Program-made: the position numbers and the translations under genes
Notes under the pieces: generated by a model
What the model saw: the letters and a program-made list of their open reading frames with translations, nothing else
Databases searched by the model: none
Told to the model about the DNA's origin: nothing
Assembly (NCBI GenBank): GCA_027022365.1
Contig: JALVYU010000026.1
Coordinates: 480,001 to 544,000, forward strand
Reading direction: 5' to 3'
DNA: 64,000 nt
Source: Desulfurococcales archaeon
GTDB lineage: Archaea > Thermoproteota > Thermoprotei_A > Sulfolobales > Desulfurococcaceae
In this document: in pieces, positions 1 through 64,000 of the stretch
Position numbering within the stretch: position 1 is the first letter of the stretch
How the letters are laid out: each line of letters starts with the position of its first letter

Positions 1-225
1 CGCATCTTCGATCATTAGGGGCTTCTTCAAATATTTATATGCCTCGATCGCCGCTGTTATGCTTATGTCTTCGAGACTATCTGATTGGATCTCTAATTTG
101 TATCCGGGCTTCATCACTGTTTTGAAGCCTAGGCTTCTGGCAATAGGTAGTACTTCAGTGTATTTGTGTTTATTACCTGTTATGAATAATATTTCAATTT
201 CATCTAGGTTACCTATATCTTTCAT
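1..225 (-). CDS. rdgB: non-canonical purine NTP pyrophosphatase (HAM1/RdgB), 5' part, runs off window
   Basis: Manual translation MKDIGNLDEIEILFITGNKHKYTEV...KLEIQSDSLEDI...PLMIEDA; TGN.HK, EIQ and ED motifs; follows kae1-bud32. Confidence 0.9.
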   Translation of the reverse strand, partial: MKDIGNLDEIEILFITGNKHKYTEVLPIARSLGFKTVMKPGYKLEIQSDSLEDISITAAIEAYKYLKKPLMIEDA

Positions 226-889
226 GTTCCAGCCTCTTTTTCAGTCTTTCCTCAACGTATCTTCCTCTCAGCTTAATCTCATGTACTCTATTCTTAATCT
301 CATGCGCATTTTCTCCATAACCCTCCATATAACCCTGCCAGAAACTTTCAACGAATGATTTGCTTAGCTCTGGTGCCAACGCATTTATACTTCTTTCAAT
401 CAGATGTATATCAATAGCATATTCTTCAATATCAGTGCTATATCCTGCAAGTCCGAAATCGATCAGGAAAATACGGTCGATGTTTTTACTATAGAGGATA
501 TTTGCTAGAGTGAGATCACCGTGATAAATGTTTAAGCGATGCATTTTTCCCACATATTTGCCGAGACGATAGGCGATCGAATTAACAACATCTTTCTTCA
601 ATTGGTAGATTATATCTGATAGCTTCTTACCCGGCACATATTCCATTACGATTATAGAGTTAAATGGATCGACAAAGAGAGGGGCAGGCACTGGTAAGTT
701 TGAAGAATATAGTTTAGAGAGGACTCTTGCCTCCGTTTTTGTCCTTCTTTCCCTAAATAGTCTGTCAAATAATGGGTGTCTATAGGGCTTGCTAATCCTA
801 TGCTTAACTATGAGTTTTGCGTCAAAAACCTCCAAAAGATAGATTTTTGCCTCGGCTCCTTCGCCCAGCAGGGTCAGTCTGGAAGCCAT
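209..889 (-). CDS. bud32: KEOPS kinase Bud32
   Basis: GEGAEA, KHRISKPYRHP, HGDLT, IDFGL motifs; next to kae1. Confidence 0.95.
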   Translation of the reverse strand: MASRLTLLGEGAEAKIYLLEVFDAKLIVKHRISKPYRHPLFDRLFRERRTKTEARVLSKLYSSNLPVPAPLFVDPFNSIIVMEYVPGKKLSDIIYQLKKDVVNSIAYRLGKYVGKMHRLNIYHGDLTLANILYSKNIDRIFLIDFGLAGYSTDIEEYAIDIHLIERSINALAPELSKSFVESFWQGYMEGYGENAHEIKNRVHEIKLRGRYVEERLKKRLEHERYR

Positions 890-1893
890 GGAAGCTCGAC
901 CTCATCGAGACGCCATCTCTGCTTGATAAATGCTTTTTCAGGCTCTATGGTTATACCATGCTCGTATAGTAGCAGGCCTGTATAAGCAATCATGGCTCCA
1001 TTATCTCCGGAAACCTCTGGAGGTGTCCCCTCGTAGCGGGCTCCATGCAGGGCGGCCATTGTATCAAGTTTTTGCCGTAGAACATTGTTGGAAGCAACGC
1101 CCCCAACTAATAATACCTCTCTCTTCCCGGTGAGCAGTAAAGCCCTCTCCGCGACTTCGACGATCATATCGAACGCTGTTTCCCTTAGGCTCAAACAAAT
1201 ATCTCCAAGTTCTTCTCGGGCTTTGATTTTTTCAGCATACTTAAGGCTAGCCGTTAATAGTCCTGAGAAGCTCAGATCTATTCCTTTTACCGTATAGGGT
1301 AGATCTATGAAGCTTTGCCCCCACTCACTACATATGTCAATCTGGTGCTTGCCATTGACAACATATGGCGGAGCCAAACCTACCTCGCGCACGAACGTAT
1401 CGAGGAGATTGCCTAGGGGTATATCTAGAGTTTCTCCTAGAATTCTGTATCTTTTTTTCCTTTGAATAGCGACTAATGTGTTTCCACCAGAGACATATAT
1501 CACTAGAGGATCAGTGAATCCTGCAACAAATTTACCTATCTCTATATGGGCGACGGCATGATTAACAGGTATTAGAGGTTTGGAATAATAGGAGGATAGA
1601 AATCTTGCAAGGGTTGCACCTACACGTAGACAAGGGCCTAGACCAGGACCCAAAGCAACAGCTATGGCATCAACGTCTTTAATGCTTATTCCAGCTTTAT
1701 CCAGGGCAGATTTTAGTACGCGTGGGGCCTCCCTGGCATGGTGTAGGGAAGCCTCGCGGGGATGTATTCCTCCCCTGGCAGGTATGTATTTAGAGTACTC
1801 GTTCGCCAGAATCCTTATCCTATAGTCATTTCGCTGTACAATGCCTACCCCGAATGTATGGCTTGTCGATTCGATCCCTATGACTGTCGTCAA
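874..1893 (-). CDS. kae1: KEOPS t6A synthase Kae1
   Basis: GIESTSHT, GPGLGPCLRVG, NHAVAHIE, VSGGNT, DNGAMIA motifs. Confidence 0.97.
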   Translation of the reverse strand: MTTVIGIESTSHTFGVGIVQRNDYRIRILANEYSKYIPARGGIHPREASLHHAREAPRVLKSALDKAGISIKDVDAIAVALGPGLGPCLRVGATLARFLSSYYSKPLIPVNHAVAHIEIGKFVAGFTDPLVIYVSGGNTLVAIQRKKRYRILGETLDIPLGNLLDTFVREVGLAPPYVVNGKHQIDICSEWGQSFIDLPYTVKGIDLSFSGLLTASLKYAEKIKAREELGDICLSLRETAFDMIVEVAERALLLTGKREVLLVGGVASNNVLRQKLDTMAALHGARYEGTPPEVSGDNGAMIAYTGLLLYEHGITIEPEKAFIKQRWRLDEVELPWLPD

Positions 1894-1987
1894 TTCTTAT
1901 CTACTCTATTCAATGCTATTAGTATTAGTGTCTAATTGGTGTCTGATTAGGAGATAGTTTATCAGAAAACTACTTGATATCTGTTTA

Positions 1988-2158
1988 TTACTTCTTATCT
2001 CTAACGTATTCAACATAACCGCATTTGCCGCAGTGCCATCTGGGAATGGGTTTCTTATGGAATGCCATGAAGCTACCGCATTTGGGGCATTTCTTGTTTT
2101 TTGGCTTTATGGTGCCAGTGTTATAATCGAATTCGTATAGTTTGTGTACGTGGGCCAC
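1988..2158 (-). CDS. rps27ae: 30S ribosomal protein S27ae (56 aa, not in ORF track)
   Basis: Manual translation [56 protein letters not shown]; follows rps24e. Confidence 0.93.
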
Positions 2159-2163
2159 CTAGT

Positions 2164-2520
2164 TCACCCCATACCCTGTTCTTTCATCATTTGTTCAAGC
2201 TGGTAGGACTGGGTTGCATATTCGTTTCTTTTAATTACATGTGGTGGCTCGAATGCTTTTGCTCTCTCAGGGCTATCATATATGTGGACTTCAACATTAG
2301 AAACACCCATACCGTATTCTGTATCTATTCTTCTCACATAAACTCTTTCAATATCTACACCATACGCCTTAGCGAGCTCTACACGTATGAGCCCTCTAGA
2401 AGGAGTTGTTCGTCCTATATGTGCTATTCGTACAATAATTTCTTTTCTTCTAATTAGCGGGTTATACCATTCTTTTACTATCTCGGCGGTGTAATCCCCT
2501 AGTTGTAGCTGTTTTCCCAA
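2164..2520 (-). CDS. rps24e: 30S ribosomal protein S24e
   Basis: NPLIRRKE, TPSR, TEYG motifs; synteny. Confidence 0.93.
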   Translation of the reverse strand: MGKQLQLGDYTAEIVKEWYNPLIRRKEIIVRIAHIGRTTPSRGLIRVELAKAYGVDIERVYVRRIDTEYGMGVSNVEVHIYDSPERAKAFEPPHVIKRNEYATQSYQLEQMMKEQGMG

Positions 2521-2524
2521 ACCA

Positions 2525-3070
2525 TTATCCCCCTATTTTATTTTGTTTATCTCTCATTATGGTTCCGGTACTCACCTTATTTAAGAACACTATGTCTGGT
2601 TTAAATCTTTTAAGTAATCGACGTGCTTTAACGGTATCCGAACACGTAATAACCGCTCCATAACCAGGGTATCCATATATGATTATTTTTTTCTCATTGG
2701 TCAGTGAGATGCTCATTGTCAATAGATCCTCTTCTCCGTATACCATGTATTTTTCCTTCTTCAATATTGTAAGGGTTCTAGAGTTCTGGGATACTGTGCC
2801 TTGAGGATTAATGATCAGGATAGAATTGCTCAGATCTACGTCCGAATGCTCATATTTCTTTGTTCTACGTGTTTTGAAATCGATTATTCTGATGTCTCCG
2901 CGGAATTTTTGTGATACTACGTCGCCTACTAGGTAATCACCTCTTATATTGCATGTAAATAATTTACCCGCTTTTTCACTAATGATTAATGTTCCGTGGG
3001 GATAAGCGAAGTAGCTCCGTAGAGTAGTAGGTAGCTTTAAAACAGGTATAGGTATTTTGGGGTTATGCAA
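2525..3070 (-). CDS. DUF359 family GTP-dependent dephospho-CoA kinase
   Basis: VGDVVS, IIDFKTRR, NPQG, GEEDLL, YGYPG motifs; position between spt4 and rps24e. Confidence 0.8.
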   Translation of the reverse strand: MHNPKIPIPVLKLPTTLRSYFAYPHGTLIISEKAGKLFTCNIRGDYLVGDVVSQKFRGDIRIIDFKTRRTKKYEHSDVDLSNSILIINPQGTVSQNSRTLTILKKEKYMVYGEEDLLTMSISLTNEKKIIIYGYPGYGAVITCSDTVKARRLLKRFKPDIVFLNKVSTGTIMRDKQNKIGG

Positions 3071-3269
3071 CCTTGATCGCGTATCTACCAGGTTTTTCTA
3101 TTCCAAGCATTTTAGCAACTAGTGATTTTTCGGGATCAATTATTATTACTACTCCTTCCCATTCATCAGTGAAATCGTTAGAACCACACACCGGGCATAT
3201 TTCTACATCTTTATCTACTAGAGCTTTGCATTTCCTGCATGCTTTGAATGGTTTTCGCTTTATAGGCAA
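3063..3269 (-). CDS. spt4: transcription elongation factor Spt4 (RpoE2)
   Basis: KACRKC...CPVCGS...W.G.VIIIDPEKS...PGRYAIKV. Confidence 0.95.
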   Translation of the reverse strand: MPIKRKPFKACRKCKALVDKDVEICPVCGSNDFTDEWEGVVIIIDPEKSLVAKMLGIEKPGRYAIKVA

Positions 3270-3275
3270 GTATTA

Positions 3276-3815
3276 TCACCCCTTCTTCTTGAGCCATTTG
3301 AGGTTGCCTAGATATGGTTGTCTCATTGTCAGTTGGACTCTTAGGCCTTTGCCTGGAAGCGGTGCAACGTTGTAAACTCTTGCTCTTACTATGTCACCTT
3401 TTTCAATCATTCTCTTAGAGTCTCTGAGTAGAAGCGCAGGGCGTGTGGGATCATATTCTATTCTCTCGTCTGCTATCTGGTTAATGTATATGAATCCATC
3501 AGACGCTCCCAAGTCGACGAATACACCGTTTTTAACAACAGTATTTACTTCTCCCTCTACGACTTCTTTGATGAAAGGATAGAATGCAAGGATGGTAAAT
3601 TCTACTTTATGATATGTTGCACCATCTCCGGGTATTATTTTTCCTTGGGGATCAACGTCGACATCAAATACTGTCACTATAATGCCCATATTTCTCGTTA
3701 TCACGCCTTCATACTTTCTTCTCAGCTCTTCCCACGCCGCGATATCGAGTGGCTTTCCGAACTTGTCAGGCGGTATTCTTACTACATCTCGAACCCTGTA
3801 GATTCTGTAGACCAA
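3276..3815 (-). CDS. rpoE1: RNA polymerase subunit E' (Rpo7)
   Basis: DVVRIPP, PGDGATYH, S1 domain, LTMRQPYLG. Confidence 0.95.
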   Translation of the reverse strand: MVYRIYRVRDVVRIPPDKFGKPLDIAAWEELRRKYEGVITRNMGIIVTVFDVDVDPQGKIIPGDGATYHKVEFTILAFYPFIKEVVEGEVNTVVKNGVFVDLGASDGFIYINQIADERIEYDPTRPALLLRDSKRMIEKGDIVRARVYNVAPLPGKGLRVQLTMRQPYLGNLKWLKKKG

Positions 3816-3903
3816 TTCGTTTCACCGTAATCCATCCTTGTTTAGACACAAATATTATTTACAGTTGAATAAAAACTTAACAATATAATGATTTGTGTGG
3901 CAG

Positions 3904-4311
3904 TTAATACTCTATTCCCTCTACATCAACCATCATTTTTTCTTCACGGAGATATATTTCGGGTATGCCTTCTCTTCTAAGCTTTTTACGTAGTTCTCTA
4001 TCGTTTGTTGCAACGCCACACTTGTTTTCCTTAGCGTAGTATAGGATTAGATCATCTGTAGGCATGTTTTTTATATCTATATTGACTACTTTACAGTACA
4101 TACGCGCTATTTCTAGTGCGAGTCTTGCTGGTTTTGATATACTAGGCTTGTTGGATTTTGCAAGTTTTTCGAGCTCTTTTATAATCGGTGTTAGCACGAT
4201 GTAGTCGGGCTTAGTGTCGATTATGTCCTCGATCTGTTCAAAAACATTGATTCCACGGGCAACGGTCATTAACATATTTGTATCTAACACTATACATGGT
4301 CTTTTCCTCAC
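3904..4311 (-). CDS. PIN-domain protein (Fcf1/Utp24-like)
   Basis: [20 protein letters not shown]; downstream of aIF2g. Confidence 0.85.
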
Positions 4312-5555
4312 GGTTTCGCCTCCTCTACGATGCCCCAGCCTGTCAGCCTCCAGCGGCCCAGCACTCTCCTGCTAATGGCTATCCTAGACCCTTCCCAGGC
4401 AACGACAGGATCTCGTAGCTTTAGCTCGATATAGTCGCTGGTTACCCTCATCACTATAGCTAATCGAATCGCCGTTCCCGCGGTTATAACTATTATTTCA
4501 CGAGGCTGTATGGGTTTTACCTGCACCATTTCTTTCATTCCGACAACACGCTGGAGTAATTTATAGTTTACCTTAAGATATGTGACAGGCTCCGGTACTT
4601 TCCCTGGTATGCCCACGACATTTCCTACCAAAGCATCAGCTTTCGTTAACGAAGGATCTAGCTTTGTGCCTATCGCTAATAGTCCTCCTGGTTTCGCCTC
4701 TTCTACTTCTAGGTTTCCGAACCTAAGTGATACTACCTCTGTCACTATAGGTTCGTACTCGTAGCGGCCAGGCGCTATTGGTTTTCTTACACCTGGCCTT
4801 ATTTCGATCTCATCACCGATTCTAAGTACTCCCTGCATCAGAGACCCGCCGATAACTCCTCCCTTTAACTCATCTGGTTTTGTACCTGGTTTGTTCACGT
4901 CAAAGCTTCGTACAACATACATTAGCGGTGGTTTAGATAGTTCTCTCTCCGGTGTTGGAATATATTCTTCGATTGCCTGGAGCAGGACATCTATGTTTGC
5001 TTTATGAAGCGCACTAACAGGTATTATAGGAGCATTTTCGGCCCACGTACCTTTTAAGAACTCCCGTATTTCTTCATAGTTTTTCTTTGCTTGTTCCTTG
5101 GACACGACATCGATCTTGTTCTGCACGACTACCAGGTTTCTAACACCGATAATGTCTAGTGCTACAAAATGCTCGAGAGTCTGTGGCTGGGGGCAGGGCT
5201 CGTTTGCAGCGATTACGAGGAGGGCTCCATCCATAAGTGCCGCTCCGCTAAGCATTGTCGCCATGAGAGCCTCGTGTCCAGGAGCATCTACATAGCTAAC
5301 TCTTCTCAGTAGACGTGACTCCGAACCGTCTGGACACGTTGGTTCCGTAGTATACGCTTCTGGGGGCTCTAGCCCGTCACAATAAGCAATGTTTCCATCA
5401 GCATAGCCCAGCTTAATAGTCATTCCTCTTTTAAGCTCCTCGCTGTGTCTAGCAGTCCATATCCCCGTAAGTGCTTGCACTAATGTTGTCTTCCCATGAT
5501 CAACATGTCCTACTACTCCGATGTTCACTTCGGGTTGTTTTTCTTCCCAAGGCAA
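4308..5555 (-). CDS. eif2g: translation initiation factor 2 gamma
   Basis: [38 protein letters not shown]. Confidence 0.97.
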
Positions 5556-5672
5556 AACGTATTCACCCCAAATACGATTCTATATGTATTAAACATATTT
5601 TTATGATAGGTTGTAGGAAAAATAGTAGAGCTTATAGCTTCTTGGATTACTGTTACTATATGTGTGATCATG

Positions 5673-6338
5673 CTACTTGTACACGATCTTGGTGTTTATC
5701 TGAACTATATCTTCGGTGATCATATTTCCGCGTACCATTTTTCTACGGCGCTCACCTTTTTCGCGTGGGTGAAATCCTGGCGGGCCTGATAAGAGCACCC
5801 TCTTCTTAACTCCACCCATAACGTCAGGTCTCATAGGAAAACCGCTGTTGTCACTCCCACCAGTTATCTGGACTTTAACGTCCTTAAGCCCCACAAGCTC
5901 TCCATCGAATACGTCACCTATTCTTAAACCAACAATTCTCTTTGTACGTTCATCGTTGACGCGTATCTGCCATGCACGTGCCCTGAAAATCTCGCCTTCT
6001 ATCTCGTTGGTTCCAGTCTTGTTTATAAGAAGCTCAGCGTTAACGTGTGCTTCTGTCTCAGGAACATTATTGTCTATTATAAGTCTCCCTGTTATCTTGA
6101 CTTTATCTTTCGTGTCAGGTTTGATCATTCTTATAGTGGCTATCCCATGTACAGCCTTTATCTTCTCAGCCAATTTAGCGTTAACCTTAATTACTGGTAG
6201 CTCAAAACCCTCTTTCATTTTGTCATTGTACTCGATCTCGCCGTCACCGACGACTTTGACCTTCTCTATAATTTCTAGTTTGGGCGCCTCCGGATCGGAT
6301 ATAACTATCTTGAAGTCGGCCATTTCTTTTTTCACCAC
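5673..6338 (-). CDS. rps6e: 30S ribosomal protein S6e (long crenarchaeal form)
   Basis: FKIVISDP, ITGGSDNSGFPM, GERRRKMVRG. Confidence 0.93.
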   Translation of the reverse strand: MVKKEMADFKIVISDPEAPKLEIIEKVKVVGDGEIEYNDKMKEGFELPVIKVNAKLAEKIKAVHGIATIRMIKPDTKDKVKITGRLIIDNNVPETEAHVNAELLINKTGTNEIEGEIFRARAWQIRVNDERTKRIVGLRIGDVFDGELVGLKDVKVQITGGSDNSGFPMRPDVMGGVKKRVLLSGPPGFHPREKGERRRKMVRGNMITEDIVQINTKIVYK

Positions 6339-6463
6339 CAGTTGCCCGGTGGTTGTTTCAAACCTATCGGTATATAGGGGTATTTATATTGCTAGGTCTA
6401 ACCGGTACAGGCTTAATAATATACTTAGTATATAAAGGCGTTGGAACATAGGCGGATAAGGGG

Positions 6464-8290
6464 ATGGTCATGATGTCAAGTACCGGAAAAACCACCAAGC
6501 AATGGGTGAGACAGCCGATAGTTGTTGTTCTGGGGCATGTTGACCACGGTAAAACCACCTTACTCGACAAGATAAGAGGTACAACTGTCGCTAAGAAAGA
6601 GCCTGGTGAGATAACACAGCATGTTGGTGCAAGTATTGTTCCGGCGTCTGTACTGGAGAAGGTAGCGAAGCCTCTAAGGAAATACTTTCCAAAGCTCAAA
6701 ATAGAGATCCCGGGCCTGTTATTTATTGATACTCCTGGCCACGAACTCTTTACTAACCTGCGTAAGAGAGGGGGTAGTGTAGCTGATATAGCGATCCTAA
6801 TAGTAGATGTTTTGGAGGGTTTCCAGCCCCAAACATGGGAAAGTATAGAGATACTTAAGGAGAAAAGAGTACCATTTATTGTGGCAGCAAACAAGATTGA
6901 TCGTCTATCGGGATGGCGTCCTAACCCTGACACTCCTTTCCTAGAAACTATTAGGAAGCAGGATCCACGGGTAGTTAGTAGACTGGATGAACTGATTTAT
7001 AGGCTCGTGGGCCAATTATATGAAGCAGGATTTATGGCTGAAAGATTTGATCGCGTGAAAGACTTCAGAAGAACAGTTGCTATAGTGCCTATTTCTGCTA
7101 AGACAGGAGAAGGTGTTCCAGAGCTACTTGCACTTCTGGTAGGTCTAGTACAGCAGTTCATGAAGAAAAAACTCGTAACTAGCAGCGAGCCGGCCAAGGG
7201 CGTCGTCCTCGAAGTTAAAGAAGAGCCGGGACTCGGAACAACAATAGATGTCATTATCTACGACGGCGTCCTTAGGAAAGGAGACATAATAGTTGTTGGC
7301 GGTAAAGGTGAAGCCATAGTTACTAAGGTCAGAGCACTCCTAATGCCACGACCCTTGCAGGACATGCGTGCACATGAGGGCAAGTTCAGACAGGTAGAAG
7401 AAGTAGTCGCAGCTACCGGTGTCAAGATATCGGCCCCCAATCTTGAAGGGGTGCTTGCAGGATCACCAGTATTTGTAGTACCTAGCGAACAATTGATCGA
7501 AGAATACAAGAAGAAAGTATTGGAAGAGATAGAATCTATCAGGATTAAGACAGACAACATAGGTGTTGTTGTTAAAGCCGATACCCTAGGCACACTCGAA
7601 GCCGTTGTCGAAGCGCTCAAAAGAGAGAACATACCGGTCAGGCTCGCAGATGTAGGACCGGTATCAAAGAACGATGTTATCGAGGCCTCTGTCACGCTTA
7701 AACAGAACAAGCTATATGGTGTCGTCATAGCATTCAACGTCAAGATCCTTCCCGAAGCAGAGGAGTTGGCAAGACGTGAGGGTGTAAAAATATTTGAGCA
7801 CAATGTCATCTATAGATTGATCGAAGAGTACACACAATGGGTTAGAAAGATAAAAGAAGAAGAGAAACGTAAGGAACTCGAATCTCTTATACGCCCCGGC
7901 AAAATAAGGATACTCCCAGGCTATGTGTTTAGGAGAAGTAACCCGGCCATCGTCGGCATTGAGGTACTTGGCGGCGTGATAAAGCCGGGATACCCGGTAA
8001 TGAGAAGTGATGGTCATAGATTAGGAGTTATAATGCAGATCAGAGACCGTGACAATGTCTTGAGAGAAGCCAGAGCGGGTCAAGCCGTTGCAATAAGCAT
8101 TAGGGGCAAGATACTTATTGGTAGGCATGTTGACGAAGGAGATATATTGTATACCGATATACCCAAGGAACACGCACGGCTATGGCTAACCAAGTATAAA
8201 AGCGAATTGAGTGACGATGAGAAAATGGTGTTGAACGAAATAATAAAGATCAAGAAGAAACAAGATCCATTCTATGGTTTGGTGTTCTAG
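6464..8290 (+). CDS. infB: translation initiation factor aIF5B/IF-2
   Basis: [34 protein letters not shown]. Confidence 0.97.
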   Translation: MVMMSSTGKTTKQWVRQPIVVVLGHVDHGKTTLLDKIRGTTVAKKEPGEITQHVGASIVPASVLEKVAKPLRKYFPKLKIEIPGLLFIDTPGHELFTNLRKRGGSVADIAILIVDVLEGFQPQTWESIEILKEKRVPFIVAANKIDRLSGWRPNPDTPFLETIRKQDPRVVSRLDELIYRLVGQLYEAGFMAERFDRVKDFRRTVAIVPISAKTGEGVPELLALLVGLVQQFMKKKLVTSSEPAKGVVLEVKEEPGLGTTIDVIIYDGVLRKGDIIVVGGKGEAIVTKVRALLMPRPLQDMRAHEGKFRQVEEVVAATGVKISAPNLEGVLAGSPVFVVPSEQLIEEYKKKVLEEIESIRIKTDNIGVVVKADTLGTLEAVVEALKRENIPVRLADVGPVSKNDVIEASVTLKQNKLYGVVIAFNVKILPEAEELARREGVKIFEHNVIYRLIEEYTQWVRKIKEEEKRKELESLIRPGKIRILPGYVFRRSNPAIVGIEVLGGVIKPGYPVMRSDGHRLGVIMQIRDRDNVLREARAGQAVAISIRGKILIGRHVDEGDILYTDIPKEHARLWLTKYKSELSDDEKMVLNEIIKIKKKQDPFYGLVF

Positions 8291-8294
8291 CCGA

Positions 8295-8723
8295 TCACCA
8301 GTCAATTATTTCTTCCTCGCTAAATATAACCCTAATCTCTCTTTCAGCGCTTTCCGGGCTATCGCTAGCATGTACTACATTCTCTGACTTTGAGAGAGCG
8401 TAGTCGCCCCTAATAGTCCCAGGAGGCGCTTCCCTACCATCGGTAGGCCCTATCATCAATCTTACAACAGATATTGCCTTATCTCCTTCGAGAACCATTG
8501 CTATTATCGGTCCAGACGTCATGAATTCTATTAGGGACTCAAAGAACGGTTTCCCTTTATGAACGGAATAGAATTCCTCTGCTTTCTCTCGAGTAAGCCA
8601 CAACATTTTCAGAGCTTTGATCTTGAGTCCTTTCTTTTCAAACCTCGATATTATCTCACCTATAAGCCTGCGACGCACACCGTCGGGTTTTATAAGAACC
8701 AATGTTCGCTCCATGTTTTTCAC
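8295..8723 (-). CDS. ndk: nucleoside diphosphate kinase
   Basis: [26 protein letters not shown]. Confidence 0.97.
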
Positions 8724-8839
8724 CAGTAATATGACGTATTATTTTGAGTTTTAGAATATTTTTCGGTAAATGAATAGAAGTTATTTGTCCAAATAGGGTA
8801 TTGTTAGGCATGATAAACAGGATATATTGAAACAGTAGC

Positions 8840-9028
8840 TTATCTCATCTGCTTACCGTACTTCAGCGTCCACTTTAGCTTTCTAGGATCTCTCCTCAAT
8901 ACCAAGTAGTTCTTGTAACATTTCCTGCTACAGAACCATAGGATGGAACCATCATTGAGAATATACATTAGTCCTGTACCAGGCTCTATTTCCTTGCCAC
9001 AGAAGCTGCATCGTGTTAGCCTTGGCAA
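8840..9028 (-). CDS. rpl24e: 50S ribosomal protein L24e
   Basis: CSFCG.EIEPGTG...FCSRKC...PRKLKWT. Confidence 0.95.
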
Positions 9029-9165
9029 TTCTTTTCACCTTTCCATACCATCTTATCAACTACGGAGTGGTTTAGGATTTTTTATCCTTTTAAGCTTTGC
9101 CACAAATCTTATAAAAATGGCTTCTCTGGTAAGTATGAGTGAGCTAGGATTAATGATATAAAATA

Positions 9166-9441
9166 TTGGTGTTGACCATGTCGGAAGAGAAAAACAAGAT
9201 CTATGTAGAGCAGCCAGAAATAAATGTAACAGAGGAGATAGGCTTCCCAGCAGAAGTTATACAGATTATTGGTAGAACAGGCGTTACTGGCGAGATCACC
9301 CAGGTCAGAGTTAGAGTACTTGAGGGAAGAGATAAGGGTAGAATAATCACTAGGAACGTTAAAGGCCCTGTAAGACTAGGCGATATCTTAATACTGCGTG
9401 AAACCGAGCGTGAAGCTAGAAAGCTCTCTGGTAGGCGATAG
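9166..9441 (+). CDS. rps28e: 30S ribosomal protein S28e (start may be ATG 9178)
   Basis: [32 protein letters not shown]. Confidence 0.95.
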
Positions 9442-9588
9442 TGAATATTTTATTAGTATAATTTGTTGTCACTCATTATTAGTGAGAATGTTTGAACAAT
9501 ATTCTTCTTCGTTATCCGAGAATAGAAAACGGGATAATGAAGATTTCCAAAAAGCTTTATTGAGTATTAGATGGTTTCTTTAACTAGA

Positions 9589-9975
9589 TTACTTAGCGGC
9601 CTTAGCCTTGAGTTCCTGTACCTGTCTAATTATTTCTTCTACAAGATCCTTGGCTCCAGCAGGATCAATTATTGCTGCACTAGCTGCCGCAACCTCTATT
9701 CCAGCAGCTTCGCCTAGCCTCTTCTTGCTTGGCACGTAGACGTAGGGTATCTTCTTTTCCTCGCATAGAAGTGGTAGGTGTGCAACAATCTCCGGCGGAT
9801 CAACGTCTTCTGCTATTGCAACAAGTTTTGCCAGACCTCTTTCTACAGCCTTGGTTGTTTCGTTGGTGCCTTTCTTTATCTTGCCGCCTGTTTCTCGCGC
9901 CTTCTTGAAGGCTTCATATACCTTTTCAGCCAGTTCTTCGGGTACCTCGAATCTTACATAGAACGGTTTGGACAT
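9589..9975 (-). CDS. rpl7ae: 50S ribosomal protein L7Ae
   Basis: [28 protein letters not shown]. Confidence 0.97.
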
Positions 9976-9982
9976 GCTTCAT

Positions 9983-10008
9983 CCTCCTCCCGGTTAGGTC
10001 GTCTGGTC
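9983..10008 (-). promoter_or_regulatory. possible K-turn in rpl7ae 5' leader overlapping the SD
   Basis: Minus strand CC-AGAC-GA-CC-UAACC-GG-GA-GG places tandem GA pairs over GGAGG. Confidence 0.4.
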
Positions 10009-10052
10009 TAAAGCTACTGTTTATATCTGGGTATATTAATGTTTTGATAGTT

Positions 10053-11816
10053 TTATGTATGTGAGAATATTGCTACGATTTTATCTTCATTGATAGAGTC
10101 TATTCTAGCAAACCCAACCCTATATAGTTGTATGTGATTTCCTGGTTTTTCTCTCTCGATAATGTTTTTCTCCACGAGCATGTAGATTCTCCTTATCTTC
10201 ATAGCCTCGGGTATGACTAGCTCTAGATAAGTGCTCTCGGGTGGTAGTACCCATTGAATAATCGATGCTCGTAACTTCTTTGCATCCTCATGTGATAAGC
10301 TATGTAGATTCAGTATAGCGATAATTTGTTCTTCTGTGACTTCTATATTTTCTAAAACAAAATTACCGAGCCCCATCAATCTTACTATTCCCTTATTAAG
10401 GAACAACTTGAGATCATTAGCTGAAAATGCTACTGTGGAATCTGGTTTAATGATATATTCGTAATAATCATTTTTATTAAGAAGACGCGGAATTCTAGCT
10501 TTAATATTGGTGGAGAAACCCTTAAGTATGGCGTATACTGGTTTTTCGACACCCATGTATCTTGTGGCGATGGGATCAATTATTGACCTATTAATCGAGG
10601 CTAAATTCACATAGCTTATATGTGCATCTATTGCTTTCGTCCCTACATCCTTTATTATCTCCCATAATGCTTCCCTAACTATTCCTCTTCTTCGAAGCCC
10701 AGATATTGTACCGAACCGTGGATCATCGTATGCCTCCATTCCCTGCTCTTTGACTAGTGCTCGCATCTTTGATTTACTCAATATTACGCCTTCTAAGCTT
10801 AGTCTCCCGAAATGTATTGTTTCCGGGTATTTCCAGCCCATGTGATTATACAAATAACTTTGCTTGATCGTATTGCTAATATGCTCCTTAGCCCTGAGAA
10901 TATGTGTTATGCCCATAACGTGGTCGTCAACGGCTGCCGCAAGGTTATAAGTGGGCCATAGAATGTATTTCTCGCCGACAATCGGGTGAGGAGTCTTTGT
11001 TGTATCTATTATTCTTGCTGCAACCCAGTCTCTAACACTAGGATCGGGATGTGATAAATCAGTCTTAACCCTTATTACAGCTTCTCCTTCACCGTAATGG
11101 CCTTCAAGTATCTTGTCAAGCTCTTCTAGCTGGGTCTCGATAGGCAGGTCTCTGTGCGGGCAGGGTTTTCCGGAGTCTCTATATTTTTTGAATTCACTAG
11201 CCTTACATTTATCAACATAAGCTCCCCCTTTTTCGATGAGCTTATAGAGTATATCGTAGAATATGGGTAAGCGCATGCTCTGAATATATTCCTTGTCCCA
11301 TTTTATCCCAAGCCACCTGAGGTCCTCCTTTATACGCTCGTACGCTTCTGGGAATGATGCTTTTGTCCGTGGATCGGTGTCTTCGAAGCGAAGTATCATT
11401 TTACCCTTATACATTTCTGCGTACCAGTAGCTCAGAAGAGCTGGGCGTGCGTTACCTAAATGTATAACGTAGTCTGGGTTAGGTGCGAACCTCGTGATGA
11501 CTCTTCCTGGCAAGGCTCCTGGTAGTGGTGGTAGTTCCTTTTTCTCTTCTTTTCTTTCTTCGCTGAGAAGTTCCGGCCACTCTTTTTTGATTATCTTTAT
11601 CTGTTCCTCTAAGGTTAATTTAGAAACTTCATTAACGACTTCTCGGATTACCTCTATTATCTCTCTTATATGTTTCCTTATTTCTGGTATTTCCCCAACA
11701 ACTTTCGCGACTACAGCCTTGAGAGATGGTTTTCCCTCATGTTTAACTGCGTTGAGAAGCGCATATTTATACGCGGTTTCCCTGACTTTTTCTAATAATG
11801 ATTTGTCTAACGTCAT
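10053..11816 (-). CDS. gltX: glutamate--tRNA ligase
   Basis: TRFAPNP..IHLG, LRFEDTDP, LSKSK motif. Confidence 0.96.
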   Translation of the reverse strand: MTLDKSLLEKVRETAYKYALLNAVKHEGKPSLKAVVAKVVGEIPEIRKHIREIIEVIREVVNEVSKLTLEEQIKIIKKEWPELLSEERKEEKKELPPLPGALPGRVITRFAPNPDYVIHLGNARPALLSYWYAEMYKGKMILRFEDTDPRTKASFPEAYERIKEDLRWLGIKWDKEYIQSMRLPIFYDILYKLIEKGGAYVDKCKASEFKKYRDSGKPCPHRDLPIETQLEELDKILEGHYGEGEAVIRVKTDLSHPDPSVRDWVAARIIDTTKTPHPIVGEKYILWPTYNLAAAVDDHVMGITHILRAKEHISNTIKQSYLYNHMGWKYPETIHFGRLSLEGVILSKSKMRALVKEQGMEAYDDPRFGTISGLRRRGIVREALWEIIKDVGTKAIDAHISYVNLASINRSIIDPIATRYMGVEKPVYAILKGFSTNIKARIPRLLNKNDYYEYIIKPDSTVAFSANDLKLFLNKGIVRLMGLGNFVLENIEVTEEQIIAILNLHSLSHEDAKKLRASIIQWVLPPESTYLELVIPEAMKIRRIYMLVEKNIIEREKPGNHIQLYRVGFARIDSINEDKIVAIFSHT

Positions 11817-12276
11817 TTTCGCTCACTACCGCTAGTATGTATTTCTCCGGTTTTTCCCACACTATATTGATTACGAATATGACTACGCCCTCACAGGGTG
11901 ATTTAATTACTCTTACTTCATGCTTATTTGTGATAACCATTCCGATCTTGTCTTTGGCATAGATTTTTTCGCCTTCTCGAGGAGAGACGTATGGTTCGTA
12001 GCCGCTAATTTCAATGAGGCATAGTTTTGTCCCCTTTTTTATAAAAAGGCCTTTTAACAGTTCTTCATCACCGAATTCGGGTACAACTATCACGTCTTTT
12101 TCTAGGATTGGATTTGCTAGATCGAAATACTTGAGAATATCCTCATATATGATATGACCATAACACTCATTTGATACAGGCTCTTTAACTAGGACATACT
12201 CGTCCGATATATGACAAATATACTTGTTGGAACTCTCATCTCTTACAAAGATCTCCGGATACTTGTATTCTTCCAT
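11767..12276 (-). CDS. DUF2118-like conserved archaeal protein
   Basis: P.IFV N-terminus, T.K.EVR.IKSP..GVV, W.KPE.Y.L; family from recall. Confidence 0.6.
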   Translation of the reverse strand: MEEYKYPEIFVRDESSNKYICHISDEYVLVKEPVSNECYGHIIYEDILKYFDLANPILEKDVIVVPEFGDEELLKGLFIKKGTKLCLIEISGYEPYVSPREGEKIYAKDKIGMVITNKHEVRVIKSPCEGVVIFVINIVWEKPEKYILAVVSENDVRQIIIRKSQGNRV

Positions 12277-13397
12277 TACTCTGTTCCTCCTCGTAATTCT
12301 TTGTATTCCCTCAAATCTATTCCTCTTTGTTCAAGATACGAGAGCATATCACTGCTTAAAATAAATGGTTTCTTCTTAAGTTCCGATATGCTTTTAGCTC
12401 CGATAAGGAATGACACTATCTTCATTTCTTTGATCATTGTTTCTAGAAATGCTTTACCGGCATTTAGGCCTCTAAGGTATATTTCTCGTATTAATGGACG
12501 GGCGACACCATTGAGATCAGCTCCCAAGACAATGTTCTTGATAGCGCGAAGACCATCGTATACTCCGCCACTAGCAATTATGAAGGAGTCGGGTGCTGCG
12601 GCCCTTGCCTCTATAATTGCAATTGGTGTTGGTACCCCCCATGACGATAAATGGTCTGCTATAGTTGTGGTAATTTTGTCCTTTTGCCTATATTTTTCTA
12701 CAAGTATCCAGTTTGTACCACAGGCTCCAGCTATATCGAAAAATCTTACTCCCATAGAATAGAATAACGATACATCTTCGTATGAAAGACCGTTTCCAAC
12801 TTCTTTAATAATGATAGGAACACCTATATGATCTAAGATCTCTTCGATTCTTTCAAGGATCTTAGCGTTAAATCTCGTATCTCCTTCCGGCTGTATAGCT
12901 TCTTGAGCAGGATTTAGATGTATAGCCAGTGCATCAGCGTCAATACTGCTAATTATGTAGGATATATCTTCATTTCTTAGATCTAGGAGCGTGTTTGCGC
13001 CAATATTACCTATAACTGGTACGTCTTTTGCTATCTCTCTGACAACTTTATATGAACGTATTATTTCATTTTCATCTCTATGTATGATTAAGGAACGCTC
13101 ACTACCAACACCTATCGCTATCCTAAATTCTTCGGCTAGAACAGCAAGTTTCTTATTATACTTCGTCGTTACGGGGTCTCCGCCCGTCATACCACTGATC
13201 ATCAATGGTGCCGAGAGCTCATAGTTTAGAAATCTAGTTGAAAGATCAACATCGGAAAGGTCGATACCCGGGAATGCTCGGTGTATGAGTCTAATTTCAT
13301 CATATATTTCGGAGCACTCATTAGGAAAACCGACGTCTTTTTCGACGACTATTCTGATATGCTCGATTTTTCTATTCCTAATGTTTGGATCCGACAA
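12276..13397 (-). CDS. fni: type 2 isopentenyl-diphosphate isomerase
   Basis: RKIEHI, MTGG, HLNPAQE..QPEGD, KEVGNG. Confidence 0.95.
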   Translation of the reverse strand: MSDPNIRNRKIEHIRIVVEKDVGFPNECSEIYDEIRLIHRAFPGIDLSDVDLSTRFLNYELSAPLMISGMTGGDPVTTKYNKKLAVLAEEFRIAIGVGSERSLIIHRDENEIIRSYKVVREIAKDVPVIGNIGANTLLDLRNEDISYIISSIDADALAIHLNPAQEAIQPEGDTRFNAKILERIEEILDHIGVPIIIKEVGNGLSYEDVSLFYSMGVRFFDIAGACGTNWILVEKYRQKDKITTTIADHLSSWGVPTPIAIIEARAAAPDSFIIASGGVYDGLRAIKNIVLGADLNGVARPLIREIYLRGLNAGKAFLETMIKEMKIVSFLIGAKSISELKKKPFILSSDMLSYLEQRGIDLREYKELRGGTE

Positions 13398-13486
13398 AAT
13401 CGATGCACCTAGTTCTGCCTAACCTATTGGTTGGATACCATTATTTAAAATAGTGGATATAGAACAACTCTTAATTATCTCAAGCC

Positions 13487-14353
13487 CTAGTAAAGAAATC
13501 GTATTGCTGCGTATCCTACTACTGCATTTTTATGTCCTGAAACATCACCGCTAGTAGCATGTTTCAAGAGTTCGACGTGATGACTTTCTGATACTAATTT
13601 GGCATATTCCATTAGCGTCATTATTGCGCCTGGGCCACAAACAGATATGTTTCTATCTATTATTACACGGTAGAAACCCTCTGTATCTAGTTTAACGATC
13701 TTCTCGATCGCCAACATGTCTTTCTCCACAGTTATTTCATGGGGTTCGTAGTGGTTGAAATCACTGCTTGCAATGATAACTATATCACGCTCAAGCGTTT
13801 TTACTGATTCATAAATTGATTTTGCCAGGTCTTTAGCGGCGTCAGGACTATGAAGGCCCATGACTATTGGAACTATGTTTATGTTCTCCCCATATAGGTA
13901 TTGGAGAAACGGTATTTGTACCTCTATGGAATGCTCCTCTATATGGGCGTAGGTATCTGCCTCCGCGATACTACTGTTTTCGATAATGCTTCTGGATAAT
14001 TCTTCATCGATACTTACATAGCCTAGGGGTGTATACCATCTTCCTCTTGGATAAACCGAGACTAGCGAGCCTAAGCCTGTGTGGTTCGTGCCTATTATTA
14101 TGAATGTATCTGGGTTTCCTTCTTCAGCTATTTTGTAATAGACGTGAGCGGCTATGGGGCCACTATATATGTAGCCTGCATGTGGAGCAACGTATCCTAT
14201 GCTGTTACGTATCCTTTTGTTGGATACTATTGGTAGTTTTCCCGGGCCGAGAGGATGTAAGAAACTCTTTTCTATCAGTGATATAAGTTCTTTAGGATCC
14301 TCAGGGTAAAAATACCCTGCCACTACGGGGTGTCTTACCCCTTTAAATTCCAA
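13487..14353 (-). CDS. MEMO1 family protein (AmmeMemoRadiSam B)
   Basis: VAG.FYP, PHAGYIYSG, EHSIEVQ, SSDFNH, CG.G. Confidence 0.92.
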   Translation of the reverse strand: MEFKGVRHPVVAGYFYPEDPKELISLIEKSFLHPLGPGKLPIVSNKRIRNSIGYVAPHAGYIYSGPIAAHVYYKIAEEGNPDTFIIIGTNHTGLGSLVSVYPRGRWYTPLGYVSIDEELSRSIIENSSIAEADTYAHIEEHSIEVQIPFLQYLYGENINIVPIVMGLHSPDAAKDLAKSIYESVKTLERDIVIIASSDFNHYEPHEITVEKDMLAIEKIVKLDTEGFYRVIIDRNISVCGPGAIMTLMEYAKLVSESHHVELLKHATSGDVSGHKNAVVGYAAIRFLY

Positions 14354-14357
14354 AAAA

Positions 14358-15014
14358 TCACCTCCTCAGCTTAACCTCGAACTCGCTCGGAGGCTCGGGC
14401 AGGTCTCCATCGGGTGGAATAACTCCCTTTAGTCTAAGTATTTCTCTTGCAAGCAACCAGTATATGAGTGCTAGGCTCTTCCTGCCCTTGTTGTTTGCTG
14501 GTATTATGAGGTCGATGTACTCTGTCCTGTTATCTGTGTCGGCAAGCGCAACTACGGGGACACCTATCTCTGCAGCTTCTTTAAGTGCTTGTGAGTCGGC
14601 TCTGGGATCTGTTATTAATACTATGTCGGGCTCAAAATACCATTTGAGGCTTGGGTTAGTGAAAGTTCCTGGCATGAAGCGCCCTGTGAATGCTTTGCAT
14701 CCCACATAGCTGCAGAATTTCTTCGCTGGTTTTTGGCCGTACTGCCTAACGGATACTACTGCTATTTTGCCTGGCTCAAAGTGGCTCAAGAACTTGGCTG
14801 CTACTCGTATTCTTTCATCTATTTTCCTTATATCAAGAATGTATAGTCCATCGTTTCTAACTCTATAAACAAACGGTTCCATGAACTTTGTACATATGTG
14901 TGTTCCTATATGTATTCCCGATGCTAGATACCTGTCTAGAGGAACAAGTAGCTCGACTCCTCTCTTCTCCTCCTTCGTGTGTGTCTTAGTTTCGGGTGTT
15001 TCATTCTTACTCAT
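14358..15014 (-). CDS. rps2: 30S ribosomal protein S2
   Basis: [30 protein letters not shown]. Confidence 0.96.
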
Positions 15015-15028
15015 GTTGTATCACCGTC

Positions 15029-15238
15029 TTATGAGACTTTAGAGAAGTTGAGTAATTCATATGCTATTTCTACATGAGATAGAAACATTCTTCTACAACA
15101 GTATCTTTTTACACCAAGATCATCTAGTACTTTACCGGGATCCTCGCCTGCTTCAACCCTCCTCTTGAATTCCTCCCAGAGATGACCTATGGGTGCTCCA
15201 CAAGTAAAGCATCGTACTGGGAAAAGCATTTGTTTCAC
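15029..15238 (-). CDS. rpoN: RNA polymerase subunit N (Rpo10)
   Basis: PVRCFTCG...RYCCRRM. Confidence 0.96.
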
Positions 15239-15651
15239 CTATAGCTCTTCTGCCATCTTCTACGAGCACTATATCTGCCCCATTTCTCAGGCTCAGTCCT
15301 TCTCGGGTCACCGCTCAGCATATATCTGTCATACTCTGTAAATACTCTTCTTAACTCTTCGTTGTTTCCTGCATAAGCTAAGAGACCCTTTGCGAGAGCC
15401 ATTCTCACAGCATCTGCTTGGCTCATGTATCCTCCTCCTTTGACGTTGACATATATGTCGACTTTCTTCCATAGATCGCCTACTAGTACTAGTGGTTCAT
15501 ACATCTTTAACTTGGCAAGCTCTATCGGCCATATTTCTAGGGGAACACCGTTTATCCACACCCGTCCTTCGCCGGGCTTAATAATGGCCCTAGCTATGCT
15601 TGTTTTTCTCTTACCTGTTGCGATCACTATTTTTCCCTTTTCAGCCATCAA
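15235..15651 (-). CDS. rps9: 30S ribosomal protein S9
   Basis: [22 protein letters not shown]-terminus. Confidence 0.96.
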
Positions 15652-16097
15652 GCCTCACCCTTCCATCCAAGGTGTTTAGCTATTTCTCCAAGGGTAATAT
15701 ATCCTCGTGCTAGCCTAGATTTGTCAGCTTCTTCGAATCTGATGAACTCCTTGTTCTGTAGCTCGGGTGGTACTCCATTATAGACTCTTAGGCGTTTATA
15801 GGCTTCCCTACCTTTAGGCTTATCCATTGGTAGCATTCCTCTAACTGTTCTTTTTAATATGTTATGTGGTGATTTTGGCCTCCTGATACCGTGTTTGTAT
15901 GGGTTGTAGTGTGTTGTTACTTTCTCGATCAGCTTGTATCCCATTATGACTCTTTTACGCTCTCCACTGACCACGGCTTTTTCCGCGTTGACAATAAATA
16001 CTCTGTAGCCTTCGAGAAGTTTCTTTGCTACAATGCTTGCAAGCCTACCCAGGATCTGGTCAGAAGCATCAATGTATAGGGTTTTTTCTACGCTCAT
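15648..16097 (-). CDS. rpl13: 50S ribosomal protein L13
   Basis: LGRLAS..AK.LL, VRGMLP. Confidence 0.96.
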   Translation of the reverse strand: MSVEKTLYIDASDQILGRLASIVAKKLLEGYRVFIVNAEKAVVSGERKRVIMGYKLIEKVTTHYNPYKHGIRRPKSPHNILKRTVRGMLPMDKPKGREAYKRLRVYNGVPPELQNKEFIRFEEADKSRLARGYITLGEIAKHLGWKGEA

Positions 16098-16101
16098 TTT
16101 T

Positions 16102-16464
16102 TCACCCTATGATCTTTATATTTGTGCCCTTTGGGTTTTCCCTGGCTAGGTCAAGTATGTATACTGCTTTGCCGCCAGCATTGAGTATTTTCTCAGTAGC
16201 TGTTTTTGAAAATGCTAATGCACCGACCGTTACAGGATGATCTATATGTCCCGAGCCTAAGACCTTGCCCGGTACAACGACTATATCGCCATCTTTCGTG
16301 TATCTGTTTATTCTGCTTATGTTTACAGCTCTCCTCTGTCGTTTTGGTTTCTCCAGTTCATCCGCTACAGCATTCCATATTTTGGCCTTGTATGTATTGG
16401 CTAGTTTCCTTAGCTCACGAATAGTTTTTCTGACCACTATGTTTGTTGGCCCGGTCTTTCTCAT
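16102..16464 (-). CDS. rpl18e: 50S ribosomal protein L18e
   Basis: VN.SRINR, VVPGKVLG. Confidence 0.95.
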   Translation of the reverse strand: MRKTGPTNIVVRKTIRELRKLANTYKAKIWNAVADELEKPKRQRRAVNISRINRYTKDGDIVVVPGKVLGSGHIDHPVTVGALAFSKTATEKILNAGGKAVYILDLARENPKGTNIKIIG

Positions 16465-17318
16465 TTAGTGATCCCCTCCATCTTTAATGATTCTACTAGA
16501 CTATCGAGCTTTGACTCGAGTACCTTGACGGCTTCTAGTAAAACACGTTTTGGACTTAATGCACCTGTGGTTTCGACTAGGAGGATGTACTCGTCTTTGC
16601 GCCAATTAATCTTTATTGCCCGATACTTACATGCTTCTTCGCAGACCTTGCAAAGGCTACAATCAAATATCCTGTCTGAGCTCACTTTTACCCGATCGTT
16701 GTCAATTATCAATATGTTTCTGGGACATACATTTATACAATCTGTACACTCTGGTGCTCTGCATTTTTCATGGTCGATGCTTATGTCAGCTATGAACTTA
16801 TGAGCTGCAACCGATACCGGGCTCCACTTGGCGTGTTCTCTTCCTCTGCCAAGCCTCGCGTAGGCTTCGAAACTAATCTTTTGGCCTGGGCTAAGTATTG
16901 CGATCGGTATCTTATCATATACAGGTTTTACATCGGGATCACTTGTTCTTAGATCACCGCTGTAAAGTGTTATGATGTTATTAGAATTTGGTGGATTTTC
17001 TCCCTCGAGATCGAGTTTTACAAAACAATCCTCTGTAAAAAACCCCCTCTCCGAAGCCTCTCTACATTCCTCTGGAGGCTTATATTTCTCGAGGGCTACC
17101 TCACTTGTAAGGGGGATGAGCCCGAGTCTGTGCGCTATGTATTCGTCATAGAAAATCGTGCTATTAACTGTAAATACGACAGTATCTATAGCCATAGTCG
17201 GTACATCAGCGATCATTGTTCGCCTTATGGAATTCAAAATATGTAGAGGAACGTCTTTTATATACAGTTTTACCCTATTAGGCGATTTCTCCAAAATCTT
17301 GATCTCCAAGTACATCAC
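16461..17318 (-). CDS. rpoD: RNA polymerase subunit D (Rpo3) with Fe-S domain
   Basis: AHRLGLIPL, G.EHAKW.P, CxxC Fe-S motifs. Confidence 0.96.
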   Translation of the reverse strand: MMYLEIKILEKSPNRVKLYIKDVPLHILNSIRRTMIADVPTMAIDTVVFTVNSTIFYDEYIAHRLGLIPLTSEVALEKYKPPEECREASERGFFTEDCFVKLDLEGENPPNSNNIITLYSGDLRTSDPDVKPVYDKIPIAILSPGQKISFEAYARLGRGREHAKWSPVSVAAHKFIADISIDHEKCRAPECTDCINVCPRNILIIDNDRVKVSSDRIFDCSLCKVCEEACKYRAIKINWRKDEYILLVETTGALSPKRVLLEAVKVLESKLDSLVESLKMEGITK

Positions 17319-17333
17319 CGGGAAAATTACAGA

Positions 17334-17735
17334 TTAGACTCTCCTACCTCTACGGCCACCCGGCCTTCTCGTCGTATCATGAGGTATTGGGGTCACGTCC
17401 TCAATCCTGCCTATAATGAATCCTGCTCTGGCTAATGCCCTGATTGCTGCTTGTGCGCCTGGACCAGGCGTCTTAGGTCCATGGCCTCCTGGTGCCCTTA
17501 CTTTAATATGAAGTGCAGTTATGCCCTTATCCATGGCTTCGGCGGCTGCTCTGCTCGCCGCTATCATTGCTGCGTAGGGGCTTGGTTTTTCTCGGTCTGC
17601 CTTGACTACCATGCCGCCGCTCCATCTACTGACTGTTTCGGCGCCTGTTAAGTCCGTGATGTGCACTATTGTATTGTTAAGGCTACTATAGATGTGGGCT
17701 ACGCCCCATTTAAGCTCTCTACCCATGAATGACAT
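17334..17735 (-). CDS. rps11: 30S ribosomal protein S11
   Basis: [22 protein letters not shown]. Confidence 0.97.
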
Positions 17736-18253
17736 TAGGCCTCACCCTCCGCGGCCTGTTCAGCTTTTTTCTTGAATGGACTTGTAGGTGCGTAATCAAT
17801 AAGCTCTTCTTCCTCTCTCGAGACTATGTATCCGGGTGATGTGACTCTTCTACCCGCTATAGCTATGTGGCCGTGAACGATTAGCTGTCGTGCTTGATAG
17901 ATTGTTCTGGCGAGGCCTTTCTTGTATACAATGGTCTGTAGTCTTCTTTCAAGGAGATCCTCGGCTTTAAGCGATAGAATATCTTCGAGAGTAGCGTTTT
18001 CCGGTAGTAATCCGAGGTGATATAGTCTCCTCAGGAGGGCTCTCTCTGCTTCGGCTCGTACTTCTGCGGGTGCGGCTAGTAGTGAGCGCGCCTGGTGTCT
18101 AAACTTCCTGATAATAGTGCTGGCAATCCATAGCTCCCTCTTGTTCCTAAGACCGTATGTTCCAAGCAGTCTCAGCTCTTCTTCGAGTACTTCTTTTCTC
18201 CAGGGGTGACGTGGCCCTTCCCACTTCTTACGTGGTTTTCTTGGATCACCCAT
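17735..18253 (-). CDS. rps4: 30S ribosomal protein S4
   Basis: [32 protein letters not shown]. Confidence 0.97.
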
Positions 18254-18260
18254 TTAAGGA

Positions 18261-18734
18261 TCACCTCCTCTTCTTACGGACACCAACGGTTATTCCTAGC
18301 CTACCCGTTGTACGTGTGCGCTGTCCGCGAACTTTCAGTCCAAGTGCATGCCTTATACCGCGCCAGCTCTTAATCTTCTTCTCGCGCTCGATATCCTGTT
18401 TAACATAGAATATTAGTTCGGGGCCTATCAAGTGCAGATCCTTACCAGTTGTATAGTCTTTCCTCCTATTGAGCATCCATACCGGTATCTTGTATTCTTT
18501 AGGCGATTTTAGGAACTCCTCTATTCGCTTTATCTCTTCATCAGTGAGATAGCCTATACGCATCTCAGGATCTATTCCTAGAACCCGACACATTGCATAA
18601 GCCAGATTGACGCCGACACCTTTTATCTCAGCAAGCCCATAAGCAGTTTTCAAGCTACCATCAATGTCTGTACCCGCTATTCTTACGATGTATCGAAATA
18701 TCCTTTCGCTCAATACCTCTGGACACCCGCTCAT
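18261..18734 (-). CDS. rps13: 30S ribosomal protein S13
   Basis: IKGVG, WRGIRH..GLKVRGQRT. Confidence 0.96.
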   Translation of the reverse strand: MSGCPEVLSERIFRYIVRIAGTDIDGSLKTAYGLAEIKGVGVNLAYAMCRVLGIDPEMRIGYLTDEEIKRIEEFLKSPKEYKIPVWMLNRRKDYTTGKDLHLIGPELIFYVKQDIEREKKIKSWRGIRHALGLKVRGQRTRTTGRLGITVGVRKKRR

Positions 18735-18861
18735 TATTTATTCTCAATAATCCTTTTTGATAGGGATATTTCTCCGCCATTATAAGTTTATCCTTTCATA
18801 CACATGGCGGTATAAACTGCAATAGACACGTATATTGATCCAGCATACATATTGTTGTTGG

Positions 18862-18926
18862 CGGTCAGGAGGGGCGAAATGCTTCATCCCTGTATGGTCA
18901 TTACCCTAAAGCGCTTCTTCATCCCA
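18862..18926 (-). ncRNA. box C/D guide sRNA candidate
   Basis: Minus strand ATGAAGA (C), 14-nt guide, ATGA (D'), GGATGA (C'), 15-nt guide AGCATTTCGCCCCTC, CTGA (D); intergenic. Confidence 0.65.
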
Positions 18927-18999
18927 TGAGAAATATTCTTGTCAAAGCCTCTACTAAATAAAATTGGTTTGCTCAGGACAAGGTGTTAGGGAGAAATGG

Positions 19000-19088
19000 T
19001 GGCGCCGGGGGCGGGATTCGAACCCGCGCGCCCCTTACGGGGCACTGGCTCTCCAGGCCAGCCCCTTAGGCCGCTCGGGCACCCCGGC
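19000..19088 (-). tRNA. tRNA-Ser(GGA), long variable arm, CCA encoded
   Basis: GCCGGGG...CTGGC-CTGGAGA-GCCAG...GGTTCGAATCC...CCCCGGCGCCA. Confidence 0.96.
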
Positions 19089-19195
19089 ACCTAGCTCCAT
19101 TATTATAATATCAAGTATTATAATGCTAATTCAATTATAAGTATGGTTTTTGGATAATCAGTGCTCCGGAACAAAACTCTCGGCCATAATTACAA

Positions 19196-19513
19196 TCATA
19201 TTTTTCCATGAACTAATTCTACTTCCATCCATATCTCCGGCGGTACACGTACACGTATTAAGTGCTTCATAACTCTTTCATCAGCTGCTATGAATAGTAC
19301 ACGTTTATGTATTCGCATCTCCCATTTCTCCCATTTCTTCTTCCCTTCTCCATGGGGTAGTTTGAGCGTTCTCACAATCATTCTCTTTGTTGGGAGCGGT
19401 ATTGGGCCGGACATATTGACTCCAGTCTTCTTAACTATGTCCACGATCTTTCCGACGAACTCGTTAAGCACGTTTACATTAGTGCTCCATATCTTTATCT
19501 TTACCATAGACAT
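19196..19513 (-). CDS. rps10: 30S ribosomal protein S10
   Basis: [16 protein letters not shown]. Confidence 0.95.
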
Positions 19514-19601
19514 TGTTCACGCCTCCATTATCCATATGGTTCTAAGGATAGAAGAAGTGTATAGGGGTAGAAAAACCCTATGGTTGTTATTTGGAAGAAC
19601 T

Positions 19602-20921
19602 TTACTTAGCCTTGATCTCTATCTTCATGGGTTTGACGTCTACTACTACGCCGATACCTATTGTCTTGCCCATGTCACGCATCGCGAATCTGCCAAGTGG
19701 CGGTATCTCGCTGTACTTCTCGATTACTAGAGGCTTTATAGGCTTAAACCTAACTATTGCTGCATCGCCCATCTTTAGGAACTGTGGGTTCTCCTCTACA
19801 ACCTTACCGGTTCTTGGATCTAGTTTAGCCTTTATCTCGACGATTCTGCATGCAACGCTGGCCGTGTGAACGTGTAGTACTGGCGTGTATCCTACAGTGA
19901 TTGCTGTTGGGTGCCATATGATGAATACACGGGCAGTGAACTCCTCCGCCACTGTTGGCGGCTTGTCTAGGTGGCCTGCTACGTCTCCACGCCTGATGTC
20001 GCGCTTGGAGATGCCACGTACATTGAATCCGATATTGTCACCGGGCTCGGCCTTCTCGATCCTCACATGGTGGGTCTCAATGCTCCTGACTTCTCCTACC
20101 TTCGCCGGAGGCATGAACACTACCTTGTCGCCGACCTTCAGTACACCGGTCTCTACTCTGCCCACCGGCACGGTGCCTACTCCGGAGATAGCGTAGACGT
20201 CCTGTATGGGTATTCTTAGAGGCTTGTCGATCGGCTTCGGTGGCGGTGTTAGCATGTCAAGGGCTTCTACTAGTGTTGGGCCATCGTACCATGGCATGTT
20301 GGGGCTACGCTCAATAAGGTTGTCACCAGTCCATGCTGATACTGGGATGAATGGTATCTTGCTGATGTCATAGCCTAGGCTCTTGAGGAACTTTCCTAGA
20401 ATGGTCTTGATCTGCTCGTACCTCTTCTGGCTCCATGGAGGCTCGGTTGCGTCCATCTTGTTTACAGCAACTATTAGCTGGTTGATACCCATTGTCTTTG
20501 CTAGGATAGCGTGCTCACGGGTCTGTCCCTCGGGGCTCATTCCGGCCTCGAACTCACCTTTTCTTGCACTTACAACGAGTAGTGCTGCGTCAGCCTGGCT
20601 TGCACCGGTGATCATGTTCTTAATGAAGTCTCTGTGGCCAGGAGCGTCGATAATCGTGAAGATATATTTCCTTGTCTCGAATTTCATGTAGGTTAGGGCA
20701 ATGGTTACTCCGCGCTCTCTTTCTTCTTTGAGTTTGTCGAGAAGCCATGCATACTTGAAGGTCTCTTTGCCCTTCTTCTTAGCCTCTTCCTCTAGCATTT
20801 GCAGAGTCTTCTGATCTACTAGACCTAGTCGGTACAGAATATGGCCTACTAGCGTGCTCTTACCATGGTCTACGTGGCCGATTACTACAAGGTTTAGGTG
20901 TGGTTTCTCCTTGCTGCTCAT
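19602..20921 (-). CDS. tuf: elongation factor 1-alpha
   Basis: GHVDHGKST, ERERGVTI, DAPGHRDF, NKMD. Confidence 0.98.
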   Translation of the reverse strand: MSSKEKPHLNLVVIGHVDHGKSTLVGHILYRLGLVDQKTLQMLEEEAKKKGKETFKYAWLLDKLKEERERGVTIALTYMKFETRKYIFTIIDAPGHRDFIKNMITGASQADAALLVVSARKGEFEAGMSPEGQTREHAILAKTMGINQLIVAVNKMDATEPPWSQKRYEQIKTILGKFLKSLGYDISKIPFIPVSAWTGDNLIERSPNMPWYDGPTLVEALDMLTPPPKPIDKPLRIPIQDVYAISGVGTVPVGRVETGVLKVGDKVVFMPPAKVGEVRSIETHHVRIEKAEPGDNIGFNVRGISKRDIRRGDVAGHLDKPPTVAEEFTARVFIIWHPTAITVGYTPVLHVHTASVACRIVEIKAKLDPRTGKVVEENPQFLKMGDAAIVRFKPIKPLVIEKYSEIPPLGRFAMRDMGKTIGIGVVVDVKPMKIEIKAK

Positions 20922-21155
20922 TATCTATACACCCCTTTTCCAGGGATCTAAATCTAAATCCTCCTATAGGTTCAGATAGCACAATGCTATGTAGAGTAGA
21001 TAAGGATACCGTCTTTATAAAGATATCCATTGGGTGTACTGGAATCTATGGGCTAGAAATATACTTGAAAATACATTAAAAACATTAAACGGTTCTTCAC
21101 TGTATTACATGATAAATTTATATGATAAGTATTGAATTAGTTCTTGATATAGTCG

Positions 21156-21758
21156 TTACCTACTGCTTAAGGCTATTCTCTCAATCTCCTCCTTCCTCTG
21201 AACTGCGTAGCTCTTAGGATCGTTGTTGGCCGCGAGTATTATCTCTTCAGCGAGAGCTTCTTCTATGGGCATTGGATTGTTGAATGCCTTGGCTCTTGCA
21301 CCCTCAGTTATGTGTTTCAAGGCTAGATCAACTCGTCTCTGCGGAGAAACATCCACTGCTACGTGGTATACAATACCACCATACATGATCCTTGTTGTTT
21401 CTTCTCTTGGCGCGGTATTCTCTATTGCCCGCACAAGTACCTGTATGGGATTCTCGCCTGTCTTCAGGTATATCAGGTCGAAGGCCTTCTTTACAATATT
21501 GTAAGCTAGGTGTTTTTTGCCCATGTTCCTGCCTGGACGCATAACCTTGTTTATTAATCTCTCAACTATGGGTACTTCGGCCTTACCAAATCTTCTGTGC
21601 TCGTGTCTCCCACCTGTATGTGGTAGGAATACTGGTCTTAGACATATGTATCTCTTAAGCCCAGGATCTCGGACAACAATGTTGTCGTAACTCCATTTAC
21701 CAAACAACTTTATTTCCTGTACCTTAACAATGACTCCCTCTTCAGCCACTCCTATCAC
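21156..21758 (-). CDS. rps7: 30S ribosomal protein S7
   Basis: [21 protein letters not shown]. Confidence 0.96.
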
Positions 21759-21912
21759 CAGCGCTTCTTACCTGCCTTTTCCAACACTGGTTTTCTCCTT
21801 TAAATCCTTAACTTTAAGCGTTTCCCGTAACGTTGTGTCGGGGCTTTTCGAACAGTCTCCTCCAGGCTAAGTGCCCTAGCAGATATTAGGGTGTATTTAT
21901 CCATGAAAACAT

Positions 21913-22452
21913 TTGTCTGGAGGGATAGTATTGAGTCAAGCCGATTATACCGAGGATGAATTAGTAAGAGTTGTTGATGTTTATGGTGTTATAAGGACTG
22001 AGGCATTCTTCTATTCTACAAGAATAGTATGTGTAATGGAGGATGGCAGGTACTTCTACCTTGAGCGTGTCCCCTTCGATATCATAATAGCTCTAAAGAA
22101 ACTTAGGGGTGAAGAAATAGAGGATGATAGAGAAAGACTTGTCGATATTCTCGTGAGTATGCCTGAAGTAATCGAGCTTATGGGTAAGCACCTCAAAAGA
22201 GTCATAATTAATGAGCTAAATATGGATACTGCTGTATACAGCGCCATAGCGGAGTTCAGTGACGGGAGTATGGTTATAAGAAGAAAGATGGTGCCTAGCC
22301 ATGCAATATTCCTGGCTGTACTAACCAACAAACCTATCTACGTGCGTAGACAGCTTATCGATGAGCAAGAAGAAATGGCTATGAATGATCTCCTTGACGA
22401 GGAATCTGAGACTGATCTTGACGATGATGAGGAATTTGATGACATGTACTGA
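21913..22452 (+). CDS. bifunctional nuclease / DUF151-like protein
   Basis: RVIINEL....YSA, PSHAIFLA....PIYV; acidic tail. Confidence 0.7.
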   Translation: MSGGIVLSQADYTEDELVRVVDVYGVIRTEAFFYSTRIVCVMEDGRYFYLERVPFDIIIALKKLRGEEIEDDRERLVDILVSMPEVIELMGKHLKRVIINELNMDTAVYSAIAEFSDGSMVIRRKMVPSHAIFLAVLTNKPIYVRRQLIDEQEEMAMNDLLDEESETDLDDDEEFDDMY

Positions 22453-22545
22453 TATCGAATCTAGACTTCTTATGAACTAAGCTAGAGAGAAGAGTTTATC
22501 TAATAAACTATTCTCGCTGAATGAAATGATCTATTTATAAGAGCA

Positions 22546-22989
22546 TCAGCGTATAGGCTTCTGTTTCTTACCAAGATATAATGCTTTCAGTGATACACCA
22601 TTTACCATTATAACTTTATAACGTACACCCGGTATGTCACCCATTGAGCGTCCACGGGGACCTCCTATACCCTCGATTATCACCTCATCGTGCTCGTCAA
22701 TGTAGTTTATCCCGCCGTCGAATGGTACGAATGCTGTTACCACTTTGCCATTCTTGGCTAGCTGTACACGGACACATTTTCTGACAGCCGAGTTCGGCTG
22801 ACGGGCTTCAACGCCTACCTTCTCTAGTACTATGCCTCTAGCCATTGGTGCGCCTTCTAGTGGGTCATGCTTCTTCTTGAGGCCAAGCATCTTGATCTTG
22901 AATTCGCGCTGGCTCCACCTAAACTTTAGTCTTTTCTTCTTAAGCTTTCTTGCTGCGAATAGCCCGTTTGGTGCTTTCTTGCCAGCCAT
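22546..22989 (-). CDS. rps12: 30S ribosomal protein S12
   Basis: [23 protein letters not shown]. Confidence 0.97.
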
Positions 22990-23061
22990 TTCTCTGTCAC
23001 CCTCTATTCATTTCAACTAGTCTGGTAGGGGTTCTTAAACACTATCTTTCCATGTTTTAGT

Positions 23062-23511
23062 TTAGGCTATTATTACGGAATCTATGCCGAAGTATCTCTT
23101 CAGTATTATTCTTGCCCTCGCAACATTCTTGCCGCCTCTCCCGATGGCAAGTCCTTTGTCTTTTGGCTCGACACTCACGTATACTACTTTTTTACCGCCA
23201 GGCCTGTTGACTAGCTTTACTTCCCTTACTCTGGCCGGCGCTAGAGAATAGCGTACGGCGTCTTCTAGATTCTCGCTGAATCCGACAATCTCTATGTTCT
23301 TCCCTAGGAGTTTTCGTAATTTTTGTACGTATATTCCTCTGGGACCTACAGCTTTACCTATCTCGTCGGGGTTTACTAGGAATATTATGCGTCCGTTCTC
23401 CTCATCGACTATGCAATCGCGTACATGTACTCCTGTTAGCTCGTGGAGGAGGGCCATGTATCGGAATTCTTCTGGTGTCAGTTTTATTACGTTCCTGCCT
23501 TCTACACTCAC
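23062..23511 (-). CDS. nusA: NusA-like transcription factor
   Basis: Two KH motifs (AVGPRG, AIGRGGKN); position in rpo cluster. Confidence 0.93.
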   Translation of the reverse strand: MSVEGRNVIKLTPEEFRYMALLHELTGVHVRDCIVDEENGRIIFLVNPDEIGKAVGPRGIYVQKLRKLLGKNIEIVGFSENLEDAVRYSLAPARVREVKLVNRPGGKKVVYVSVEPKDKGLAIGRGGKNVARARIILKRYFGIDSVIIA

Positions 23512-23831
23512 GCTTCAATCCCCTCCTCGACCAGATCTAAAATATTAGACTGGCCTGGGTCGACGATGGCAAGTGATGCTATACCGAATGGTTTGCCGGC
23601 AAGTGCTCCTAGCTCCATGTTGGTGCCTGGGAATCGGAACACTGGTATGTTTGAGAGCCTTGCATAGTATTCTATGTCTCTCTTTAGCTCCGGCGGCGCA
23701 TTGTTCGCTATGACGACTAACCTGGCTTTGCCGTGGAGGACTAGTTTTAGTGTTTTCTTACTCCCTATGACTACTTCTCCTGTTTTGAAAGTCATTTGCA
23801 GGGCACGTATGAAATCTACTATTGAGGGCAT
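23508..23831 (-). CDS. rpl30e: 50S ribosomal protein L30e
   Basis: TG.VVIG.K.T, ELG...GKPF, DPGQS. Confidence 0.95.
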   Translation of the reverse strand: MPSIVDFIRALQMTFKTGEVVIGSKKTLKLVLHGKARLVVIANNAPPELKRDIEYYARLSNIPVFRFPGTNMELGALAGKPFGIASLAIVDPGQSNILDLVEEGIEA

Positions 23832-23848
23832 TTCTATTTCTACACCTC

Positions 23849-25066
23849 TTACTCTTCTTCTCCACGCCCATAGGGTTTATAGGGAGTCATATATATTTCT
23901 ACAATTCCCGTACCTACAGGTACGGGTTGTCCAACAATTACGTTTTCGGTAACACCTACGAGTGGATCTTCTTCTCCAGAAACAGCTGCTTCTGCCAGCT
24001 TCTGGACGGTCATTTCGAAAGCAGCTCTTGCGAGAACACCTGTTTTTTCTCCGGCTATACCCATTCTTCCTACTTGTTTCACTTTGCCTGTCCATGTCAT
24101 CATGTCTGCAAGGAGCATAACATGTCTTACATCAACATCAAGTCCTTGGTCTTCTAGTACGTTTATGACTTCCCTAATGATCGCTGAGCGGGCGGCCTCT
24201 ATTCCTAGCACCTCTTCTATTTCCGCTATGTTGTTAGTGTATACTCTCCTATAGTCTACACCCGGTATCTTCATTACTTCTGCTAGGTTACTTCCTTCGG
24301 CGACAAGTATGTATTCATCTCCTCTTTCCTGTATAATCACCTTGTTTATGCCTTTGATACCCTTTACCTTCGCCTTAGAGATCTTGACACGTATTCTCTC
24401 TATTTTGGTGTAATCGGCTTTCTCAGGTTTGAGATCTATTCTTATAGTATTAGGATCTTCTTCGTCCTGGTAGACTTTGCCCAGTTTCAGTTTTTCGAGA
24501 ACTTTTATGACTGTTTCAGGAGTAACGCCTTTGTCCATTAACATTTCTGGATCGAGAACTATAATGGCGCCTTCGAACGGGTTAACTATTATTTCCTTTG
24601 CAATGTTCTCGATTGTTGTTGTCTCTATCTTTCGTGCAATCTCCTTGGCTTTCTCCTCAGAGTATTTATGCTCGTCGTCGAGGTAGATCTCCATTATCGC
24701 TGTACTGGGCTTTTTCCTCGCGTCAACAATCTCTATTAGTCTGGGTAGACCTAGGGTGATGTTGAATTCTCTGACACCTGCATAGTGGAATGTTCTTAGG
24801 GTCATCTGAGTTGATGGTTCGCCGAGGCTCTGCGCAGCAACGGTACCTACGGGCTCTCCCGGCTCTACCTGGCTTATATCATATCTTCTTATGGTCTCCT
24901 CGATTATTGCTTGTAGTTCTTCCTCATATAGCCCATGTTCTTTGTATATCCCGATGAGTTTCTCTCTGAGTTTTTCGTAAACAGCCTTACTGACTTTTCC
25001 CTCAAGATTCTCCTTGAGAATGGTCTCTAGTTTTTTGATTGACTTGATTCTTTTCATATTCTCCAC
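23849..25066 (-). CDS. rpoA2: RNA polymerase subunit A''
   Basis: [31 protein letters not shown]. Confidence 0.97.
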
Positions 25067-27708
25067 CCTATGATTTTTTCAATCACTCTTTCTATCTTCA
25101 CGGATTCACCATGGTCGCTCTTCATGGGATCTACTCCATCCTCGCCGTATCTAAACTGTACTATCTCGCCTGTGGGCAGTCTCACGGTACCATCATATTC
25201 TACACGTAGATCCTGGAGAGCGTTTATGAGTCTTCTCTGCATGTATCCGCTCTGGCTTGTTCTTACGGCTGTGTCGGTTAGTCCTTCTCTACCCGCTGCC
25301 GCATGGAAGAACATTTCTATGGGGTTTAAGCCATCAACAAATCCATGGGCGACAAACCCTCTTGCTTCTGGGCCCAGATCTCCGGGTTTAAAGTGTGGCA
25401 ATGTCCTATTAAAGTATCCACGGACTATTCTTCTTCCTCGGATTGTCTGTTGTCCAAGCAGTGCCGCCATCTGTGTGAGGTTTACCGGATTTCCTCTCGC
25501 ACCTGTTCTAGCCATTATTATCACTGGGTTTGTTAGTGTGAAGTACGGCGTTATAGCGTCGGCAACATCGTCTAGAAGCTTCTTTGATAGGAGATCAATT
25601 ATCTCGTCCTCCAACGTCTCCTCAAGTGTTCTACCTGGTCTTGGTTCGAGCTCTCCTTTTCTATACTTATCAATAAGCTCATATACTTCTTTCTTCTTCT
25701 CCTCAATGATCCTTCTGATATGCTCCTTTGCTTCTGGCGGTAGTAATAGGTTGGTATAGCCCATTGTGAAGCCATGTTTCTCTGAGTATCTTAGGAACAT
25801 CCTATAGACGTAGTCCATGAATAATCGTGCCATGTCTTCGCCGTATTCCTTAACTAGCCAGTGAATAAAGCTCTCTGGTTCTTCTCTACCTATACTAGCT
25901 TTGTCGAGCACTCCGATGAGGAACTCGCCCTTCTTGATAATTACTAGGCTGTCGTGTGGACAGTCTTCATCAATGCATCTTAGTGCAGAGGCGCTCGCTA
26001 TTTTTGCGGGGCGCTTATAGTTGAAGTCTTTTGGTATGAATAGGCTGATAAGCTGTTTTCCTGTCCAATAGGGGCCCGGCTTGAGTATAGCTGGTTCTGG
26101 GAGTCTTCCACGGTAATTTGCTACGCCTAGGAGGTCTATGACGTCTTCTCTGGTTAGTAGTGTGGATTTGTTTGTTAGAAGGAATGCTCCACTGATATAG
26201 TCTTGTAGTCCTCCTATGATGGGTCCTCCATAACGTGGTGTTAGTATGTGTTTCTCGACAAGCATTAATAGTCTGGCTTCAGCTCTTGCTTCTTCGCTCT
26301 GTGGTACGTGGAGGTTCATCTCGTCTCCATCGAAGTCCGCGTTATATGGTGGACATACTAGTAGGTTTAATCGGAACGTCTTATATGGCAATATTCTCGC
26401 TACATGTGCCATTATTGAGATTCTGTGGAGTGACGGCTGTCTGTTGAATAGAACTATATCTCCGTCCTTGAGATGTCTCTCCACTATAAATCCAGGCGCC
26501 AAACTTTCTGCTAACGCCTTACGGTCAACGTACTTAAGGTTTATCTTACGCCCATCGGGCTTAATCACATAGTTTGCTCCTGGCCATTTCTCAGGTCCAT
26601 TAAGCACATATCGTCTGAGCTCATCTATGTTCCATGGGGTGACACGTTCTGGCACTGTTAGGATCTTGGCTATGTCTATCGGTACTCCTACCTCGTTTAT
26701 GCTGAGGTTAGGATCAGGGCTGATTACTGTTCTGGCAGAGAAGTCGACACGTTTTCCGCTGAGGTTTCCACGGAATCTCCCTTCTTTTCCTTTGAGTCTT
26801 TGGGCGATGCCCTTTAGAATCTTGCCGCTCCTGTGCTTTGCGGGGCTGATTCCTGGTACCTCATTGTCGAAATATGTTGTTACGTGGTATTGTAGTAGCT
26901 CCCATTCCTCCTCTATTATAGCGTTAGGAGCTCCCGTCTCGATGTGTTCTCTTAATCTGTTATTGATCCTGATTATGTCTACAAGTTTATGGGTTAGGTC
27001 GTCCTCGCTCCTAATACCTGTTTCTAGAAGAATAGACGGTCTGACAGCCCGTGGTGGTACTGGTAGAACGGTCAACACCATCCATTCTGGCCGTGCGTCG
27101 ACGGGATCTCCTCCTAGTAGTCTAACATCATCATCCGGTATCTTTTCGAGCCTAGCCCTAATTTCTATCGGGCTCAGCTTAGTCTGTCCTTCCTCGCCCC
27201 TGTCTTCATAGAATGTATGTGGTTTCTCGAGCCTTATCTTGTACTGCTTAGCACCGCAATGAGGACATTTCTGTGCGGCTGCAGCTTTTCTCCTTATGTA
27301 CTCGAACAATCTTTTCTCGAGATACCTTATGCCTAGTTCCTCGAGATTCTTTAATAGTTCGAGATATTTCTGTCTCTCTGTTTCGCTGATCTTTATTCTG
27401 CCGCAGGCTCTACATGTTGTCTTGAGGTACATGTGTATGTGTTTGACGAAGCTAACATGTATGACGGGACGTGCCAGCTCGATTCGGCCGAAGTGTCCTG
27501 GACAGAAGTCTCTCGTGTTTCCACAAACGGGACAAATTTCGCGGGGCTCTATAGGGCCGAGCCGCCTATCCATTACGCCGCCATCGATCGGCGCCCCATC
27601 ATTGTCGTAGACTTCACTGGTCATAATTGTTGTGACACTCATCTTACGTATTTCGTCAGGTGAAAGTATTCCGAACTTAATGGAGCCTATTTTCGTGGTG
27701 ATGGGCAT
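25054..27708 (-). CDS. rpoA1: RNA polymerase subunit A'
   Basis: [10 protein letters not shown] catalytic motif, [11 protein letters not shown]. Confidence 0.98.
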
Positions 27709-27719
27709 AAGGTGTCACC

Positions 27720-30700
27720 TCATTCTTCGCGTGCAATGTCTTTAATTCTAAGTCTGGGCATTATGCATAGACTCATGAGTTCCTGAAGTAGAAGCTTGAA
27801 CGCGTAGGATACTTCTACTGGCTTGAGTTTTCCTTTATCCTTGTGTATTGGGCACATGTATTTGCCACGTACACGGTCATACCATCCAATATGTCCACAT
27901 AGTTCACATACATATATTATCGTCCTATCACTCTTGTCCAGCATCTGTTCCTTGAGCAGTAGGCTTGCACCATGGCCTACTAGACAGTCTCTCTCCATCT
28001 CGCCAAAACGTAGTCCTCCCTCCTTCGCTCTACCCTCGGTAGGCTGTCTGGTGAGGATCTGGACCGGCCCGCGGGCTCTTGCATGTATCTTGTCTGCGAC
28101 CATGTGGTGTAGTTTCTGATAGTAGACTATCCCTATGAATATCGGCGAGTGTAGGATCTCGCCTGTTCTGCCATCATACATTGCCTCCATGCCTGTCTCG
28201 GGATATCCGTATCTCTTCAGGGTTATCTGTAGGTTTTCGATGGATTCTTTATAGAATGGTGTTGCATCTATGAAGCGTCCCTCGAGTGCTGCAGCCTTGC
28301 CTGCGATGCTTTCGATTAACTGGCCTACAGTCATACGGCTCGGGAATGCGTGTGGGTTTATGATTAGGTCTGGGACTATGCCATCCTCTGTGAACGGCAT
28401 GTTTTCGTGAGGCACGATCAGCCCTATAACTCCTTTCTGTCCATGTCTTGATGCGAACTTGTCTCCGAGCTCCGGTATTCTCAGATCCCTAACTCTGACC
28501 TTGACCAGCTTGTTGCCTTCTCCATCTGTGGTTATCATTACTACATCTACTACGCCTTTCTCGCCGTGCCTAGTCACTATGCTTGCGTCTTGTCTCGTTA
28601 TACCCGCTCCCACAGTATATTCTTGCGCGGTGAAGAATCTCGGCGGGCTTATCTTACCTATTAGTACGTCTCCGCCTTTCACAGGTGTTTCGGGTGTGAC
28701 GATACCGTCTTCGTCGAGCTTCTCGTATGCTTTGGGCCCTCTATAGCCTCTTACGTTGCTTGAAGGAATAGTTATTCGATCTTCTTGTCCTCCTGGATAC
28801 TTGTACTCTATGGTTGAATATAGTCTGAAGAACGTGCTTCTCGCCAGGCCTCTATCGATGGAGCCTTTATTCATAATGAGCGCGTCTTCGATGTTATAGC
28901 CGGTGAAGCTCATAACCGCTACTACCATGTTCTGCCCAGCCGGTCTCTCGTTGTACCCTATGATCTCCATTGCTCTTGTCTGTACAAGGGGTTTCTGCGG
29001 GTAGTGGAGGAAGTGCCCTCTAGTATCCATTCTTCTCTGGAAGTTAGCCGCGTATAAGCCGAGGCTCTGCTTAGCCATAGCTGCCTCATAGGTGTTTCTT
29101 GGGCTCTGGTTGTGTTCTGGATAGGGTATTATTGATGCGGTGATGCCCAGTATTGCTGGTGTCCATATCTCCATATGGGTATGTTCAGGAGTAAGATCCT
29201 CCGGGTCTAGGGCTATGTATGCGTTTTCTTCTTCATCAGCGTCCAGATACTCTACTATGCCGTTTCTGACAAGGTCTTCAAAGCTCCACTCACGGGTCAT
29301 TATTTTCTTGATGTGATTTGGTTTGAGCTTTGGCCTCCCATTTTCCACTATGAGGAGAGGCCTCCTTATCCTTCCGGCATCCGTGTTCACGAATACTTCA
29401 TTGATATAATCGCTCTTTATATGGGCCACATTGACCTCAGAGCTTATCTTGCCCTGTCTTCTCAGCTTCCTAATCTCGTTAGCGAGCTTAGTGCCGTCTG
29501 GATGGTATCCTATTAGCCTACCGTTTAGATAGACTTTGGACCACGCTAGAAACTCGGGGTATTCATATCCTTCCTGTAATTGTTTCTTTGCTTCTTTGAT
29601 TACTTCCTTGATCGGCTTGACTCCCAGCTTGTAAAGTACCGGCTCTACTTCTTCTTCGGGAACACCAACGCTTACATAAGCCATTAGTGCGAGGTTTTTC
29701 ACAAGACCAATATTTGCTCCTTCCGGTGTCTCGAACGGGCACATGCGGCCCCATTGTGTTGGATGGAGTTCTCTTGCCTCGAAGTGAGGCTGGTTCCTCG
29801 CCAGTGGAGAAACAACTCTTCGTAGGTGGCTAAGGGTGCTCATAAGGTTTGTACGGTCCAGAAGCTGGCTCACACCAGTTTTTCCGCCAGGCCAGTTTCC
29901 TGTGGCCATGGCGTGTAGTACTCTGTCTGTGAGCATACCGGGTTTGATCAGCTGCCTTAGGTCTACCCGTTTGTATTTGCTATAGTTTCTCTCAATGGCA
30001 TTTCTTATCTCTCTCCTGAAGTAGTTGGCCAGATAATGTCGTACTAGCTGAGCCAGTAGGTCACCGGCTAGCTTGAGCCTCTTATTCCTGTAGTGGTCTT
30101 TATCGTCGGGTTTTCTACGTCCAAGAACGAGTTCTAGGAGCTTATTTGCCATCTGGGCAATGAAGTAGGCTTTTTTGAGCCTAGTTTCTGGGAAAGGATC
30201 GGTGCCTATATGTGGAAGTAAGTATTCATCGAGGAATCTCCTAGCTCTTTCAATACGCTCCTGTCTGGGCCTACCGATAGCTATTCGTACACCGATATAG
30301 TCGAGGGCTGCTTCAATGGTTTTTCTGCGGTGTTGTTCTTCGAGCCTCTTCCTTTCCTCGGGTGTAGCGTCCTCTGGTATCTCGAGTTTAGGAAATATTG
30401 TTTGTGCTTGGATAATGCTTGGCATTAAATATGTCTGTATCTCGGGATCTAAACTAACCGCATATGTAATATCTATTTCAGATGAAAGACCAAGTGCAGC
30501 CATGAGTATGACTAGAGGTATTCTTAAACCTTGAATGGACGCATATAGTATTCCGTCCTTTCTCCTCTCAATTATTAGTTGGCTTCTACGCCCTCTAGAC
30601 ACGCTTATTACTTTTGCAAGATGAGTTGCCGAGGAGCTCTCGCTTGCATAGTCGACCAGGACATTATTGCTGGCCAAGTCTTCCTGGGCAATGAGGACTT

Positions 30701-31184
30701 TTTCACTACCATTTATGATAAAGTATCCTCCAGGATCCTTAGGGTCTTCGCCAATTTTGACTAACTCCTCTTTAGACATTTTGCTTAAGGGATCAATATC
30801 GGATTTAAGCATGACCGGGAGATCCATTAATAGTATTTCTTGTTCTTGTTCTTCTCCTCTATCTGTTACAATAGATAATCGTAAATATACTGGTGCTGCG
30901 TAGGTTAAGTTTCTCAATCTGCACTCGAGGGGGGTTACTTCTTTCTCGAAGCCTTCTATTGCCCTGACAACTGGTTTACCGATCCTGTATCCCTTGATCA
31001 CTACTTTAGCTATTCCCGGAACTTCTATTACCTTGAATTCATCGATAATCTCTGGTAGCGTTTTCGATACGAACCTATTGTAGCTGTCCAAGTGCTGGCG
31101 AACTAGTCCTTTTTCCTCGAAGAATTTCTTCATAACTATCCATCGATCATCGGGGGTTGGGAAAACCTTGGTGCTTGCAGCCAC
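27720..31184 (-). CDS. rpoB: RNA polymerase subunit B (unsplit)
   Basis: GGYFIING.E, GDKFASRHGQKG, GLRFGEMERD. Confidence 0.98.
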   Translation of the reverse strand: MAASTKVFPTPDDRWIVMKKFFEEKGLVRQHLDSYNRFVSKTLPEIIDEFKVIEVPGIAKVVIKGYRIGKPVVRAIEGFEKEVTPLECRLRNLTYAAPVYLRLSIVTDRGEEQEQEILLMDLPVMLKSDIDPLSKMSKEELVKIGEDPKDPGGYFIINGSEKVLIAQEDLASNNVLVDYASESSSATHLAKVISVSRGRRSQLIIERRKDGILYASIQGLRIPLVILMAALGLSSEIDITYAVSLDPEIQTYLMPSIIQAQTIFPKLEIPEDATPEERKRLEEQHRRKTIEAALDYIGVRIAIGRPRQERIERARRFLDEYLLPHIGTDPFPETRLKKAYFIAQMANKLLELVLGRRKPDDKDHYRNKRLKLAGDLLAQLVRHYLANYFRREIRNAIERNYSKYKRVDLRQLIKPGMLTDRVLHAMATGNWPGGKTGVSQLLDRTNLMSTLSHLRRVVSPLARNQPHFEARELHPTQWGRMCPFETPEGANIGLVKNLALMAYVSVGVPEEEVEPVLYKLGVKPIKEVIKEAKKQLQEGYEYPEFLAWSKVYLNGRLIGYHPDGTKLANEIRKLRRQGKISSEVNVAHIKSDYINEVFVNTDAGRIRRPLLIVENGRPKLKPNHIKKIMTREWSFEDLVRNGIVEYLDADEEENAYIALDPEDLTPEHTHMEIWTPAILGITASIIPYPEHNQSPRNTYEAAMAKQSLGLYAANFQRRMDTRGHFLHYPQKPLVQTRAMEIIGYNERPAGQNMVVAVMSFTGYNIEDALIMNKGSIDRGLARSTFFRLYSTIEYKYPGGQEDRITIPSSNVRGYRGPKAYEKLDEDGIVTPETPVKGGDVLIGKISPPRFFTAQEYTVGAGITRQDASIVTRHGEKGVVDVVMITTDGEGNKLVKVRVRDLRIPELGDKFASRHGQKGVIGLIVPHENMPFTEDGIVPDLIINPHAFPSRMTVGQLIESIAGKAAALEGRFIDATPFYKESIENLQITLKRYGYPETGMEAMYDGRTGEILHSPIFIGIVYYQKLHHMVADKIHARARGPVQILTRQPTEGRAKEGGLRFGEMERDCLVGHGASLLLKEQMLDKSDRTIIYVCELCGHIGWYDRVRGKYMCPIHKDKGKLKPVEVSYAFKLLLQELMSLCIMPRLRIKDIAREE

Positions 31185-31186
31185 TT

Positions 31187-31459
31187 TTAAGCACCCTTCT
31201 TCTTTGGTTTAACCGTATCGACCGCTACGTATCTGTAAGCAATTGTTTCGCCCGCTGTGGGGCTTTTCCTAATAATTCTGATAATATCCCCTGGCCGAGC
31301 CCCTATGGCTTTGACAACAGGATCATTGATACTGATCCAGGGGAGTTGGTAAGGCTTTATGTTTAATTTTTTCAAAACCTCTAAAGCTTCTTCAGGAGAT
31401 AATATTTCATGTTTGGGGACAAGCTCGTGTTCCAAAATATTAGGTTGTTTCTTTGACAT
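31187..31459 (-). CDS. rpoH: RNA polymerase subunit H
   Basis: HELVPKH, LP.I...DP, R.SPTAG. Confidence 0.96.
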
Positions 31460-31592
31460 AACTTGATCCCTACCTCGATAACATTATCTACTCCCAAATC
31501 AAGCACGTAGTTCCTAAGGGGGGAGATTATAATACAGGGTCTTAAGCTTATCGTTCGGGAATAATATTATAGTTTAACATATCTGATAAAAA

Positions 31593-31934
<342 letters not shown>

Positions 31935-31952
31935 GTTTTCACCAGGTAAATA

Positions 31953-32052
31953 ATTTCTATTTTAGAAATATTTAAAGTTTCCGAACAACCCCATATCACA
32001 ACCATATCACAGATTATATTACAAACGCTTTATAAGTTTCTAAAATAGAAAT
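31953..32052. promoter_or_regulatory. divergent promoters with palindromic operators and ATATCAC repeats
   Basis: TTTCTA-N3-TAGAAA at 31954 and 32037 directly downstream of each TATA; ATATCAC at 31993 and 32004, ATATTAC at 32016. Confidence 0.7.
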
Positions 32053-32072
32053 AGAGAAACCAGGGTGAGAAC

Positions 32073-32549
32073 ATGGCCCAAGCCGTGTCTCAGGTTGTTC
32101 CTAAAAGCGGTTTTTTGGAGATGGTTGAGCGTGAGTTGACTGTTCTTGAGAATATGTATAGGGATCTTGTTCGTGAGGCGGAAGAAGTACTCGATAGGCT
32201 GTATTATGTCAGCTACTACGGTTATGATGACGGCGAAATTAGGATCCGTCGCAACGGGTTGAACAGGCTAGTAGTCGTTATCAATGGCAAGGAGATAGAG
32301 TATGGAGATTTCAGCGGAACATGGACTCTAGTAGGAGATCCAAGGATAGTCGTGGAAAACAAGGACAGGCTTCTACGATTGGCGAGGGCATTGAACAGCT
32401 TCCATACAGAGATGCAGAAGATACAATCGATAATAGACAGGGCGGAAGCACTTGCAACAAAGCTAGGCAAACCAGAGATCCTAGACAACGTACTCCAGAA
32501 GATAACAAAGTACCTTGAAGAACCAAGGATCCTAGGTGATGGAATATGA
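32073..32549 (+). CDS. provirus hypothetical protein, coiled-coil
   Basis: GGTGA RBS; first gene of a tightly packed operon. Confidence 0.8.
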   Translation: MAQAVSQVVPKSGFLEMVERELTVLENMYRDLVREAEEVLDRLYYVSYYGYDDGEIRIRRNGLNRLVVVINGKEIEYGDFSGTWTLVGDPRIVVENKDRLLRLARALNSFHTEMQKIQSIIDRAEALATKLGKPEILDNVLQKITKYLEEPRILGDGI

Positions 32550-32665
32550 TCGTATGCTATTCTAGCAAAGAGTCAAGCTATAGATGTGTCGAGGTAGATG
32601 ACGAACCCGAGGAATTCTTGATCTACAATCCAAGAACAGGACAATGGGAAGAAGTCAAAGCATAA
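32546..32665 (+). CDS. provirus small protein (39 aa, not in track)
   Basis: MIVCYSSKESSYRCVEVDDEPEEFLIYNPRTGQWEEVKA; ATGA overlap, GGTGA RBS. Confidence 0.65.
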   Translation: MIVCYSSKESSYRCVEVDDEPEEFLIYNPRTGQWEEVKA

Positions 32666-32675
32666 GGGTGATAGG

Positions 32676-32939
32676 ATGAGCCTTGTTCTACGCTATAAGC
32701 GTAAATACTATATTACTCTCAGCGGAACAGCGAGAAGGCTATTATTGAAGCATAACAGGAAATTCTATGAAGAGTACATGGATCTTCTCGAGGAAATGTA
32801 TGAAGTAAGGGCTGTCAACGGCGAAGAAGCAAAACAACTATTCCTAAACGAGTACAAAGCGATAGCAAGCCTATACAGGAAAGCAGCAGAGATCACAAAA
32901 CTACCATTGGAACAAGTCCTAAGAGCCTACCCAGGGTGA
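32676..32939 (+). CDS. provirus hypothetical protein
   Basis: GGTGA RBS, operon packing. Confidence 0.75.
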   Translation: MSLVLRYKRKYYITLSGTARRLLLKHNRKFYEEYMDLLEEMYEVRAVNGEEAKQLFLNEYKAIASLYRKAAEITKLPLEQVLRAYPG

Positions 32940-32943
32940 TCCG

Positions 32944-33180
32944 GTGATGTTGGCTGATTGTAGAAAATGTGTATACTTCATTCCTATAGAGAAGTTTGAG
33001 GAATATGATATGCTAGATCTGCTCGATGAAGCAGAGAGCCTTAAACATCATGGAATCACGATTCTAGGGTGGTGCAACAGATTCCACAGATTCGTGAAAT
33101 ACTATAAGGGCAAATGCAGGGGCTTCGCCAGAAAAGCGATCAAGCAACATACACTAAAGGAATACGGGGTGATCTATTAA
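32944..33180 (+). CDS. provirus Cys-rich, putative Zn-binding protein
   Basis: CRKCVYF...GWC...CRGF. Confidence 0.7.
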   Translation: MMLADCRKCVYFIPIEKFEEYDMLDLLDEAESLKHHGITILGWCNRFHRFVKYYKGKCRGFARKAIKQHTLKEYGVIY

Positions 33181-33404
33181 TGGTTTATCTTTCACGTAAT
33201 ACTACTACACATAGTATATTGAGCTATCTCGATGATTTATATGATGCTTGTAGAGAACAAGACTATGATATAAGCATTATTGATGATGTAATAAAATATG
33301 ACTACTCTGTAAAACGAGCAATAGCTAATATATGTAGAATATATGAATACTACCTTCCCGTTCCAAACGATGATTTCTTATTAATATGGGAAAATCATTG
33401 GTGA
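33180..33404 (+). CDS. provirus hypothetical protein
   Basis: TAATG overlap start (MVYLSRN...) preferred over track start 33114. Confidence 0.65.
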   Translation: MVYLSRNTTTHSILSYLDDLYDACREQDYDISIIDDVIKYDYSVKRAIANICRIYEYYLPVPNDDFLLIWENHW

Positions 33405-33408
33405 TCTT

Positions 33409-33936
33409 GTGATGTCTGCTCCTATTAGTAAACAATATAATAGAGAAACGGAGCCAAACACTCATAATAATGTATTATATAATAGGGAGCGTGTAAACAG
33501 TTTACAGTATGTAAACATTTCTCTTAATAATAAATTAGATAATAAGACATTGCTAGGATTAACAGATACTATTAGTGTAAGAGTGCCGCTTCTTTACAAG
33601 TTGTTATTTAAGGAGATAAGAAAGGATCCTTTGAAATGGAGAGTGTTCAAGGAATCTCTTCTATCATTGATAAAGAGTATTAGTGAGAGCAATATCGAGC
33701 CAAGCACTAATGTGAATATTCAGTTATCACCAACGATAGTTATAAACAATGTCAAGGTCAAGGCAGAAGCAAAAACAGAGATCAGCATTGATGTTGATAG
33801 TGTTCTTAACGAGATTGCTAAGCTTAAACGCTTGATTAGTAACTGGGCTAGGATGAGGAAGATACCGCCAGCAGCCTACGATACTGCTTCTAATTTGATC
33901 AAAGCAATCGAGAAACAACTCAAAGCGGTGAATTGA
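33409..33936 (+). CDS. provirus protein with RHH-like segment
   Basis: TISVRVPLLYKLLF strand-helix pattern; Asn-rich repetitive N-terminus. Confidence 0.6.
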   Translation: MMSAPISKQYNRETEPNTHNNVLYNRERVNSLQYVNISLNNKLDNKTLLGLTDTISVRVPLLYKLLFKEIRKDPLKWRVFKESLLSLIKSISESNIEPSTNVNIQLSPTIVINNVKVKAEAKTEISIDVDSVLNEIAKLKRLISNWARMRKIPPAAYDTASNLIKAIEKQLKAVN

Positions 33937-33939
33937 GCC

Positions 33940-34494
33940 ATGAAATATGTTATTATTAAGCCTCGTGCCGGCGGAACAGCGTTCTGGAGAAGCATGATCC
34001 ATTGCTTAAGGGAAGGAGAACATAGAGTTCTACGGTTGAAGCTACATAGCAGGGCTTACTTGTATTTATTCCCAATAGAATCCGTCGATCTCGAGCAAAT
34101 TATTACATGGAACTATCTAGTTGCGGATGTAGAGAAGATTAGCTGGGAGTGGGACGGGCGGGAAGAAATCATCATCGAGAAAAAGAAAATAAAGTATATT
34201 GATGAATGGGTATTTGAAAACGAGTCCTGGATCATAAAAGTTAGAACAAGGGACAACGAGTACACAGTCTATCCTAATAGGAGAATAGAGCAGCTTACCG
34301 GTCAGAATCAGAGCCTGAGTAATAGCAGCTATAGAACAGTATCCGATACTGATGTTCCAGGTGTACAGTCTCAAACACTAAGGTCCTCGAGAACCACAGA
34401 ATCAAACTCTGAGATAGGACCTGATACGGTATCTGATTCTGAACCAGGTCCTGGATCTGCAGAATCCGAGACCGAACACCTGGATAGGTGGTGA
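33940..34494 (+). CDS. provirus hypothetical protein with S/T/acidic tail
   Basis: GGTGA RBS, operon packing. Confidence 0.7.
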   Translation: MKYVIIKPRAGGTAFWRSMIHCLREGEHRVLRLKLHSRAYLYLFPIESVDLEQIITWNYLVADVEKISWEWDGREEIIIEKKKIKYIDEWVFENESWIIKVRTRDNEYTVYPNRRIEQLTGQNQSLSNSSYRTVSDTDVPGVQSQTLRSSRTTESNSEIGPDTVSDSEPGPGSAESETEHLDRW

Positions 34495-34498
34495 ACTA

Positions 34499-35032
34499 AT
34501 GAGCTCGGTTAAGGCTAAGCGTTTGAAACAGGAATTCCGTAGCAAGTGGCGTGATGGCGTTATCCGTGAATGGATTGTTAAGCAGCTGCTAGACCTGATA
34601 TTCCTACAGAAGAAGCTACCATATAGGATCCTATGGACTGGTGTAGGGGCTGGAAACGCTGAGCATGTAGATGAAAACTATGATTCACCATTAAACGCCT
34701 TCGACCTGGTTATAGTTAATGAAAACATGAAGATACTAGCATACCTAGAAGTAACGGGTACAAATGATCTCTGCAGGGGAGAAGAACTATGTATTGGTGC
34801 CTGGAAGCTCTTCAAGGCTGAGCGCTTCAATGTTCAGGATAAGGTATGGTATATCCATGTATTGAGTAGCAAGATCCCTATCAGGGTAATTAGTTATGCT
34901 AGGCTGAAGAAGATAAGTAGCTTCAGAGTACTACAGGAAACAAGCCTAGTACATGGAAAATTCTATTGTTCACCTGTAAACAAGTGGGGTTCGATCAGCG
35001 ATCTAATAAGATGGCTCAGGGTGAGAAAATGA
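34499..35032 (+). CDS. putative PD-(D/E)xK-fold nuclease
   Basis: REWIV helix, FDLVI...AYLEVTG, W-K-L motif; canonical Lys absent. Confidence 0.45.
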   Translation: MSSVKAKRLKQEFRSKWRDGVIREWIVKQLLDLIFLQKKLPYRILWTGVGAGNAEHVDENYDSPLNAFDLVIVNENMKILAYLEVTGTNDLCRGEELCIGAWKLFKAERFNVQDKVWYIHVLSSKIPIRVISYARLKKISSFRVLQETSLVHGKFYCSPVNKWGSISDLIRWLRVRK

Positions 35033-35268
35033 TAACGCAGAAGAAAGTAGTTGAAGCAGTCAATGAATTCAATAGAATAAGCAATCACACGATCAGAAAA
35101 TACATATACGAGCTGATGGAACTACTCGATGACCATGAATTACTAACAATAATAATGAATAATGTGAAAGACTTTGGAATAAGGAAAAAAGCATACGAGA
35201 TACTACAGAAACGCATTAAACAAGTTAATAATAATGGCTTGGAACATGACTATGCTGTAAAACACTAA
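35029..35268 (+). CDS. provirus hypothetical protein
   Basis: ATGA overlap start MITQKKVVEAV. Confidence 0.6.
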   Translation: MITQKKVVEAVNEFNRISNHTIRKYIYELMELLDDHELLTIIMNNVKDFGIRKKAYEILQKRIKQVNNNGLEHDYAVKH

Positions 35269-35463
35269 TAGTTTCTTATCCATACTAAAATAAAGATAAA
35301 CACCCAGGCCTATCTTAAACAATAGAAGCAAAAACCAGTTATGCAACAAGAGATTAACTACAGGATTAAGCTCTCTGGCCCCACTTCTAATAGCTAAGTA
35401 AGTAGTTAAAACATCTAGAAGCTGTAATCCTACAATATATATGAGTAAGAGTTTATTCTTCAT
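35203..35463 (-). CDS. DUF5658-like small membrane protein
   Basis: LLDVLTTYLAI..GA.ELNP motif, 3 TM segments; common in archaeal mobile elements. Confidence 0.75.
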   Translation of the reverse strand: MKNKLLLIYIVGLQLLDVLTTYLAIRSGARELNPVVNLLLHNWFLLLLFKIGLGVYLYFSMDKKLLVFYSIVMFQAIIINLFNAFL

Positions 35464-36256
35464 AGAAAGCTCTCCACTTTAGTTCTTGTTTAAGCTTCTT
35501 CCACTCCTCATAGATGTAATCCATTATTTTACTCGGGCCTATTTCACGAGAAGCCATTATCAGTTTAGTGTATAGGTTTAGGTAAGCATTTCTTATCTTC
35601 TCGTATTCATTATAGTTAGGGGTTCTCAGCACAATGTGATCTACATATATGTTTGCACTATCCCAGTAGAATTTACCCCATTCCGTATATCTTTCTCTCC
35701 TAACTTGTATCTCTGCAATGCTCTGGGGAGTCTTATGGTTAGATGTCCCGTTCCTTATCATTCTTACTCTGAACTTATAGAGATTACCATTATTCTTGAT
35801 GTTTCGTGGTAAACTATACTCGCTAGTCATAGTCATTAGCACAGCTCCGATATTAACTCTTAGCGTCTCAAACGCTCCACGAATACCGATACTCATAGGA
35901 TGCCATGAAGTCCTTTTCAACAGCTCCATCCAAATACCCGCATCATCCCAGATAAGAATGGGTATCCATATATTGTTTCTCTGCAAATAATCAACGGCTT
36001 GTTGAAAATCAAAGGGAGTAAACACTATAAACTTGAGAACTTGATCCCAATCTCGGATAAACTCGTAAGCCACTTTCATAGCATAAATACTCTTGCCCGC
36101 ACCAGTCTTACCATAGATCCCAACTATTGTACCACTATTATAGGTCTTTATCTCGATAAACAAGAGCCTACTAAGGTTCTTTCTAGGCTTAGCAATGTTT
36201 AAACTAGGTAAGGGTATGGGGGTACCCCCCTCAATATATGTCAATTTTTCTACCAT
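35453..36256 (-). CDS. P-loop ATPase, fusellovirus B251-like
   Basis: GKTGAGKS.YA.KVA, IPILIWDDAGIW, RNG....TP.S.A.I match SSV1 B251 as recalled. Confidence 0.8.
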   Translation of the reverse strand: MVEKLTYIEGGTPIPLPSLNIAKPRKNLSRLLFIEIKTYNSGTIVGIYGKTGAGKSIYAMKVAYEFIRDWDQVLKFIVFTPFDFQQAVDYLQRNNIWIPILIWDDAGIWMELLKRTSWHPMSIGIRGAFETLRVNIGAVLMTMTSEYSLPRNIKNNGNLYKFRVRMIRNGTSNHKTPQSIAEIQVRRERYTEWGKFYWDSANIYVDHIVLRTPNYNEYEKIRNAYLNLYTKLIMASREIGPSKIMDYIYEEWKKLKQELKWRAFYEE

Positions 36257-36687
36257 TCACCTTCTCCCTCAAATGTTTCTTGCCTACGCTTTATACGTGA
36301 AAGACTAATGTTTTGGAGTATTCTCCAGGCTCTGCCGCCTGCTATCGCTATGAGTTCTTTGACGCCCTTTCTCTTGTGTGCTCTCTTAAAGATGACATAG
36401 TTTCTAATGAAGTTGATTAGGATTGGGTCTGGTATTAGCTCGCTTATAGCCTTAAGCGTTGCCAGTGCTTTTACTTCTCCGCCCGATAATTCCGTAAGAG
36501 TATACTTGGCTAAGCCCCTTGGATTAACCAACAACTCCACTGCTTTCTTCTGTCCCGCTGCGAGATCTCCTTCGAGGCCTTCCCAGAAGTCTTCTTCCTC
36601 ATCATCGAGTATCGGTAGACTAAAGTCCTGTATATCCAAGTCATCGGCTTCTTCTTTTTCTTTCCTTTTCTTCTTAGACTTAGCCAT
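36250..36687 (-). CDS. fusellovirus A154-like protein
   Basis: Acidic N-region, AVELLVNP...LSGGEV, K.KG.KELI; directly upstream of B251-like gene as in SSV1/pSSVx. Confidence 0.6.
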   Translation of the reverse strand: MAKSKKKRKEKEEADDLDIQDFSLPILDDEEEDFWEGLEGDLAAGQKKAVELLVNPRGLAKYTLTELSGGEVKALATLKAISELIPDPILINFIRNYVIFKRAHKRKGVKELIAIAGGRAWRILQNISLSRIKRRQETFEGEGEW

Positions 36688-36688
36688 G

Positions 36689-36817
36689 TTATTCGCCCCA
36701 ATAATTACTCAACTCCTCATAGTCTCTCTCGTTAAGCTCTTCCCTCAATAGAAAATATTCTAGTAGAAAAGCCGCCTTTCCCAAGGCTTTAAGAATCATG
36801 AACCTATAATACGCCAT
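36689..36817 (-). CDS. provirus small protein (42 aa, not in track)
   Basis: MAYYRFMILKALGKAAFLLEYFLLREELNERDYEELSNYWGE; GGTGA RBS; fills operon gap. Confidence 0.6.
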   Translation of the reverse strand: MAYYRFMILKALGKAAFLLEYFLLREELNERDYEELSNYWGE

Positions 36818-36822
36818 TTTAT

Positions 36823-37368
36823 TCACCTTATGATAATGCTATGACCGAGCAATGGTAAAACGAAGAAGATCAACAATATGATGATAACCATTCCAGTAAA
36901 CATATATAATATAGCTTCTCCCTTTGAGACGGTGATCTTTCCTAGCAATTTATGTATTGAGTGGCTAGCAATGTAGTTGTACAGAGTTCTTGGATTCAAT
37001 ACTACAGGGTTGAGTTTTCCGGTTTTAACATCTTTAGGCGGATCCTCAAACTGGTATAATGCATTAGTATTAGCGTCAAGTATGTAGAGCTGATAAGTGT
37101 TTCTACCCATTCTCAGGAGATATGGTTCCTTCTTCTCGACTCTATACAGCTTGTTCTTATCAACTATTATTGTCCCGTCCTCGAAAACCATAGCGTTTTT
37201 CTTCAACTCTATGATGTCGCCGTTTCTAATCATTACTACAGCTTTACCTATTTTCTTGATCTCGTTCTTGTTCATTGTTTTGCTCGGTAGTTGTGAATAC
37301 ATCACCTTAGCAATCGGATAGACAAGGATCAGCAATATCACTAGTAGGAAATACAGTATCCATTCCAT
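36823..37368 (-). CDS. membrane protein with N- and C-terminal TM helices, possibly SSV C166-like
   Basis: TM-soluble-TM topology; PY...MGR and LNP...KLLG segments (similarity from recall). Confidence 0.55.
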   Translation of the reverse strand: MEWILYFLLVILLILVYPIAKVMYSQLPSKTMNKNEIKKIGKAVVMIRNGDIIELKKNAMVFEDGTIIVDKNKLYRVEKKEPYLLRMGRNTYQLYILDANTNALYQFEDPPKDVKTGKLNPVVLNPRTLYNYIASHSIHKLLGKITVSKGEAILYMFTGMVIIILLIFFVLPLLGHSIIIR

Positions 37369-37475
37369 AAGATCACCAAGAACTAGTTTATCTCAGCCCT
37401 TATAAGAGCCGAAAAGCTCACGTAAGCTATCATCAGCTTTTCACAGGATATATTTTTAATTCCAAGTTCTTCTCG

Positions 37476-38666
37476 GTGAGAGAGTGTATGAAGCACTACT
37501 TACCATTATTACTGTTACTGCTTATCTTGCCTGGTATACTAGTAACTGGTTCTACAACTACAACTCAAATAGGTCCAGGCGTAGATACTCAAAGAAGTGA
37601 TGCCCAATGGTACTATTTCGGACCGATGACATACGATATGTATCCATTCGGAGACATCTACATAGAGTTCCATGTTCCAGCTAATGGAACATATACATTC
37701 TATATTGGGTGGGGTACGGTTGAGCAGCATGCAAGCGGATATATTCAGTTCGAGCTAACGGATAATAATAACAATTACATTAAAGATACAACAATAACAT
37801 TCAGCGATGGAGTAGAGTTCCACACAGAACAACTATTCAGCGTTTATTTAACCAAGGGAACGTATAGGCTATGGATAAAGCCCCATTTCACAGACGGATC
37901 CCTTATGCTGCTAAGCTATGACCCTTCAACAGATCCCAGCAACAGCTACTACAATCATCCACAAAATGGCTGGATCCAGCTAAGGGATCTAGCCTGGTAT
38001 GCACTATATGATAATAGTGCAGGATCCGGAAGTACAGGCACAACCAGTATCCCAGAACCCAGGGCAGTTTATAATCCGAACGACATATGGAGCGACTCTA
38101 ACTATGTATATGTAAAGATCACTATTTGGAACTGGAAAAACGGGACAACAATAACAATCTATAGATACGATGAGATCCTAGACACATATACAGATAAACA
38201 ACAATTCATAGTTCAAAATACTGGTAAACAAACAATAATCGCAAAATTCAAGCGGATCAATGGTGGAGAATACTCTGGTGATTACATCTATATCCAGGGC
38301 TATGATCTCAACGGAAACTATTATAGTATGAGACTGCAGCGCTTTAACATAACAGTAGCCCCTAAGGGATGGCTAGATGAAATCAAGCAATGGTTCCAGG
38401 CACTATACAGTTATGCAGGCCTAGCTTTTGCAACCGTTAAAGCAATAGTACCGTATGCTGGGATATTCTATATGTTAGCATTGACTGGAGTATTATTTCA
38501 ATGTATAAAAGAACTAAGCATCACGCCATTATTCGATTTCTTCTACAAGCAGTATACTATGCTTGTAAGCCTGGCCAATTTTGCCATAAAAATAGCCCAG
38601 ATAATATATAATGGTTTTAAGGCATTAGCACAAGCCATTATCTCAATTATTACTAGCCTAGTCTAA
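37476..38666 (+). CDS. secreted beta-rich protein with C-terminal membrane domain; putative adsorption/tip protein
   Basis: Signal peptide, Y/T/N-rich beta domains, GSGSTGTTS linker, hydrophobic/amphipathic C-terminus. Confidence 0.65.
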   Translation: MRECMKHYLPLLLLLLILPGILVTGSTTTTQIGPGVDTQRSDAQWYYFGPMTYDMYPFGDIYIEFHVPANGTYTFYIGWGTVEQHASGYIQFELTDNNNNYIKDTTITFSDGVEFHTEQLFSVYLTKGTYRLWIKPHFTDGSLMLLSYDPSTDPSNSYYNHPQNGWIQLRDLAWYALYDNSAGSGSTGTTSIPEPRAVYNPNDIWSDSNYVYVKITIWNWKNGTTITIYRYDEILDTYTDKQQFIVQNTGKQTIIAKFKRINGGEYSGDYIYIQGYDLNGNYYSMRLQRFNITVAPKGWLDEIKQWFQALYSYAGLAFATVKAIVPYAGIFYMLALTGVLFQCIKELSITPLFDFFYKQYTMLVSLANFAIKIAQIIYNGFKALAQAIISIITSLV

Positions 38667-38767
38667 AACATATCCCACAATAATTTTAACAACCTGTATG
38701 TTAAATAGCCTAAGCCTATGCATGATATGACTACTATTATAACCATAACGGGATCATCATACCACAT
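38663..38767 (-). CDS. 34-aa single-TM protein (not in track), minor-coat-like
   Basis: MWYDDPVMVIIVVISCIGLGYLTYRLLKLLWDMF; TAATG coupling to upstream ORF. Confidence 0.65.
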   Translation of the reverse strand: MWYDDPVMVIIVVISCIGLGYLTYRLLKLLWDMF

Positions 38768-39066
38768 TATCGGTACACCTGGATAGGCTCCTCGATAACC
38801 GTTATGCCTAGTTCTCTCAGCTTATTTTTCAAAATAGAAATGCGGTTATCGTTAGCCCCATCTACTTGCACAACAAGTTTATACTTGTTAGGCGGATAAA
38901 TATCGGATACGCTGAATAACCATGTTGATAGCTTTACAAGCAGTAAGCCCGGCAATCGGTTCCTAAACCCCTGTGATACTTCGATCTTTCCTGTCGATCT
39001 ATTTATTAAATAGGCTTTGAGAATAATCGGTGGGTTTACTGGTTTACCGCCCACACGGATCACCAA
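38767..39066 (-). CDS. provirus hypothetical protein
   Basis: ORF with upstream TATA, coupled to the 34-aa ORF. Confidence 0.65.
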   Translation of the reverse strand: MVIRVGGKPVNPPIILKAYLINRSTGKIEVSQGFRNRLPGLLLVKLSTWLFSVSDIYPPNKYKLVVQVDGANDNRISILKNKLRELGITVIEEPIQVYR

Positions 39067-39184
39067 GTTTAGCCTATATAAATAGCCGATATAAAAGCTG
39101 AAAAGCTTATGATAGCTTGGCTGAGCATTGTATAGTTTCTCGTGTTATATATACTCCCAACCGAAACTATTCTAGGTGATATAA

Positions 39185-39424
39185 ATGTTTGGAAGAGTGA
39201 AGGCTAAATTATCTGGCCTTAGGCTTCGAGCAAAGATGATAAAGTACATGGCAGTAATAGCCTTAACACTTGGAGAAACAACTACTATTGACAGCACACA
39301 GTTCACTAACATGATAAACAGCATGCTACCGCTCATACTAGGAATGATAGGTATAGCATTACCGCTAATCTTCATTAAGTACATTATGCGTTTCCTCGAG
39401 AAAATCCTCAGCGGATTCGGCTAA
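39185..39424 (+). CDS. putative major coat protein precursor (79 aa)
   Basis: Basic leader, hydrophobic VIALTLG, polar/acidic ETTTIDST, TM helix, basic amphipathic end; GGTGA RBS. Confidence 0.6.
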   Translation: MFGRVKAKLSGLRLRAKMIKYMAVIALTLGETTTIDSTQFTNMINSMLPLILGMIGIALPLIFIKYIMRFLEKILSGFG

Positions 39425-39463
39425 CGCTAACATCACAGTAGCAATATTAATAGGTGATCAGGA

Positions 39464-40135
39464 ATGCAAACAAGCAAGCTAATACCATTTGTTTTCATAA
39501 TTGTCCTAACACTTGGCATTACTTGGGGAGCTTATCAAACACTTGAACAGATAAGTATCCCCTATACAACGTTTAGATCAACTGGTATAACCTGGTATCC
39601 GTTAAGCAAAGCATATGACACGAATCATTTGCTAATAGGTATTCAGCCAGTCAATATACAGTTTAACAGTACAGCAACACAGAAGAAAATTGTAATAGAG
39701 ATTGCTGGATCTGATGCTTCAAACCATCTCGACCTGGCGTTCTATGATAATGGCATAATAGATATTGTTGGAACAACATCATCGGGAGCAACAAAATTAG
39801 CTGATACATCAAGCAGCGGCGTAAAATGGCAGGATACAAACTTTATCATCGTTGAGATAACAGGTACGACTGTAAAGGTAGAGACGGATAACGGAACCGT
39901 ATTGGCAAGTGTTACATGGGATAACATGCCCTCGACAATAGAGCAGATCGGCGGTAGTGCCGGAGTAGATTCGTTAACTGGCGGAACGGTTTATGTTGCT
40001 ATACTATATGATCCATACCAGTCAATAACTAGCTCGATGACATCAATGTTTCCACTGGTTGCTGTGATGATAGGTATTGCAATACCACTACTGTTCCTGA
40101 AGATGATCATGAGATTCCTAAACAAGATATTCTAG
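39464..40135 (+). CDS. coat-protein paralog with inserted beta-sandwich (ConA/LamG-like) domain
   Basis: C-terminal 29 aa are 20/29 identical to the 79-aa protein; shared LTLG near N-terminus. Confidence 0.7.
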   Translation: MQTSKLIPFVFIIVLTLGITWGAYQTLEQISIPYTTFRSTGITWYPLSKAYDTNHLLIGIQPVNIQFNSTATQKKIVIEIAGSDASNHLDLAFYDNGIIDIVGTTSSGATKLADTSSSGVKWQDTNFIIVEITGTTVKVETDNGTVLASVTWDNMPSTIEQIGGSAGVDSLTGGTVYVAILYDPYQSITSSMTSMFPLVAVMIGIAIPLLFLKMIMRFLNKIF

Positions 40136-40172
40136 TCTTTTTTCTTCACTAACATTATTATGGGGGTACGCA

Positions 40173-41150
40173 TTGAAGTATTTGCCTGTATTTTTGATGA
40201 TACTCATAGTTTTATCGGGTCTAGGAATAACTTTTCTGAATAATAGTCCCAATTACAGCTATAGCTTGGATAAGAATGATTTGAGGCATTTCCTTGAATC
40301 GCAATATATACCAAGCATTGGATTGCTCAGAGCAGCTACAACTACATATCCTGATAACATTACAATATATATTTCCAACGATAATGTCTTGGCTGCGAGA
40401 GCCTTAGCCGTTCTCGGATCACCATTAGCTTCAAAGGTCTTAACAATTCTAAATAATAATTTCAGCGGTGGATGGAATGGCAAAATAGATATACTGCTTG
40501 GTAGGGATATACCGGACAACTTCTACTCTAGCTATAACGAGCTTGTTAAAGAAGATGACGGTTACAGAATTGTCTGGGAAAAACTAAATACTTCTATCAT
40601 CATAACTGACTGGTATAACTACGCTGATCTCCTAGTATATCATGCCCTGGACAGACTATTATGGGGTTCTAGGCCTGAGGCCGAGAAATCGTTTCTTAAT
40701 TTAACCAAAATGTGGGATGGATATGGTTTCCGGGATAAGCCTACAAGCGAAACCGGTGTCTATGCAGTCTACAAGTGCGCTCTTTTCATTTATCTCTATA
40801 GAGCGCTAGAAGCAGCAGGTTCTAACGTTATCTACCGTTATAGAGATATCTATGAGAAATGCCTAGAAATAATAGCAAAAGCACAGGACGCCATTAAAGG
40901 CGGTATTCATACAGATTATCGTATAGTTAATGGAAGAATTATTATCCAAGGAGACATGAATACTGAGACGACCAGCATGGTAGTATTAGCATTGTACTCA
41001 AACTATCCAGTCGTGATAGGATCCCATGCTAAATCGTCTCAGAGACTAGTGCCTGGATATGTCTATAGTTTTGGATATAATATTTTGGCGTGGACATTAT
41101 CATTTGTTGTATTTGGGGCAGTTACTAGATTCTTAAGGAAGCTGATGTAA
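40173..41150 (+). CDS. secreted alpha-helical (alpha/alpha barrel-like) protein with C-terminal anchor
   Basis: Signal peptide; WDG.G, GG...Y, NTETT motifs; ends TM + RFLRKLM. Confidence 0.65.
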   Translation: MKYLPVFLMILIVLSGLGITFLNNSPNYSYSLDKNDLRHFLESQYIPSIGLLRAATTTYPDNITIYISNDNVLAARALAVLGSPLASKVLTILNNNFSGGWNGKIDILLGRDIPDNFYSSYNELVKEDDGYRIVWEKLNTSIIITDWYNYADLLVYHALDRLLWGSRPEAEKSFLNLTKMWDGYGFRDKPTSETGVYAVYKCALFIYLYRALEAAGSNVIYRYRDIYEKCLEIIAKAQDAIKGGIHTDYRIVNGRIIIQGDMNTETTSMVVLALYSNYPVVIGSHAKSSQRLVPGYVYSFGYNILAWTLSFVVFGAVTRFLRKLM

Positions 41151-41210
41151 GCATTCATAAGCTTTTCGCCAAAAATATGTTCCGCTCCTACCCCTTTCCT
41201 AGGTGGGATA

Positions 41211-42809
41211 ATGCATAAGATCCTAGCCATAGTCCTAATAGGCCTACTGCTCCTGAGCCTACCACTGCAAATAATGATGACAAACGCAAGCAGTACGCCA
41301 TCGCTATCATCGATTAAAAACGCTGTAAAACAAGCCTTGCATTATATTCTTAACATTAAACGTCAACTAGGAACATGGTATGTAATTAGCGAGTATCCAG
41401 CATTACCCATAGTAGTCCATGATGATGACGTATATGTTTATGGTTCATGGCATCATGATATATGGTTTATACCAGGATATTGGTACAACAAAGATGGATT
41501 AAGCTTCACAGGTAAAGTTAGCGGTGGTTCAATAACAACGACTGAATCAACCAGTTATATATCGACAACATATACATACTATATAGACATAATCTACAGC
41601 ACATCATATCATGAATATCCCTTGGCAAAACTCAAGGTTGAGGAAATAAGAACGTACTATTATGGTTCTCATAGTTATGACTCAAAAGTAAAGATCAGCG
41701 TAGAAGATGTTGACACAGATACAAATATACAGAACGCAGACCTATATGTTGGCGGCATCTATTTGGGTAGGCTTGGCGAAGCCTCGATATTTGAGACTAG
41801 TATACCCACAGTATTACCTGCAATGAGGACATCCGTTAGACACGTCGATATGCTCGCTCCCCTAGTCCTTAATGCTCTGAAAACAGATACGACAATAATG
41901 CATATGATAGCTCAATTCGTTAATGACACAATATCATATGTATGGGAAGGAAACCCGCCGCCTACACATGTTTATCTTGGACAATACCCAGACTATAGAC
42001 TGTACTATATATACGACATATACATGCCCATGCTCACCGGACTTGAATACATGGTTAATATCAAACAGCCTAACGGCGATCACTTCTGGGATGCTAAATG
42101 GTTCAGTTATGGTCTAGGATATGATAGAATACGAGACATGTTCAAAGTCAACGGATATATTGAATCGAATTACCCGGCTTATCCATATAGAAGCAAACTT
42201 GTTGGCGGGGCAACGGCTAGCGGCGCTCTACACTTGAATGGCGGCGATCTATTTCTATTTGCGGTGAGCAAAATTAATGATCCATTATATTATGCTTGGT
42301 GGGGACTGTACTATTGTAGCCAAGGAAAATACAATGATGCAGTAAATGAATGGAACAAGATAGTTAGTCATTGGGATGGAAACGGAATATATCTATCCGG
42401 AGAGCGAGGATATAGTACAGTAAGACTTGCGGCCGCTATAGCCTTAGGTTCAATCCTTGCGGGGATGGGTAAAATATCTTGGGACAAGATCGACCAAATG
42501 GTAAATGTCCTACTACAGCTCCAATGGACAGGGATAGGACATTATTCGCCTGATGGCTCAACAGTATACACAATTGTAAAGCCTGATCATATTGGTGGAT
42601 TCCTAGTAAGCTATGGGCCTATAGGAAGCTATGGGTTTGTCCCGTTCAGGCCTAGACTGATCGAAGATATACTAGATTATGCAAGCTCGCCACCAGAGTA
42701 CGGTGGTCCGCTACCCACTAACGCTGAAACAACATTATTGTCAATGATAGCATTAATGCAGTATGCTTACTGGAGATATGACGTGACTCCGGCCGAGCTT
42801 TTACAATAA
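41211..42809 (+). CDS. large secreted protein, C-terminal half paralogous to 40173-41150
   Basis: Signal peptide; WDGNG, GGFLVSY, NAETT motifs; no C-terminal anchor. Confidence 0.7.
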   Translation: MHKILAIVLIGLLLLSLPLQIMMTNASSTPSLSSIKNAVKQALHYILNIKRQLGTWYVISEYPALPIVVHDDDVYVYGSWHHDIWFIPGYWYNKDGLSFTGKVSGGSITTTESTSYISTTYTYYIDIIYSTSYHEYPLAKLKVEEIRTYYYGSHSYDSKVKISVEDVDTDTNIQNADLYVGGIYLGRLGEASIFETSIPTVLPAMRTSVRHVDMLAPLVLNALKTDTTIMHMIAQFVNDTISYVWEGNPPPTHVYLGQYPDYRLYYIYDIYMPMLTGLEYMVNIKQPNGDHFWDAKWFSYGLGYDRIRDMFKVNGYIESNYPAYPYRSKLVGGATASGALHLNGGDLFLFAVSKINDPLYYAWWGLYYCSQGKYNDAVNEWNKIVSHWDGNGIYLSGERGYSTVRLAAAIALGSILAGMGKISWDKIDQMVNVLLQLQWTGIGHYSPDGSTVYTIVKPDHIGGFLVSYGPIGSYGFVPFRPRLIEDILDYASSPPEYGGPLPTNAETTLLSMIALMQYAYWRYDVTPAELLQ

Positions 42810-42865
42810 TCGAGCCAAAAATATCATATAATCTTTTTTCTTAAATTAGGAACCTGTAGGGGTGA

Positions 42866-43141
42866 ATGGCTTTGGAAACCGAACATTATATCGCTATTGG
42901 TTTTTTATCAACAGCATTACTACCATTCATCCTATTATTGTTCCCCATTGCTTATAGGATTGGGTGGTATTGTTTTAATTACTTCTATGTGGTCTTACCA
43001 TTGACTTATCTTGTGGCCTTCATGCTTTGGAGATGGAAAAAGAAGATATTATCAACAATAACAGCAGTCTTAGGCACAAGTCTGACAATCTACGGATTCT
43101 TATTATATTTAATAGCTCTAGCCCTTATCTCGGAATACTAG
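42866..43141 (+). CDS. small 3-TM membrane protein (possible immunity factor)
   Basis: Three hydrophobic segments; directly follows the secreted pair. Confidence 0.65.
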   Translation: MALETEHYIAIGFLSTALLPFILLLFPIAYRIGWYCFNYFYVVLPLTYLVAFMLWRWKKKILSTITAVLGTSLTIYGFLLYLIALALISEY

Positions 43142-43164
43142 AATCCTTCTTAAGCTCATATTAG

Positions 43165-43959
43165 TTGTTTTTAGCTGACTGTGTCATCTATGTTTTTTAC
43201 TATCTATATTCTCTGGTGGGTAGCATGAATCTGAAGTTTCTAGCTCTAGGCATTATTGTTGTAGCGTTTATCAGCGTATCTGTAGGAGCAACAGCTAGTA
43301 CTGTTAGCATTAGTTTTACAAAGGATTTGTCAAAACTAGCGATCGATCATGAGGTATGGTATAGTACAGAGTTCAATGTATGTGATTCTATTCCCGCAAC
43401 TTGGGTGCATCCCGGCACATGGGAGATAACATATAGTGATATAGATGTCAAGAGTGGCTGGGTACAGGTAGATGTTTACACGCCTGATCTCAGCAACTAC
43501 TTGTTCAGCATAGAGTTCAAAGACAACAAGCAACTAGTACTTTCATACTATGCCAAAGATACATTGTATCATAGACTAGTACTTGGTAACTGGACAGCGG
43601 GCAACAAGGTAGTAGCAATATACAATGCTAGACAATTAATAATAAAGCTATACAATAACGATAAGCTCATTAATTCAACAACAATAGACGACATAGCTGT
43701 TAGGATAAAGATCTCGAAGACAGGAATATGCCTCGTTGCGACAGATATACCTACATGCCATGCAAGCGGGACGATGACGGTCAAGATAACATACATAAAA
43801 AACACGCAAAACACGCAACAAAATACACAACAGGTTCAAGAAGCAGTTAAACAGACAACGAAGACGGTTACGAACACAGCGGTTCAAACGATTACGCCAC
43901 TAGCAGGTCTAGGAATGCTGTTCGCTTTTCTGAGGAAACTCGAGGGACTTGCAAGGTGA
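43165..43959 (+). CDS. secreted beta-sandwich protein with T/Q linker and C-terminal anchor (likely start ATG 43225)
   Basis: Paralog of 39464-40135; NTQ repeats; ends TM + AFLRKL. Confidence 0.7.
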   Translation: MFLADCVIYVFYYLYSLVGSMNLKFLALGIIVVAFISVSVGATASTVSISFTKDLSKLAIDHEVWYSTEFNVCDSIPATWVHPGTWEITYSDIDVKSGWVQVDVYTPDLSNYLFSIEFKDNKQLVLSYYAKDTLYHRLVLGNWTAGNKVVAIYNARQLIIKLYNNDKLINSTTIDDIAVRIKISKTGICLVATDIPTCHASGTMTVKITYIKNTQNTQQNTQQVQEAVKQTTKTVTNTAVQTITPLAGLGMLFAFLRKLEGLAR

Positions 43960-44875
43960 TCTAGTGATGACTAGCAAACGCAAGTATAAATACAAAAGAG
44001 TCTACTTCGGCGAGGATAGCGTATTCAAGGCCGTCAAGGATATTGGTAAGCCAGGCGTCAATACTCGTAAAGAGTTTGTCAAGCTATGCCTATCACAGCT
44101 AGCGGACCTAGCAGACTTGAAGACCAAGGATAAGAAGACTGGAAGAACAATAAAGTGGACTAAACAGCTATGGGCAAGAAGAACATTCATTCTCAGACAG
44201 CTTAATAAGATAAAGAGATTCAGGCTTGGAAGACTAGTAGACTATATCGACCGTGTAGGACGGGCTTTCCTTGACAAGAAGATAGGCCCGGCACAGCTAG
44301 CTGAGGCTCTGGATAAGATTGCTAAGAAGTATGGTGTAAGCGTGAAGGAAGCGAGAGAAATAGCGAAGAAAGTTACCCAGCAGAAGAAAGTACTAGTTAT
44401 CCTAATCAAGCATATTGACGGACACATCGAGAAAGTAGTATTCGGTAAAACAAGAAGGATATCAAAGAAGAAACTGAAGGCAGCTAAGAAACTAGGAGCA
44501 AGAGTAGCTAAGAAGCTGAGAAAGAAGTTTGACGAGGAAACAAAGCGTATAGCAGATTACTTGTGGAGCATGATACCAGAACGTTATAAGAGAAAACCAT
44601 TGCGAATATGGTACTATGTAATGGTTCTATGGCTAGCCTACTACATCAGGAAATACTCGAGAGAGAAAGGCCTGGACTGGAGAGCAATCGACTGGGCCTC
44701 AGAAATCGATTGGAAAGAAGGCTATAGACACGCTAAACACTTCATAGCAGAACTACTAAGGTCAGGGCTATCAAAATACGAGGACTGGACGAAGAAAGAC
44801 TTCGAGGAATACGATAAATACATAGAACAAATGATGCAATGGGAAAAAGAAAGACTAGCAGAAGCAATTGCTTAA
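43949..44875 (+). CDS. very basic protein, putative nucleic-acid-binding/core protein (likely start ATG 43967)
   Basis: K/R-rich throughout; C-terminal DW.AIDW..EIDW motif. Confidence 0.6.
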   Translation: MQGDLVMTSKRKYKYKRVYFGEDSVFKAVKDIGKPGVNTRKEFVKLCLSQLADLADLKTKDKKTGRTIKWTKQLWARRTFILRQLNKIKRFRLGRLVDYIDRVGRAFLDKKIGPAQLAEALDKIAKKYGVSVKEAREIAKKVTQQKKVLVILIKHIDGHIEKVVFGKTRRISKKKLKAAKKLGARVAKKLRKKFDEETKRIADYLWSMIPERYKRKPLRIWYYVMVLWLAYYIRKYSREKGLDWRAIDWASEIDWKEGYRHAKHFIAELLRSGLSKYEDWTKKDFEEYDKYIEQMMQWEKERLAEAIA

Positions 44876-44970
44876 TGAATACTTTTACCTAACTCTCTAG
44901 CTTATTTTTTAGAGTCTATTTTTGGCTCTAGGTTGTGTGCAAGTAGATATGTTTGCTTATATATTTATAT

Positions 44971-44987
44971 ATTTCTAGGATAGAAAT
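44971..44987. promoter_or_regulatory. third TTTCTA-N3-TAGAAA operator
   Basis: ATTTCTAGGATAGAAAT immediately after TATA (tttatata), upstream of wHTH gene. Confidence 0.7.
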
Positions 44988-44989
44988 AA

Positions 44990-45355
44990 TTGAGGCGAGA
45001 TATGATGAAAGAGACTAGGCTGAAAGTGTTAAATTCCTATCCAAGAAACTATTTAATGGGGATTATAGTGAGCATCGAAAAACAAGACATAGACATCATT
45101 GTGTTATATAAGCTTCTAAAGATAATCTATGAAAACCAAAACATATCGCTTACAGACTTATTCAAAAAGTATCGAGAAACCGAGGGAGTTAAAGTAAACT
45201 ACAATAAGGTAAAGAAGCATATCGAGTATGCAGCTCTAAAAGAGCTAGTAGAGATAAAGAAGGGAAAACCTACCAAGCTATCTATAACCAAAAAAGGAAT
45301 CGACTACATGTTCTTAATGAGCCGTGTCCTCAGCGTTCTCGGCGAACAGATCTAG
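44990..45355 (+). CDS. winged-helix DNA-binding regulator
   Basis: LTDLF...NYNKVKKHIEY....LV......LSITKKG wHTH pattern. Confidence 0.75.
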   Translation: MRRDMMKETRLKVLNSYPRNYLMGIIVSIEKQDIDIIVLYKLLKIIYENQNISLTDLFKKYRETEGVKVNYNKVKKHIEYAALKELVEIKKGKPTKLSITKKGIDYMFLMSRVLSVLGEQI

Positions 45356-46339
45356 GAGATACAGATAGGGCTTGAACGCTTCATAGTACTTCTGGCTTAT
45401 TAGCTTTATATGCTTAATATAGTGTTCCACCTGCACGGTTTCTAAGCGTCCTTGAAGAAGATCCTTTTCGCCATCGTCGAGATACCCAGACGTTATGGCT
45501 ATCCAGGCCTTGCGGAACAACCCTATGTTTATTCCGAACTTGTGTCTTACATGGTCTTTCCAGTTCTCTGTCAATAGGATTGGATGGTATTCGTTGACGA
45601 GCTGGAAAAGCTTTTCCGGAATTAGCGTGATATAGGCTTTCTTCTTAACTCTATCATAATTTAGTACTACTAGGTAGACGCCGTTTAGCTTGATTTTTCT
45701 TAGTGTATTCCAGTTATCTAGCATGTACTTGATTTCCGTGCTTCTTAGTCCGGTAAAGAAGGCTATTATTATTGGTAGCTTGTACTTGGTGTTTCTGTTG
45801 ACTATCTTCTTTATGGTTTCAAGGGCTTGGTCTATGATGCTTATTGCTTCGCCTGTTTCCTTTATCTCGAACTCTAGTATTCTCTTAGTTATTTCTTCGA
45901 TTTTCCTAGGCGGCATGTATTTTCTTAGTAGCTTTGTATTGATTTCGAGATTAATACCGTACATTAACAGAGCGTAATCACGTAAAGCTGGTACGGCTTC
46001 TAGCACTCCCCTTGCTCTGCGATAGTTTAGCTGCTTCATCATAAGCGGGTTCTCAATGATCTTTAGCAGATACTTGCTGCTTGTATACACGTAGATAGCG
46101 TGGCCCCTGGAGCTGTAACGTTGCTTTAACCATGCTAGAAAGTTTGGATCATTCACAATCCTTACCAAAATTTCGGGATGAGAAACTATAGGATTAGAAC
46201 CATTATGGGACGCTTGGTTCTGTGATATCACAGGTATATCACGGGTGATATCACTCTGTGATATAGGCTGTGATATGCCGTGATATGATTCGATCGGATG
46301 CCAACCGAGCGCTCTTCCAGGCTGAGCTACCGGCCCACG
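45314..46339 (-). CDS. integrase C-terminal fragment int(C), tyrosine recombinase
   Basis: FTGLRSTE, KKKAY, FRK, LQGR, EHY catalytic pattern; begins with translated att; joins int(N) in frame to give 403 aa. Confidence 0.9.
   Translation of the reverse strand, partial: RGPVAQPGRALGWHPIESYHGISQPISQSDITRDIPVISQNQASHNGSNPIVSHPEILVRIVNDPNFLAWLKQRYSSRGHAIYVYTSSKYLLKIIENPLMMKQLNYRRARGVLEAVPALRDYALLMYGINLEINTKLLRKYMPPRKIEEITKRILEFEIKETGEAISIIDQALETIKKIVNRNTKYKLPIIIAFFTGLRSTEIKYMLDNWNTLRKIKLNGVYLVVLNYDRVKKKAYITLIPEKLFQLVNEYHPILLTENWKDHVRHKFGINIGLFRKAWIAITSGYLDDGEKDLLQGRLETVQVEHYIKHIKLISQKYYEAFKPYLYLLDLFAENAEDTAH
46222..46286. repeat. GTGATAT/ATATCAC array next to att inside int(C)
   Basis: GTGATAT at 46222, 46245, 46258, 46270, 46280; ATATCAC at 46225, 46236, 46248. 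Confidence 0.85.
46294..46339. repeat. att direct repeat (46 bp), right copy (tRNA-Ala 5' half)
   Basis: Identical to 31703-31748. Confidence 0.97.
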
Positions 46340-46370
46340 TACCCCGGAGAAAACACTATTCACAACCAGC

Positions 46371-46384
46371 TTATAAAGTTTTAA
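46371..46384 (-). promoter_or_regulatory. original host tRNA-Ala BRE/TATA
   Basis: TTAAAACTTTATAA, 35 nt upstream of the half-tRNA, outside the element. Confidence 0.8.
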
Positions 46385-46477
46385 TTTTTTCCCTGGTACT
46401 CTGTATCTCTTCTATTAGCGATAAATTACTATATAATGACGTAATATTATGTATTAGTACATGATAATATTAATAAG

Positions 46478-46777
46478 GTGTATTCTATGCTCGGAAAGAA
46501 TCCTCTAGATATTACTCGTAAGGAGGCCTTATCTCGCGAAGAGATGATTCAAGCTATTAGATGGGCTATAATGGCAGAGCTTGATGCTGTTAATTTCTAT
46601 ACTCAGTTTGCGGAGCTTATCCAGGACGAGGGAGTGAAGAGAGTATTCCTCGATATTGCTAGGGAGGAGAAAGAACATATTGGTGAGTTCTTAGAGCTTC
46701 TCCGTCGTTTCGACGAGGAACAAGCTGAAGCGATCGAACATGGACGTAAAGAGGTAGTAGAACTGCTTAAAGAATAA
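46478..46777 (+). CDS. ferritin-like protein (encapsulated-ferritin/Flp type)
   Basis: AELDAVNFY...DIAREEKEHIGEF. Confidence 0.85.
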   Translation: MYSMLGKNPLDITRKEALSREEMIQAIRWAIMAELDAVNFYTQFAELIQDEGVKRVFLDIAREEKEHIGEFLELLRRFDEEQAEAIEHGRKEVVELLKE

Positions 46778-46875
46778 TGGTTTTTCCTCGATTATTGCTG
46801 GCTCATAGTTTTTCTATCTCCATTATAATATATATCTAGGAATCCATATAGTCTGCTCAGTCCTAACCACGGCGG

Positions 46876-48075
46876 GTGGGGGATGCCGAGATATTGAGTG
46901 ATATTATCGACAAGATAATAGAAGAGCGTCTGAAAAGACATGGACGGATATTTGTAAATAAAGAAATTCTATTACCAGACTACATACCAGAAACGCTTCC
47001 CCACAGAGAACGTGAAATCAGGAAACTAGTAGAGATCCTTGTTGTTGGCCTGAAAGGTGAGAGGCCAAGCAATATCCTCATCTACGGATTAACCGGGACA
47101 GGTAAAACAGCTGTCACGAAATTTGTATTGAAAAAACTCATGGAGAAAGCCCCGAGCCTGGGTGCTAGGATAAAATATGCTTATGTGAACACCCGTAAAG
47201 TGGATACGACGTATCGTGTACTAGCATCAATAGCTAGGAGCCTGGGCCTTAGAATACCGTTATCAGGAATAGCCATATCAGAGATATATACACGGTATGT
47301 ACAAGCACTCGAAAATTGGGGCGGTCTCCACATAATAGCTCTCGACGAGATAGACTATTATGTAAAGAGACATGGTGATGATCTGCTCTACAAGCTTGTC
47401 AGAATCAATGAAGATCTCGAGAATGCCAAAGTAGCTATTATAGGCATAACAAACGATATTAACTTCGTCGACACACTCGACCCGCGTGTCAGGAGTAGTC
47501 TAGGAGAAGAAGAAATAGTGTTCTCTCCGTATGATGCAGAGCAATTATTCGATATACTGTGGGAGAGGGCGCAGAAAGCATTTGTTCCAGGAGCTGTATC
47601 TGAGAAAATAGTTCGTTACTGTGCAGGCCTCGCCGCGAGAGAACATGGTGATGCCCGCAGAGCGCTAGACTTACTGAGAGTTGCTGGAGAAATAGCTGAA
47701 AGACAAGGTGCGAACAAGGTCGAGATAAAACATGTTATACAGGCATCCCGCGAAATAGAGTATGGTAGAATCTATCAAGCTGTATCAACACTGCCGCTCC
47801 ACGCCAAGCTGGTACTTAACGCCATTATATACCTTGTAAAGACAAAGGGAAGCGGGACCACAGGAGAAATATACAGCAAGTACAAGGAGATCGCGATGAG
47901 CTATGGATACGATCCCCTAACCCAGCGCAGGGTCAGTGAGATCATAAACGAGCTTGACATGCTGGGTCTCGCGACAGCACTAGTAGTAAATAGGGGAAGA
48001 TATGGTAAAACCAAAATAGTCAAGATACCCCGCGAACTCCTCACGATAATGGAGGAAGCCCTCGGTGAGACGTGA
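46876..48075 (+). CDS. cdc6: Orc1/Cdc6 replication initiator
   Basis: LPHRE, GLTGTGKT, LDEID, GDARRALDLLR, GRYGKT. Confidence 0.95.
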   Translation: MGDAEILSDIIDKIIEERLKRHGRIFVNKEILLPDYIPETLPHREREIRKLVEILVVGLKGERPSNILIYGLTGTGKTAVTKFVLKKLMEKAPSLGARIKYAYVNTRKVDTTYRVLASIARSLGLRIPLSGIAISEIYTRYVQALENWGGLHIIALDEIDYYVKRHGDDLLYKLVRINEDLENAKVAIIGITNDINFVDTLDPRVRSSLGEEEIVFSPYDAEQLFDILWERAQKAFVPGAVSEKIVRYCAGLAAREHGDARRALDLLRVAGEIAERQGANKVEIKHVIQASREIEYGRIYQAVSTLPLHAKLVLNAIIYLVKTKGSGTTGEIYSKYKEIAMSYGYDPLTQRRVSEIINELDMLGLATALVVNRGRYGKTKIVKIPRELLTIMEEALGET

Positions 48076-48655
48076 CATAATAGCTTTTGATGACGGATAT
48101 TTTCCACCCACATTTAAGGGATCGGTGGGAAAAACCCTGCTTATGGGAGTCTTATATCATGAAGGGGTAACGATATCGAAAATACTATGGGATACTATCG
48201 TTGTCGACGGATTAGGTGTTACGGATAGAATCGCGAGTATGGTTAATGTTCTAAAAATTTATTCAGATAACCCGGTCGTTATCCTTGATGGAATAACATA
48301 TGCTGGATTCGACGTCGCAGATCCTGACAAGATATACTCGGCGACAAAAATACCTGTTATCAGCTTTATACAGTACCCGCTAGATCTAGAAAGAATTAGA
48401 AGCGCTCTTATCAAACATTTTTCAGACTATGAGACAAGATATCAAGTAATTCATAGAACCTACACAAAGACAGTACCCTTGATCACTCCATGGCGCGTGG
48501 TTCGATTCTACGCCGTAGGCATAACAAGAAAAGAAGCGTCATCACTGTTAAGAGAACTAATGATCTACAGTCCTGTGCCGGAACCCCTAAGAATAGCGCA
48601 TATGGTTGCATCATACTTGTCGAAATACATGCTGGAAAACGGATATCTCCCATAA
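48065..48655 (+). CDS. DUF99 family (endonuclease V-like fold)
   Basis: FDDG, VDG...T, LDGITYAGF, PEPLRIAH. Confidence 0.85.
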   Translation: MRRDIIAFDDGYFPPTFKGSVGKTLLMGVLYHEGVTISKILWDTIVVDGLGVTDRIASMVNVLKIYSDNPVVILDGITYAGFDVADPDKIYSATKIPVISFIQYPLDLERIRSALIKHFSDYETRYQVIHRTYTKTVPLITPWRVVRFYAVGITRKEASSLLRELMIYSPVPEPLRIAHMVASYLSKYMLENGYLP

Positions 48656-48685
48656 TTATCAACTCTTGAAGAAAGTATGGGCGAG

Positions 48686-48759
48686 CGGGCCCGCCGGGAT
48701 TTGAACCCGGGACCTACGGGTTAAAAGCCCGCCGCTCTTCCAGGCTGAGCTACGGGCCC
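48686..48759 (-). tRNA. tRNA-Lys(TTT)
   Basis: GGGCCCG...GCGGG-CTTTTAA-CCCGT...CGGGCCCG. Confidence 0.95.
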
Positions 48760-48790
48760 ATACTGGTTATTAGAAAGTGTATAGAAGGGA

Positions 48791-49099
48791 TTATAAAATA
48801 CACGTTCCTGGCCATAAGGCCTTGTATCTTTGCACCCCATATTTCTTCTGGAGTGCCGAGAACTCTCGTTTCCCCAGCACTGTCAGCACCTCTATCCTAC
48901 TGGCTCTGAACGCATAGACCACAGCAGATCCCTGATACCCAAGCACGATATATACATCTTTTAACCCATCATAGATCACTCCAAGAGGATTCGAGAGAAC
49001 ATCTAGTACCTCATCTAGAGATATCTTTCTGTCATGCATTCTTCTAAGTGCATGCTTAGAGAAAACTATGGAAAAACCCGTTTTGTCGTCGGAAAACAT
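48791..49099 (-). CDS. DUF4258 (RelE/BrnT-like) protein
   Basis: FSKHALRRM.DR.I...EV...L.NP motif. Confidence 0.75.
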   Translation of the reverse strand: MFSDDKTGFSIVFSKHALRRMHDRKISLDEVLDVLSNPLGVIYDGLKDVYIVLGYQGSAVVYAFRASRIEVLTVLGKREFSALQKKYGVQRYKALWPGTCIL

Positions 49100-49138
49100 T
49101 TAAGACCCCCACGGAAATCCTATCTATAGCTTGGAAGT

Positions 49139-49235
49139 AGCCGGGTCGTCTAGCGGCCAAGGATGCGGGGCTCTGGCCCGTCCCGCGACGGGGAGAACCC
49201 CCGTGACCGGGGTTCGAATCCCCGCCCGGCTACCA
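49139..49235 (+). tRNA. tRNA-Gln(CTG) with 21-nt intron (49177-49197) at 37/38
   Basis: AGCCGGG...CGGGG-CTCTGG[intron]C-CCCCG...CCCGGCTACCA; bulge-helix-bulge CTCT/GGAG. Confidence 0.92.
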
Positions 49236-49364
49236 TTCATTTTTCACTGGTTCTCATACATCATTATCACTACATGCCTATTATTAGTCTAGTACGGCGA
49301 TATCATCATCGCGAGAAGATAGAAAAAAGATTATGTTTCTAATTAAAAACAATTGTTGTTATGA

Positions 49365-50129
49365 TTACTTTGTTGATCTGCCCTTAGGCGTTACTGTAAC
49401 ATTTGTACCTAGATTTATTCCGAGGCTTGAACAGATATTATTGGCTCCTGTCTCCATTGGCGAGTTTATTATTTGCTCATATTCCTGCTGGGATATTACC
49501 TGTGGTGTGTAGGTTGTGTTGAACATTTTCTCAAGTGTTGATACGAAAGCTCTTAGATGATTGCGTGAACCCATCATGAGGCACTCGAATACTTGTTTGA
49601 TGTCTTCATGCTGTACTTTCGCGATCCACTCCTGTAGGTCCTTTATATCGGTTTCCTCAATAAGTGCGCCAACTTTTAGTGCTTCTTCGAGGCCCTTTGA
49701 TCCCTCTTTTATAAGCTGGTTATATAGTTCTTGAATATGCGTGTTGTTAAACTGGCCGGGAGCGCCGAGGTTGATCGGTATCCCGTATTTTTCAGCGAGA
49801 TTTAGTACCGCCTTAACATGTGTCGTCTCACTTTTCGCTATGTTCGCAAACACTGGCACGTTGGGATACATTTCTGCAAGTTTCGAGTATACATCTAGGG
49901 CGAGTTTTTCTTCCTCCGCCATGTACTTAATGGCTTCTATTTCTACAGGTGTTAGACCAGACGTTGTAGTAGTGGTTGATGCTACCGGAGATGTTGAGGT
50001 AAACGTTGTCGTCGTTGTGGGTACTACTGTTTTTGTCTGCTGGATACTCATGTAATATGCTGCTCCACCAATTACAATAGCTATGAGTATAATTAGCCCG
50101 ATTATCCCGTACTTATTCATAGTAAACAC
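49365..50129 (-). CDS. membrane-anchored ferritin-like protein (DUF2202)
   Basis: N-terminal TM, Thr linker, EEEKLALDVY, SE.TH, IEE.DI.DL, GSRNHLRAF. Confidence 0.88.
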   Translation of the reverse strand: MFTMNKYGIIGLIILIAIVIGGAAYYMSIQQTKTVVPTTTTTFTSTSPVASTTTTTSGLTPVEIEAIKYMAEEEKLALDVYSKLAEMYPNVPVFANIAKSETTHVKAVLNLAEKYGIPINLGAPGQFNNTHIQELYNQLIKEGSKGLEEALKVGALIEETDIKDLQEWIAKVQHEDIKQVFECLMMGSRNHLRAFVSTLEKMFNTTYTPQVISQQEYEQIINSPMETGANNICSSLGINLGTNVTVTPKGRSTK

Positions 50130-50221
50130 CCGTTTGCTTTCTTCGCCACTGTTTTCTATTGTTCTAACTTTAATAGTTTATTTTACAAATCGAGTTAACA
50201 ATTTATGAGAAAAAATTATAT

Positions 50222-50506
50222 ATGATGTTTTGGCCCGTAAAGGAAGAGGTGATGCTTCTGCCAAAATACAACATCAAAATCTATGGATTATTAGTAGACA
50301 TTATAGGTTCAAACACTATATCGCTAATAATCAATAGCCCTAAAATTAGCGTAAGCAAACTCCTACATGAGCTCTACAAAAAATACCCGGAGCTGAAAAG
50401 TCTCAAGATACCATTCAACATATATATTAATGGAAAGCCTGCCGACAATATCGAATGTGGACCTAATGACGAAATAGCACTACTACCTCCCGGTTCGGGT
50501 GGATAA
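50222..50506 (+). CDS. moaD: MoaD/SAMP sulfur carrier
   Basis: ING motif, C-terminal LPPGSGG; precedes moaE. Confidence 0.85.
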   Translation: MMFWPVKEEVMLLPKYNIKIYGLLVDIIGSNTISLIINSPKISVSKLLHELYKKYPELKSLKIPFNIYINGKPADNIECGPNDEIALLPPGSGG

Positions 50507-50987
50507 TATGACAAAGCCGGACGTTATCGTTGATATCGGTAGAGAAGATCCCTCCTTAGATGAGATCATTAACGCTATGAGGATTAAAACAAGTAATAAA
50601 GGAGCCGGTGCTATTGTTGCCTTTATTGGATTCGTGAAAGGACTAGTTAACGGAAGACGTGTAGAGAAGCTTGTATACACGGCTTACGATAAGTATGTGA
50701 AAGAGATTATATATGATCTCACAGGAAAAGTTGTTGAGAAATATAGCAACGTAAGGATGGTCTATGTTTATCACAAGATAGGAGAACTATCGCCCGGCGA
50801 TACTACCATCTATATCTTAGTATCTGCAGTGGATCGCGATACGGGCTTCTTAGCTGCTCGTGAGATACTTGAAGCTATAAAGAAGAGTGCTCCTATATTT
50901 AAGCTAGAGGTTCGAGAAGATGGTGAATACTGGGTAGTGGGGGATAAAAGGATTAATCGCTCTGAGCTTCGGAGAAAGTTTTCTTGA
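50499..50987 (+). CDS. moaE: molybdopterin synthase large subunit
   Basis: GAIVAFIGFVK, H..G.L.PG, K..APIFKLE. Confidence 0.92.
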   Translation: MDNMTKPDVIVDIGREDPSLDEIINAMRIKTSNKGAGAIVAFIGFVKGLVNGRRVEKLVYTAYDKYVKEIIYDLTGKVVEKYSNVRMVYVYHKIGELSPGDTTIYILVSAVDRDTGFLAAREILEAIKKSAPIFKLEVREDGEYWVVGDKRINRSELRRKFS

Positions 50988-51414
50988 TCTTTGATATAAC
51001 CCTAATGTTCTCGATCCTAGTTATTGGGTACTGGCCTTCCTCGTCTTTCTCGTACTTCTTCACTAGATCCCATACATTTAGGAGAGCCACGCTAACCCCC
51101 GTGATAGCCTCCATCTCTACCCCTGTCTTGGCGGTCGTTTTCACCGTTACTCTACATAGGATGTGTTCCTCGTCTAGTACTTTGAACTCAACATTTACGT
51201 GAGTGATCGGTATGTTATGGCACAAAGGTATGAGCTCGGGTGTTTTCTTAACAGCATTGATAGCGGCAATCTTGGATATAGTAAATACGTCTCCTTTTTC
51301 GACCCTTCCCTCGATAATTCTCCTAACAGTTCCTCTCCTGAGCCTTATAATGCCCTCAGCAGTTGCTTCCCTATATACCTCGTTTTTCAAAGTTATATCT
51401 ACCATTGACATCAT
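50953..51414 (-). CDS. moaC: cyclic pyranopterin monophosphate synthase
   Basis: MVDIT.K, LIPLCH, TGVEMEA. Confidence 0.95.
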   Translation of the reverse strand: MMSMVDITLKNEVYREATAEGIIRLRRGTVRRIIEGRVEKGDVFTISKIAAINAVKKTPELIPLCHNIPITHVNVEFKVLDEEHILCRVTVKTTAKTGVEMEAITGVSVALLNVWDLVKKYEKDEEGQYPITRIENIRVISKIKKTFSEAQSD

Positions 51415-52342
51415 GTACCGCCTCCACGATCCTCCCAGGTTTGAAGAAAGGTTCTCTCAGACTATTTGCTTTTATAAATAATTGTTTTAACCCTTCTGCA
51501 TCGCGTGACACAATGAAAGGATACGCGTCTAATAAGTTATCGTTTCTATAGATACAGGTCTTGATCTTACCGTCAGGGCTCATCCTGATCCTAGTACAGT
51601 GCATACACATCTCCGGGTTACATATACCCTTTATCACAGTCACCTCTATCCCGCTGGGAAGGATGTATGTTGGTCTGCTTTGGAAAGCCTTCCTGTCTTT
51701 CTTTACCGATATTTTCTCAAGGTATTTTTCAATAGGATCCATTGGCGCGTGGAGCCTATTATACTCGGTAAGAGACATTCCAAGTGGTATGAGCTCGATG
51801 ATGTTTAGATTTATGCCTTTATCGCTCGCATAGTTTATTATGTCGGTATATTCATGGCTGTTCAGAGAGAGTACAACATAGTCGATCTTCAGCTTTATGC
51901 CATTGCGTAGTGCTTCGTCGATCCCCTTGAGAACAGGTTCTAGCTTCCCGTGGGTTATCTTGTGGAAGATTTCAGGGTTAAGGGAATGTAGGCTAACATT
52001 GATATGTGATACCAGGTCTGCTAGTTCTTCTGCGTATTTGGCCAATAATGACCCATTAGTAACTATTGATACTATTCCGCCGCTGTTTCTGATGTTTCGT
52101 ACAATATCTACGATATCGTTTCTTACTAGTGGTTCTCCGCCAGTTATTTTGTAGTATATTATTCCTAAAGAAGAGGCTACTGAGGCGACGAAGCCCCAGT
52201 CTTGTGCTGTGAGTTCGACCCCATCCACATTACTAGGTAAACCTTCGCGGTGACAGAAAATACATCTATGGTTACATCGAAGTGTAACACTTATCCTCAT
52301 ATGTGTGAGCGGGCGGCCGTACCTATCGATTAGCGGTATCAA
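51371..52342 (-). CDS. moaA: GTP 3',8-cyclase
   Basis: RISVT.RCNHRCIFCH.EG, C..C.R.R...DG..K.C. Confidence 0.93.
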   Translation of the reverse strand: MIPLIDRYGRPLTHMRISVTLRCNHRCIFCHREGLPSNVDGVELTAQDWGFVASVASSLGIIYYKITGGEPLVRNDIVDIVRNIRNSGGIVSIVTNGSLLAKYAEELADLVSHINVSLHSLNPEIFHKITHGKLEPVLKGIDEALRNGIKLKIDYVVLSLNSHEYTDIINYASDKGINLNIIELIPLGMSLTEYNRLHAPMDPIEKYLEKISVKKDRKAFQSRPTYILPSGIEVTVIKGICNPEMCMHCTRIRMSPDGKIKTCIYRNDNLLDAYPFIVSRDAEGLKQLFIKANSLREPFFKPGRIVEAVHDVNGRYNFEKRGI

Positions 52343-52349
52343 GCCGGTC

Positions 52350-54095
52350 TCAGCGCCTCACTAGTTCGATTATGCCCTCGTATGTTTTCCTGTACAGTTC
52401 TGTTGATTCGAGCATTCTCCTGTTTCTTATGTATTTCTTCGTGATGTTGTTCTTTGGGAGACCGTGTTTTTCGGCATACTCCTCGAATGAGAGACCGTAT
52501 TTTTTCTGGGCCGCGTCTCTGTAGATGTCGTCGAAAATGTTGAACGCGCAGAAGGGAACTAGCCTGCCGTCCGGCAATGCGTAGTGAATGTTGCATCTCT
52601 GAACACGCTGTATATCATAGTTGTATAGATCCATGAAATGCATCATTCCTAGGAATACCATTTTGTAGTGTAGCTCTCCTAGTGCATCATAGTTTCTCTT
52701 AATTATTATATTAAGCAGTATCTTATACAGGTCAAATCCTTCGGGTGCACGTTTCTGGTCGATGAACTTCCTTATGCTGTATAGTATCTTAAGGCCTGTT
52801 GTTAGCCTGCTTCTACCGATTACTAGGTCTTCCCATTTCTCCTGCAGATACTCGAGGAATCCTTCTACGTCGACGAAATTCGTTATAGGGATGAGTTTGA
52901 CTGAGCCATTCTTTCTCTCGACATATATGTAAGTCCCCGCTCCGCATACCGGGTGGTTTGTCATCTCGAATTTGTACTCCTTGGCGAATGCCTCAATGAA
53001 CCTAGAAAACACGGCACTAACAGGTACGGGGAACCATGCCTCTCTCGGTACTTCGCCGTCAGTCTGTTCTTCTATTAACTTTATCACATCGGGTATTGTA
53101 ATCCTGTACTTCGCCCTCTCCTGTTTCTTCATCATGCCTGTTAAGCTTACGGGCTGGAAGTTGACAGCTCTGACAATGTCCACGTGTTTTGCCGCGAACT
53201 TCACGATCGCACCTAGCTCGTGTGTGTTTATACCCTTAATCACGGTTGGAACTAGTACGGTACTGGTCATGCCTGCTCTTCTGAATACCTCGAAGATATA
53301 TGGTATCTCCCAGTGGTTCTTCCAGTTAGTGATCGGTGTTACGCCGTCGAAGCTCAGATAGACCGTATTAACACCGCTTGTCCTCAGCGCCCTTGTATAG
53401 GCTACGGCTTCGTCGGGGTTCTTCCAGAAGAGCTCTGAGAACTTTATCCCGTTAGTGTTGAGCTGTATATGGCGTACTCCTTCTTCCTTCAATACCTTTA
53501 CTATGTCGACAAGATCGTTCCGAAGAGTGGGCTCACCGCCCGTTAGCTGGACATTAACTGCTACTCCTTGTTTTTTAATGCTCCTTATCATGTTCCTAAT
53601 AGTATCTATGCTTGGCTCATATACGTATCCGGCAGCCTCGGCGTAGAAGAAGCAGTACCAGCAGCTGAGATTACACCGGTTGGTCAACACTATGTTTACG
53701 AGGGCTGAGTGCTGCTTATGCATTGGACACAAGCCGCAGTTGAAGGGGCAAGGCCTTATGGCGGGCGTGTAAACATGTCTGGAACCTCTTCCCTCAAGAT
53801 CCCATTTGATAAATCGTTTGTAGATCTCGACATCGCCGTAATAGAGCTCCTCGATCTCTCCGTGCTCCGGACAAACTCTCCTAATATAGACTCTCCCGTC
53901 TCGCTCAATAATGGTGGCCGGGACAACGCGGTAGCAGTAGGGGCACACGCTCTGGGTAAGGCTTAGCAGTTCTTCCCCGCTCCTTATCTCTGGTAGCTTA
54001 TAGGATATCTCCCCAGCATGCTTTACAAGGGGGAGCGGTGAAAGAGTCAAACACGTCACCTCATATAGGGATAGCCGGGATAAGCGTTTAATCAT
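52350..54095 (-). CDS. tes: radical SAM tetraether lipid synthase (Tes/MJ0619 family)
   Basis: SVCPYC...CPEHG, CPFNCGLC..H, TNRCNLSCWYCF, C.IHY..PDGR.VPFC. Confidence 0.85.
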   Translation of the reverse strand: MIKRLSRLSLYEVTCLTLSPLPLVKHAGEISYKLPEIRSGEELLSLTQSVCPYCYRVVPATIIERDGRVYIRRVCPEHGEIEELYYGDVEIYKRFIKWDLEGRGSRHVYTPAIRPCPFNCGLCPMHKQHSALVNIVLTNRCNLSCWYCFFYAEAAGYVYEPSIDTIRNMIRSIKKQGVAVNVQLTGGEPTLRNDLVDIVKVLKEEGVRHIQLNTNGIKFSELFWKNPDEAVAYTRALRTSGVNTVYLSFDGVTPITNWKNHWEIPYIFEVFRRAGMTSTVLVPTVIKGINTHELGAIVKFAAKHVDIVRAVNFQPVSLTGMMKKQERAKYRITIPDVIKLIEEQTDGEVPREAWFPVPVSAVFSRFIEAFAKEYKFEMTNHPVCGAGTYIYVERKNGSVKLIPITNFVDVEGFLEYLQEKWEDLVIGRSRLTTGLKILYSIRKFIDQKRAPEGFDLYKILLNIIIKRNYDALGELHYKMVFLGMMHFMDLYNYDIQRVQRCNIHYALPDGRLVPFCAFNIFDDIYRDAAQKKYGLSFEEYAEKHGLPKNNITKKYIRNRRMLESTELYRKTYEGIIELVRR

Positions 54096-54225
54096 TCCTG
54101 CTAAAGGGATTGTATCTTAAGCATATTTAATACTTTATTCCAACATAGTTTTCATGGATCAGTTCAAAAATAATTATGTAATGACGGGATAAGCCTAGTA
54201 GTTAAGTTTTAAAGGCCAAGAAACG

Positions 54226-54633
<408 letters not shown>

Positions 54634-54650
54634 AAGCTTTCACCTCCATT

Positions 54651-54683
54651 GTAGTTAAAAATTAACTACGGCCATAATTATGG
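54651..54683. promoter_or_regulatory. palindromes upstream of int(N)
   Basis: GTAGTTAA-AAA-TTAACTAC followed by CCATAATTATGG. Confidence 0.65.
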
Positions 54684-55300
54684 TGTACATGTGGGGACTG
54701 GCAGAATCGAAGGCATACCCCGTCGCCGCCCGGTAGTTAATATTGATGGGGAACTCGGGAGGGATACCTTCGCGGAAACTATACAGAAGCTGTACGGGCT
54801 TCCCTAGAGATTCCGGCATGAAATCCCTACGGAAACCGGAGGAAATCCTGGGTCGAGGTAAGCGCTATGAGGAGAAACTACATTACTGCGGGGGACGCCG
54901 CCCGGAACAATATTGACGCTTAGCCCTGTACCCGGGCCAGGTGGGCGGCTGGGCGGGGCAGGGCCGGGGGCGGGACAATTATACTGCTTATGCTAATTGG
55001 TTGTAGGGTCTAAGACGCGTGTTTTTAAGGCTTCCTGTCGCCCAGCTTATAAGCCTGCGTCACCTTACCGGTATTGTTGTCTTGGTCAGCATGTTTCACT
55101 ATGCCCTTCTCAGCGCCTTCTCTGTGTCAGTTCTTGGTGTGGTGTTGTTTTTCGGCGTGTTGCTCTTCATCCAGGTATAATAGCCTCCCGGGTATGCCTG
55201 GCCGGCTCGCAGTGCTCTAGCAGGAACCCCATGTACTCCGGGATAGCTAGGCCGGGCACGAGCCTTATCATCCTCGCCAGAACTCCTGGGCCATGCCTGT

Positions 55301-55680
55301 TCATCCCTTGACCGTTACCGTTATTGTCAGGTCTAGGGGCTGTATCGTTATCTCGAGCCGTGTCCCCGCCGGTACTGGGTGTGGGTGCCCGTTGCTCCGT
55401 GGCGCCATGTACTGTATGTTTATGCTTAGGGCGGCGCCGCTCTCTATCGTTGTCCTGTTCGCCCGGAGCCCCGCTGTCTCCACGGTGTAGTTGCCCGGGG
55501 GGACGCCGTAGACGTTGATAGTGAGGCTCACGCTGAGCCGTGAGACTAGGCCGAACACTACCAGGGTGTTGTTGCCGAGCCTGAAGGTCTCGTTCACCCT
55601 GTAGTAGGTGATGTTCACCACCGTGCCGTTCGGGAGCTGCACCGGCATGGTGAAGGCTGGCACGAGCACCGGCTCCAGGA
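55301..55680 (-). pseudogene. 5'-truncated beta-rich secreted/surface protein fragment
   Basis: NxT-rich beta-strand sequence with no signal peptide or clear start; abuts junction. Confidence 0.55.
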
Positions 55681-56344
55681 GAAGAAAGACTACCTAGAAT
55701 TCGGGCAATGGCTCTGGAGGAAAGTAGCGGAAAAACTAGGGATTGAGCCACCACCCTGGGCGACCACGGAAATAGAGCTCGATGAAGAAAACCCGGACGA
55801 TATAATACGTGAAGCGTTCTGGGACGTGTTACACGATGTAATTGCTGAGTATGCTAGGCTCTACAAATGCAAAGACATAGTATTGGGATGCCTGGCAAGG
55901 CTCGGGCAGAAGGGACTGTTGCCAAACACGATAATCGAGTGGTCCCCTGCCCGTGTGATTGTCAAAGGCCCTATACTGAAAGAGATTGAGCGGAGGCTAA
56001 ACGTAACGGTGTTTGGCGGCCTCAGAGGCCTCGCCGAAAAACTCGGACTGGAGTTCAAAAACAGCGTCAAGATAAACGGGAAGGTGACGAAGGGAATAAT
56101 CATACCAATTAACGAGCTCATCAAAAAGTTAGGTTCGGAGGACGATGTTGTTAGCTACATCGCCGAAACACTGCTGGCAAAGTATATTTTTGAGGGCTGG
56201 GGCAGGAGCGACGCACCTGTAATCCCGAAAGTTGTTGAGGAGGCTAGGAGGCTCGGAATAGAGATAGACTACAATACTGCGGACAAGGTCGCGAGAAAGC
56301 TATATGAGCTCAGCAAAGAGTACGCCGAGGAGGCACTCGCCTAG
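55676..56344 (+). pseudogene. 5'-truncated C-terminal part of a putative plasmid replication protein
   Basis: Frame open from QEKKDYLEFGQWLWRKVAEKLGIEPPPW into track ORF 55826; followed by iterons. Confidence 0.5.
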
Positions 56345-56442
56345 ACCCGGCCAGCCTCCCCACTTCCTTTTATTTTTATTATTAGGAGGTATATCCGGGT
56401 GACTCCAACAACTAGTTCTATAGTCAGTTCTACACTAGAGCC

Positions 56443-56580
56443 GGGGTAGCCACAGGTAGCCAGAGGTAGCCCCAGTAGAAACCCCCTTCCAGAGCCGCAG
56501 ACAGACCCCAGAAAACCCCGGCTACCAGGGCTACTCGGGGCTACCCAGGGCTACCAGAGCCTACCTTAGCCTACCCTAAC
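56443..56580. repeat. inverted, 10-bp-phased iteron-like array
   Basis: GTAG at 56446, 56456, 56466, 56475; CTAC at 56522, 56531, 56541, 56551, 56561, 56571 (GGTAGCC/GGCTACC core). Confidence 0.85.
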
Positions 56581-57025
56581 ACCTTCCTCTTCCTCCCGTG
56601 AGAACGTGTCCAGACGGTTGTCTGGACGGGTGGTTCCGCCAGCCGCTACATATCTTAATAATTTATGTTAAATACGAGGACGGGGGAAGGCTATAAACCA
56701 AGTCACAAGTAAACCCTGTCCCTTACCTCCCGTTAATTATATATCTACTGTATAAGGGGAGTAGCGGGCGGGGGACTGCGGACGAGCCTCGGTTTCCCGT
56801 GTACATATCATATTCTAATATGTGTGTGCCGCGTACCCGCGTCTACGAATCAACCTATAGTCCCTGGTGTAGGTTACTTTTCTCCGGTCTCCCGCAGTTT
56901 TATCGGGGTTTCTCCTCCCTGCTATCATCAGTTCTCCTATTCTGCACCATTAGTTTTCCGCTGTTATATGCGTGTTCATCGTTTATAGTTGGGTAGAGCC
57001 ATATCTTATATTAGGTGATAGTTCA

Positions 57026-57517
57026 TTGGGCGAGGTCGTTGTTCTCCGTGGCCGTCTTGCCCGGCGTGTCCGGGAGGAGGCCGAGAAGCTCGGCTTCAGT
57101 GTCGACGAGTACCTTGTTGAGGTTCTGAGCCAGGGCCTCGACCCCCGGGATAGGGCCTTGGAGTATATCGAGGCCGCAGAGGATTTGCTGGGGGAGGCTC
57201 GTGAGGAGCTAGAGAGGGGTAATGTTTGTCAGGCCGCCGAGAAGCTCTGGGGTGCCGCCGCCCTCGCGATTAAAGCATACGCGTTTTGGAGGGAGGGAAA
57301 GCGGTTAACAAGTCATGGTGAGTTATGGGAGTATAAGAGGAGGTTGGGGGAAGAGCTTGGGGAATGGGTTCACGACTCATGGGCCAGTGCAACCGAGATG
57401 CATGTCTGCTTCTACGAGGGCTGGTGCAGTGGGAAGGACGTTGAGAACGCTTATAAGAGGATAGAGAAGCTGGTAAGGGAGGTAGCCACTTTAGTAAAAA
57501 AGAGGAAATCAGACTAG
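57026..57517 (+). CDS. PaREP1 family protein
   Basis: QAAEKLWGAA.LA.KA, SHGEL, MH.CFYE; TTG start after GGTGA. Confidence 0.88.
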   Translation: MGEVVVLRGRLARRVREEAEKLGFSVDEYLVEVLSQGLDPRDRALEYIEAAEDLLGEAREELERGNVCQAAEKLWGAAALAIKAYAFWREGKRLTSHGELWEYKRRLGEELGEWVHDSWASATEMHVCFYEGWCSGKDVENAYKRIEKLVREVATLVKKRKSD

Positions 57518-58399
57518 ACCATTTCCCTTTAACCAATTAATGTAGATGCCGAATAGCTTGTCAGCCCATTTCCTGGTGTTCAGGTAGTTGGCCCCAGTTA
57601 CCGTTAGTCCTCTACTCATAACTAGTGATACAGCGTCGAGTGGAATATTGTTCTGCTGGGCCAGCTCCGTCAATACCTGGTTAGCGAACTTCCTGTACAA
57701 GCCAGCTTTTATACCTAGGTTGTTCAGCTTGTCCTTAAGCTGTCTGTAGCTCATCGCAGGTATCCTCAGCCTCCCCACTGCCGGGAAGTAGATGTAGTCG
57801 GTGCGCTTGCTACCCTCCATTATGCCTAGGTAGTACCTGCACCAACCCCTACCGCAGTATAGTCTCTGCTCAAACTTGCCAGTAGGGTGCTCCACAACTT
57901 GAGTGGGGTTCCAACTGGCCGCCATCCTAAGAACGTGTTTTAGCCTCGCGCCCCCGAGAAGTAGGGTGTGCAGTGCTCCTAGGCCCTCCGCCTCCAATAC
58001 CTCCTTATACTTTAGTATCAGCGGTACTGGCACCGCTTCTACCGTCCTATGTTTATTGCTACTAGGCGTCTTGAGGAATAGTAGGTAGCTCTGGTACTGC
58101 TCCCACCTCAGCCCGCCTATACTGAATAAATAATGTATGTACTGGCGCCAAGCCTTCACGTGCTTGCCCTTCTCCGGTGGCCACCCGCCCCGCTCAACAA
58201 CACCTGCATAGTACTCTGCCGTGTCCTCCAAGACCCTGCCCCGGAGCCAGGCCCTGAAGCCCTCCAGCAAACGGTTATCCACAACTGGTCTCGGGGGCAC
58301 CGGCAAGCGTGTAGTTAACTTCCATGAGTTTCCGGGTCCTTTAGTTCCGCTTGTCTGTGTTGGGACGCCGCCCTGACGAGGCGGAGGTCCGGGGTTCAA
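57509..58399 (-). CDS. SSV-type integrase C-terminal fragment
   Basis: Begins in att (NPGPPPRQGGV); GARL, GSKR, YRKF, SRG, NY catalytic pattern. Confidence 0.88.
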   Translation of the reverse strand: MNPGPPPRQGGVPTQTSGTKGPGNSWKLTTRLPVPPRPVVDNRLLEGFRAWLRGRVLEDTAEYYAGVVERGGWPPEKGKHVKAWRQYIHYLFSIGGLRWEQYQSYLLFLKTPSSNKHRTVEAVPVPLILKYKEVLEAEGLGALHTLLLGGARLKHVLRMAASWNPTQVVEHPTGKFEQRLYCGRGWCRYYLGIMEGSKRTDYIYFPAVGRLRIPAMSYRQLKDKLNNLGIKAGLYRKFANQVLTELAQQNNIPLDAVSLVMSRGLTVTGANYLNTRKWADKLFGIYINWLKGNGLV

Positions 58400-58415
58400 A
58401 TCCCCGCGGGCCCAC
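58363..58415. repeat. att direct repeat (53 bp), right copy (tRNA-Val 3' part)
   Basis: Identical to 54270-54322. Confidence 0.97.
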
Positions 58416-58488
58416 TATTCTACAGGGGGTGATAGGTCTTCTCTGCTTTAACCATAACTTGTCATTATCCTATATTCTGGGGGAACGC

Positions 58489-59103
58489 ATGGTATACCCG
58501 GGATTATTTGTAGCATATTATATCCAGTTATTAGCGATCATGAACCCGTTCTCGGCATTGCCTACGTTTCTATCGCTTACCGAGGGTATGGAGCTTATTG
58601 AGCGTAGAAGAATAGTATCTAGAGCGTTTATTACTGCCGTGATACTAATTGGAGTGTTTACCTTTCTCGGTAACTATATCTTGAGAGCATTCAGCATCTC
58701 TGTGCCCGGTCTAAGGATAGGTGGCGGGATACTTTTGATGACCATAGCACTTGACATGCTTGGAGGTATGCCGAAGACCAAGAGGATTGATCCGGAGGAT
58801 GTAGCTGTAGTCCCCTTAGCCACACCTATGATTGTTGGTCCCGGCACGATCACGACTATAATCCTTCTGACATCGAGGGATCAAAGTATTCTCAATACTA
58901 TATTAATACTTGTTGCCGGCGTCGTTGCCGTTATTACTACTTTTGCGCTTCTAAGATACTCAGAGAAAATAGTGGCTATGACTAGGCCGAGCGTAATGAA
59001 GGCCATAGGGCGCTTCATGTCATTGATTATAGCGAGTATCGCTGTCGAGATGATCATGCTTGGGATAAAAGCGTATATTGAGAGCTGGGGATTAATAAGC
59101 TGA
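58489..59103 (+). CDS. MarC family membrane protein
   Basis: MNPF...P.F, VPLA.P.I.GPG.I; real start ATG 58489, not 58351. Confidence 0.92.
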   Translation: MVYPGLFVAYYIQLLAIMNPFSALPTFLSLTEGMELIERRRIVSRAFITAVILIGVFTFLGNYILRAFSISVPGLRIGGGILLMTIALDMLGGMPKTKRIDPEDVAVVPLATPMIVGPGTITTIILLTSRDQSILNTILILVAGVVAVITTFALLRYSEKIVAMTRPSVMKAIGRFMSLIIASIAVEMIMLGIKAYIESWGLIS

Positions 59104-59134
59104 GAATAATCCGCGCCATAATAAAGGAGGACGA

Positions 59135-59207
59135 AGCCGCCGCCGGGATTCGAACCCGGGACCTTCGCCTTACCAGGGCGACGCTCTACCGGCTGAGCTA
59201 CGGCGGC
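59135..59207 (-). tRNA. tRNA-Thr(GGT)
   Basis: GCCGCCG...TCGCC-CTGGTAA-GGCGA...CGGCGGCT. Confidence 0.95.
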
Positions 59208-59268
59208 TTACCCTAGTTCTGAAATAGGTTTGGGTAGGCAATTATAACTTTTATCACCGGAAACAACG

Positions 59269-59586
59269 TCATAGCTCGAATTCTTGGACACGGTGCTTCT
59301 TGAGAATTTTATAGACAGCGTTTATGAGTTCTTTAAGCTTCGGAGTAGTGACCGCTACTATCAAGTCTTCAAGCTCATCTGGCTCTTCGATAATTATTCC
59401 TCTGAAAGCATCCTCTCTCCTGATCATAATGGCTAGATGTGCTGGCCTAGCTGTGGTCTTAGTTTTTCTCTCTGGGAGTTTTACCAGTTCCACCACTATG
59501 TGTCCTGATTTTAGAACCGGTTTTCTCTCCCAGTCCTTCATCGAGTTCATCAAGTCTTCCAGTTTCCTGACTAGATCTTCGCTCAT
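59269..59586 (-). CDS. conserved archaeal hypothetical protein
   Basis: MKDWER.P......V.LVKLP motif seen in archaeal hypotheticals (recall). Confidence 0.7.
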   Translation of the reverse strand: MSEDLVRKLEDLMNSMKDWERKPVLKSGHIVVELVKLPERKTKTTARPAHLAIMIRREDAFRGIIIEEPDELEDLIVAVTTPKLKELINAVYKILKKHRVQEFEL

Positions 59587-59671
59587 GGCTCTCCGCCCAG
59601 AAATTACGCGCTATGTAATCAATCGTGATCGGGAAATATAATTATCTCCCAATAAGACTACATCAATTTAT

Positions 59672-59752
59672 GAGGGGGTTCGGGGGCCCGGGCAACTGGG
59701 CCGTCGAGCCCTGGATGAACCCGTGGACGAGTTGCACGGCCACATACCCGGT
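59672..59752 (+). ncRNA. structured GC-rich ncRNA candidate
   Basis: GGCCCGG-GCAA-CTGGGCC hairpin, GGGTTC/GAACCC, GGCCGT/ACGGCC followed by ACA, GGATGA box. Confidence 0.5.
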
Positions 59753-60762
59753 CATTTATCTTTAATAGTTTTCCACAAATAGTTCTTGATCATCATGATC
59801 TCGCCGGCCGACAAGCGTCTAGGATCTTTCCCGACTCTTCTGCTATACTCTAAAATAGAGTTCTCTAGATCATACTCTGTAGCTATACCGTTTTCTCTTA
59901 GCCTGCGCCACGCCTCAATGAAGCTCCCCGTGTTTCGAACGAGTCGTGCTGGCCTAGATATGTTTAAGGCTGGTTCGGGGGCGAGGATGAACGCTATCGT
60001 GTTCACTGGTGACACGCTGATCTCTCTTGTTCCGCCCCTTATACTTTTCACGCCGTAGAAGCCCTTAAGCGCTAGTAGTCCTACCCTACTGGCCTCACTA
60101 TGAGTGTTCTCTAGGAGTTTCTCATAGAACTTCACATATTCTCTCCCAACACCTATACTGCCTAGATAACCGCCCATACCCGCGATTAGACTTATTCTTT
60201 CCAGTACAAGTTCTTGTGGGAGCTCACCATCAGCGCCTGGAGAATACACCATGAGCGCACTGCTCCCTATATCGTGGATGGCCGCTAACCCCATGGCATC
60301 GGCAAGGGGGCTCCATAACTCATCCTCATCGCCCATGGCTAGGACGTCTCCCCCGACATCAATACCCACTACGTAATCGGCGCCAGTATAGAGTAAAATG
60401 TCTTTCAGAGCCTCAACATACCCTTTAACTCCTCCCCATATATCTATGAGATAAACATCTTCTTTCAAGGTCTCAGCGACTCTGGCTGCTTCGAACACTA
60501 CTTTGTTACCATTTCTGATCGCGTAGGAATATCCATTTATTACCGCGGCATACTTGCCGATCATCTTCTTGCCATGGATAGCCTCGAGAGGAATAGGGCC
60601 GGGAACAGGGTCATGCACGAATCTTTCCCATATTATGCTGGCCACGTAGGTCTTAATCCCTAGATCCCTGAAGATCTTCGCGAAGAGCGCTGCTGATACA
60701 ACATCTCCACCGCCTCCAATACCTACGAATAAGATCTTCTTATAACCAAGTATTTCCCGCAA
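59752..60762 (-). CDS. DUF1152 family protein
   Basis: GIGGGGDV, WER...DP.PGP, D.GGDVLA.G.E..L.SPLAD. Confidence 0.88.
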   Translation of the reverse strand: MREILGYKKILFVGIGGGGDVVSAALFAKIFRDLGIKTYVASIIWERFVHDPVPGPIPLEAIHGKKMIGKYAAVINGYSYAIRNGNKVVFEAARVAETLKEDVYLIDIWGGVKGYVEALKDILLYTGADYVVGIDVGGDVLAMGDEDELWSPLADAMGLAAIHDIGSSALMVYSPGADGELPQELVLERISLIAGMGGYLGSIGVGREYVKFYEKLLENTHSEASRVGLLALKGFYGVKSIRGGTREISVSPVNTIAFILAPEPALNISRPARLVRNTGSFIEAWRRLRENGIATEYDLENSILEYSRRVGKDPRRLSAGEIMMIKNYLWKTIKDK

Positions 60763-60829
60763 TGCCCTGCACCAGATAATGATTTAACCACTAATACCAT
60801 CTATGTTCCCGAGATGAGGGTCTATAACT

Positions 60830-61411
60830 ATGGCGAAACCCAGAGTAATTATTGTTACAGGAACTCCTGGCACGGGAAAGACTAGTGTTAGTAGATTATT
60901 AGCTGAGAAGCTTGGATGCATACATTTGGATGTGAGCCGATACGTTATCGAGAACAGAATGTATGTATCCTATGATGAGGAGAGGCAGAGCTACGTCATC
61001 GATGAAGATAGAGTAAGAGAAGCAATAAAGAAACTAGTTGAGACATCAAAATGCATAATTATCGATATACATTACCCAGAGCTCCTCGACTTCCTACAAC
61101 CGGACATAATCATAATCCTCAGGACAGCGCCAGAAATACTGGAAAGGAGGCTTAAGCCTAGGAATTGGCCGGAGAATAAGGTTAAGGAGAATATAATGGC
61201 CGAAATACTCGGTGTACCTACGGCTAATGCGTTGAGCATCGTGGGTTCCGATAAGATATACGAGATCGATACTACTGATAGGGAGCCGGAAGAAGTTGTT
61301 AGGATAGTATTAGAAGATATATTAGAGGGTAAGGCTAAACCAGGGCCTAAAATAGACTGGTTATCTAGGATGAGCCCCGATGAACTGATAAAGTACGAGT
61401 ACAGCGGTTGA
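60830..61411 (+). CDS. adenylate kinase family (AK6/Fap7-like)
   Basis: TGTPGTGKT, DIH, K.KEN..AE. Confidence 0.88.
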   Translation: MAKPRVIIVTGTPGTGKTSVSRLLAEKLGCIHLDVSRYVIENRMYVSYDEERQSYVIDEDRVREAIKKLVETSKCIIIDIHYPELLDFLQPDIIIILRTAPEILERRLKPRNWPENKVKENIMAEILGVPTANALSIVGSDKIYEIDTTDREPEEVVRIVLEDILEGKAKPGPKIDWLSRMSPDELIKYEYSG

Positions 61412-62232
61412 TCGAAATGCCCTATGGTTTCTCCCTAGCGGGATGGAGTGATTTAAGGAGAGTAGTGTCGAGAGCTGATGTTGTTCTAGAAGTTATCGAT
61501 GCACGTGACCCTCTAGGAACCCGTAGCCGCAGGCTTGAAAGAATAGTGGAAGAGATGGGGCGCGAGCTCCTCTTAGTACTTAATAAGAGCGACCTAGTAC
61601 CGAGAACCATAGTGGAGGAATGGGTACACCTCTTCAGGGACAGAGGCTATAGAGCAGTATATGTGGCGGCTACACGGTACTGGGGAACAAAATACCTGCG
61701 TCGAGCGATAAAAGAGGCAGCTCCTGCGCTTCCGGTAATTGTCGCCGTTGTTGGTTATCCGAAAACAGGTAAGTCTTCCATAATTAATGCTTTAAAGGGC
61801 AGACATTCAGCATCAACTAGTCCAATACCTGGTAGCCCAGGATATACTCATCATGTTCAGCTCTACCGTGTCGAGAAAAACATACTAATGATAGACACCC
61901 CGGGTGTAATCCCAGTTGAGGGAGGAGAGCTAGAGAGGATAATAAGGGGTCAGAGCCCCGAGCAACTAGACGATCCTGTCCCTCCAGCGATAAAGCTTAT
62001 TGAGAGAATATTAGATCATGTACCAACGGCTTTTATCCAGGCGTACAAGATAAGGGCTAGGGAGCCGATTAGGATACTCGAGGAGCTCGCCAAGCATAGA
62101 GGGTGGTTCTACAAGAAGACGAAGGAGCCCCTGATCGAGGAGGCGGCCAGAACGATCATAAGGGATTATCATAGGGGGAAGATACCCTTCTATATTAAAC
62201 CTTCTAGAACCATTATTCTTGACATGGTGTAA
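61408..62232 (+). CDS. circularly permuted ribosome-biogenesis GTPase (RbgA/YlqF family)
   Basis: DARDP, NKSDL, GYPKTGKSS, DTPG in permuted order. Confidence 0.92.
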   Translation: MIEMPYGFSLAGWSDLRRVVSRADVVLEVIDARDPLGTRSRRLERIVEEMGRELLLVLNKSDLVPRTIVEEWVHLFRDRGYRAVYVAATRYWGTKYLRRAIKEAAPALPVIVAVVGYPKTGKSSIINALKGRHSASTSPIPGSPGYTHHVQLYRVEKNILMIDTPGVIPVEGGELERIIRGQSPEQLDDPVPPAIKLIERILDHVPTAFIQAYKIRAREPIRILEELAKHRGWFYKKTKEPLIEEAARTIIRDYHRGKIPFYIKPSRTIILDMV

Positions 62233-62234
62233 GA

Positions 62235-62957
62235 ATGTTTCCAGACGAGCTCGAGAGATACCATAGACAACTGCTCGTTATCGGCGAGGAGGGCCAAGAG
62301 AAGCTCCATAGGTCAGCAGTTCTAGTTGTAGGCGTCGGTGGACTTGGATCAATAGCGTCGCTTTACTTGGGAGCAGCTGGCGTGGGCAGACTTGTTCTAA
62401 TAGATAATGGACTCGTAGAACTCAGCAATTTGCAGAGGCAGATCCTCTATACCATGGATGATCTAGGGAGACCCAAGGTGTACTGTGCCGCTAAGAGATT
62501 AAGTTTACTCAATCCCAGCATTAATATACATCCTATTTACTCAGAGGCATCACCTGATCTTTTAAGACGTATAATTAGGGAGGTAGATCTCGTTGTTGAC
62601 GGTCTAGATAACTGGGAGACCCGCGTTGTTGTTGATAAGATATGCTATGAGCTCGGAAAACCATTTATTCACGCGGGAATACATGGGTTCTATGGCCAGC
62701 TATACATTGCATGGCCCGGTAAAACACCTTGCCTTAGATGCGTGTTTTCACACCCTCCGAGAAGAACTGATAAACCTATCCCGGTATTCTCGACAACGCC
62801 GGGCGTTCTCGGCTTGCTTGAGGCCAATGAAGCACTGAAGATCTTGACTGGTGCGGGCGAGCCTTTCTTGAACAAGATACTGGTCTATGATGGTAGAACA
62901 GGGTTATTCGACTACGTCGAGATAAAAAGTGGTAATTGCAAAGTATGTGAGGAGTGA
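62235..62957 (+). CDS. MoeB/ThiF (UbaA-like) E1 enzyme
   Basis: RY.RQ, G.GGLG, SNLQRQ, CLRC, C-terminal CKVC. Confidence 0.92.
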   Translation: MFPDELERYHRQLLVIGEEGQEKLHRSAVLVVGVGGLGSIASLYLGAAGVGRLVLIDNGLVELSNLQRQILYTMDDLGRPKVYCAAKRLSLLNPSINIHPIYSEASPDLLRRIIREVDLVVDGLDNWETRVVVDKICYELGKPFIHAGIHGFYGQLYIAWPGKTPCLRCVFSHPPRRTDKPIPVFSTTPGVLGLLEANEALKILTGAGEPFLNKILVYDGRTGLFDYVEIKSGNCKVCEE

Positions 62958-62966
62958 TAACCTTAG

Positions 62967-63227
62967 CTAGCCCCATCTTCGGCGTAGTAAACACCACTCT
63001 GTCTCCATCCTTAAGCCTGTAGCCGGGCCCGTCAACAGGTTTCCCATTAACAATGATAGTGAACACCAGTCTTCCTTCTTTGACGCTCCTGTAGAATCTC
63101 TTGCTGATCTTTCGCCTATTTCTTCTATCAGATCCTCAATGGTAGCTTTTTCCGGTAGTTCTAGCTTTGCCAGGTGTTTCCCAACGATTTGCCCCGCTCT
63201 TGCTAAAAATACTACCGTGACCTGCAT
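62967..63227 (-). pseudogene. MoaD/SAMP gene with two homopolymer indels (pseudogene or sequencing error)
   Basis: N-half ...IGE, shifted frame ISKRFY...IIVNG...LKDGDRVVFTTP.MG; di-Gly lost. Confidence 0.75.
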
Positions 63228-63387
63228 TTCATCATCAATAATTGAGTCTACATCGACAAATTATATTTGTCGTGATTGAAACTGTATCAAAAGAATACAT
63301 CTATTATTGTTTATTAATCATATGACTATTCTAAAAAACAAACGGCGTAATAAGGCCTATCAATATACATATTCATTGGGAACCCAG

Positions 63388-64000
63388 ATGAGAGTGTTAT
63401 TGACACTTCCACCTGGTATCCATGACCTAGAAATATATAGGGTTACTGGTCTCACAGCACCTCCCTTAGGCCTAGCATATATCGCGGCAATTCTTGAGCG
63501 TGATGGACACCGGGTCAAGATACTGGATACCCCTACACTGAAAATGGATCTAGACACATGGGTTCAAAACATCAAGTCCTGGTCTCCCGACATAATAGGT
63601 TTCTCGATCCTCACACCTACTGCGCCGAAAGCATACGTGGCTGCCAGGAAGATCAAGGAGGAAATAGACGACATAATACTTGTTGCTGGAGGACAGCACC
63701 CCACGTATATGTGGAGCGAGACGCTGGATAATGGGTTCGACATAATAGTTAGAGGAGAAGGCGAAATAACTGCTAGAGAGCTCATAAAAACTATTGATAA
63801 ACATGGAATGGATCCCGCGGAGCTAAGAAGAGTTGCCGGCATTGTTTTTCGCGACAAGCATGGCAAAATAGTTGCAACAAGGGAGAGGCCCCTCATTTAC
63901 AATCTCGATGTGCTTCCCTGGCCTGCCCGTCACCTTCTTCCCATGGATAAATATACTTTGTTCGGGAAGAAGATACGGGTTGCCCATATTATGGCTAGTA
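63388..64000 (+). CDS. cobalamin-binding radical SAM protein, 5' part
   Basis: Manual translation MRVLL...PPLGLAYIAA...GGQHPT...RGEGE...LPWPARHL; runs off window. Confidence 0.88.
   Translation, partial: MRVLLTLPPGIHDLEIYRVTGLTAPPLGLAYIAAILERDGHRVKILDTPTLKMDLDTWVQNIKSWSPDIIGFSILTPTAPKAYVAARKIKEEIDDIILVAGGQHPTYMWSETLDNGFDIIVRGEGEITARELIKTIDKHGMDPAELRRVAGIVFRDKHGKIVATRERPLIYNLDVLPWPARHLLPMDKYTLFGKKIRVAHIMAS

Follow-up and report, generated by a model that had tools for sequence, protein, structure and literature searches.

[quoted passage not shown] All three were present where that reading had placed them. Coordinates are positions in the window, the whole 64,000-nt stretch of contig JALVYU010000026.1 (GCA_027022365.1) that was analyzed. 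The host of the provirus, a Desulfurococcales archaeon, is a hydrothermal-vent organism of the same order as the host of APOV1. The provirus thus belongs to a known virus type, the APOV1-like viruses, and what is new is a testable idea on guttavirus particle proteins.

Integration and extent of the provirus

The provirus extends from approximately 31703 to 46346 and is low in GC, with 0.38–0.40 over 32–46 kb vs 0.42–0.53 in the flanks. Repeat search revealed a 53-nt direct repeat in two copies, 96% identical and 14,591 bp apart, which represent the att sites. The features at the two ends were as follows.

31593–31934, minus strand: int(N), the N-terminal piece of a split SSV-type integrase; the ORF reads through the tRNA and att sequences
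31669–31745, minus strand: tRNA-Ala(GGC) gene (ARAGORN), the integration target; the left att copy is its 5′ part
31703–31755, no strand assigned: attL, left copy of the 53-nt repeat (repeat search), inside the tRNA-Ala gene
45314–46363, minus strand: int(C), catalytic piece of the split SSV-type integrase (Pfam Phage_integr_3, phrog_5127), starting 17 nt beyond attR
46294–46346, no strand assigned: attR, right copy of the 53-nt repeat (repeat search)

The match of int(C) to Pfam Phage_integr_3 was at the curated cut-off (27 bits). Arithmetic on the ORF and repeat coordinates showed that the att copies lie in the same frame in int(N) and int(C), and the translations of the two have the att-encoded peptide in common. 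An att site in tRNA-Ala, the Phage_integr_3 match and the common peptide together make up the feature of an SSV-type tyrosine integrase split by integration into a tRNA gene. In all four runs examined, some contig joints passed over about 14.6 kb; they were considered as circular or empty-site junctions and set aside because their sides measured only 21–27 nt and the tRNA region, as judged from depth, is common to many organisms. No RNA run carrying the element was among 11 runs listed.

Gene block shared with APOV1 and related elements

Nine ORFs of the window matched APOV1 collinearly in tblastn (E < 1e-8). Besides APOV1 and the window, the gene block was found in six further loci, and its counterparts were in the same order in all eight elements compared. 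For each of the three flagged ORFs, APOV1 and the six other elements carry a counterpart at the protein level in the same place; the three are therefore more than chance ORFs. The genes between the integrase pieces to which assignments could be made are listed below.

35203–35463, minus strand: DUF5658 membrane protein of 86 aa, homologous to APOV1 orf20 (Pfam PF18902, E 4.6e-08; tblastn)
35453–36256, minus strand: DnaA-like AAA+ ATPase of 267 aa, homologous to APOV1 orf19 and fusellovirus B251 (phrog_5484, E 7.7e-37)
36250–36687, minus strand: conserved protein of 145 aa, homologous to APOV1 orf18 (44.6% identical in tblastn, E 1.7e-34)
36823–37368, minus strand: conserved 181-aa protein, homologue of APOV1 orf17 (tblastn, E 5.7e-22)
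37476–38666, plus strand: 396-aa protein, homologue of APOV1 orf16
38663–38767, minus strand: 34-aa single-TM protein, whose strand the earlier description did not give
38767–39066, minus strand: basic soluble 99-aa protein (11.2 kDa, pI 10.1), homologue of APOV1 orf13
39185–39424, plus strand: 79-aa procoat-like precursor, homologue of APOV1 orf12, with a leader (residues 1–30) and a putative mature part (31–79) containing one TM helix
39464–40135, plus strand: 223-aa type-I membrane protein, counterpart of APOV1 orf11 through a chain of matches via L037
40173–42809, plus strand: two genes (325 and 532 aa) with N-terminal hydrophobic segments, downstream of the 223-aa gene on the same strand
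43949–44875, plus strand: 308-aa protein, homologue of APOV1 orf15 (tblastn, E 1.3e-13; phrog_38579, E 5.6e-13)

The ATPase and that of APOV1 were 51.9% identical (E 8e-81), the match covering 90% of the query. Hydropathy analysis (Kyte-Doolittle, 19-residue window, threshold 1.6) placed hydrophobic segments at both ends of the 181-aa protein (residues 1–28 and 147–181). The 325- and 532-aa proteins had no family match in Pfam or PHROGs and are conserved in L035, with 65% and 45% identity, respectively.

A profile of the 79-aa family matched 16 of the 351 genomes of the class, and every one of the ten strong matches (E ≤ 1e-18) lies no more than about 4.5 kb from a match to the APOV1-type ATPase. 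An ATPase-based search of genome contigs for related loci gave 60 pattern matches, none of them confirmed. In one relative, G130:C128, positions 257–2019 matched 12738–14500 at 98.5% in blastn, which could reflect a circular or tandem form; one test 100-mer had no exact repeat there.

The 396-aa protein

The ORF runs from 37476, and its start is more likely the ATG at 37488 (giving 392 aa), since a 98%-identical homologue, P0026, starts there. Hydropathy analysis detected an N-terminal segment (residues 4–30) and a C-terminal one (316–342). The AlphaFold2 (AF2) model, built from a 16-sequence alignment, had a mean pLDDT of 82.5 and displayed a helix at residues 8–22, approximately 19 beta strands in two blocks (30–178 and 196–286), and long helices at 299–346 and 350–395. 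In the model, a signal peptide is thus followed by two beta-sandwiches and, at the C-terminus, by a conserved helical hairpin, in agreement with the earlier description of a secreted beta protein with a membrane tail. Residues P326, P351, F355, Y357 and Y360 are invariant in the family, in which the C-terminus is conserved and the ectodomain varies among relatives. Searching Pfam with the family gave nothing consistent. Foldseek matched the model to the beta-sandwich modules found in GH2 enzymes and to minor tail/Fn3 proteins of phages (E 1e-5 to 1e-7); with TM-scores of about 0.2, these matches are to generic beta-sandwiches. As modeled, the protein is a candidate spike or adhesin.

The 34-aa and 99-aa proteins

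The 34-aa ORF has one hydrophobic segment (residues 4–28), and its ATG overlaps the stop codon of the 99-aa gene as TAATG. In tblastn it was 50% identical to positions 7679–7780 of APOV1, where the RefSeq record NC_028256 has no CDS. Counterparts were detected by tblastn in six of seven elements and by ORF listing in the seventh, L036, whose version is without the N-terminal W-Y-x-D-P motif. An alignment of seven sequences, L036 being left out, showed nine invariant positions. Judged by this conservation, the hidden single-TM ORF pointed out earlier is a real conserved gene.

The basic 99-aa protein is a candidate DNA-associated internal protein. Its best match in the PDB profile search had an E value of 0.81, ESM Atlas gave no usable match, and no Pfam family was matched consistently.

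The 79-aa protein and its putative cleavage

The procoat layout ascribed to the 79-aa protein was borne out, in that a leader precedes a short single-helix mature part, relatives keep this arrangement, and LG/E is a conserved junction. A TM check had been suggested, and hydropathy analysis gave residues 43–71 as the sole TM-grade segment, the hydrophobic stretch of the leader remaining under the threshold. In the family alignment, the leaders are 27–45 residues long, basic and variable, with a mean pairwise identity of 0.28 in the h-region; the mature part measures 47–51 residues in 11 of 12 sequences, with an identity of 0.65 in the TM segment. AF2 modeled residues 37–78 as one helix with pLDDT of about 80–86.

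Candidate cleavage sites were collected with a regular expression that demanded a small residue at −1 followed by Q or E at +1, and these two positions are therefore not independent evidence. An uncharged stretch of 8–15 residues precedes the site in 28 of the 36 candidates and exceeds 15 residues in none; at 33 sites, residue −3 is one of L, T, V, A and S, and at 31 the 12 residues before the site are positive in net charge. In P0002, position +1 is N. In four relatives the leader–site–mature unit is repeated within one chain, with three units in P0016, P0019 and P0023 and two in P0020. From these sequence patterns, we infer that the leader is cleaved at the conserved LG/E junction, and the 79-aa protein is a candidate small virion membrane protein.

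The 223-aa protein carries a related segment. Its residues 189–223 were 60% identical to residues 41–75 of the 79-aa protein (blastp, E 1.6e-10), and the 79-aa profile also matched window positions 40019–40141 (E 1.2e-11), which encode this C-terminal anchor. By sequence comparison, this anchor and the mature 79-aa protein are paralogues.

Proposed model of the particle

A model can be drawn in which the Sec system of the host would put the 79-, 223- and 396-aa proteins into the cell membrane and signal peptidase would remove their leaders, the 79-aa protein being cut after a conserved small residue (…LG|ET…). The product would be a peptide of about 49 residues, with a polar, Thr-rich and slightly acidic end outside, a TM helix, and a short basic/amphipathic tail inside. 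The 34-aa protein would insert without a leader, and the four proteins (79, 223, 396 and 34 aa) would occupy the membrane from which the virion envelope forms. Circular dsDNA may be contacted by the basic 99-aa protein together with the tails that face inward. The 396-aa protein would serve as the host-binding spike, its variable ectodomain resembling sugar-binding or Ig-like modules and held by the conserved helical hairpin. By analogy with APOV1, the particles would be enveloped ovoids released without lysis rather than extruded filaments. A complex prediction for four copies of residues 31–79, run without controls, gave a score of 0.00 and no verdict, and counts neither for nor against the model.

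In its most extended form, the idea is that guttavirus particles are built of pVIII-like single-helix subunits of about 49 residues, cut by signal peptidase from a procoat or from a two- or three-unit polyprotein. Their TM helix and the C-terminal helix of fusellovirus VP1/VP3 would descend from a common ancestor, as the register of two prolines hints, so that the ovoid shell would be a one-helix variant of the spindle/rod protein-lipid lattice and, among archaeal dsDNA viruses, a parallel to the coat pathway of inoviruses. Taken as a whole, this chain of proposals is speculative and rather improbable.

Alternative explanations

The 79-aa protein may instead stay uncleaved, as a diverged homologue of the fusellovirus capsid proteins VP1/VP3, forming a hairpin with both hydrophobic segments in the shell, basic ends toward the DNA and the Thr-rich loop outside. 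The DnaA-like ATPase, DUF5658 protein and SSV-type integrase are common to the element and fuselloviruses, and AF2 gave two helices for the whole 79-aa precursor. The long basic n-regions, unusual for plain signal peptides, could be DNA-binding arms of such a hairpin. Calculated masses are 9.3 kDa for uncleaved and 5.4 kDa for cleaved APOV1 orf12, and 11.3 kDa for orf13; for the major capsid protein of APOV1 the ICTV profile states 10.5 kDa, its text not naming the encoding gene, and this band, if it is orf12, fits the uncleaved form better.

Also in favour of the hairpin, invariant P49 and P60, 11 residues apart, fell on the two prolines of the VP1/VP3 C-terminal helix in hhalign, but the probabilities were 0.6–0.9% with E of 0.065–0.094, and the family alignment against a 23-sequence VP1/VP3 alignment was not significant (0.68%, E 0.084). 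None of the 12 family members matched PF06281 at E ≤ 10. In VIA-align, the SMV1 capsid protein (7ro2_A) ranked 10 with a Z of 5.2, an rmsd of 4.5 and 76 residues aligned, but this Z lies within the stated noise of the program for helical models; a wide VIA-align search with the 79-aa model gave generic helical hairpins only (Z ≤ 6.2), and Foldseek on PDB gave no match at E ≤ 0.001, the one row returned having an E of 9.3. Both helices of VP1/VP3 are conserved (identity 0.65 and 0.83), and two conserved helices of membrane-spanning length were not found in the 79-aa family. Its first hydrophobic segment is 8–15 residues long, variable in length and 0.28 in identity, vs about 22 residues and 0.65 for VP1/VP3 helix 1, and in the fused relatives the internal hydrophobic cores, with 8–12 residues, are too short to span a membrane. 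The uncleaved hairpin is thus disfavoured, and we consider it unlikely.

It is a good deal less probable that the small membrane proteins lie outside the particle as egress, holin-like, superinfection exclusion or membrane remodelling factors. Three of the 12 members of the 79-aa family matched the PHROG holin phrog_1129, but the best E value was 0.016 and the matches are not significant. The unnamed gene for the major capsid protein in the ICTV profile text would be compatible with such roles, but APOV1 was induced without evident lysis of the cells (PMC13612827). Moreover, the genes are present in all eight elements compared and sit in the conserved block between the spike-like protein and the paralogous type-I protein with the same anchor.

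In M13, pVIII consists of a leader and a single helix of about 50 residues, with an acidic/polar outer end and a basic inner end; a one-TM protein of about 33 aa is made without a leader (pVII/pIX), and pIII is a secreted adhesin with a C-terminal anchor. The earlier reading had taken this set as a guide and proposed an extruded rod or filament, in which the cleaved 49-residue helix would coat the DNA like pVIII, the 34-aa protein would cap an end like pVII/pIX, and the 396-aa protein would act as a tip adhesin in the manner of pIII. The procoat-like layout with its conserved junction, the single long helix modeled for the mature 79-aa part, the conservation of the 34-aa protein and the type-I character of the 396-aa protein with its C-terminal membrane region are all consistent with this proposal, as is the release of APOV1 without apparent lysis (PMC13612827). 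In Pfam and PHROGs, however, none of the 27 ORFs had a match at E ≤ 0.01 to a Zot/pI, inovirus coat or rolling-circle Rep family, nor to a ssDNA-binding protein family at the same threshold, and the sole ATPase is of the DnaA-like/B251 type; the ATPase, DUF5658 protein and SSV-type integrase are genes of the fusellovirus type, not of inoviruses. Only one of the 12 members of the 79-aa family matched Pfam Phage_coatGP8 (E = 0.071), no other coat family was matched, a PDB sequence profile search with the family gave no match at E ≤ 10, and the tail of the mature peptide has a net charge of only about +2. The likeness to filamentous-phage coats is one of layout only, as the earlier reading had itself cautioned, because the genes form the conserved block of an APOV1-type provirus. 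Since the virions of APOV1, the closest characterized relative, with homologous genes in synteny, are enveloped ovoids of 55 × 75 nm with circular dsDNA (ICTV profile), an extruded filament is unsupported and very improbable.

Significance

Together with its relatives (10 strongly matching genomes among 351), the provirus defines a conserved five-gene block consisting of the spike, the 34-aa protein, the basic 99-aa protein, the procoat-like small protein and the paralogous type-I protein, and it adds to APOV1 one conserved gene that was unannotated. One member of Guttaviridae has been sequenced, the text of the ICTV profile mentions no particle structure, and no other paper on guttavirus particle proteins was found in the literature collection searched. 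For the cultivable pair of APOV1 and Aeropyrum pernix, the prediction is that a single-helix protein occurs in particles in a cleaved form of about 5 kDa, whose new N-terminus is Gln or Glu. If true, this would reveal the construction of an enveloped ovoid archaeal virus and its relationship to spindle-shaped viruses.

Comparison with known systems

Pleolipoviruses are enveloped, non-lytic viruses of haloarchaea with membrane-vesicle virions, which consist for the most part of a small internal membrane protein and a type-I spike that has a signal peptide and a C-terminal anchor. The analogy is functional only; their hosts and genome types differ from those of the provirus. With the inoviruses M13/fd, the 79-, 34- and 396-aa proteins have the same layout without sequence or profile similarity, and the element differs in being a dsDNA provirus whose relative APOV1 has an enveloped ovoid virion.

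VP1/VP3 of SSV1 (PF06281) and the SMV1 protein (7ro2) are, like the 79-aa protein, small and very hydrophobic, with a Thr/Ser-rich stretch before the C-terminal helix. Two prolines 11 residues apart occur in the C-terminal helix of SSV1 VP1/VP3 as in that of the 79-aa protein, and SSV1 VP1 is processed before a Glu. The first segment of the 79-aa protein is short, variable and signal-like, whereas VP1/VP3 have a conserved helix of about 22 residues.

APOV1 differs from the provirus in several respects. Its host belongs to another family of the order, its GC content is 56.5% vs 39%, and its target is a tRNA-Leu rather than a tRNA-Ala gene. The two integrases had no tblastn similarity. That of APOV1 is noted in RefSeq (NC_028256) as a putative SSV-type integrase. 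The left third of the provirus (32–35 kb) is without an APOV1 counterpart in tblastn, the orf15 homologue is placed differently, and the ectodomains of the 396- and 223-aa proteins have diverged or been replaced. Identities to APOV1 are 52% for the ATPase, 50% for the 34-aa ORF, 45% for orf18, 37% for orf17, 32–33% for orf12, and 32% for orf13 and for the C-terminus of orf16. The two are similar in size (14.6 kb for the provirus and 13.8 kb for APOV1), alike in integrating into a tRNA gene with an SSV-type integrase, and the same in gene order and orientation.

The gene block and its relation to APOV1

The three ORFs on which the sequence-only reading rested (396, 34 and 79 aa) were all present in the ORF listing and lay in one block with two others:

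37476-38666, + strand: 396-aa ORF
38663-38767, - strand: 34-aa ORF
38767-39066, - strand: 99-aa ORF, whose stop codon shares bases with the 34-aa ATG (TAATG)
39185-39424, + strand: 79-aa ORF
39464-40135, + strand: 223-aa ORF, downstream of the 79-aa gene

For the 396-aa ORF the probable start is the ATG at 37488, which matches the start of P0026, a database homologue with 98% identity. A 267-aa ATPase was found at 35453-36256 (- strand; phrog_5484, "DnaA-like replication initiation protein", E 7.7e-37); in a search with 41 records in all, it was 24-31% identical to fusellovirus B251 homologues. [quoted passage not shown] When 27 window ORFs were compared with the APOV1 genome by tblastn and read against the APOV1 annotation, nine collinear matches were obtained.

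Collinear tblastn matches of window ORFs in the APOV1 genome
Window ORF; APOV1 counterpart; E
DUF5658 ORF; orf20; 5e-10
ATPase; orf19; 4e-88
145-aa ORF; orf18; 2e-34
181-aa ORF; orf17; 6e-22
396-aa ORF, residues 297-370; orf16; 1.5e-9
34-aa ORF; 7679-7780, unannotated, 50% identity; 8e-10
99-aa ORF; orf13; 8e-11
79-aa ORF; orf12; 2.5e-9
308-aa ORF; orf15; 1.3e-13

The 223-aa protein was connected to APOV1 orf11 through an intermediate, a 221-aa protein of the related locus L037, which matched the former at E 1e-7 and the latter at E 3e-50 (46% identity). These five genes form the conserved module of probable particle proteins in a new provirus of the APOV1 type. [quoted passage not shown]

After the structural block, two large genes (325 and 532 aa; 40173-42809) encode proteins with N-terminal hydrophobic segments and without family match. 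They are kept in the related locus L035 at 65% and 45% identity, and APOV1 has orf10-284 and orf9-678 at this position; a glycoside hydrolase in the APOV1 genome is mentioned by the ICTV text.

Borders of the integrated provirus

The GC content was 0.38-0.40 across approximately 32-46 kb and 0.42-0.53 outside. A 53-nt direct repeat (96% identical) was found at 31703-31755 and 46294-46346, 14,591 bp apart, and the following features were located at the repeat copies:

31669-31745, - strand: tRNA-Ala(GGC), its 5' part being the left repeat copy
31593-31934, - strand: 113-aa ORF reading through the tRNA
45314-46363, - strand: 349-aa ORF (integrase part) with the right repeat copy near its start; Pfam "Archaeal phage integrase" at the curated cut-off, phrog_5127

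The coordinates place the repeat in one common reading frame in the 113- and 349-aa ORFs, which encode an identical att-derived peptide. Judged from the sequence, this arrangement is an SSV-type integrase gene split by integration.

The left third of the provirus, which is not APOV1-like, encodes a 177-aa nuclease of a viral/archaeal family (34499-35032; PF12187 at cut-off; phrog_9634, E 1.6e-16), 82% identical to an ORF of the related element L032. Directly right of attR are host genes (46478-48655) for an EncFtn/rubrerythrin-like protein of 99 aa, an Orc1/Cdc6 homologue (399 aa) and endonuclease dU.

Distribution of the block

The ATPase had matches in 46 of 351 genomes of the class (E ≤ 1e-5), and up to 20 kb was taken around six of the better ones. 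At all six loci, genes like those for the 396-, 34-, 99-, 79- and, where the contig continues, 223-aa proteins adjoined the ATPase block in the same order. The 79-aa family profile matched 16 of the 351 genomes at E ≤ 1e-3 and 10 at E ≤ 1e-18, each of these ten strong matches lying within about 4.5 kb of an ATPase match; in one genome (G054) the spacing was 4186 nt, the same as in APOV1. The family is narrow, since only 21 of 1.84 billion representative proteins were matched by the profile at E ≤ 1e-3.

Three studies of hydrothermal-vent metagenomes supplied the eleven listed runs that contain the block, all of them DNA and none RNA. Depth was read from contigs of four runs on 30500-47500. In the possible source run, provirus contigs (31720-46323) had depths of 294-317 vs 169-202 for flank contigs. 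The other three runs contained provirus variants diverged by 2-5%, with depths below the flanks in runs X2 and X6 (about 9 vs 30, and 28-34 vs 133); in run X3 they equalled the flanks or fell slightly short of them (about 27 vs 30). These contig depths, which come from mixed communities, suggest no more than a variable presence of the element among host populations. Contigs broke at both att copies.

The contig of P0026 is 14,802 nt long, about the size of the provirus, and could represent the same virus, assembled separately. L032 (G130:C128), a 15.5-kb contig, encodes a 396-aa homologue with 62% identity, and its region 257-2019 recurs at 12738-14500, 12,481 nt later, with 98.5% identity; either tandem copies or a circular genome of about 12.5 kb whose assembly ran beyond its end could explain this. 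L032 also has a 341-aa ORF (7660-8685, - strand), within which fell the sole tblastn match to the window integrase (35% identity over 74 residues).

The 34-, 99-, 223- and 396-aa proteins

Close homologues of the 34-aa protein were found in 7 of 8 related elements, and nine positions (W2, Y3, D5, P6, V12, Y21, L22, Y24 and K28) were invariant among the seven sequences. In the eighth, diverged copy (locus L036), the N-terminal motif is missing, and both the TM and Y-L-G-Y-R-L are retained. In APOV1 (NC_028256), a 34/35-aa single-TM ORF at 7676-7783 (+) starts on the last base of orf13-94; no CDS is given for it in the RefSeq annotation. The 99-aa ORF belongs to a family of soluble, basic proteins (11.2 kDa, pI 10.1; APOV1 orf13, 11.3 kDa, pI 9.9) for which Pfam, PDB sequences and the ESM Atlas yielded no match.

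The 223-aa protein has a hydrophobic segment at its N-terminus and an anchor at its C-terminus. The anchor (residues 189-223) and residues 41-75 of the 79-aa protein shared 60% identity (E 1.6e-10), so the 79-aa protein resembles this anchor module standing alone, with no ectodomain.

Sixteen sequences of the 396-aa family showed a variable ectodomain and a conserved C-terminal part of about 100 residues, with P326, P351, F355, Y357 and Y360 invariant. The AlphaFold2 model (mean pLDDT 82.5) began with a signal helix, continued with two blocks of beta-sandwich and ended in a helical hairpin whose two arms are each about 46 residues long. GH2 glycosidases gave Foldseek matches to the beta part through their sugar-binding and Ig-like modules (E about 2e-5), and further matches, with E as low as 3e-7, were to phage minor tail or Fn3-like proteins; since TM-scores were only about 0.2, the model indicates a generic adhesin-like fold, not a family.

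A putative leader in the 79-aa protein

In an alignment of 12 sequences of the 79-aa family, the eight invariant positions (T32, D36, P49, P60, F63, I67, E72 and F78) all lay after residue 30, and G30 was nearly invariant. The part before the junction was 27-45 residues long, with a mean pairwise identity of 0.34 (0.28 in its hydrophobic core); the part after it was 47-51 residues long in 11 of 12, with an identity of 0.59 (0.65 in the TM). Residue +1 was Q or E in ten sequences, N in database protein P0002, and Q in the twelfth sequence (L036), which was misaligned and has its own Ala-His-Ala junction (Q or E in 11 of 12 in all). By the Kyte-Doolittle scale, the only TM-grade segment was 43-71, the leader having none. 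In the AlphaFold2 model (12 sequences, mean pLDDT 70.7), helix 9-29 was of low confidence and helix 37-78 had a pLDDT of about 80-86.

A regex scan gave 36 candidate junctions across the family; its pattern fixed position -1 as a small residue and +1 as Q or E, and these positions are no evidence in this set. An uncharged stretch of 8-15 residues preceded the junction at 28 sites, with longer stretches at none and 1-6 residues at the remaining eight. Among the short stretches, four (L035, L036, P0011 and P0014) resulted from a definition that breaks at Q or H, P0015 has a truncated N-terminus and P0024 is short; P0021 and P0023 position 87 were rejected as not true junction sites. Residue -3 was L, T, V, A or S at 33 of the 36 sites, and the 12 residues before the junction had a net positive charge at 31.

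In four representatives several units are fused, three in P0016, P0019 and P0023 and two in P0020, each unit consisting of a basic linker, a hydrophobic core of 8-12 residues, a small residue, Q-T, a polar stretch, a TM and a tail. Where there are three units, the last one is a distinct paralogue. Cores of this length (8-12 residues) are usual for a signal peptide and too short for a stable membrane span; for this reason we infer that the fused forms are candidate polyproteins with internal signal-peptidase cuts and that the 79-aa protein is a procoat cut after G30. The product would have 49 residues (5.5 kDa): one end would be polar and rich in Thr, a single TM would follow, and the short tail would carry a net charge of about +2.

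Alternatively, the protein may stay uncleaved and fold as a hairpin, like the fusellovirus capsid proteins VP1/VP3. The 10.5-kDa APOV1 band is nearer to uncleaved orf12 (9.3 kDa) or orf13 (11.3 kDa) than to cleaved orf12 (5.4 kDa), which cuts against cleavage. The whole precursor model resembled generic helical hairpins; the SMV1 capsid protein (7ro2_A) appeared at rank 10 with Z 5.2, within the tool's stated noise for helical models. Against this alternative, hhalign of the 79-aa family with SSV1 VP3, SSV1 VP1 and a 23-sequence VP1/VP3 set gave probabilities of 0.85%, 0.61% and 0.68% (E 0.065-0.094), and no family member matched PF06281 at E ≤ 10. In the VP1/VP3 set both helices were conserved (identity 0.65 and 0.83). 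All three hhalign comparisons, at probabilities below 1%, placed P49 and P60 (11 apart) on both prolines of the VP1/VP3 C-terminal helix, and the 11-residue spacing (39325-39390) is that of the prolines in SSV1; this shared register can serve as a lead but does not amount to a result. What makes the block most interesting is a prediction: particles of guttaviruses should include a single-helix protein of about 5 kDa that signal peptidase has processed.

Comparison with inoviruses

The features of M13 pVIII, pVII/pIX and pIII were the basis of the layout comparison in the sequence-only reading, which proposed a rod or filament virion. The layout (a putative leader and single-helix protein, a single-TM protein and a secreted beta protein) was borne out; the filament was not, the relative APOV1 being an enveloped dsDNA ovoid. 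None of the 27 ORFs matched Zot/pI, inovirus coat or rolling-circle Rep families at E ≤ 0.01. In Pfam, members of the 79-aa family reached Phage_coatGP8 (1 of 12, E 0.071), His1_capsid (1 of 12, E 0.084) and Flp/Fap pilin (2 of 12, E 1.2), and a PDB sequence profile search with the family gave nothing at E ≤ 10. Because of the APOV1 morphology and genome, the lack of inovirus families among these ORFs and the empty PDB search, the window proteins resemble M13 pVIII, pVII/pIX and pIII in layout only.

Follow-up and report, generated by a model that had tools for sequence, protein, structure and literature searches.

Guttaviridae are among the least understood archaeal virus families, with one sequenced member. 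According to the ICTV profile, they have circular dsDNA genomes of about 14-20 kb, which integrate into tRNA genes via an SSV-type integrase, and ovoid or droplet-shaped enveloped particles; for APOV1, the profile lists a DnaA-like ATPase and reports grouping with fuselloviruses in gene-sharing networks. The major capsid protein of APOV1 has been reported as a 10.5-kDa protein, and in its database record all ORFs but the integrase are labelled hypothetical, including orf12-85 and orf11-222. The paralogs VP1 and VP3 are found in all spindle-shaped viruses according to a review, and the SSV19 tailspike VP4 is described (PMC9351363) as bearing an endo-mannanase domain on the particle and as attached to the hydrophobic capsid by way of helices.

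Judged by gene content and boundaries, the segment at positions 39185-43959 of the window (the whole 64,000-nt stretch of DNA analysed here) holds the virion and envelope genes of a 14.6-kb APOV1-like (Guttaviridae-type) provirus, which is integrated in the genome of a hyperthermophilic archaeon (Table 1). Direct-repeat comparison gave a spacing of 14,591 nt for the att repeats in tRNA-Ala, and because the att-encoded peptide is present in both the 113-aa ORF and the integrase ORF, the integrase gene must have been split by integration. The provirus shares with APOV1 its genome plan, tRNA integration and SSV-type integrase, nine ORFs of the window have counterparts in APOV1, with their order preserved (E 1e-10 to 3e-97), and the two are similar in size (13.8 kb for APOV1, 14.6 kb here). 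The core shared with APOV1 was also found in eight related loci, and in size, tRNA integration, integrase type, and APOV1 gene content and order the element corresponds to Guttaviridae / Betaguttavirus-like genomes. The provirus differs from APOV1 in that its 532-aa gene is of the APSV1 type (37% identity, E 4e-45 with APSV1 orf26-534; E 8e-9 with ASV1_C806; homologs in 14 of the 351 genomes that represent the class) and not of the APOV1 orf9-678 type.

Table 1. Features of the provirus (window coordinates) and the evidence for each.
Feature	Position	Strand	Evidence
113-aa ORF	31593-31934	-	
Left att copy of 53 nt, lying within tRNA-Ala(GGC) 31669-31745, minus strand	31703-31755		Direct repeat
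ATPase, 267 aa	35453-36256	-	Homolog of APOV1 orf19-247, 51% identity, E 3e-97
145-aa and 181-aa proteins	36250-37368	-	Homologs of APOV1 orf18-132 (E 5e-38) and orf17-201 (E 1e-24); conserved in related loci
396-aa secreted or membrane protein	37476-38666	+	Homolog of APOV1 orf16-391, E 6.5e-10; in 8 related loci
34-aa single-pass membrane protein, C-terminal end YRLLKLLWDMF	38663-38767	-	Homologous small ORFs
99-aa basic protein	38767-39066	-	Homolog of APOV1 orf13-94, E 1e-11; conserved in related loci
79-aa ORF	39185-39424	+	
79-aa protein, pre-sequence: basic plus short hydrophobic stretch, last residues LTLG	39185-39274	+	Family alignment
79-aa protein, mature coat-type module, 49 aa plus stop codon	39275-39424	+	HMM, alignments
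223-aa ORF	39464-40135	+	
223-aa protein, signal peptide followed by a beta-sandwich of galectin/ConA-like type (residues about 25-182)	39464-40006	+	AlphaFold2, Foldseek
223-aa protein, full coat-type module copy (residues 182-223) plus stop codon	40007-40135	+	Tail HMM E 1.2e-22; alignment
325-aa protein with signal peptide, a domain resembling a helical barrel, and its own membrane anchor at the C-terminus	40173-41150	+	AlphaFold2 pLDDT 92.5
532-aa secreted protein without C-terminal anchor	41211-42809	+	Homolog of APSV1 orf26-534, ASV1_C806
91-aa multi-pass membrane protein	42866-43141	+	Hydropathy; homologs in L023, L024
264-aa ORF	43165-43959	+	
264-aa ORF in its 244-aa form, with signal peptide, a probable ConA-like domain, a linker rich in T and Q, and a short anchor at the C-terminus	43225-43959	+	
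308-aa basic protein	43949-44875	+	Homolog of APOV1 orf15-259 (E 2e-14) plus orf14-121 (E 4e-4); PHROG 38579 E 5.6e-13
SSV-type tyrosine integrase, C-terminal part	45314-46363	-	Pfam PF16795 E 4.7e-6; PHROG 5127 integrase E 2.7e-8
Right att copy, inside integrase ORF 5' end	46294-46346		96% identical to 31703-31755

The 79-aa protein, which ends in MRFLEKILSGFG, is a homolog of APOV1 orf12-85 (E 1e-10; tblastn E 4e-4), although the two small proteins share only 32-33% identity. Its mature module starts with a polar, T-rich stretch, continues as a single membrane helix and closes with a basic, amphipathic segment. The product is probably a precursor from which the pre-sequence is removed after LTLG, because homology to the 223-aa family begins in alignments right after the pre-sequence, at the boundary between LG and E/Q-T, two database proteins consist of three and two tandem coat units with a boundary of this type before each unit, and one 47-aa database form lacks the pre-sequence. 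Calculated masses of APOV1 products near the reported 10.5 kDa are 9.35 kDa for orf12-85, 10.72 for orf8-107, 10.78 for orf20-100 and 11.26 for orf13-94; we regard the 79-aa protein as a candidate for the major subunit of the membrane or coat.

The gene that follows encodes the 223-aa protein (C-terminal end MRFLNKIF), which is a paralog of the 79-aa protein and consists of a signal peptide, a beta-sandwich and a complete mature coat module. Smith-Waterman comparison of the last 35 aa of the two proteins gave z = 17, with 0 of 2000 shuffles scoring as high, and in a six-frame search of its own genome the 223-aa protein matched the 79-aa frame over residues 188-222 (60% identity, E 9.7e-7). Conservation in an alignment of 20 sequences sets in some 15 residues ahead of the membrane helix and lasts to the C-terminal end. 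Nine of the 19 identical tail residues are encoded by different codons and nucleotide identity is 66%, which excludes a recent conversion. The initial annotation had described the larger protein as the smaller one with a large domain inserted, citing a common LTLG and 20 identities in a 29-residue tail; the LTLG and the tail similarity are present with 19 identities instead of 20, and the architecture is borne out, with the mature module standing behind a lectin-fold domain in an arrangement conserved across related proviruses. In phage display, a foreign domain is placed between the signal and the mature coat protein. Here, by comparison, the fusion is a separate natural gene, and the virus would be a dsDNA virus with enveloped ovoid particles by the ICTV profile.

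The AlphaFold2 model of the 223-aa protein (mean pLDDT 81.1) contains strands in residues 25-182 and a single long helix at 184-222, and Foldseek comparison of the ectodomain with PDB returned 384 matches at E <= 0.001. The best of these were fungal galectins, CBM66, GH16 and neurexin LNS domains (E about 1e-6), with target-normalised TM scores of 0.56-0.66 and sequence identities of 7-15%. As modelled, the ectodomain has the ConA-like lectin/glucanase fold (a two-sheet jelly-roll sandwich) and is a putative glycan binder. APOV1 orf11-222 is built in the same way (signal peptide, beta-sandwich, coat module), but its beta-sandwich belongs to a different subtype, with 20% identity to that of the 223-aa protein.

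A small gene directly followed by a fused gene of 209-233 aa was identified in nine genomes from nine genera and three families (G000, G139, G130, G161, G081, G066, G284, G270, and G054, the last being APOV1 with orf12-85/orf11-222). The fused tail is closest to the small protein of the same genome in five of these nine, and mean tail identity between fused and small proteins is 34% for cognate and 28% for all pairs, these genomes being related and not independent. With a tail HMM built from the 79-aa and 223-aa families, only the 79-aa (E 1.8e-24) and 223-aa (E 1.2e-22) proteins were matched among 13,141 host ORFs of >= 30 aa. Of 1,234 ORFs from 11 provirus loci, 19 were matched, each of them a member of the coat or fused families, and the remaining ORFs had E > 3; likewise, the profile revealed no family beyond these two in the 351 genomes of the class. 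Varied passengers had been expected from such a search; however, the 23 matches among 1.84 billion representative proteins were without exception small proteins of the coat type, lectin fusions or pieces of these, or coat units in tandem. Passengers on the module are thus confined to lectin-type domains, one small domain (roughly 100 aa, in G130) and tandem coat units.

Two other virus groups resemble this pair in part. Fuselloviruses (SSV1, ASV1, APSV1) also have adjacent paralogs that are small hydrophobic capsid subunits, VP1 and VP3; however, VP1 is a two-helix hairpin (PMC9351363), whereas hydropathy and the 223-aa model indicate one helix in the mature module, and VP1 and VP3 have no displayed domain, unlike the 223-aa protein. 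No homology between the 79-aa module and VP1/VP3 was detected (hhalign probability 10.5% over 25 membrane-helix columns; Pfam His1_capsid E 0.084 for one of 13 members). The major coat protein of filamentous phages is similar in layout only (signal, mature part of about 50 aa, polar N-end, one helix, basic C-end), and inovirus Gp8 (PF19199, Phage_coatGP8) matched one member of 13 at E 0.071, without detectable homology.

These observations make it likely, in our judgement, that the virion block of the provirus comprises the 79-aa precursor as candidate major subunit, the 223-aa lectin-fold paralog sharing its module, and other proteins that are separately anchored. The 79-aa precursor would lose its signal-like pre-sequence by cleavage at LTLG, giving a single-pass membrane protein of about 49 aa, with its polar N-end outside, one helix, and the amphipathic basic end inside. 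The 223-aa protein would insert beside the small subunit via the shared module, and could expose its lectin-type domain at the outside of the particle, where it would act in attachment by binding glycans. It is reasonable to propose for this pair that a shared anchor sets the displayed domain next to the small protein, because the arrangement is conserved across related proviruses. More tentatively, and with somewhat less than even probability, the module of about 45 aa may be a true co-assembly handle, by which the lectin paralog is woven among the 49-aa subunits through the identical helix and tail, with the fused tail co-evolving with the subunit of its own virus and the handle reused for no fewer than three kinds of passenger (beta-sandwiches of two subtypes, and the roughly 100-aa G130 domain) and in tandem multi-unit precursors.

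Alternatively, the 79-aa and 223-aa proteins could be provirus proteins of the host membrane, acting as egress or holin-like pores, in superinfection exclusion or in surface modification, so that the shared module would mean a shared location only. The 79-aa protein does have a weak PHROG holin match, but at E 0.018 this is at chance level, whereas in each of the nine genomes a pair of this type opens the run of genes for secreted and anchored proteins, the tandem multi-unit forms suit a high-copy structural subunit, and the ICTV profile describes APOV1 as having an envelope, one small major protein and two minor proteins; we therefore consider this explanation unlikely.

In the proposed arrangement of a 79/223 pair with separately anchored neighbors, the 325-aa protein (a helical barrel, glycosidase-like) and the 244/264-aa protein (with a second ConA-like domain) would be secreted separately, each on its own C-terminal anchor, and the 34-aa protein would be an unrelated small membrane protein. 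Compared with six-hairpin (alpha/alpha)6 glycosidases, the 325-aa model gave weak Foldseek matches to alpha/alpha barrels of the GH76, GH88, GH105 and AGE types (E >= 4.9e-3, TM 0.25-0.46). The protein had no match by sequence in Pfam, NCBIfam or PDB, and none of its 141 homologs carried a Pfam family. GH76 mannanases being among these best but weak matches, it can be set beside the endo-mannanase of SSV19 VP4, and the glycan cleavage by VP4 beside an unrelated protein of the GH99 family, which has an anchor of its own and occupies the 325-aa gene slot (gene-3) in four other proviruses; in APOV1 the slot holds GH99, in the present provirus the 325-aa family. The real start of the 264-aa ORF is probably its 21st codon, because the only database protein found for it is the 244-aa form. 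Between the 244-aa protein and the 223-aa family, hhalign gave 89% probability (E 2.2e-6) over 84 beta-sandwich columns, the tail not being included. The labels "lectin-like" and "enzyme-like" given earlier to such passengers are therefore fair, considering the Foldseek results for the 223-aa and 325-aa models and the GH99 proteins in the sister slot.

The initial annotation had further proposed one tail common to four or five proteins. The C-termini that it quoted are indeed present in the 79-, 223-, 325- (TRFLRKLM) and 264-aa (FAFLRKLEGLAR) ORFs, as is YRLLKLL in the 34-aa ORF, which nevertheless lies outside the 39185-43959 block, on the minus strand, and has 35-53-aa homologs in L020, L056, L057, L060, L061 and APOV1 (E 1e-9 to 5e-5). 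Above the level of host anchors, however, similarity was detected only for the 79/223 pair. Compared with the 79-aa tail, the 325-aa and 264-aa tails were marginal (z 2.2 and 2.1; shuffle fractions 0.041 and 0.052), with residual likeness over only 5-7 residues, and the 34-aa tail showed no similarity in the shuffle comparison (z -0.1). In the host ORFs, the 264-aa and 34-aa proteins ranked 2,909th and 879th with the tail HMM, that is, in the noise, and the 325-aa protein was absent among 3,439 matches at E <= 1000. A PSSM built only from coat and fused tails was also used to rank these tails against 694 host C-terminally anchored ORFs: the 264-aa (33-89) and 34-aa (86-115) tails were no better than generic host anchors, and the 325-aa tail, at 12 (7 columns) or 28 (11 columns), was nearly so. 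No archaeosortase-type C-terminal signals (PGF-CTERM and kin) were found with NCBIfam at E <= 1 in the 79-, 223-, 325- and 244-aa proteins.

A short C-terminal tag (a helix plus an R-F-L-x-K-L-type end) that sorts the coat protein and its lectin fusion, together with the 325-aa, the 264-aa and possibly the 34-aa protein, into a common particle would gain from several observations. All four provirus proteins carry [FILMV]-L-x-K-[FILM] near the C-terminus, and within the 14 C-terminal residues, following a hydrophobic stretch, this pattern occurs in 0 of 490 host ORFs >= 100 aa and 2 of 1,091 >= 60 aa, but it was defined post hoc from the four proteins themselves, and fused-protein homologs do not keep to it strictly (endings KTFQKIL and RSISKIF). 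R-x-x-R-K-L-M is retained in close relatives of the 325-aa protein and L-R-K-L-E in the L024 homolog of the 264-aa protein. Among the 120 listed homologs of the 325-aa protein, however, 61 lack an anchor, which is thus optional in this family, and the 45 anchored ones have diverse ends, with a basic-hydrophobic RKLM-like end in only nine and a different one in 36. The G139 homolog of the 325-aa protein and the unrelated G161 GH99 protein (tail RFIKKLI) reached PSSM ranks of 4 and 5 of 694, whereas gene-3 tails of high-GC proviruses ranked 198, 523 and 673, the last being that of APOV1. From the ranks of the 325-aa, G139 and G161 tails, a weak constraint common to the last seven residues may exist in low-GC proviruses; the 325-aa, 264-aa and 34-aa tails otherwise look like ordinary membrane anchors, not detectably related to the coat module, and a common sorting tag is quite unlikely.

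APOV1-like (Guttaviridae) proviruses are spread over at least nine hyperthermophile genera, and the 79-aa family names a candidate major subunit for a Guttaviridae-type virus, with the adjoining gene encoding this subunit fused to a lectin-fold domain. Basic-ended C-terminal membrane anchors on neighboring viral proteins do not alone mean a shared tag. Candidates are hereby supplied for the two minor particle proteins of APOV1 and for host attachment, and the inducible Aeropyrum pernix K1 system allows testing. If the coat module is a true co-assembly handle, it would represent a natural counterpart of coat-protein display that is stable to heat, and an attachment protein would be assigned in Guttaviridae for the first time.

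The element in the window is a new member of the virus type represented by APOV1, a sequenced archaeal virus inducible in Aeropyrum pernix K1 through reduced aeration, whose particles are ovoid and enveloped and whose 13,769-bp genome is integrated in a tRNA gene and encodes a glycoside hydrolase and a DnaA-like ATPase (ICTV Guttaviridae profile). Its block of low G+C content (0.39-0.40 vs 0.42-0.53 in the flanks) is bounded by direct att repeats of 53 nt spaced 14,591 nt apart, the left one lying inside tRNA-Ala(GGC). A peptide encoded by att is present both in an SSV-type integrase ORF (PF16795, E 4.7e-6; PHROG 5127) and in a 113-aa ORF at the opposite end of the element, which indicates a split integrase as expected from SSV-type integration. 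Nine window ORFs have collinear counterparts in APOV1 (including 396 aa to orf16-391, 99 aa to orf13-94, 79 aa to orf12-85, 308 aa to orf15-259 plus orf14-121, 181 aa to orf17-201, 145 aa to orf18-132, 267 aa to orf19-247 with 51% identity, and 86 aa to orf20-100). Unlike these, the 532-aa protein is of the APSV1 type (orf26-534, 37% identity, E 4e-45), which also occurs in ASV1 (C806). The core gene set recurs in related loci of other genomes of the class, and contigs from two further hydrothermal vent metagenome studies (sequencing runs X3, record 19, and X6, records 26-27) span much of the element, including the 79- and 223-aa genes, with differences of a few per cent.

Several further observations were made on these loci. 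A 177-aa protein of the left arm matches Pfam VirArc_Nuclease at the gathering threshold (E 5.2e-4, 20.1 bits). Left-arm genes are duplicated in L061, a related provirus locus on a 15.5-kb contig, where 12,481 nt separate the copies and identity over the 300-nt reference copy is 91%; either a tandem pair of related elements or wrap-around in the assembly could account for this. Contigs of all four DNA runs start or stop at both att sites; depth is 294-317 for provirus contigs vs 169-204 for flanks in run X1, possibly the run of origin, and 28-34 vs 133 in run X6, contrasts which hint at population polymorphism or extra copies, depth here not being a copy number. Joints of 31699-31702 to 46309-46310 were rejected as empty sites or circles, their sides being just 21-27 letters long and lying in repeated tRNA/att sequence.

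Positions of features in the window and in related provirus loci (L055 is APOV1)
Feature	Locus	Position	Strand
Contig ends at left att site	window	31695-31764	
Left att repeat	window	31703-31755	
177-aa protein	window	34499-35032	+
34-aa ORF	window	38663-38767	-
79-aa coat-type protein	window	39185-39424	+
223-aa fused protein	window	39464-40135	+
325-aa protein	window	40173-41150	+
532-aa protein	window	41211-42809	+
264-aa ORF	window	43165-43959	+
SSV-type integrase	window	45314-46363	-
Right att repeat	window	46294-46346	
Contig ends at right att site	window	46310-46355	
GH99-family gene	L055	5348-6202	
Counterpart of 34-aa ORF	L055	7622-7783	+
GH99-family gene	L056	9830-10855	
GH99-family gene	L057	9252-10286	
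GH99-family gene	L059	7691-8743	
Left-arm copy 1	L061	257-556	
145-aa protein	L061	4595-5032	
Left-arm copy 2	L061	12738-13037	

The initial annotation had proposed that a coat-like C-terminal tag is common to four or five proteins of this region and serves co-assembly or display. The ORFs and C-termini it quoted are present in the sequence, although the minus-strand 34-aa ORF falls outside the range in which it had been placed, and codon 21 is the most likely start of the 264-aa ORF, which shortens its product to 244 aa. For two of the proteins the similarity is strong: searching the window's own genome with the 223-aa protein recovers the 79-aa frame at E 9.7e-7, Smith-Waterman comparison of their last 35 residues gives a z of 17, and the high identity that had been noted holds with a count of 19 of 29 residues instead of 20. 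By hydropathy, the 223-, 325-, and 264-aa proteins each have a signal-like stretch at the N-terminus and a hydrophobic one at the C-terminus, the 532-aa protein has an N-terminal signal only, and the hydrophobic stretches of the 79-aa protein are weak at the N-terminus and strong at the C-terminus.

This shared module is conserved as a gene pair. Tail profile matches were obtained in 26 of 351 class genomes before weak matches of the 5-sequence profile to unrelated membrane proteins (E 1e-5 to 8e-3) were removed as false positives; the pair, a 74-103-aa protein with a 209-233-aa protein immediately after it, each carrying the module, was then counted in nine genomes from nine genera and three families (G000, G139, G130, G161, G081, G066, G284, G270, and G054, the last pair being APOV1 orf12-85/orf11-222). 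The 3' end of the fused gene is at a contig edge in G122. Proteins of 250-255 aa from two other loci (L038 and L039) were rejected as module carriers, being unrelated membrane proteins matched at N-terminal helices. In an alignment of 20 sequences (A3), similarity opens with a conserved D-T/S-x-x-M/I-T about 15 residues before the helix and continues to the C-terminus; thus, it comprises more than a membrane helix with a basic end and covers everything after the conserved boundary of the small protein between ...LG and E/Q-T-T (alignment A6), so that in the fused protein a signal peptide and a passenger domain precede the mature small protein in full.

Because homology of the fused form begins exactly at this boundary, two database proteins are three and two tandem units with the boundary before each, and a 47-aa form is without the pre-sequence, the comparison suggests that the pre-sequence of the small protein is removed. 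In the two tandem proteins, P0138 (182 aa, three coat-type units) and P0139 (143 aa, two units), every unit has ahead of it a hydrophobic stretch with an ...A-Q-T boundary, and the proteins thus resemble precursor polyproteins of the small subunit. Over the 29 tail codons, the 79- and 223-aa genes have 66% nucleotide identity, and codons differ at 9 of the 19 identical residues; the duplication is old, and selection has held it. The small protein of the same genome is the best match of the fused tail in five of the nine genomes, and mean cognate tail identity is 34% vs 28% overall among genomes that are related and differ in composition, which fits co-evolution of the two partners but is no more than suggestive. 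A complex prediction for two mature small-protein chains and the fused-protein tail, run without controls, scored 0.00 and is evidence neither way.

The AlphaFold2 model of the 223-aa protein, based on a 9-sequence family alignment (mean pLDDT 81.1), has a beta-sandwich at residues 25-182 and a single long helix at 184-222. Foldseek comparison with the PDB matched it to fungal and animal galectins, GH32 C-terminal domains, CBM66, GH16, and neurexin LNS (E about 1e-6, target-normalised TM 0.56-0.66, 7-15% identity), and with such matches of the predicted structure, the earlier term lectin-like is right at the level of fold. Two sandwich subtypes can be distinguished (alignment A2), one in the window and G139 and another in most other genomes. 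A 145-aa protein of L061 (G130:C128), whose gene is the next one downstream from the coat gene, has a domain of about 100 aa and a weak coat-type tail (HMM E 5.6e-4; PSSM score above all 694 host ORFs), and represents a third, smaller passenger type.

The module does not extend to the other proteins. In the HMM search that had been suggested as a check, the tails of the 325-, 264-, and 34-aa proteins fell within noise, so a display system of four proteins with one tag was not borne out: only the 79- and 223-aa proteins matched among 13,141 host-genome ORFs, the 325-aa protein was absent among the 3,439 matches at E <= 1000, and the 264- and 34-aa proteins ranked 2,909th and 879th. Searching 1,234 ORFs of 11 provirus loci with a 20-sequence HMM yielded 18 coat or fused proteins at E <= 3e-14, and all others except the 145-aa protein of L061 had E > 3. 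Among 1.84 billion representative proteins, 23 matches were found at E <= 0.001, namely 14 small coat-type proteins or fragments, three complete lectin fusions, four fusion fragments, and the two tandem-unit proteins. On a shared short terminal motif the evidence points both ways. In its favour, [FILMV]-L-x-K-[FILM] close to the C-terminus, a pattern defined post hoc, is rare in anchored host ORFs (0/490 and 2/1,091), and a PSSM built from coat and fused tails only ranked the 325-aa tail 12th or 28th of 694 and its G139 homolog 4th, with an unrelated GH99 protein of G161 5th; against it, the PSSM placed the 264-aa tail at 33-89, the 34-aa tail at 86-115, and gene-3 tails of high-GC proviruses at 198, 523, and 673 of 694, and pairwise z values against the 79-aa tail were 2.2 (325-aa), 2.1 (264-aa), and -0.1 (34-aa). 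The 34-aa membrane ORF is itself conserved, with counterparts of 35-53 aa in L020, L056, L057, L060, L061, and APOV1 (E 1e-9 to 5e-5); in APOV1, no feature is annotated at its position.

In the 325-aa family, tail classes were counted among the 120 listed of its 141 homologs with the looser of two domain-end-motif classifiers, the stricter one having missed the motif in 47 of the 120: 61 stop where the conserved domain ends and lack an anchor, 45 are anchored with diverse ends, 12 are unclassified, and two have other extensions. An RKLM-like end occurs in only nine of the 45 anchored proteins, and eight of these nine belong to the closest relatives in the list; the anchor is thus a lineage-specific option and no conserved tag. 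The 325-aa model is confident and helical (pLDDT 92.5), its only structural matches being weak ones to alpha/alpha-barrel enzymes (GH76, GH88, GH105, and AGE-type; E >= 4.9e-3, TM <= 0.46). The slot following the fused gene is occupied by this family, with signal peptide and C-terminal anchor, in the window, G139, and G122, and by a GH99-family protein in G161, G066, G270, and APOV1 (PF16317, E 1e-16 to 6e-10; orf10-284 in APOV1), with its own anchor and a signal peptide that is absent in the annotated APOV1 ORF; the swap is a replacement by an unrelated glycan-active enzyme. Such an enzyme in this slot is reminiscent of the SSV19 tailspike with its endo-mannanase domain (PMC9351363). A second ConA-like protein is probably represented by the 244/264-aa product, which has a short anchor of its own and aligns with the sandwich of the 223-aa family but not in the tail (hhalign probability 89%, E 2.2e-6, 84 columns). 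The 532- and 325-aa families have in common A-x-x-W/F-x-x-[IVL]-x-x-x-W-D-G-x-G, followed by Y-S/x-T-x-[RK]-x-A; kinship based on the W-D-G-x-G motif was rejected at an hhalign probability of only 6.9%.

No family was found for the 79-, 223-, 325-, 532-, and 264-aa proteins in Pfam, PHROGs, or NCBIfam, nor any tblastn match of the 223-aa protein to a phage collection at E <= 1. A scan of genome contigs gave no relative of the 532-aa protein; a search across genomes located it in 14 of 351 of the class. Sequence searches of the PDB with the profile of the 325-aa family and with the 532-aa protein and its family profile returned chance matches only, and Atlas look-ups gave leads only (scores <= 0.87 for the 244-aa and <= 0.81 for the 532-aa protein). 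Kinship of the small protein with fusellovirus VP1/VP3 was undetected (hhalign probability 10.5%), inovirus Gp8 is unrelated (E 0.071 in 1 of 13 members), the tails matched no archaeosortase-type signals in NCBIfam, and comparison of calculated masses assigned no ORF to the 10.5-kDa major protein of APOV1. The small protein would work like a single-pass coat or envelope subunit, and together with its fused partner resembles the coat plus coat-with-extension systems found elsewhere.

In the literature searched, no lectin-fused coat paralog was found for Guttaviridae or APOV1, and the original work on APOV1 may name capsid genes. The lectin-fused paralog of the small subunit is conserved across the APOV1 type and is present, unannotated, in APOV1 itself. 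No new principle is involved; the outcome is a specific assignment, open to testing, within a virus family of which little is known.
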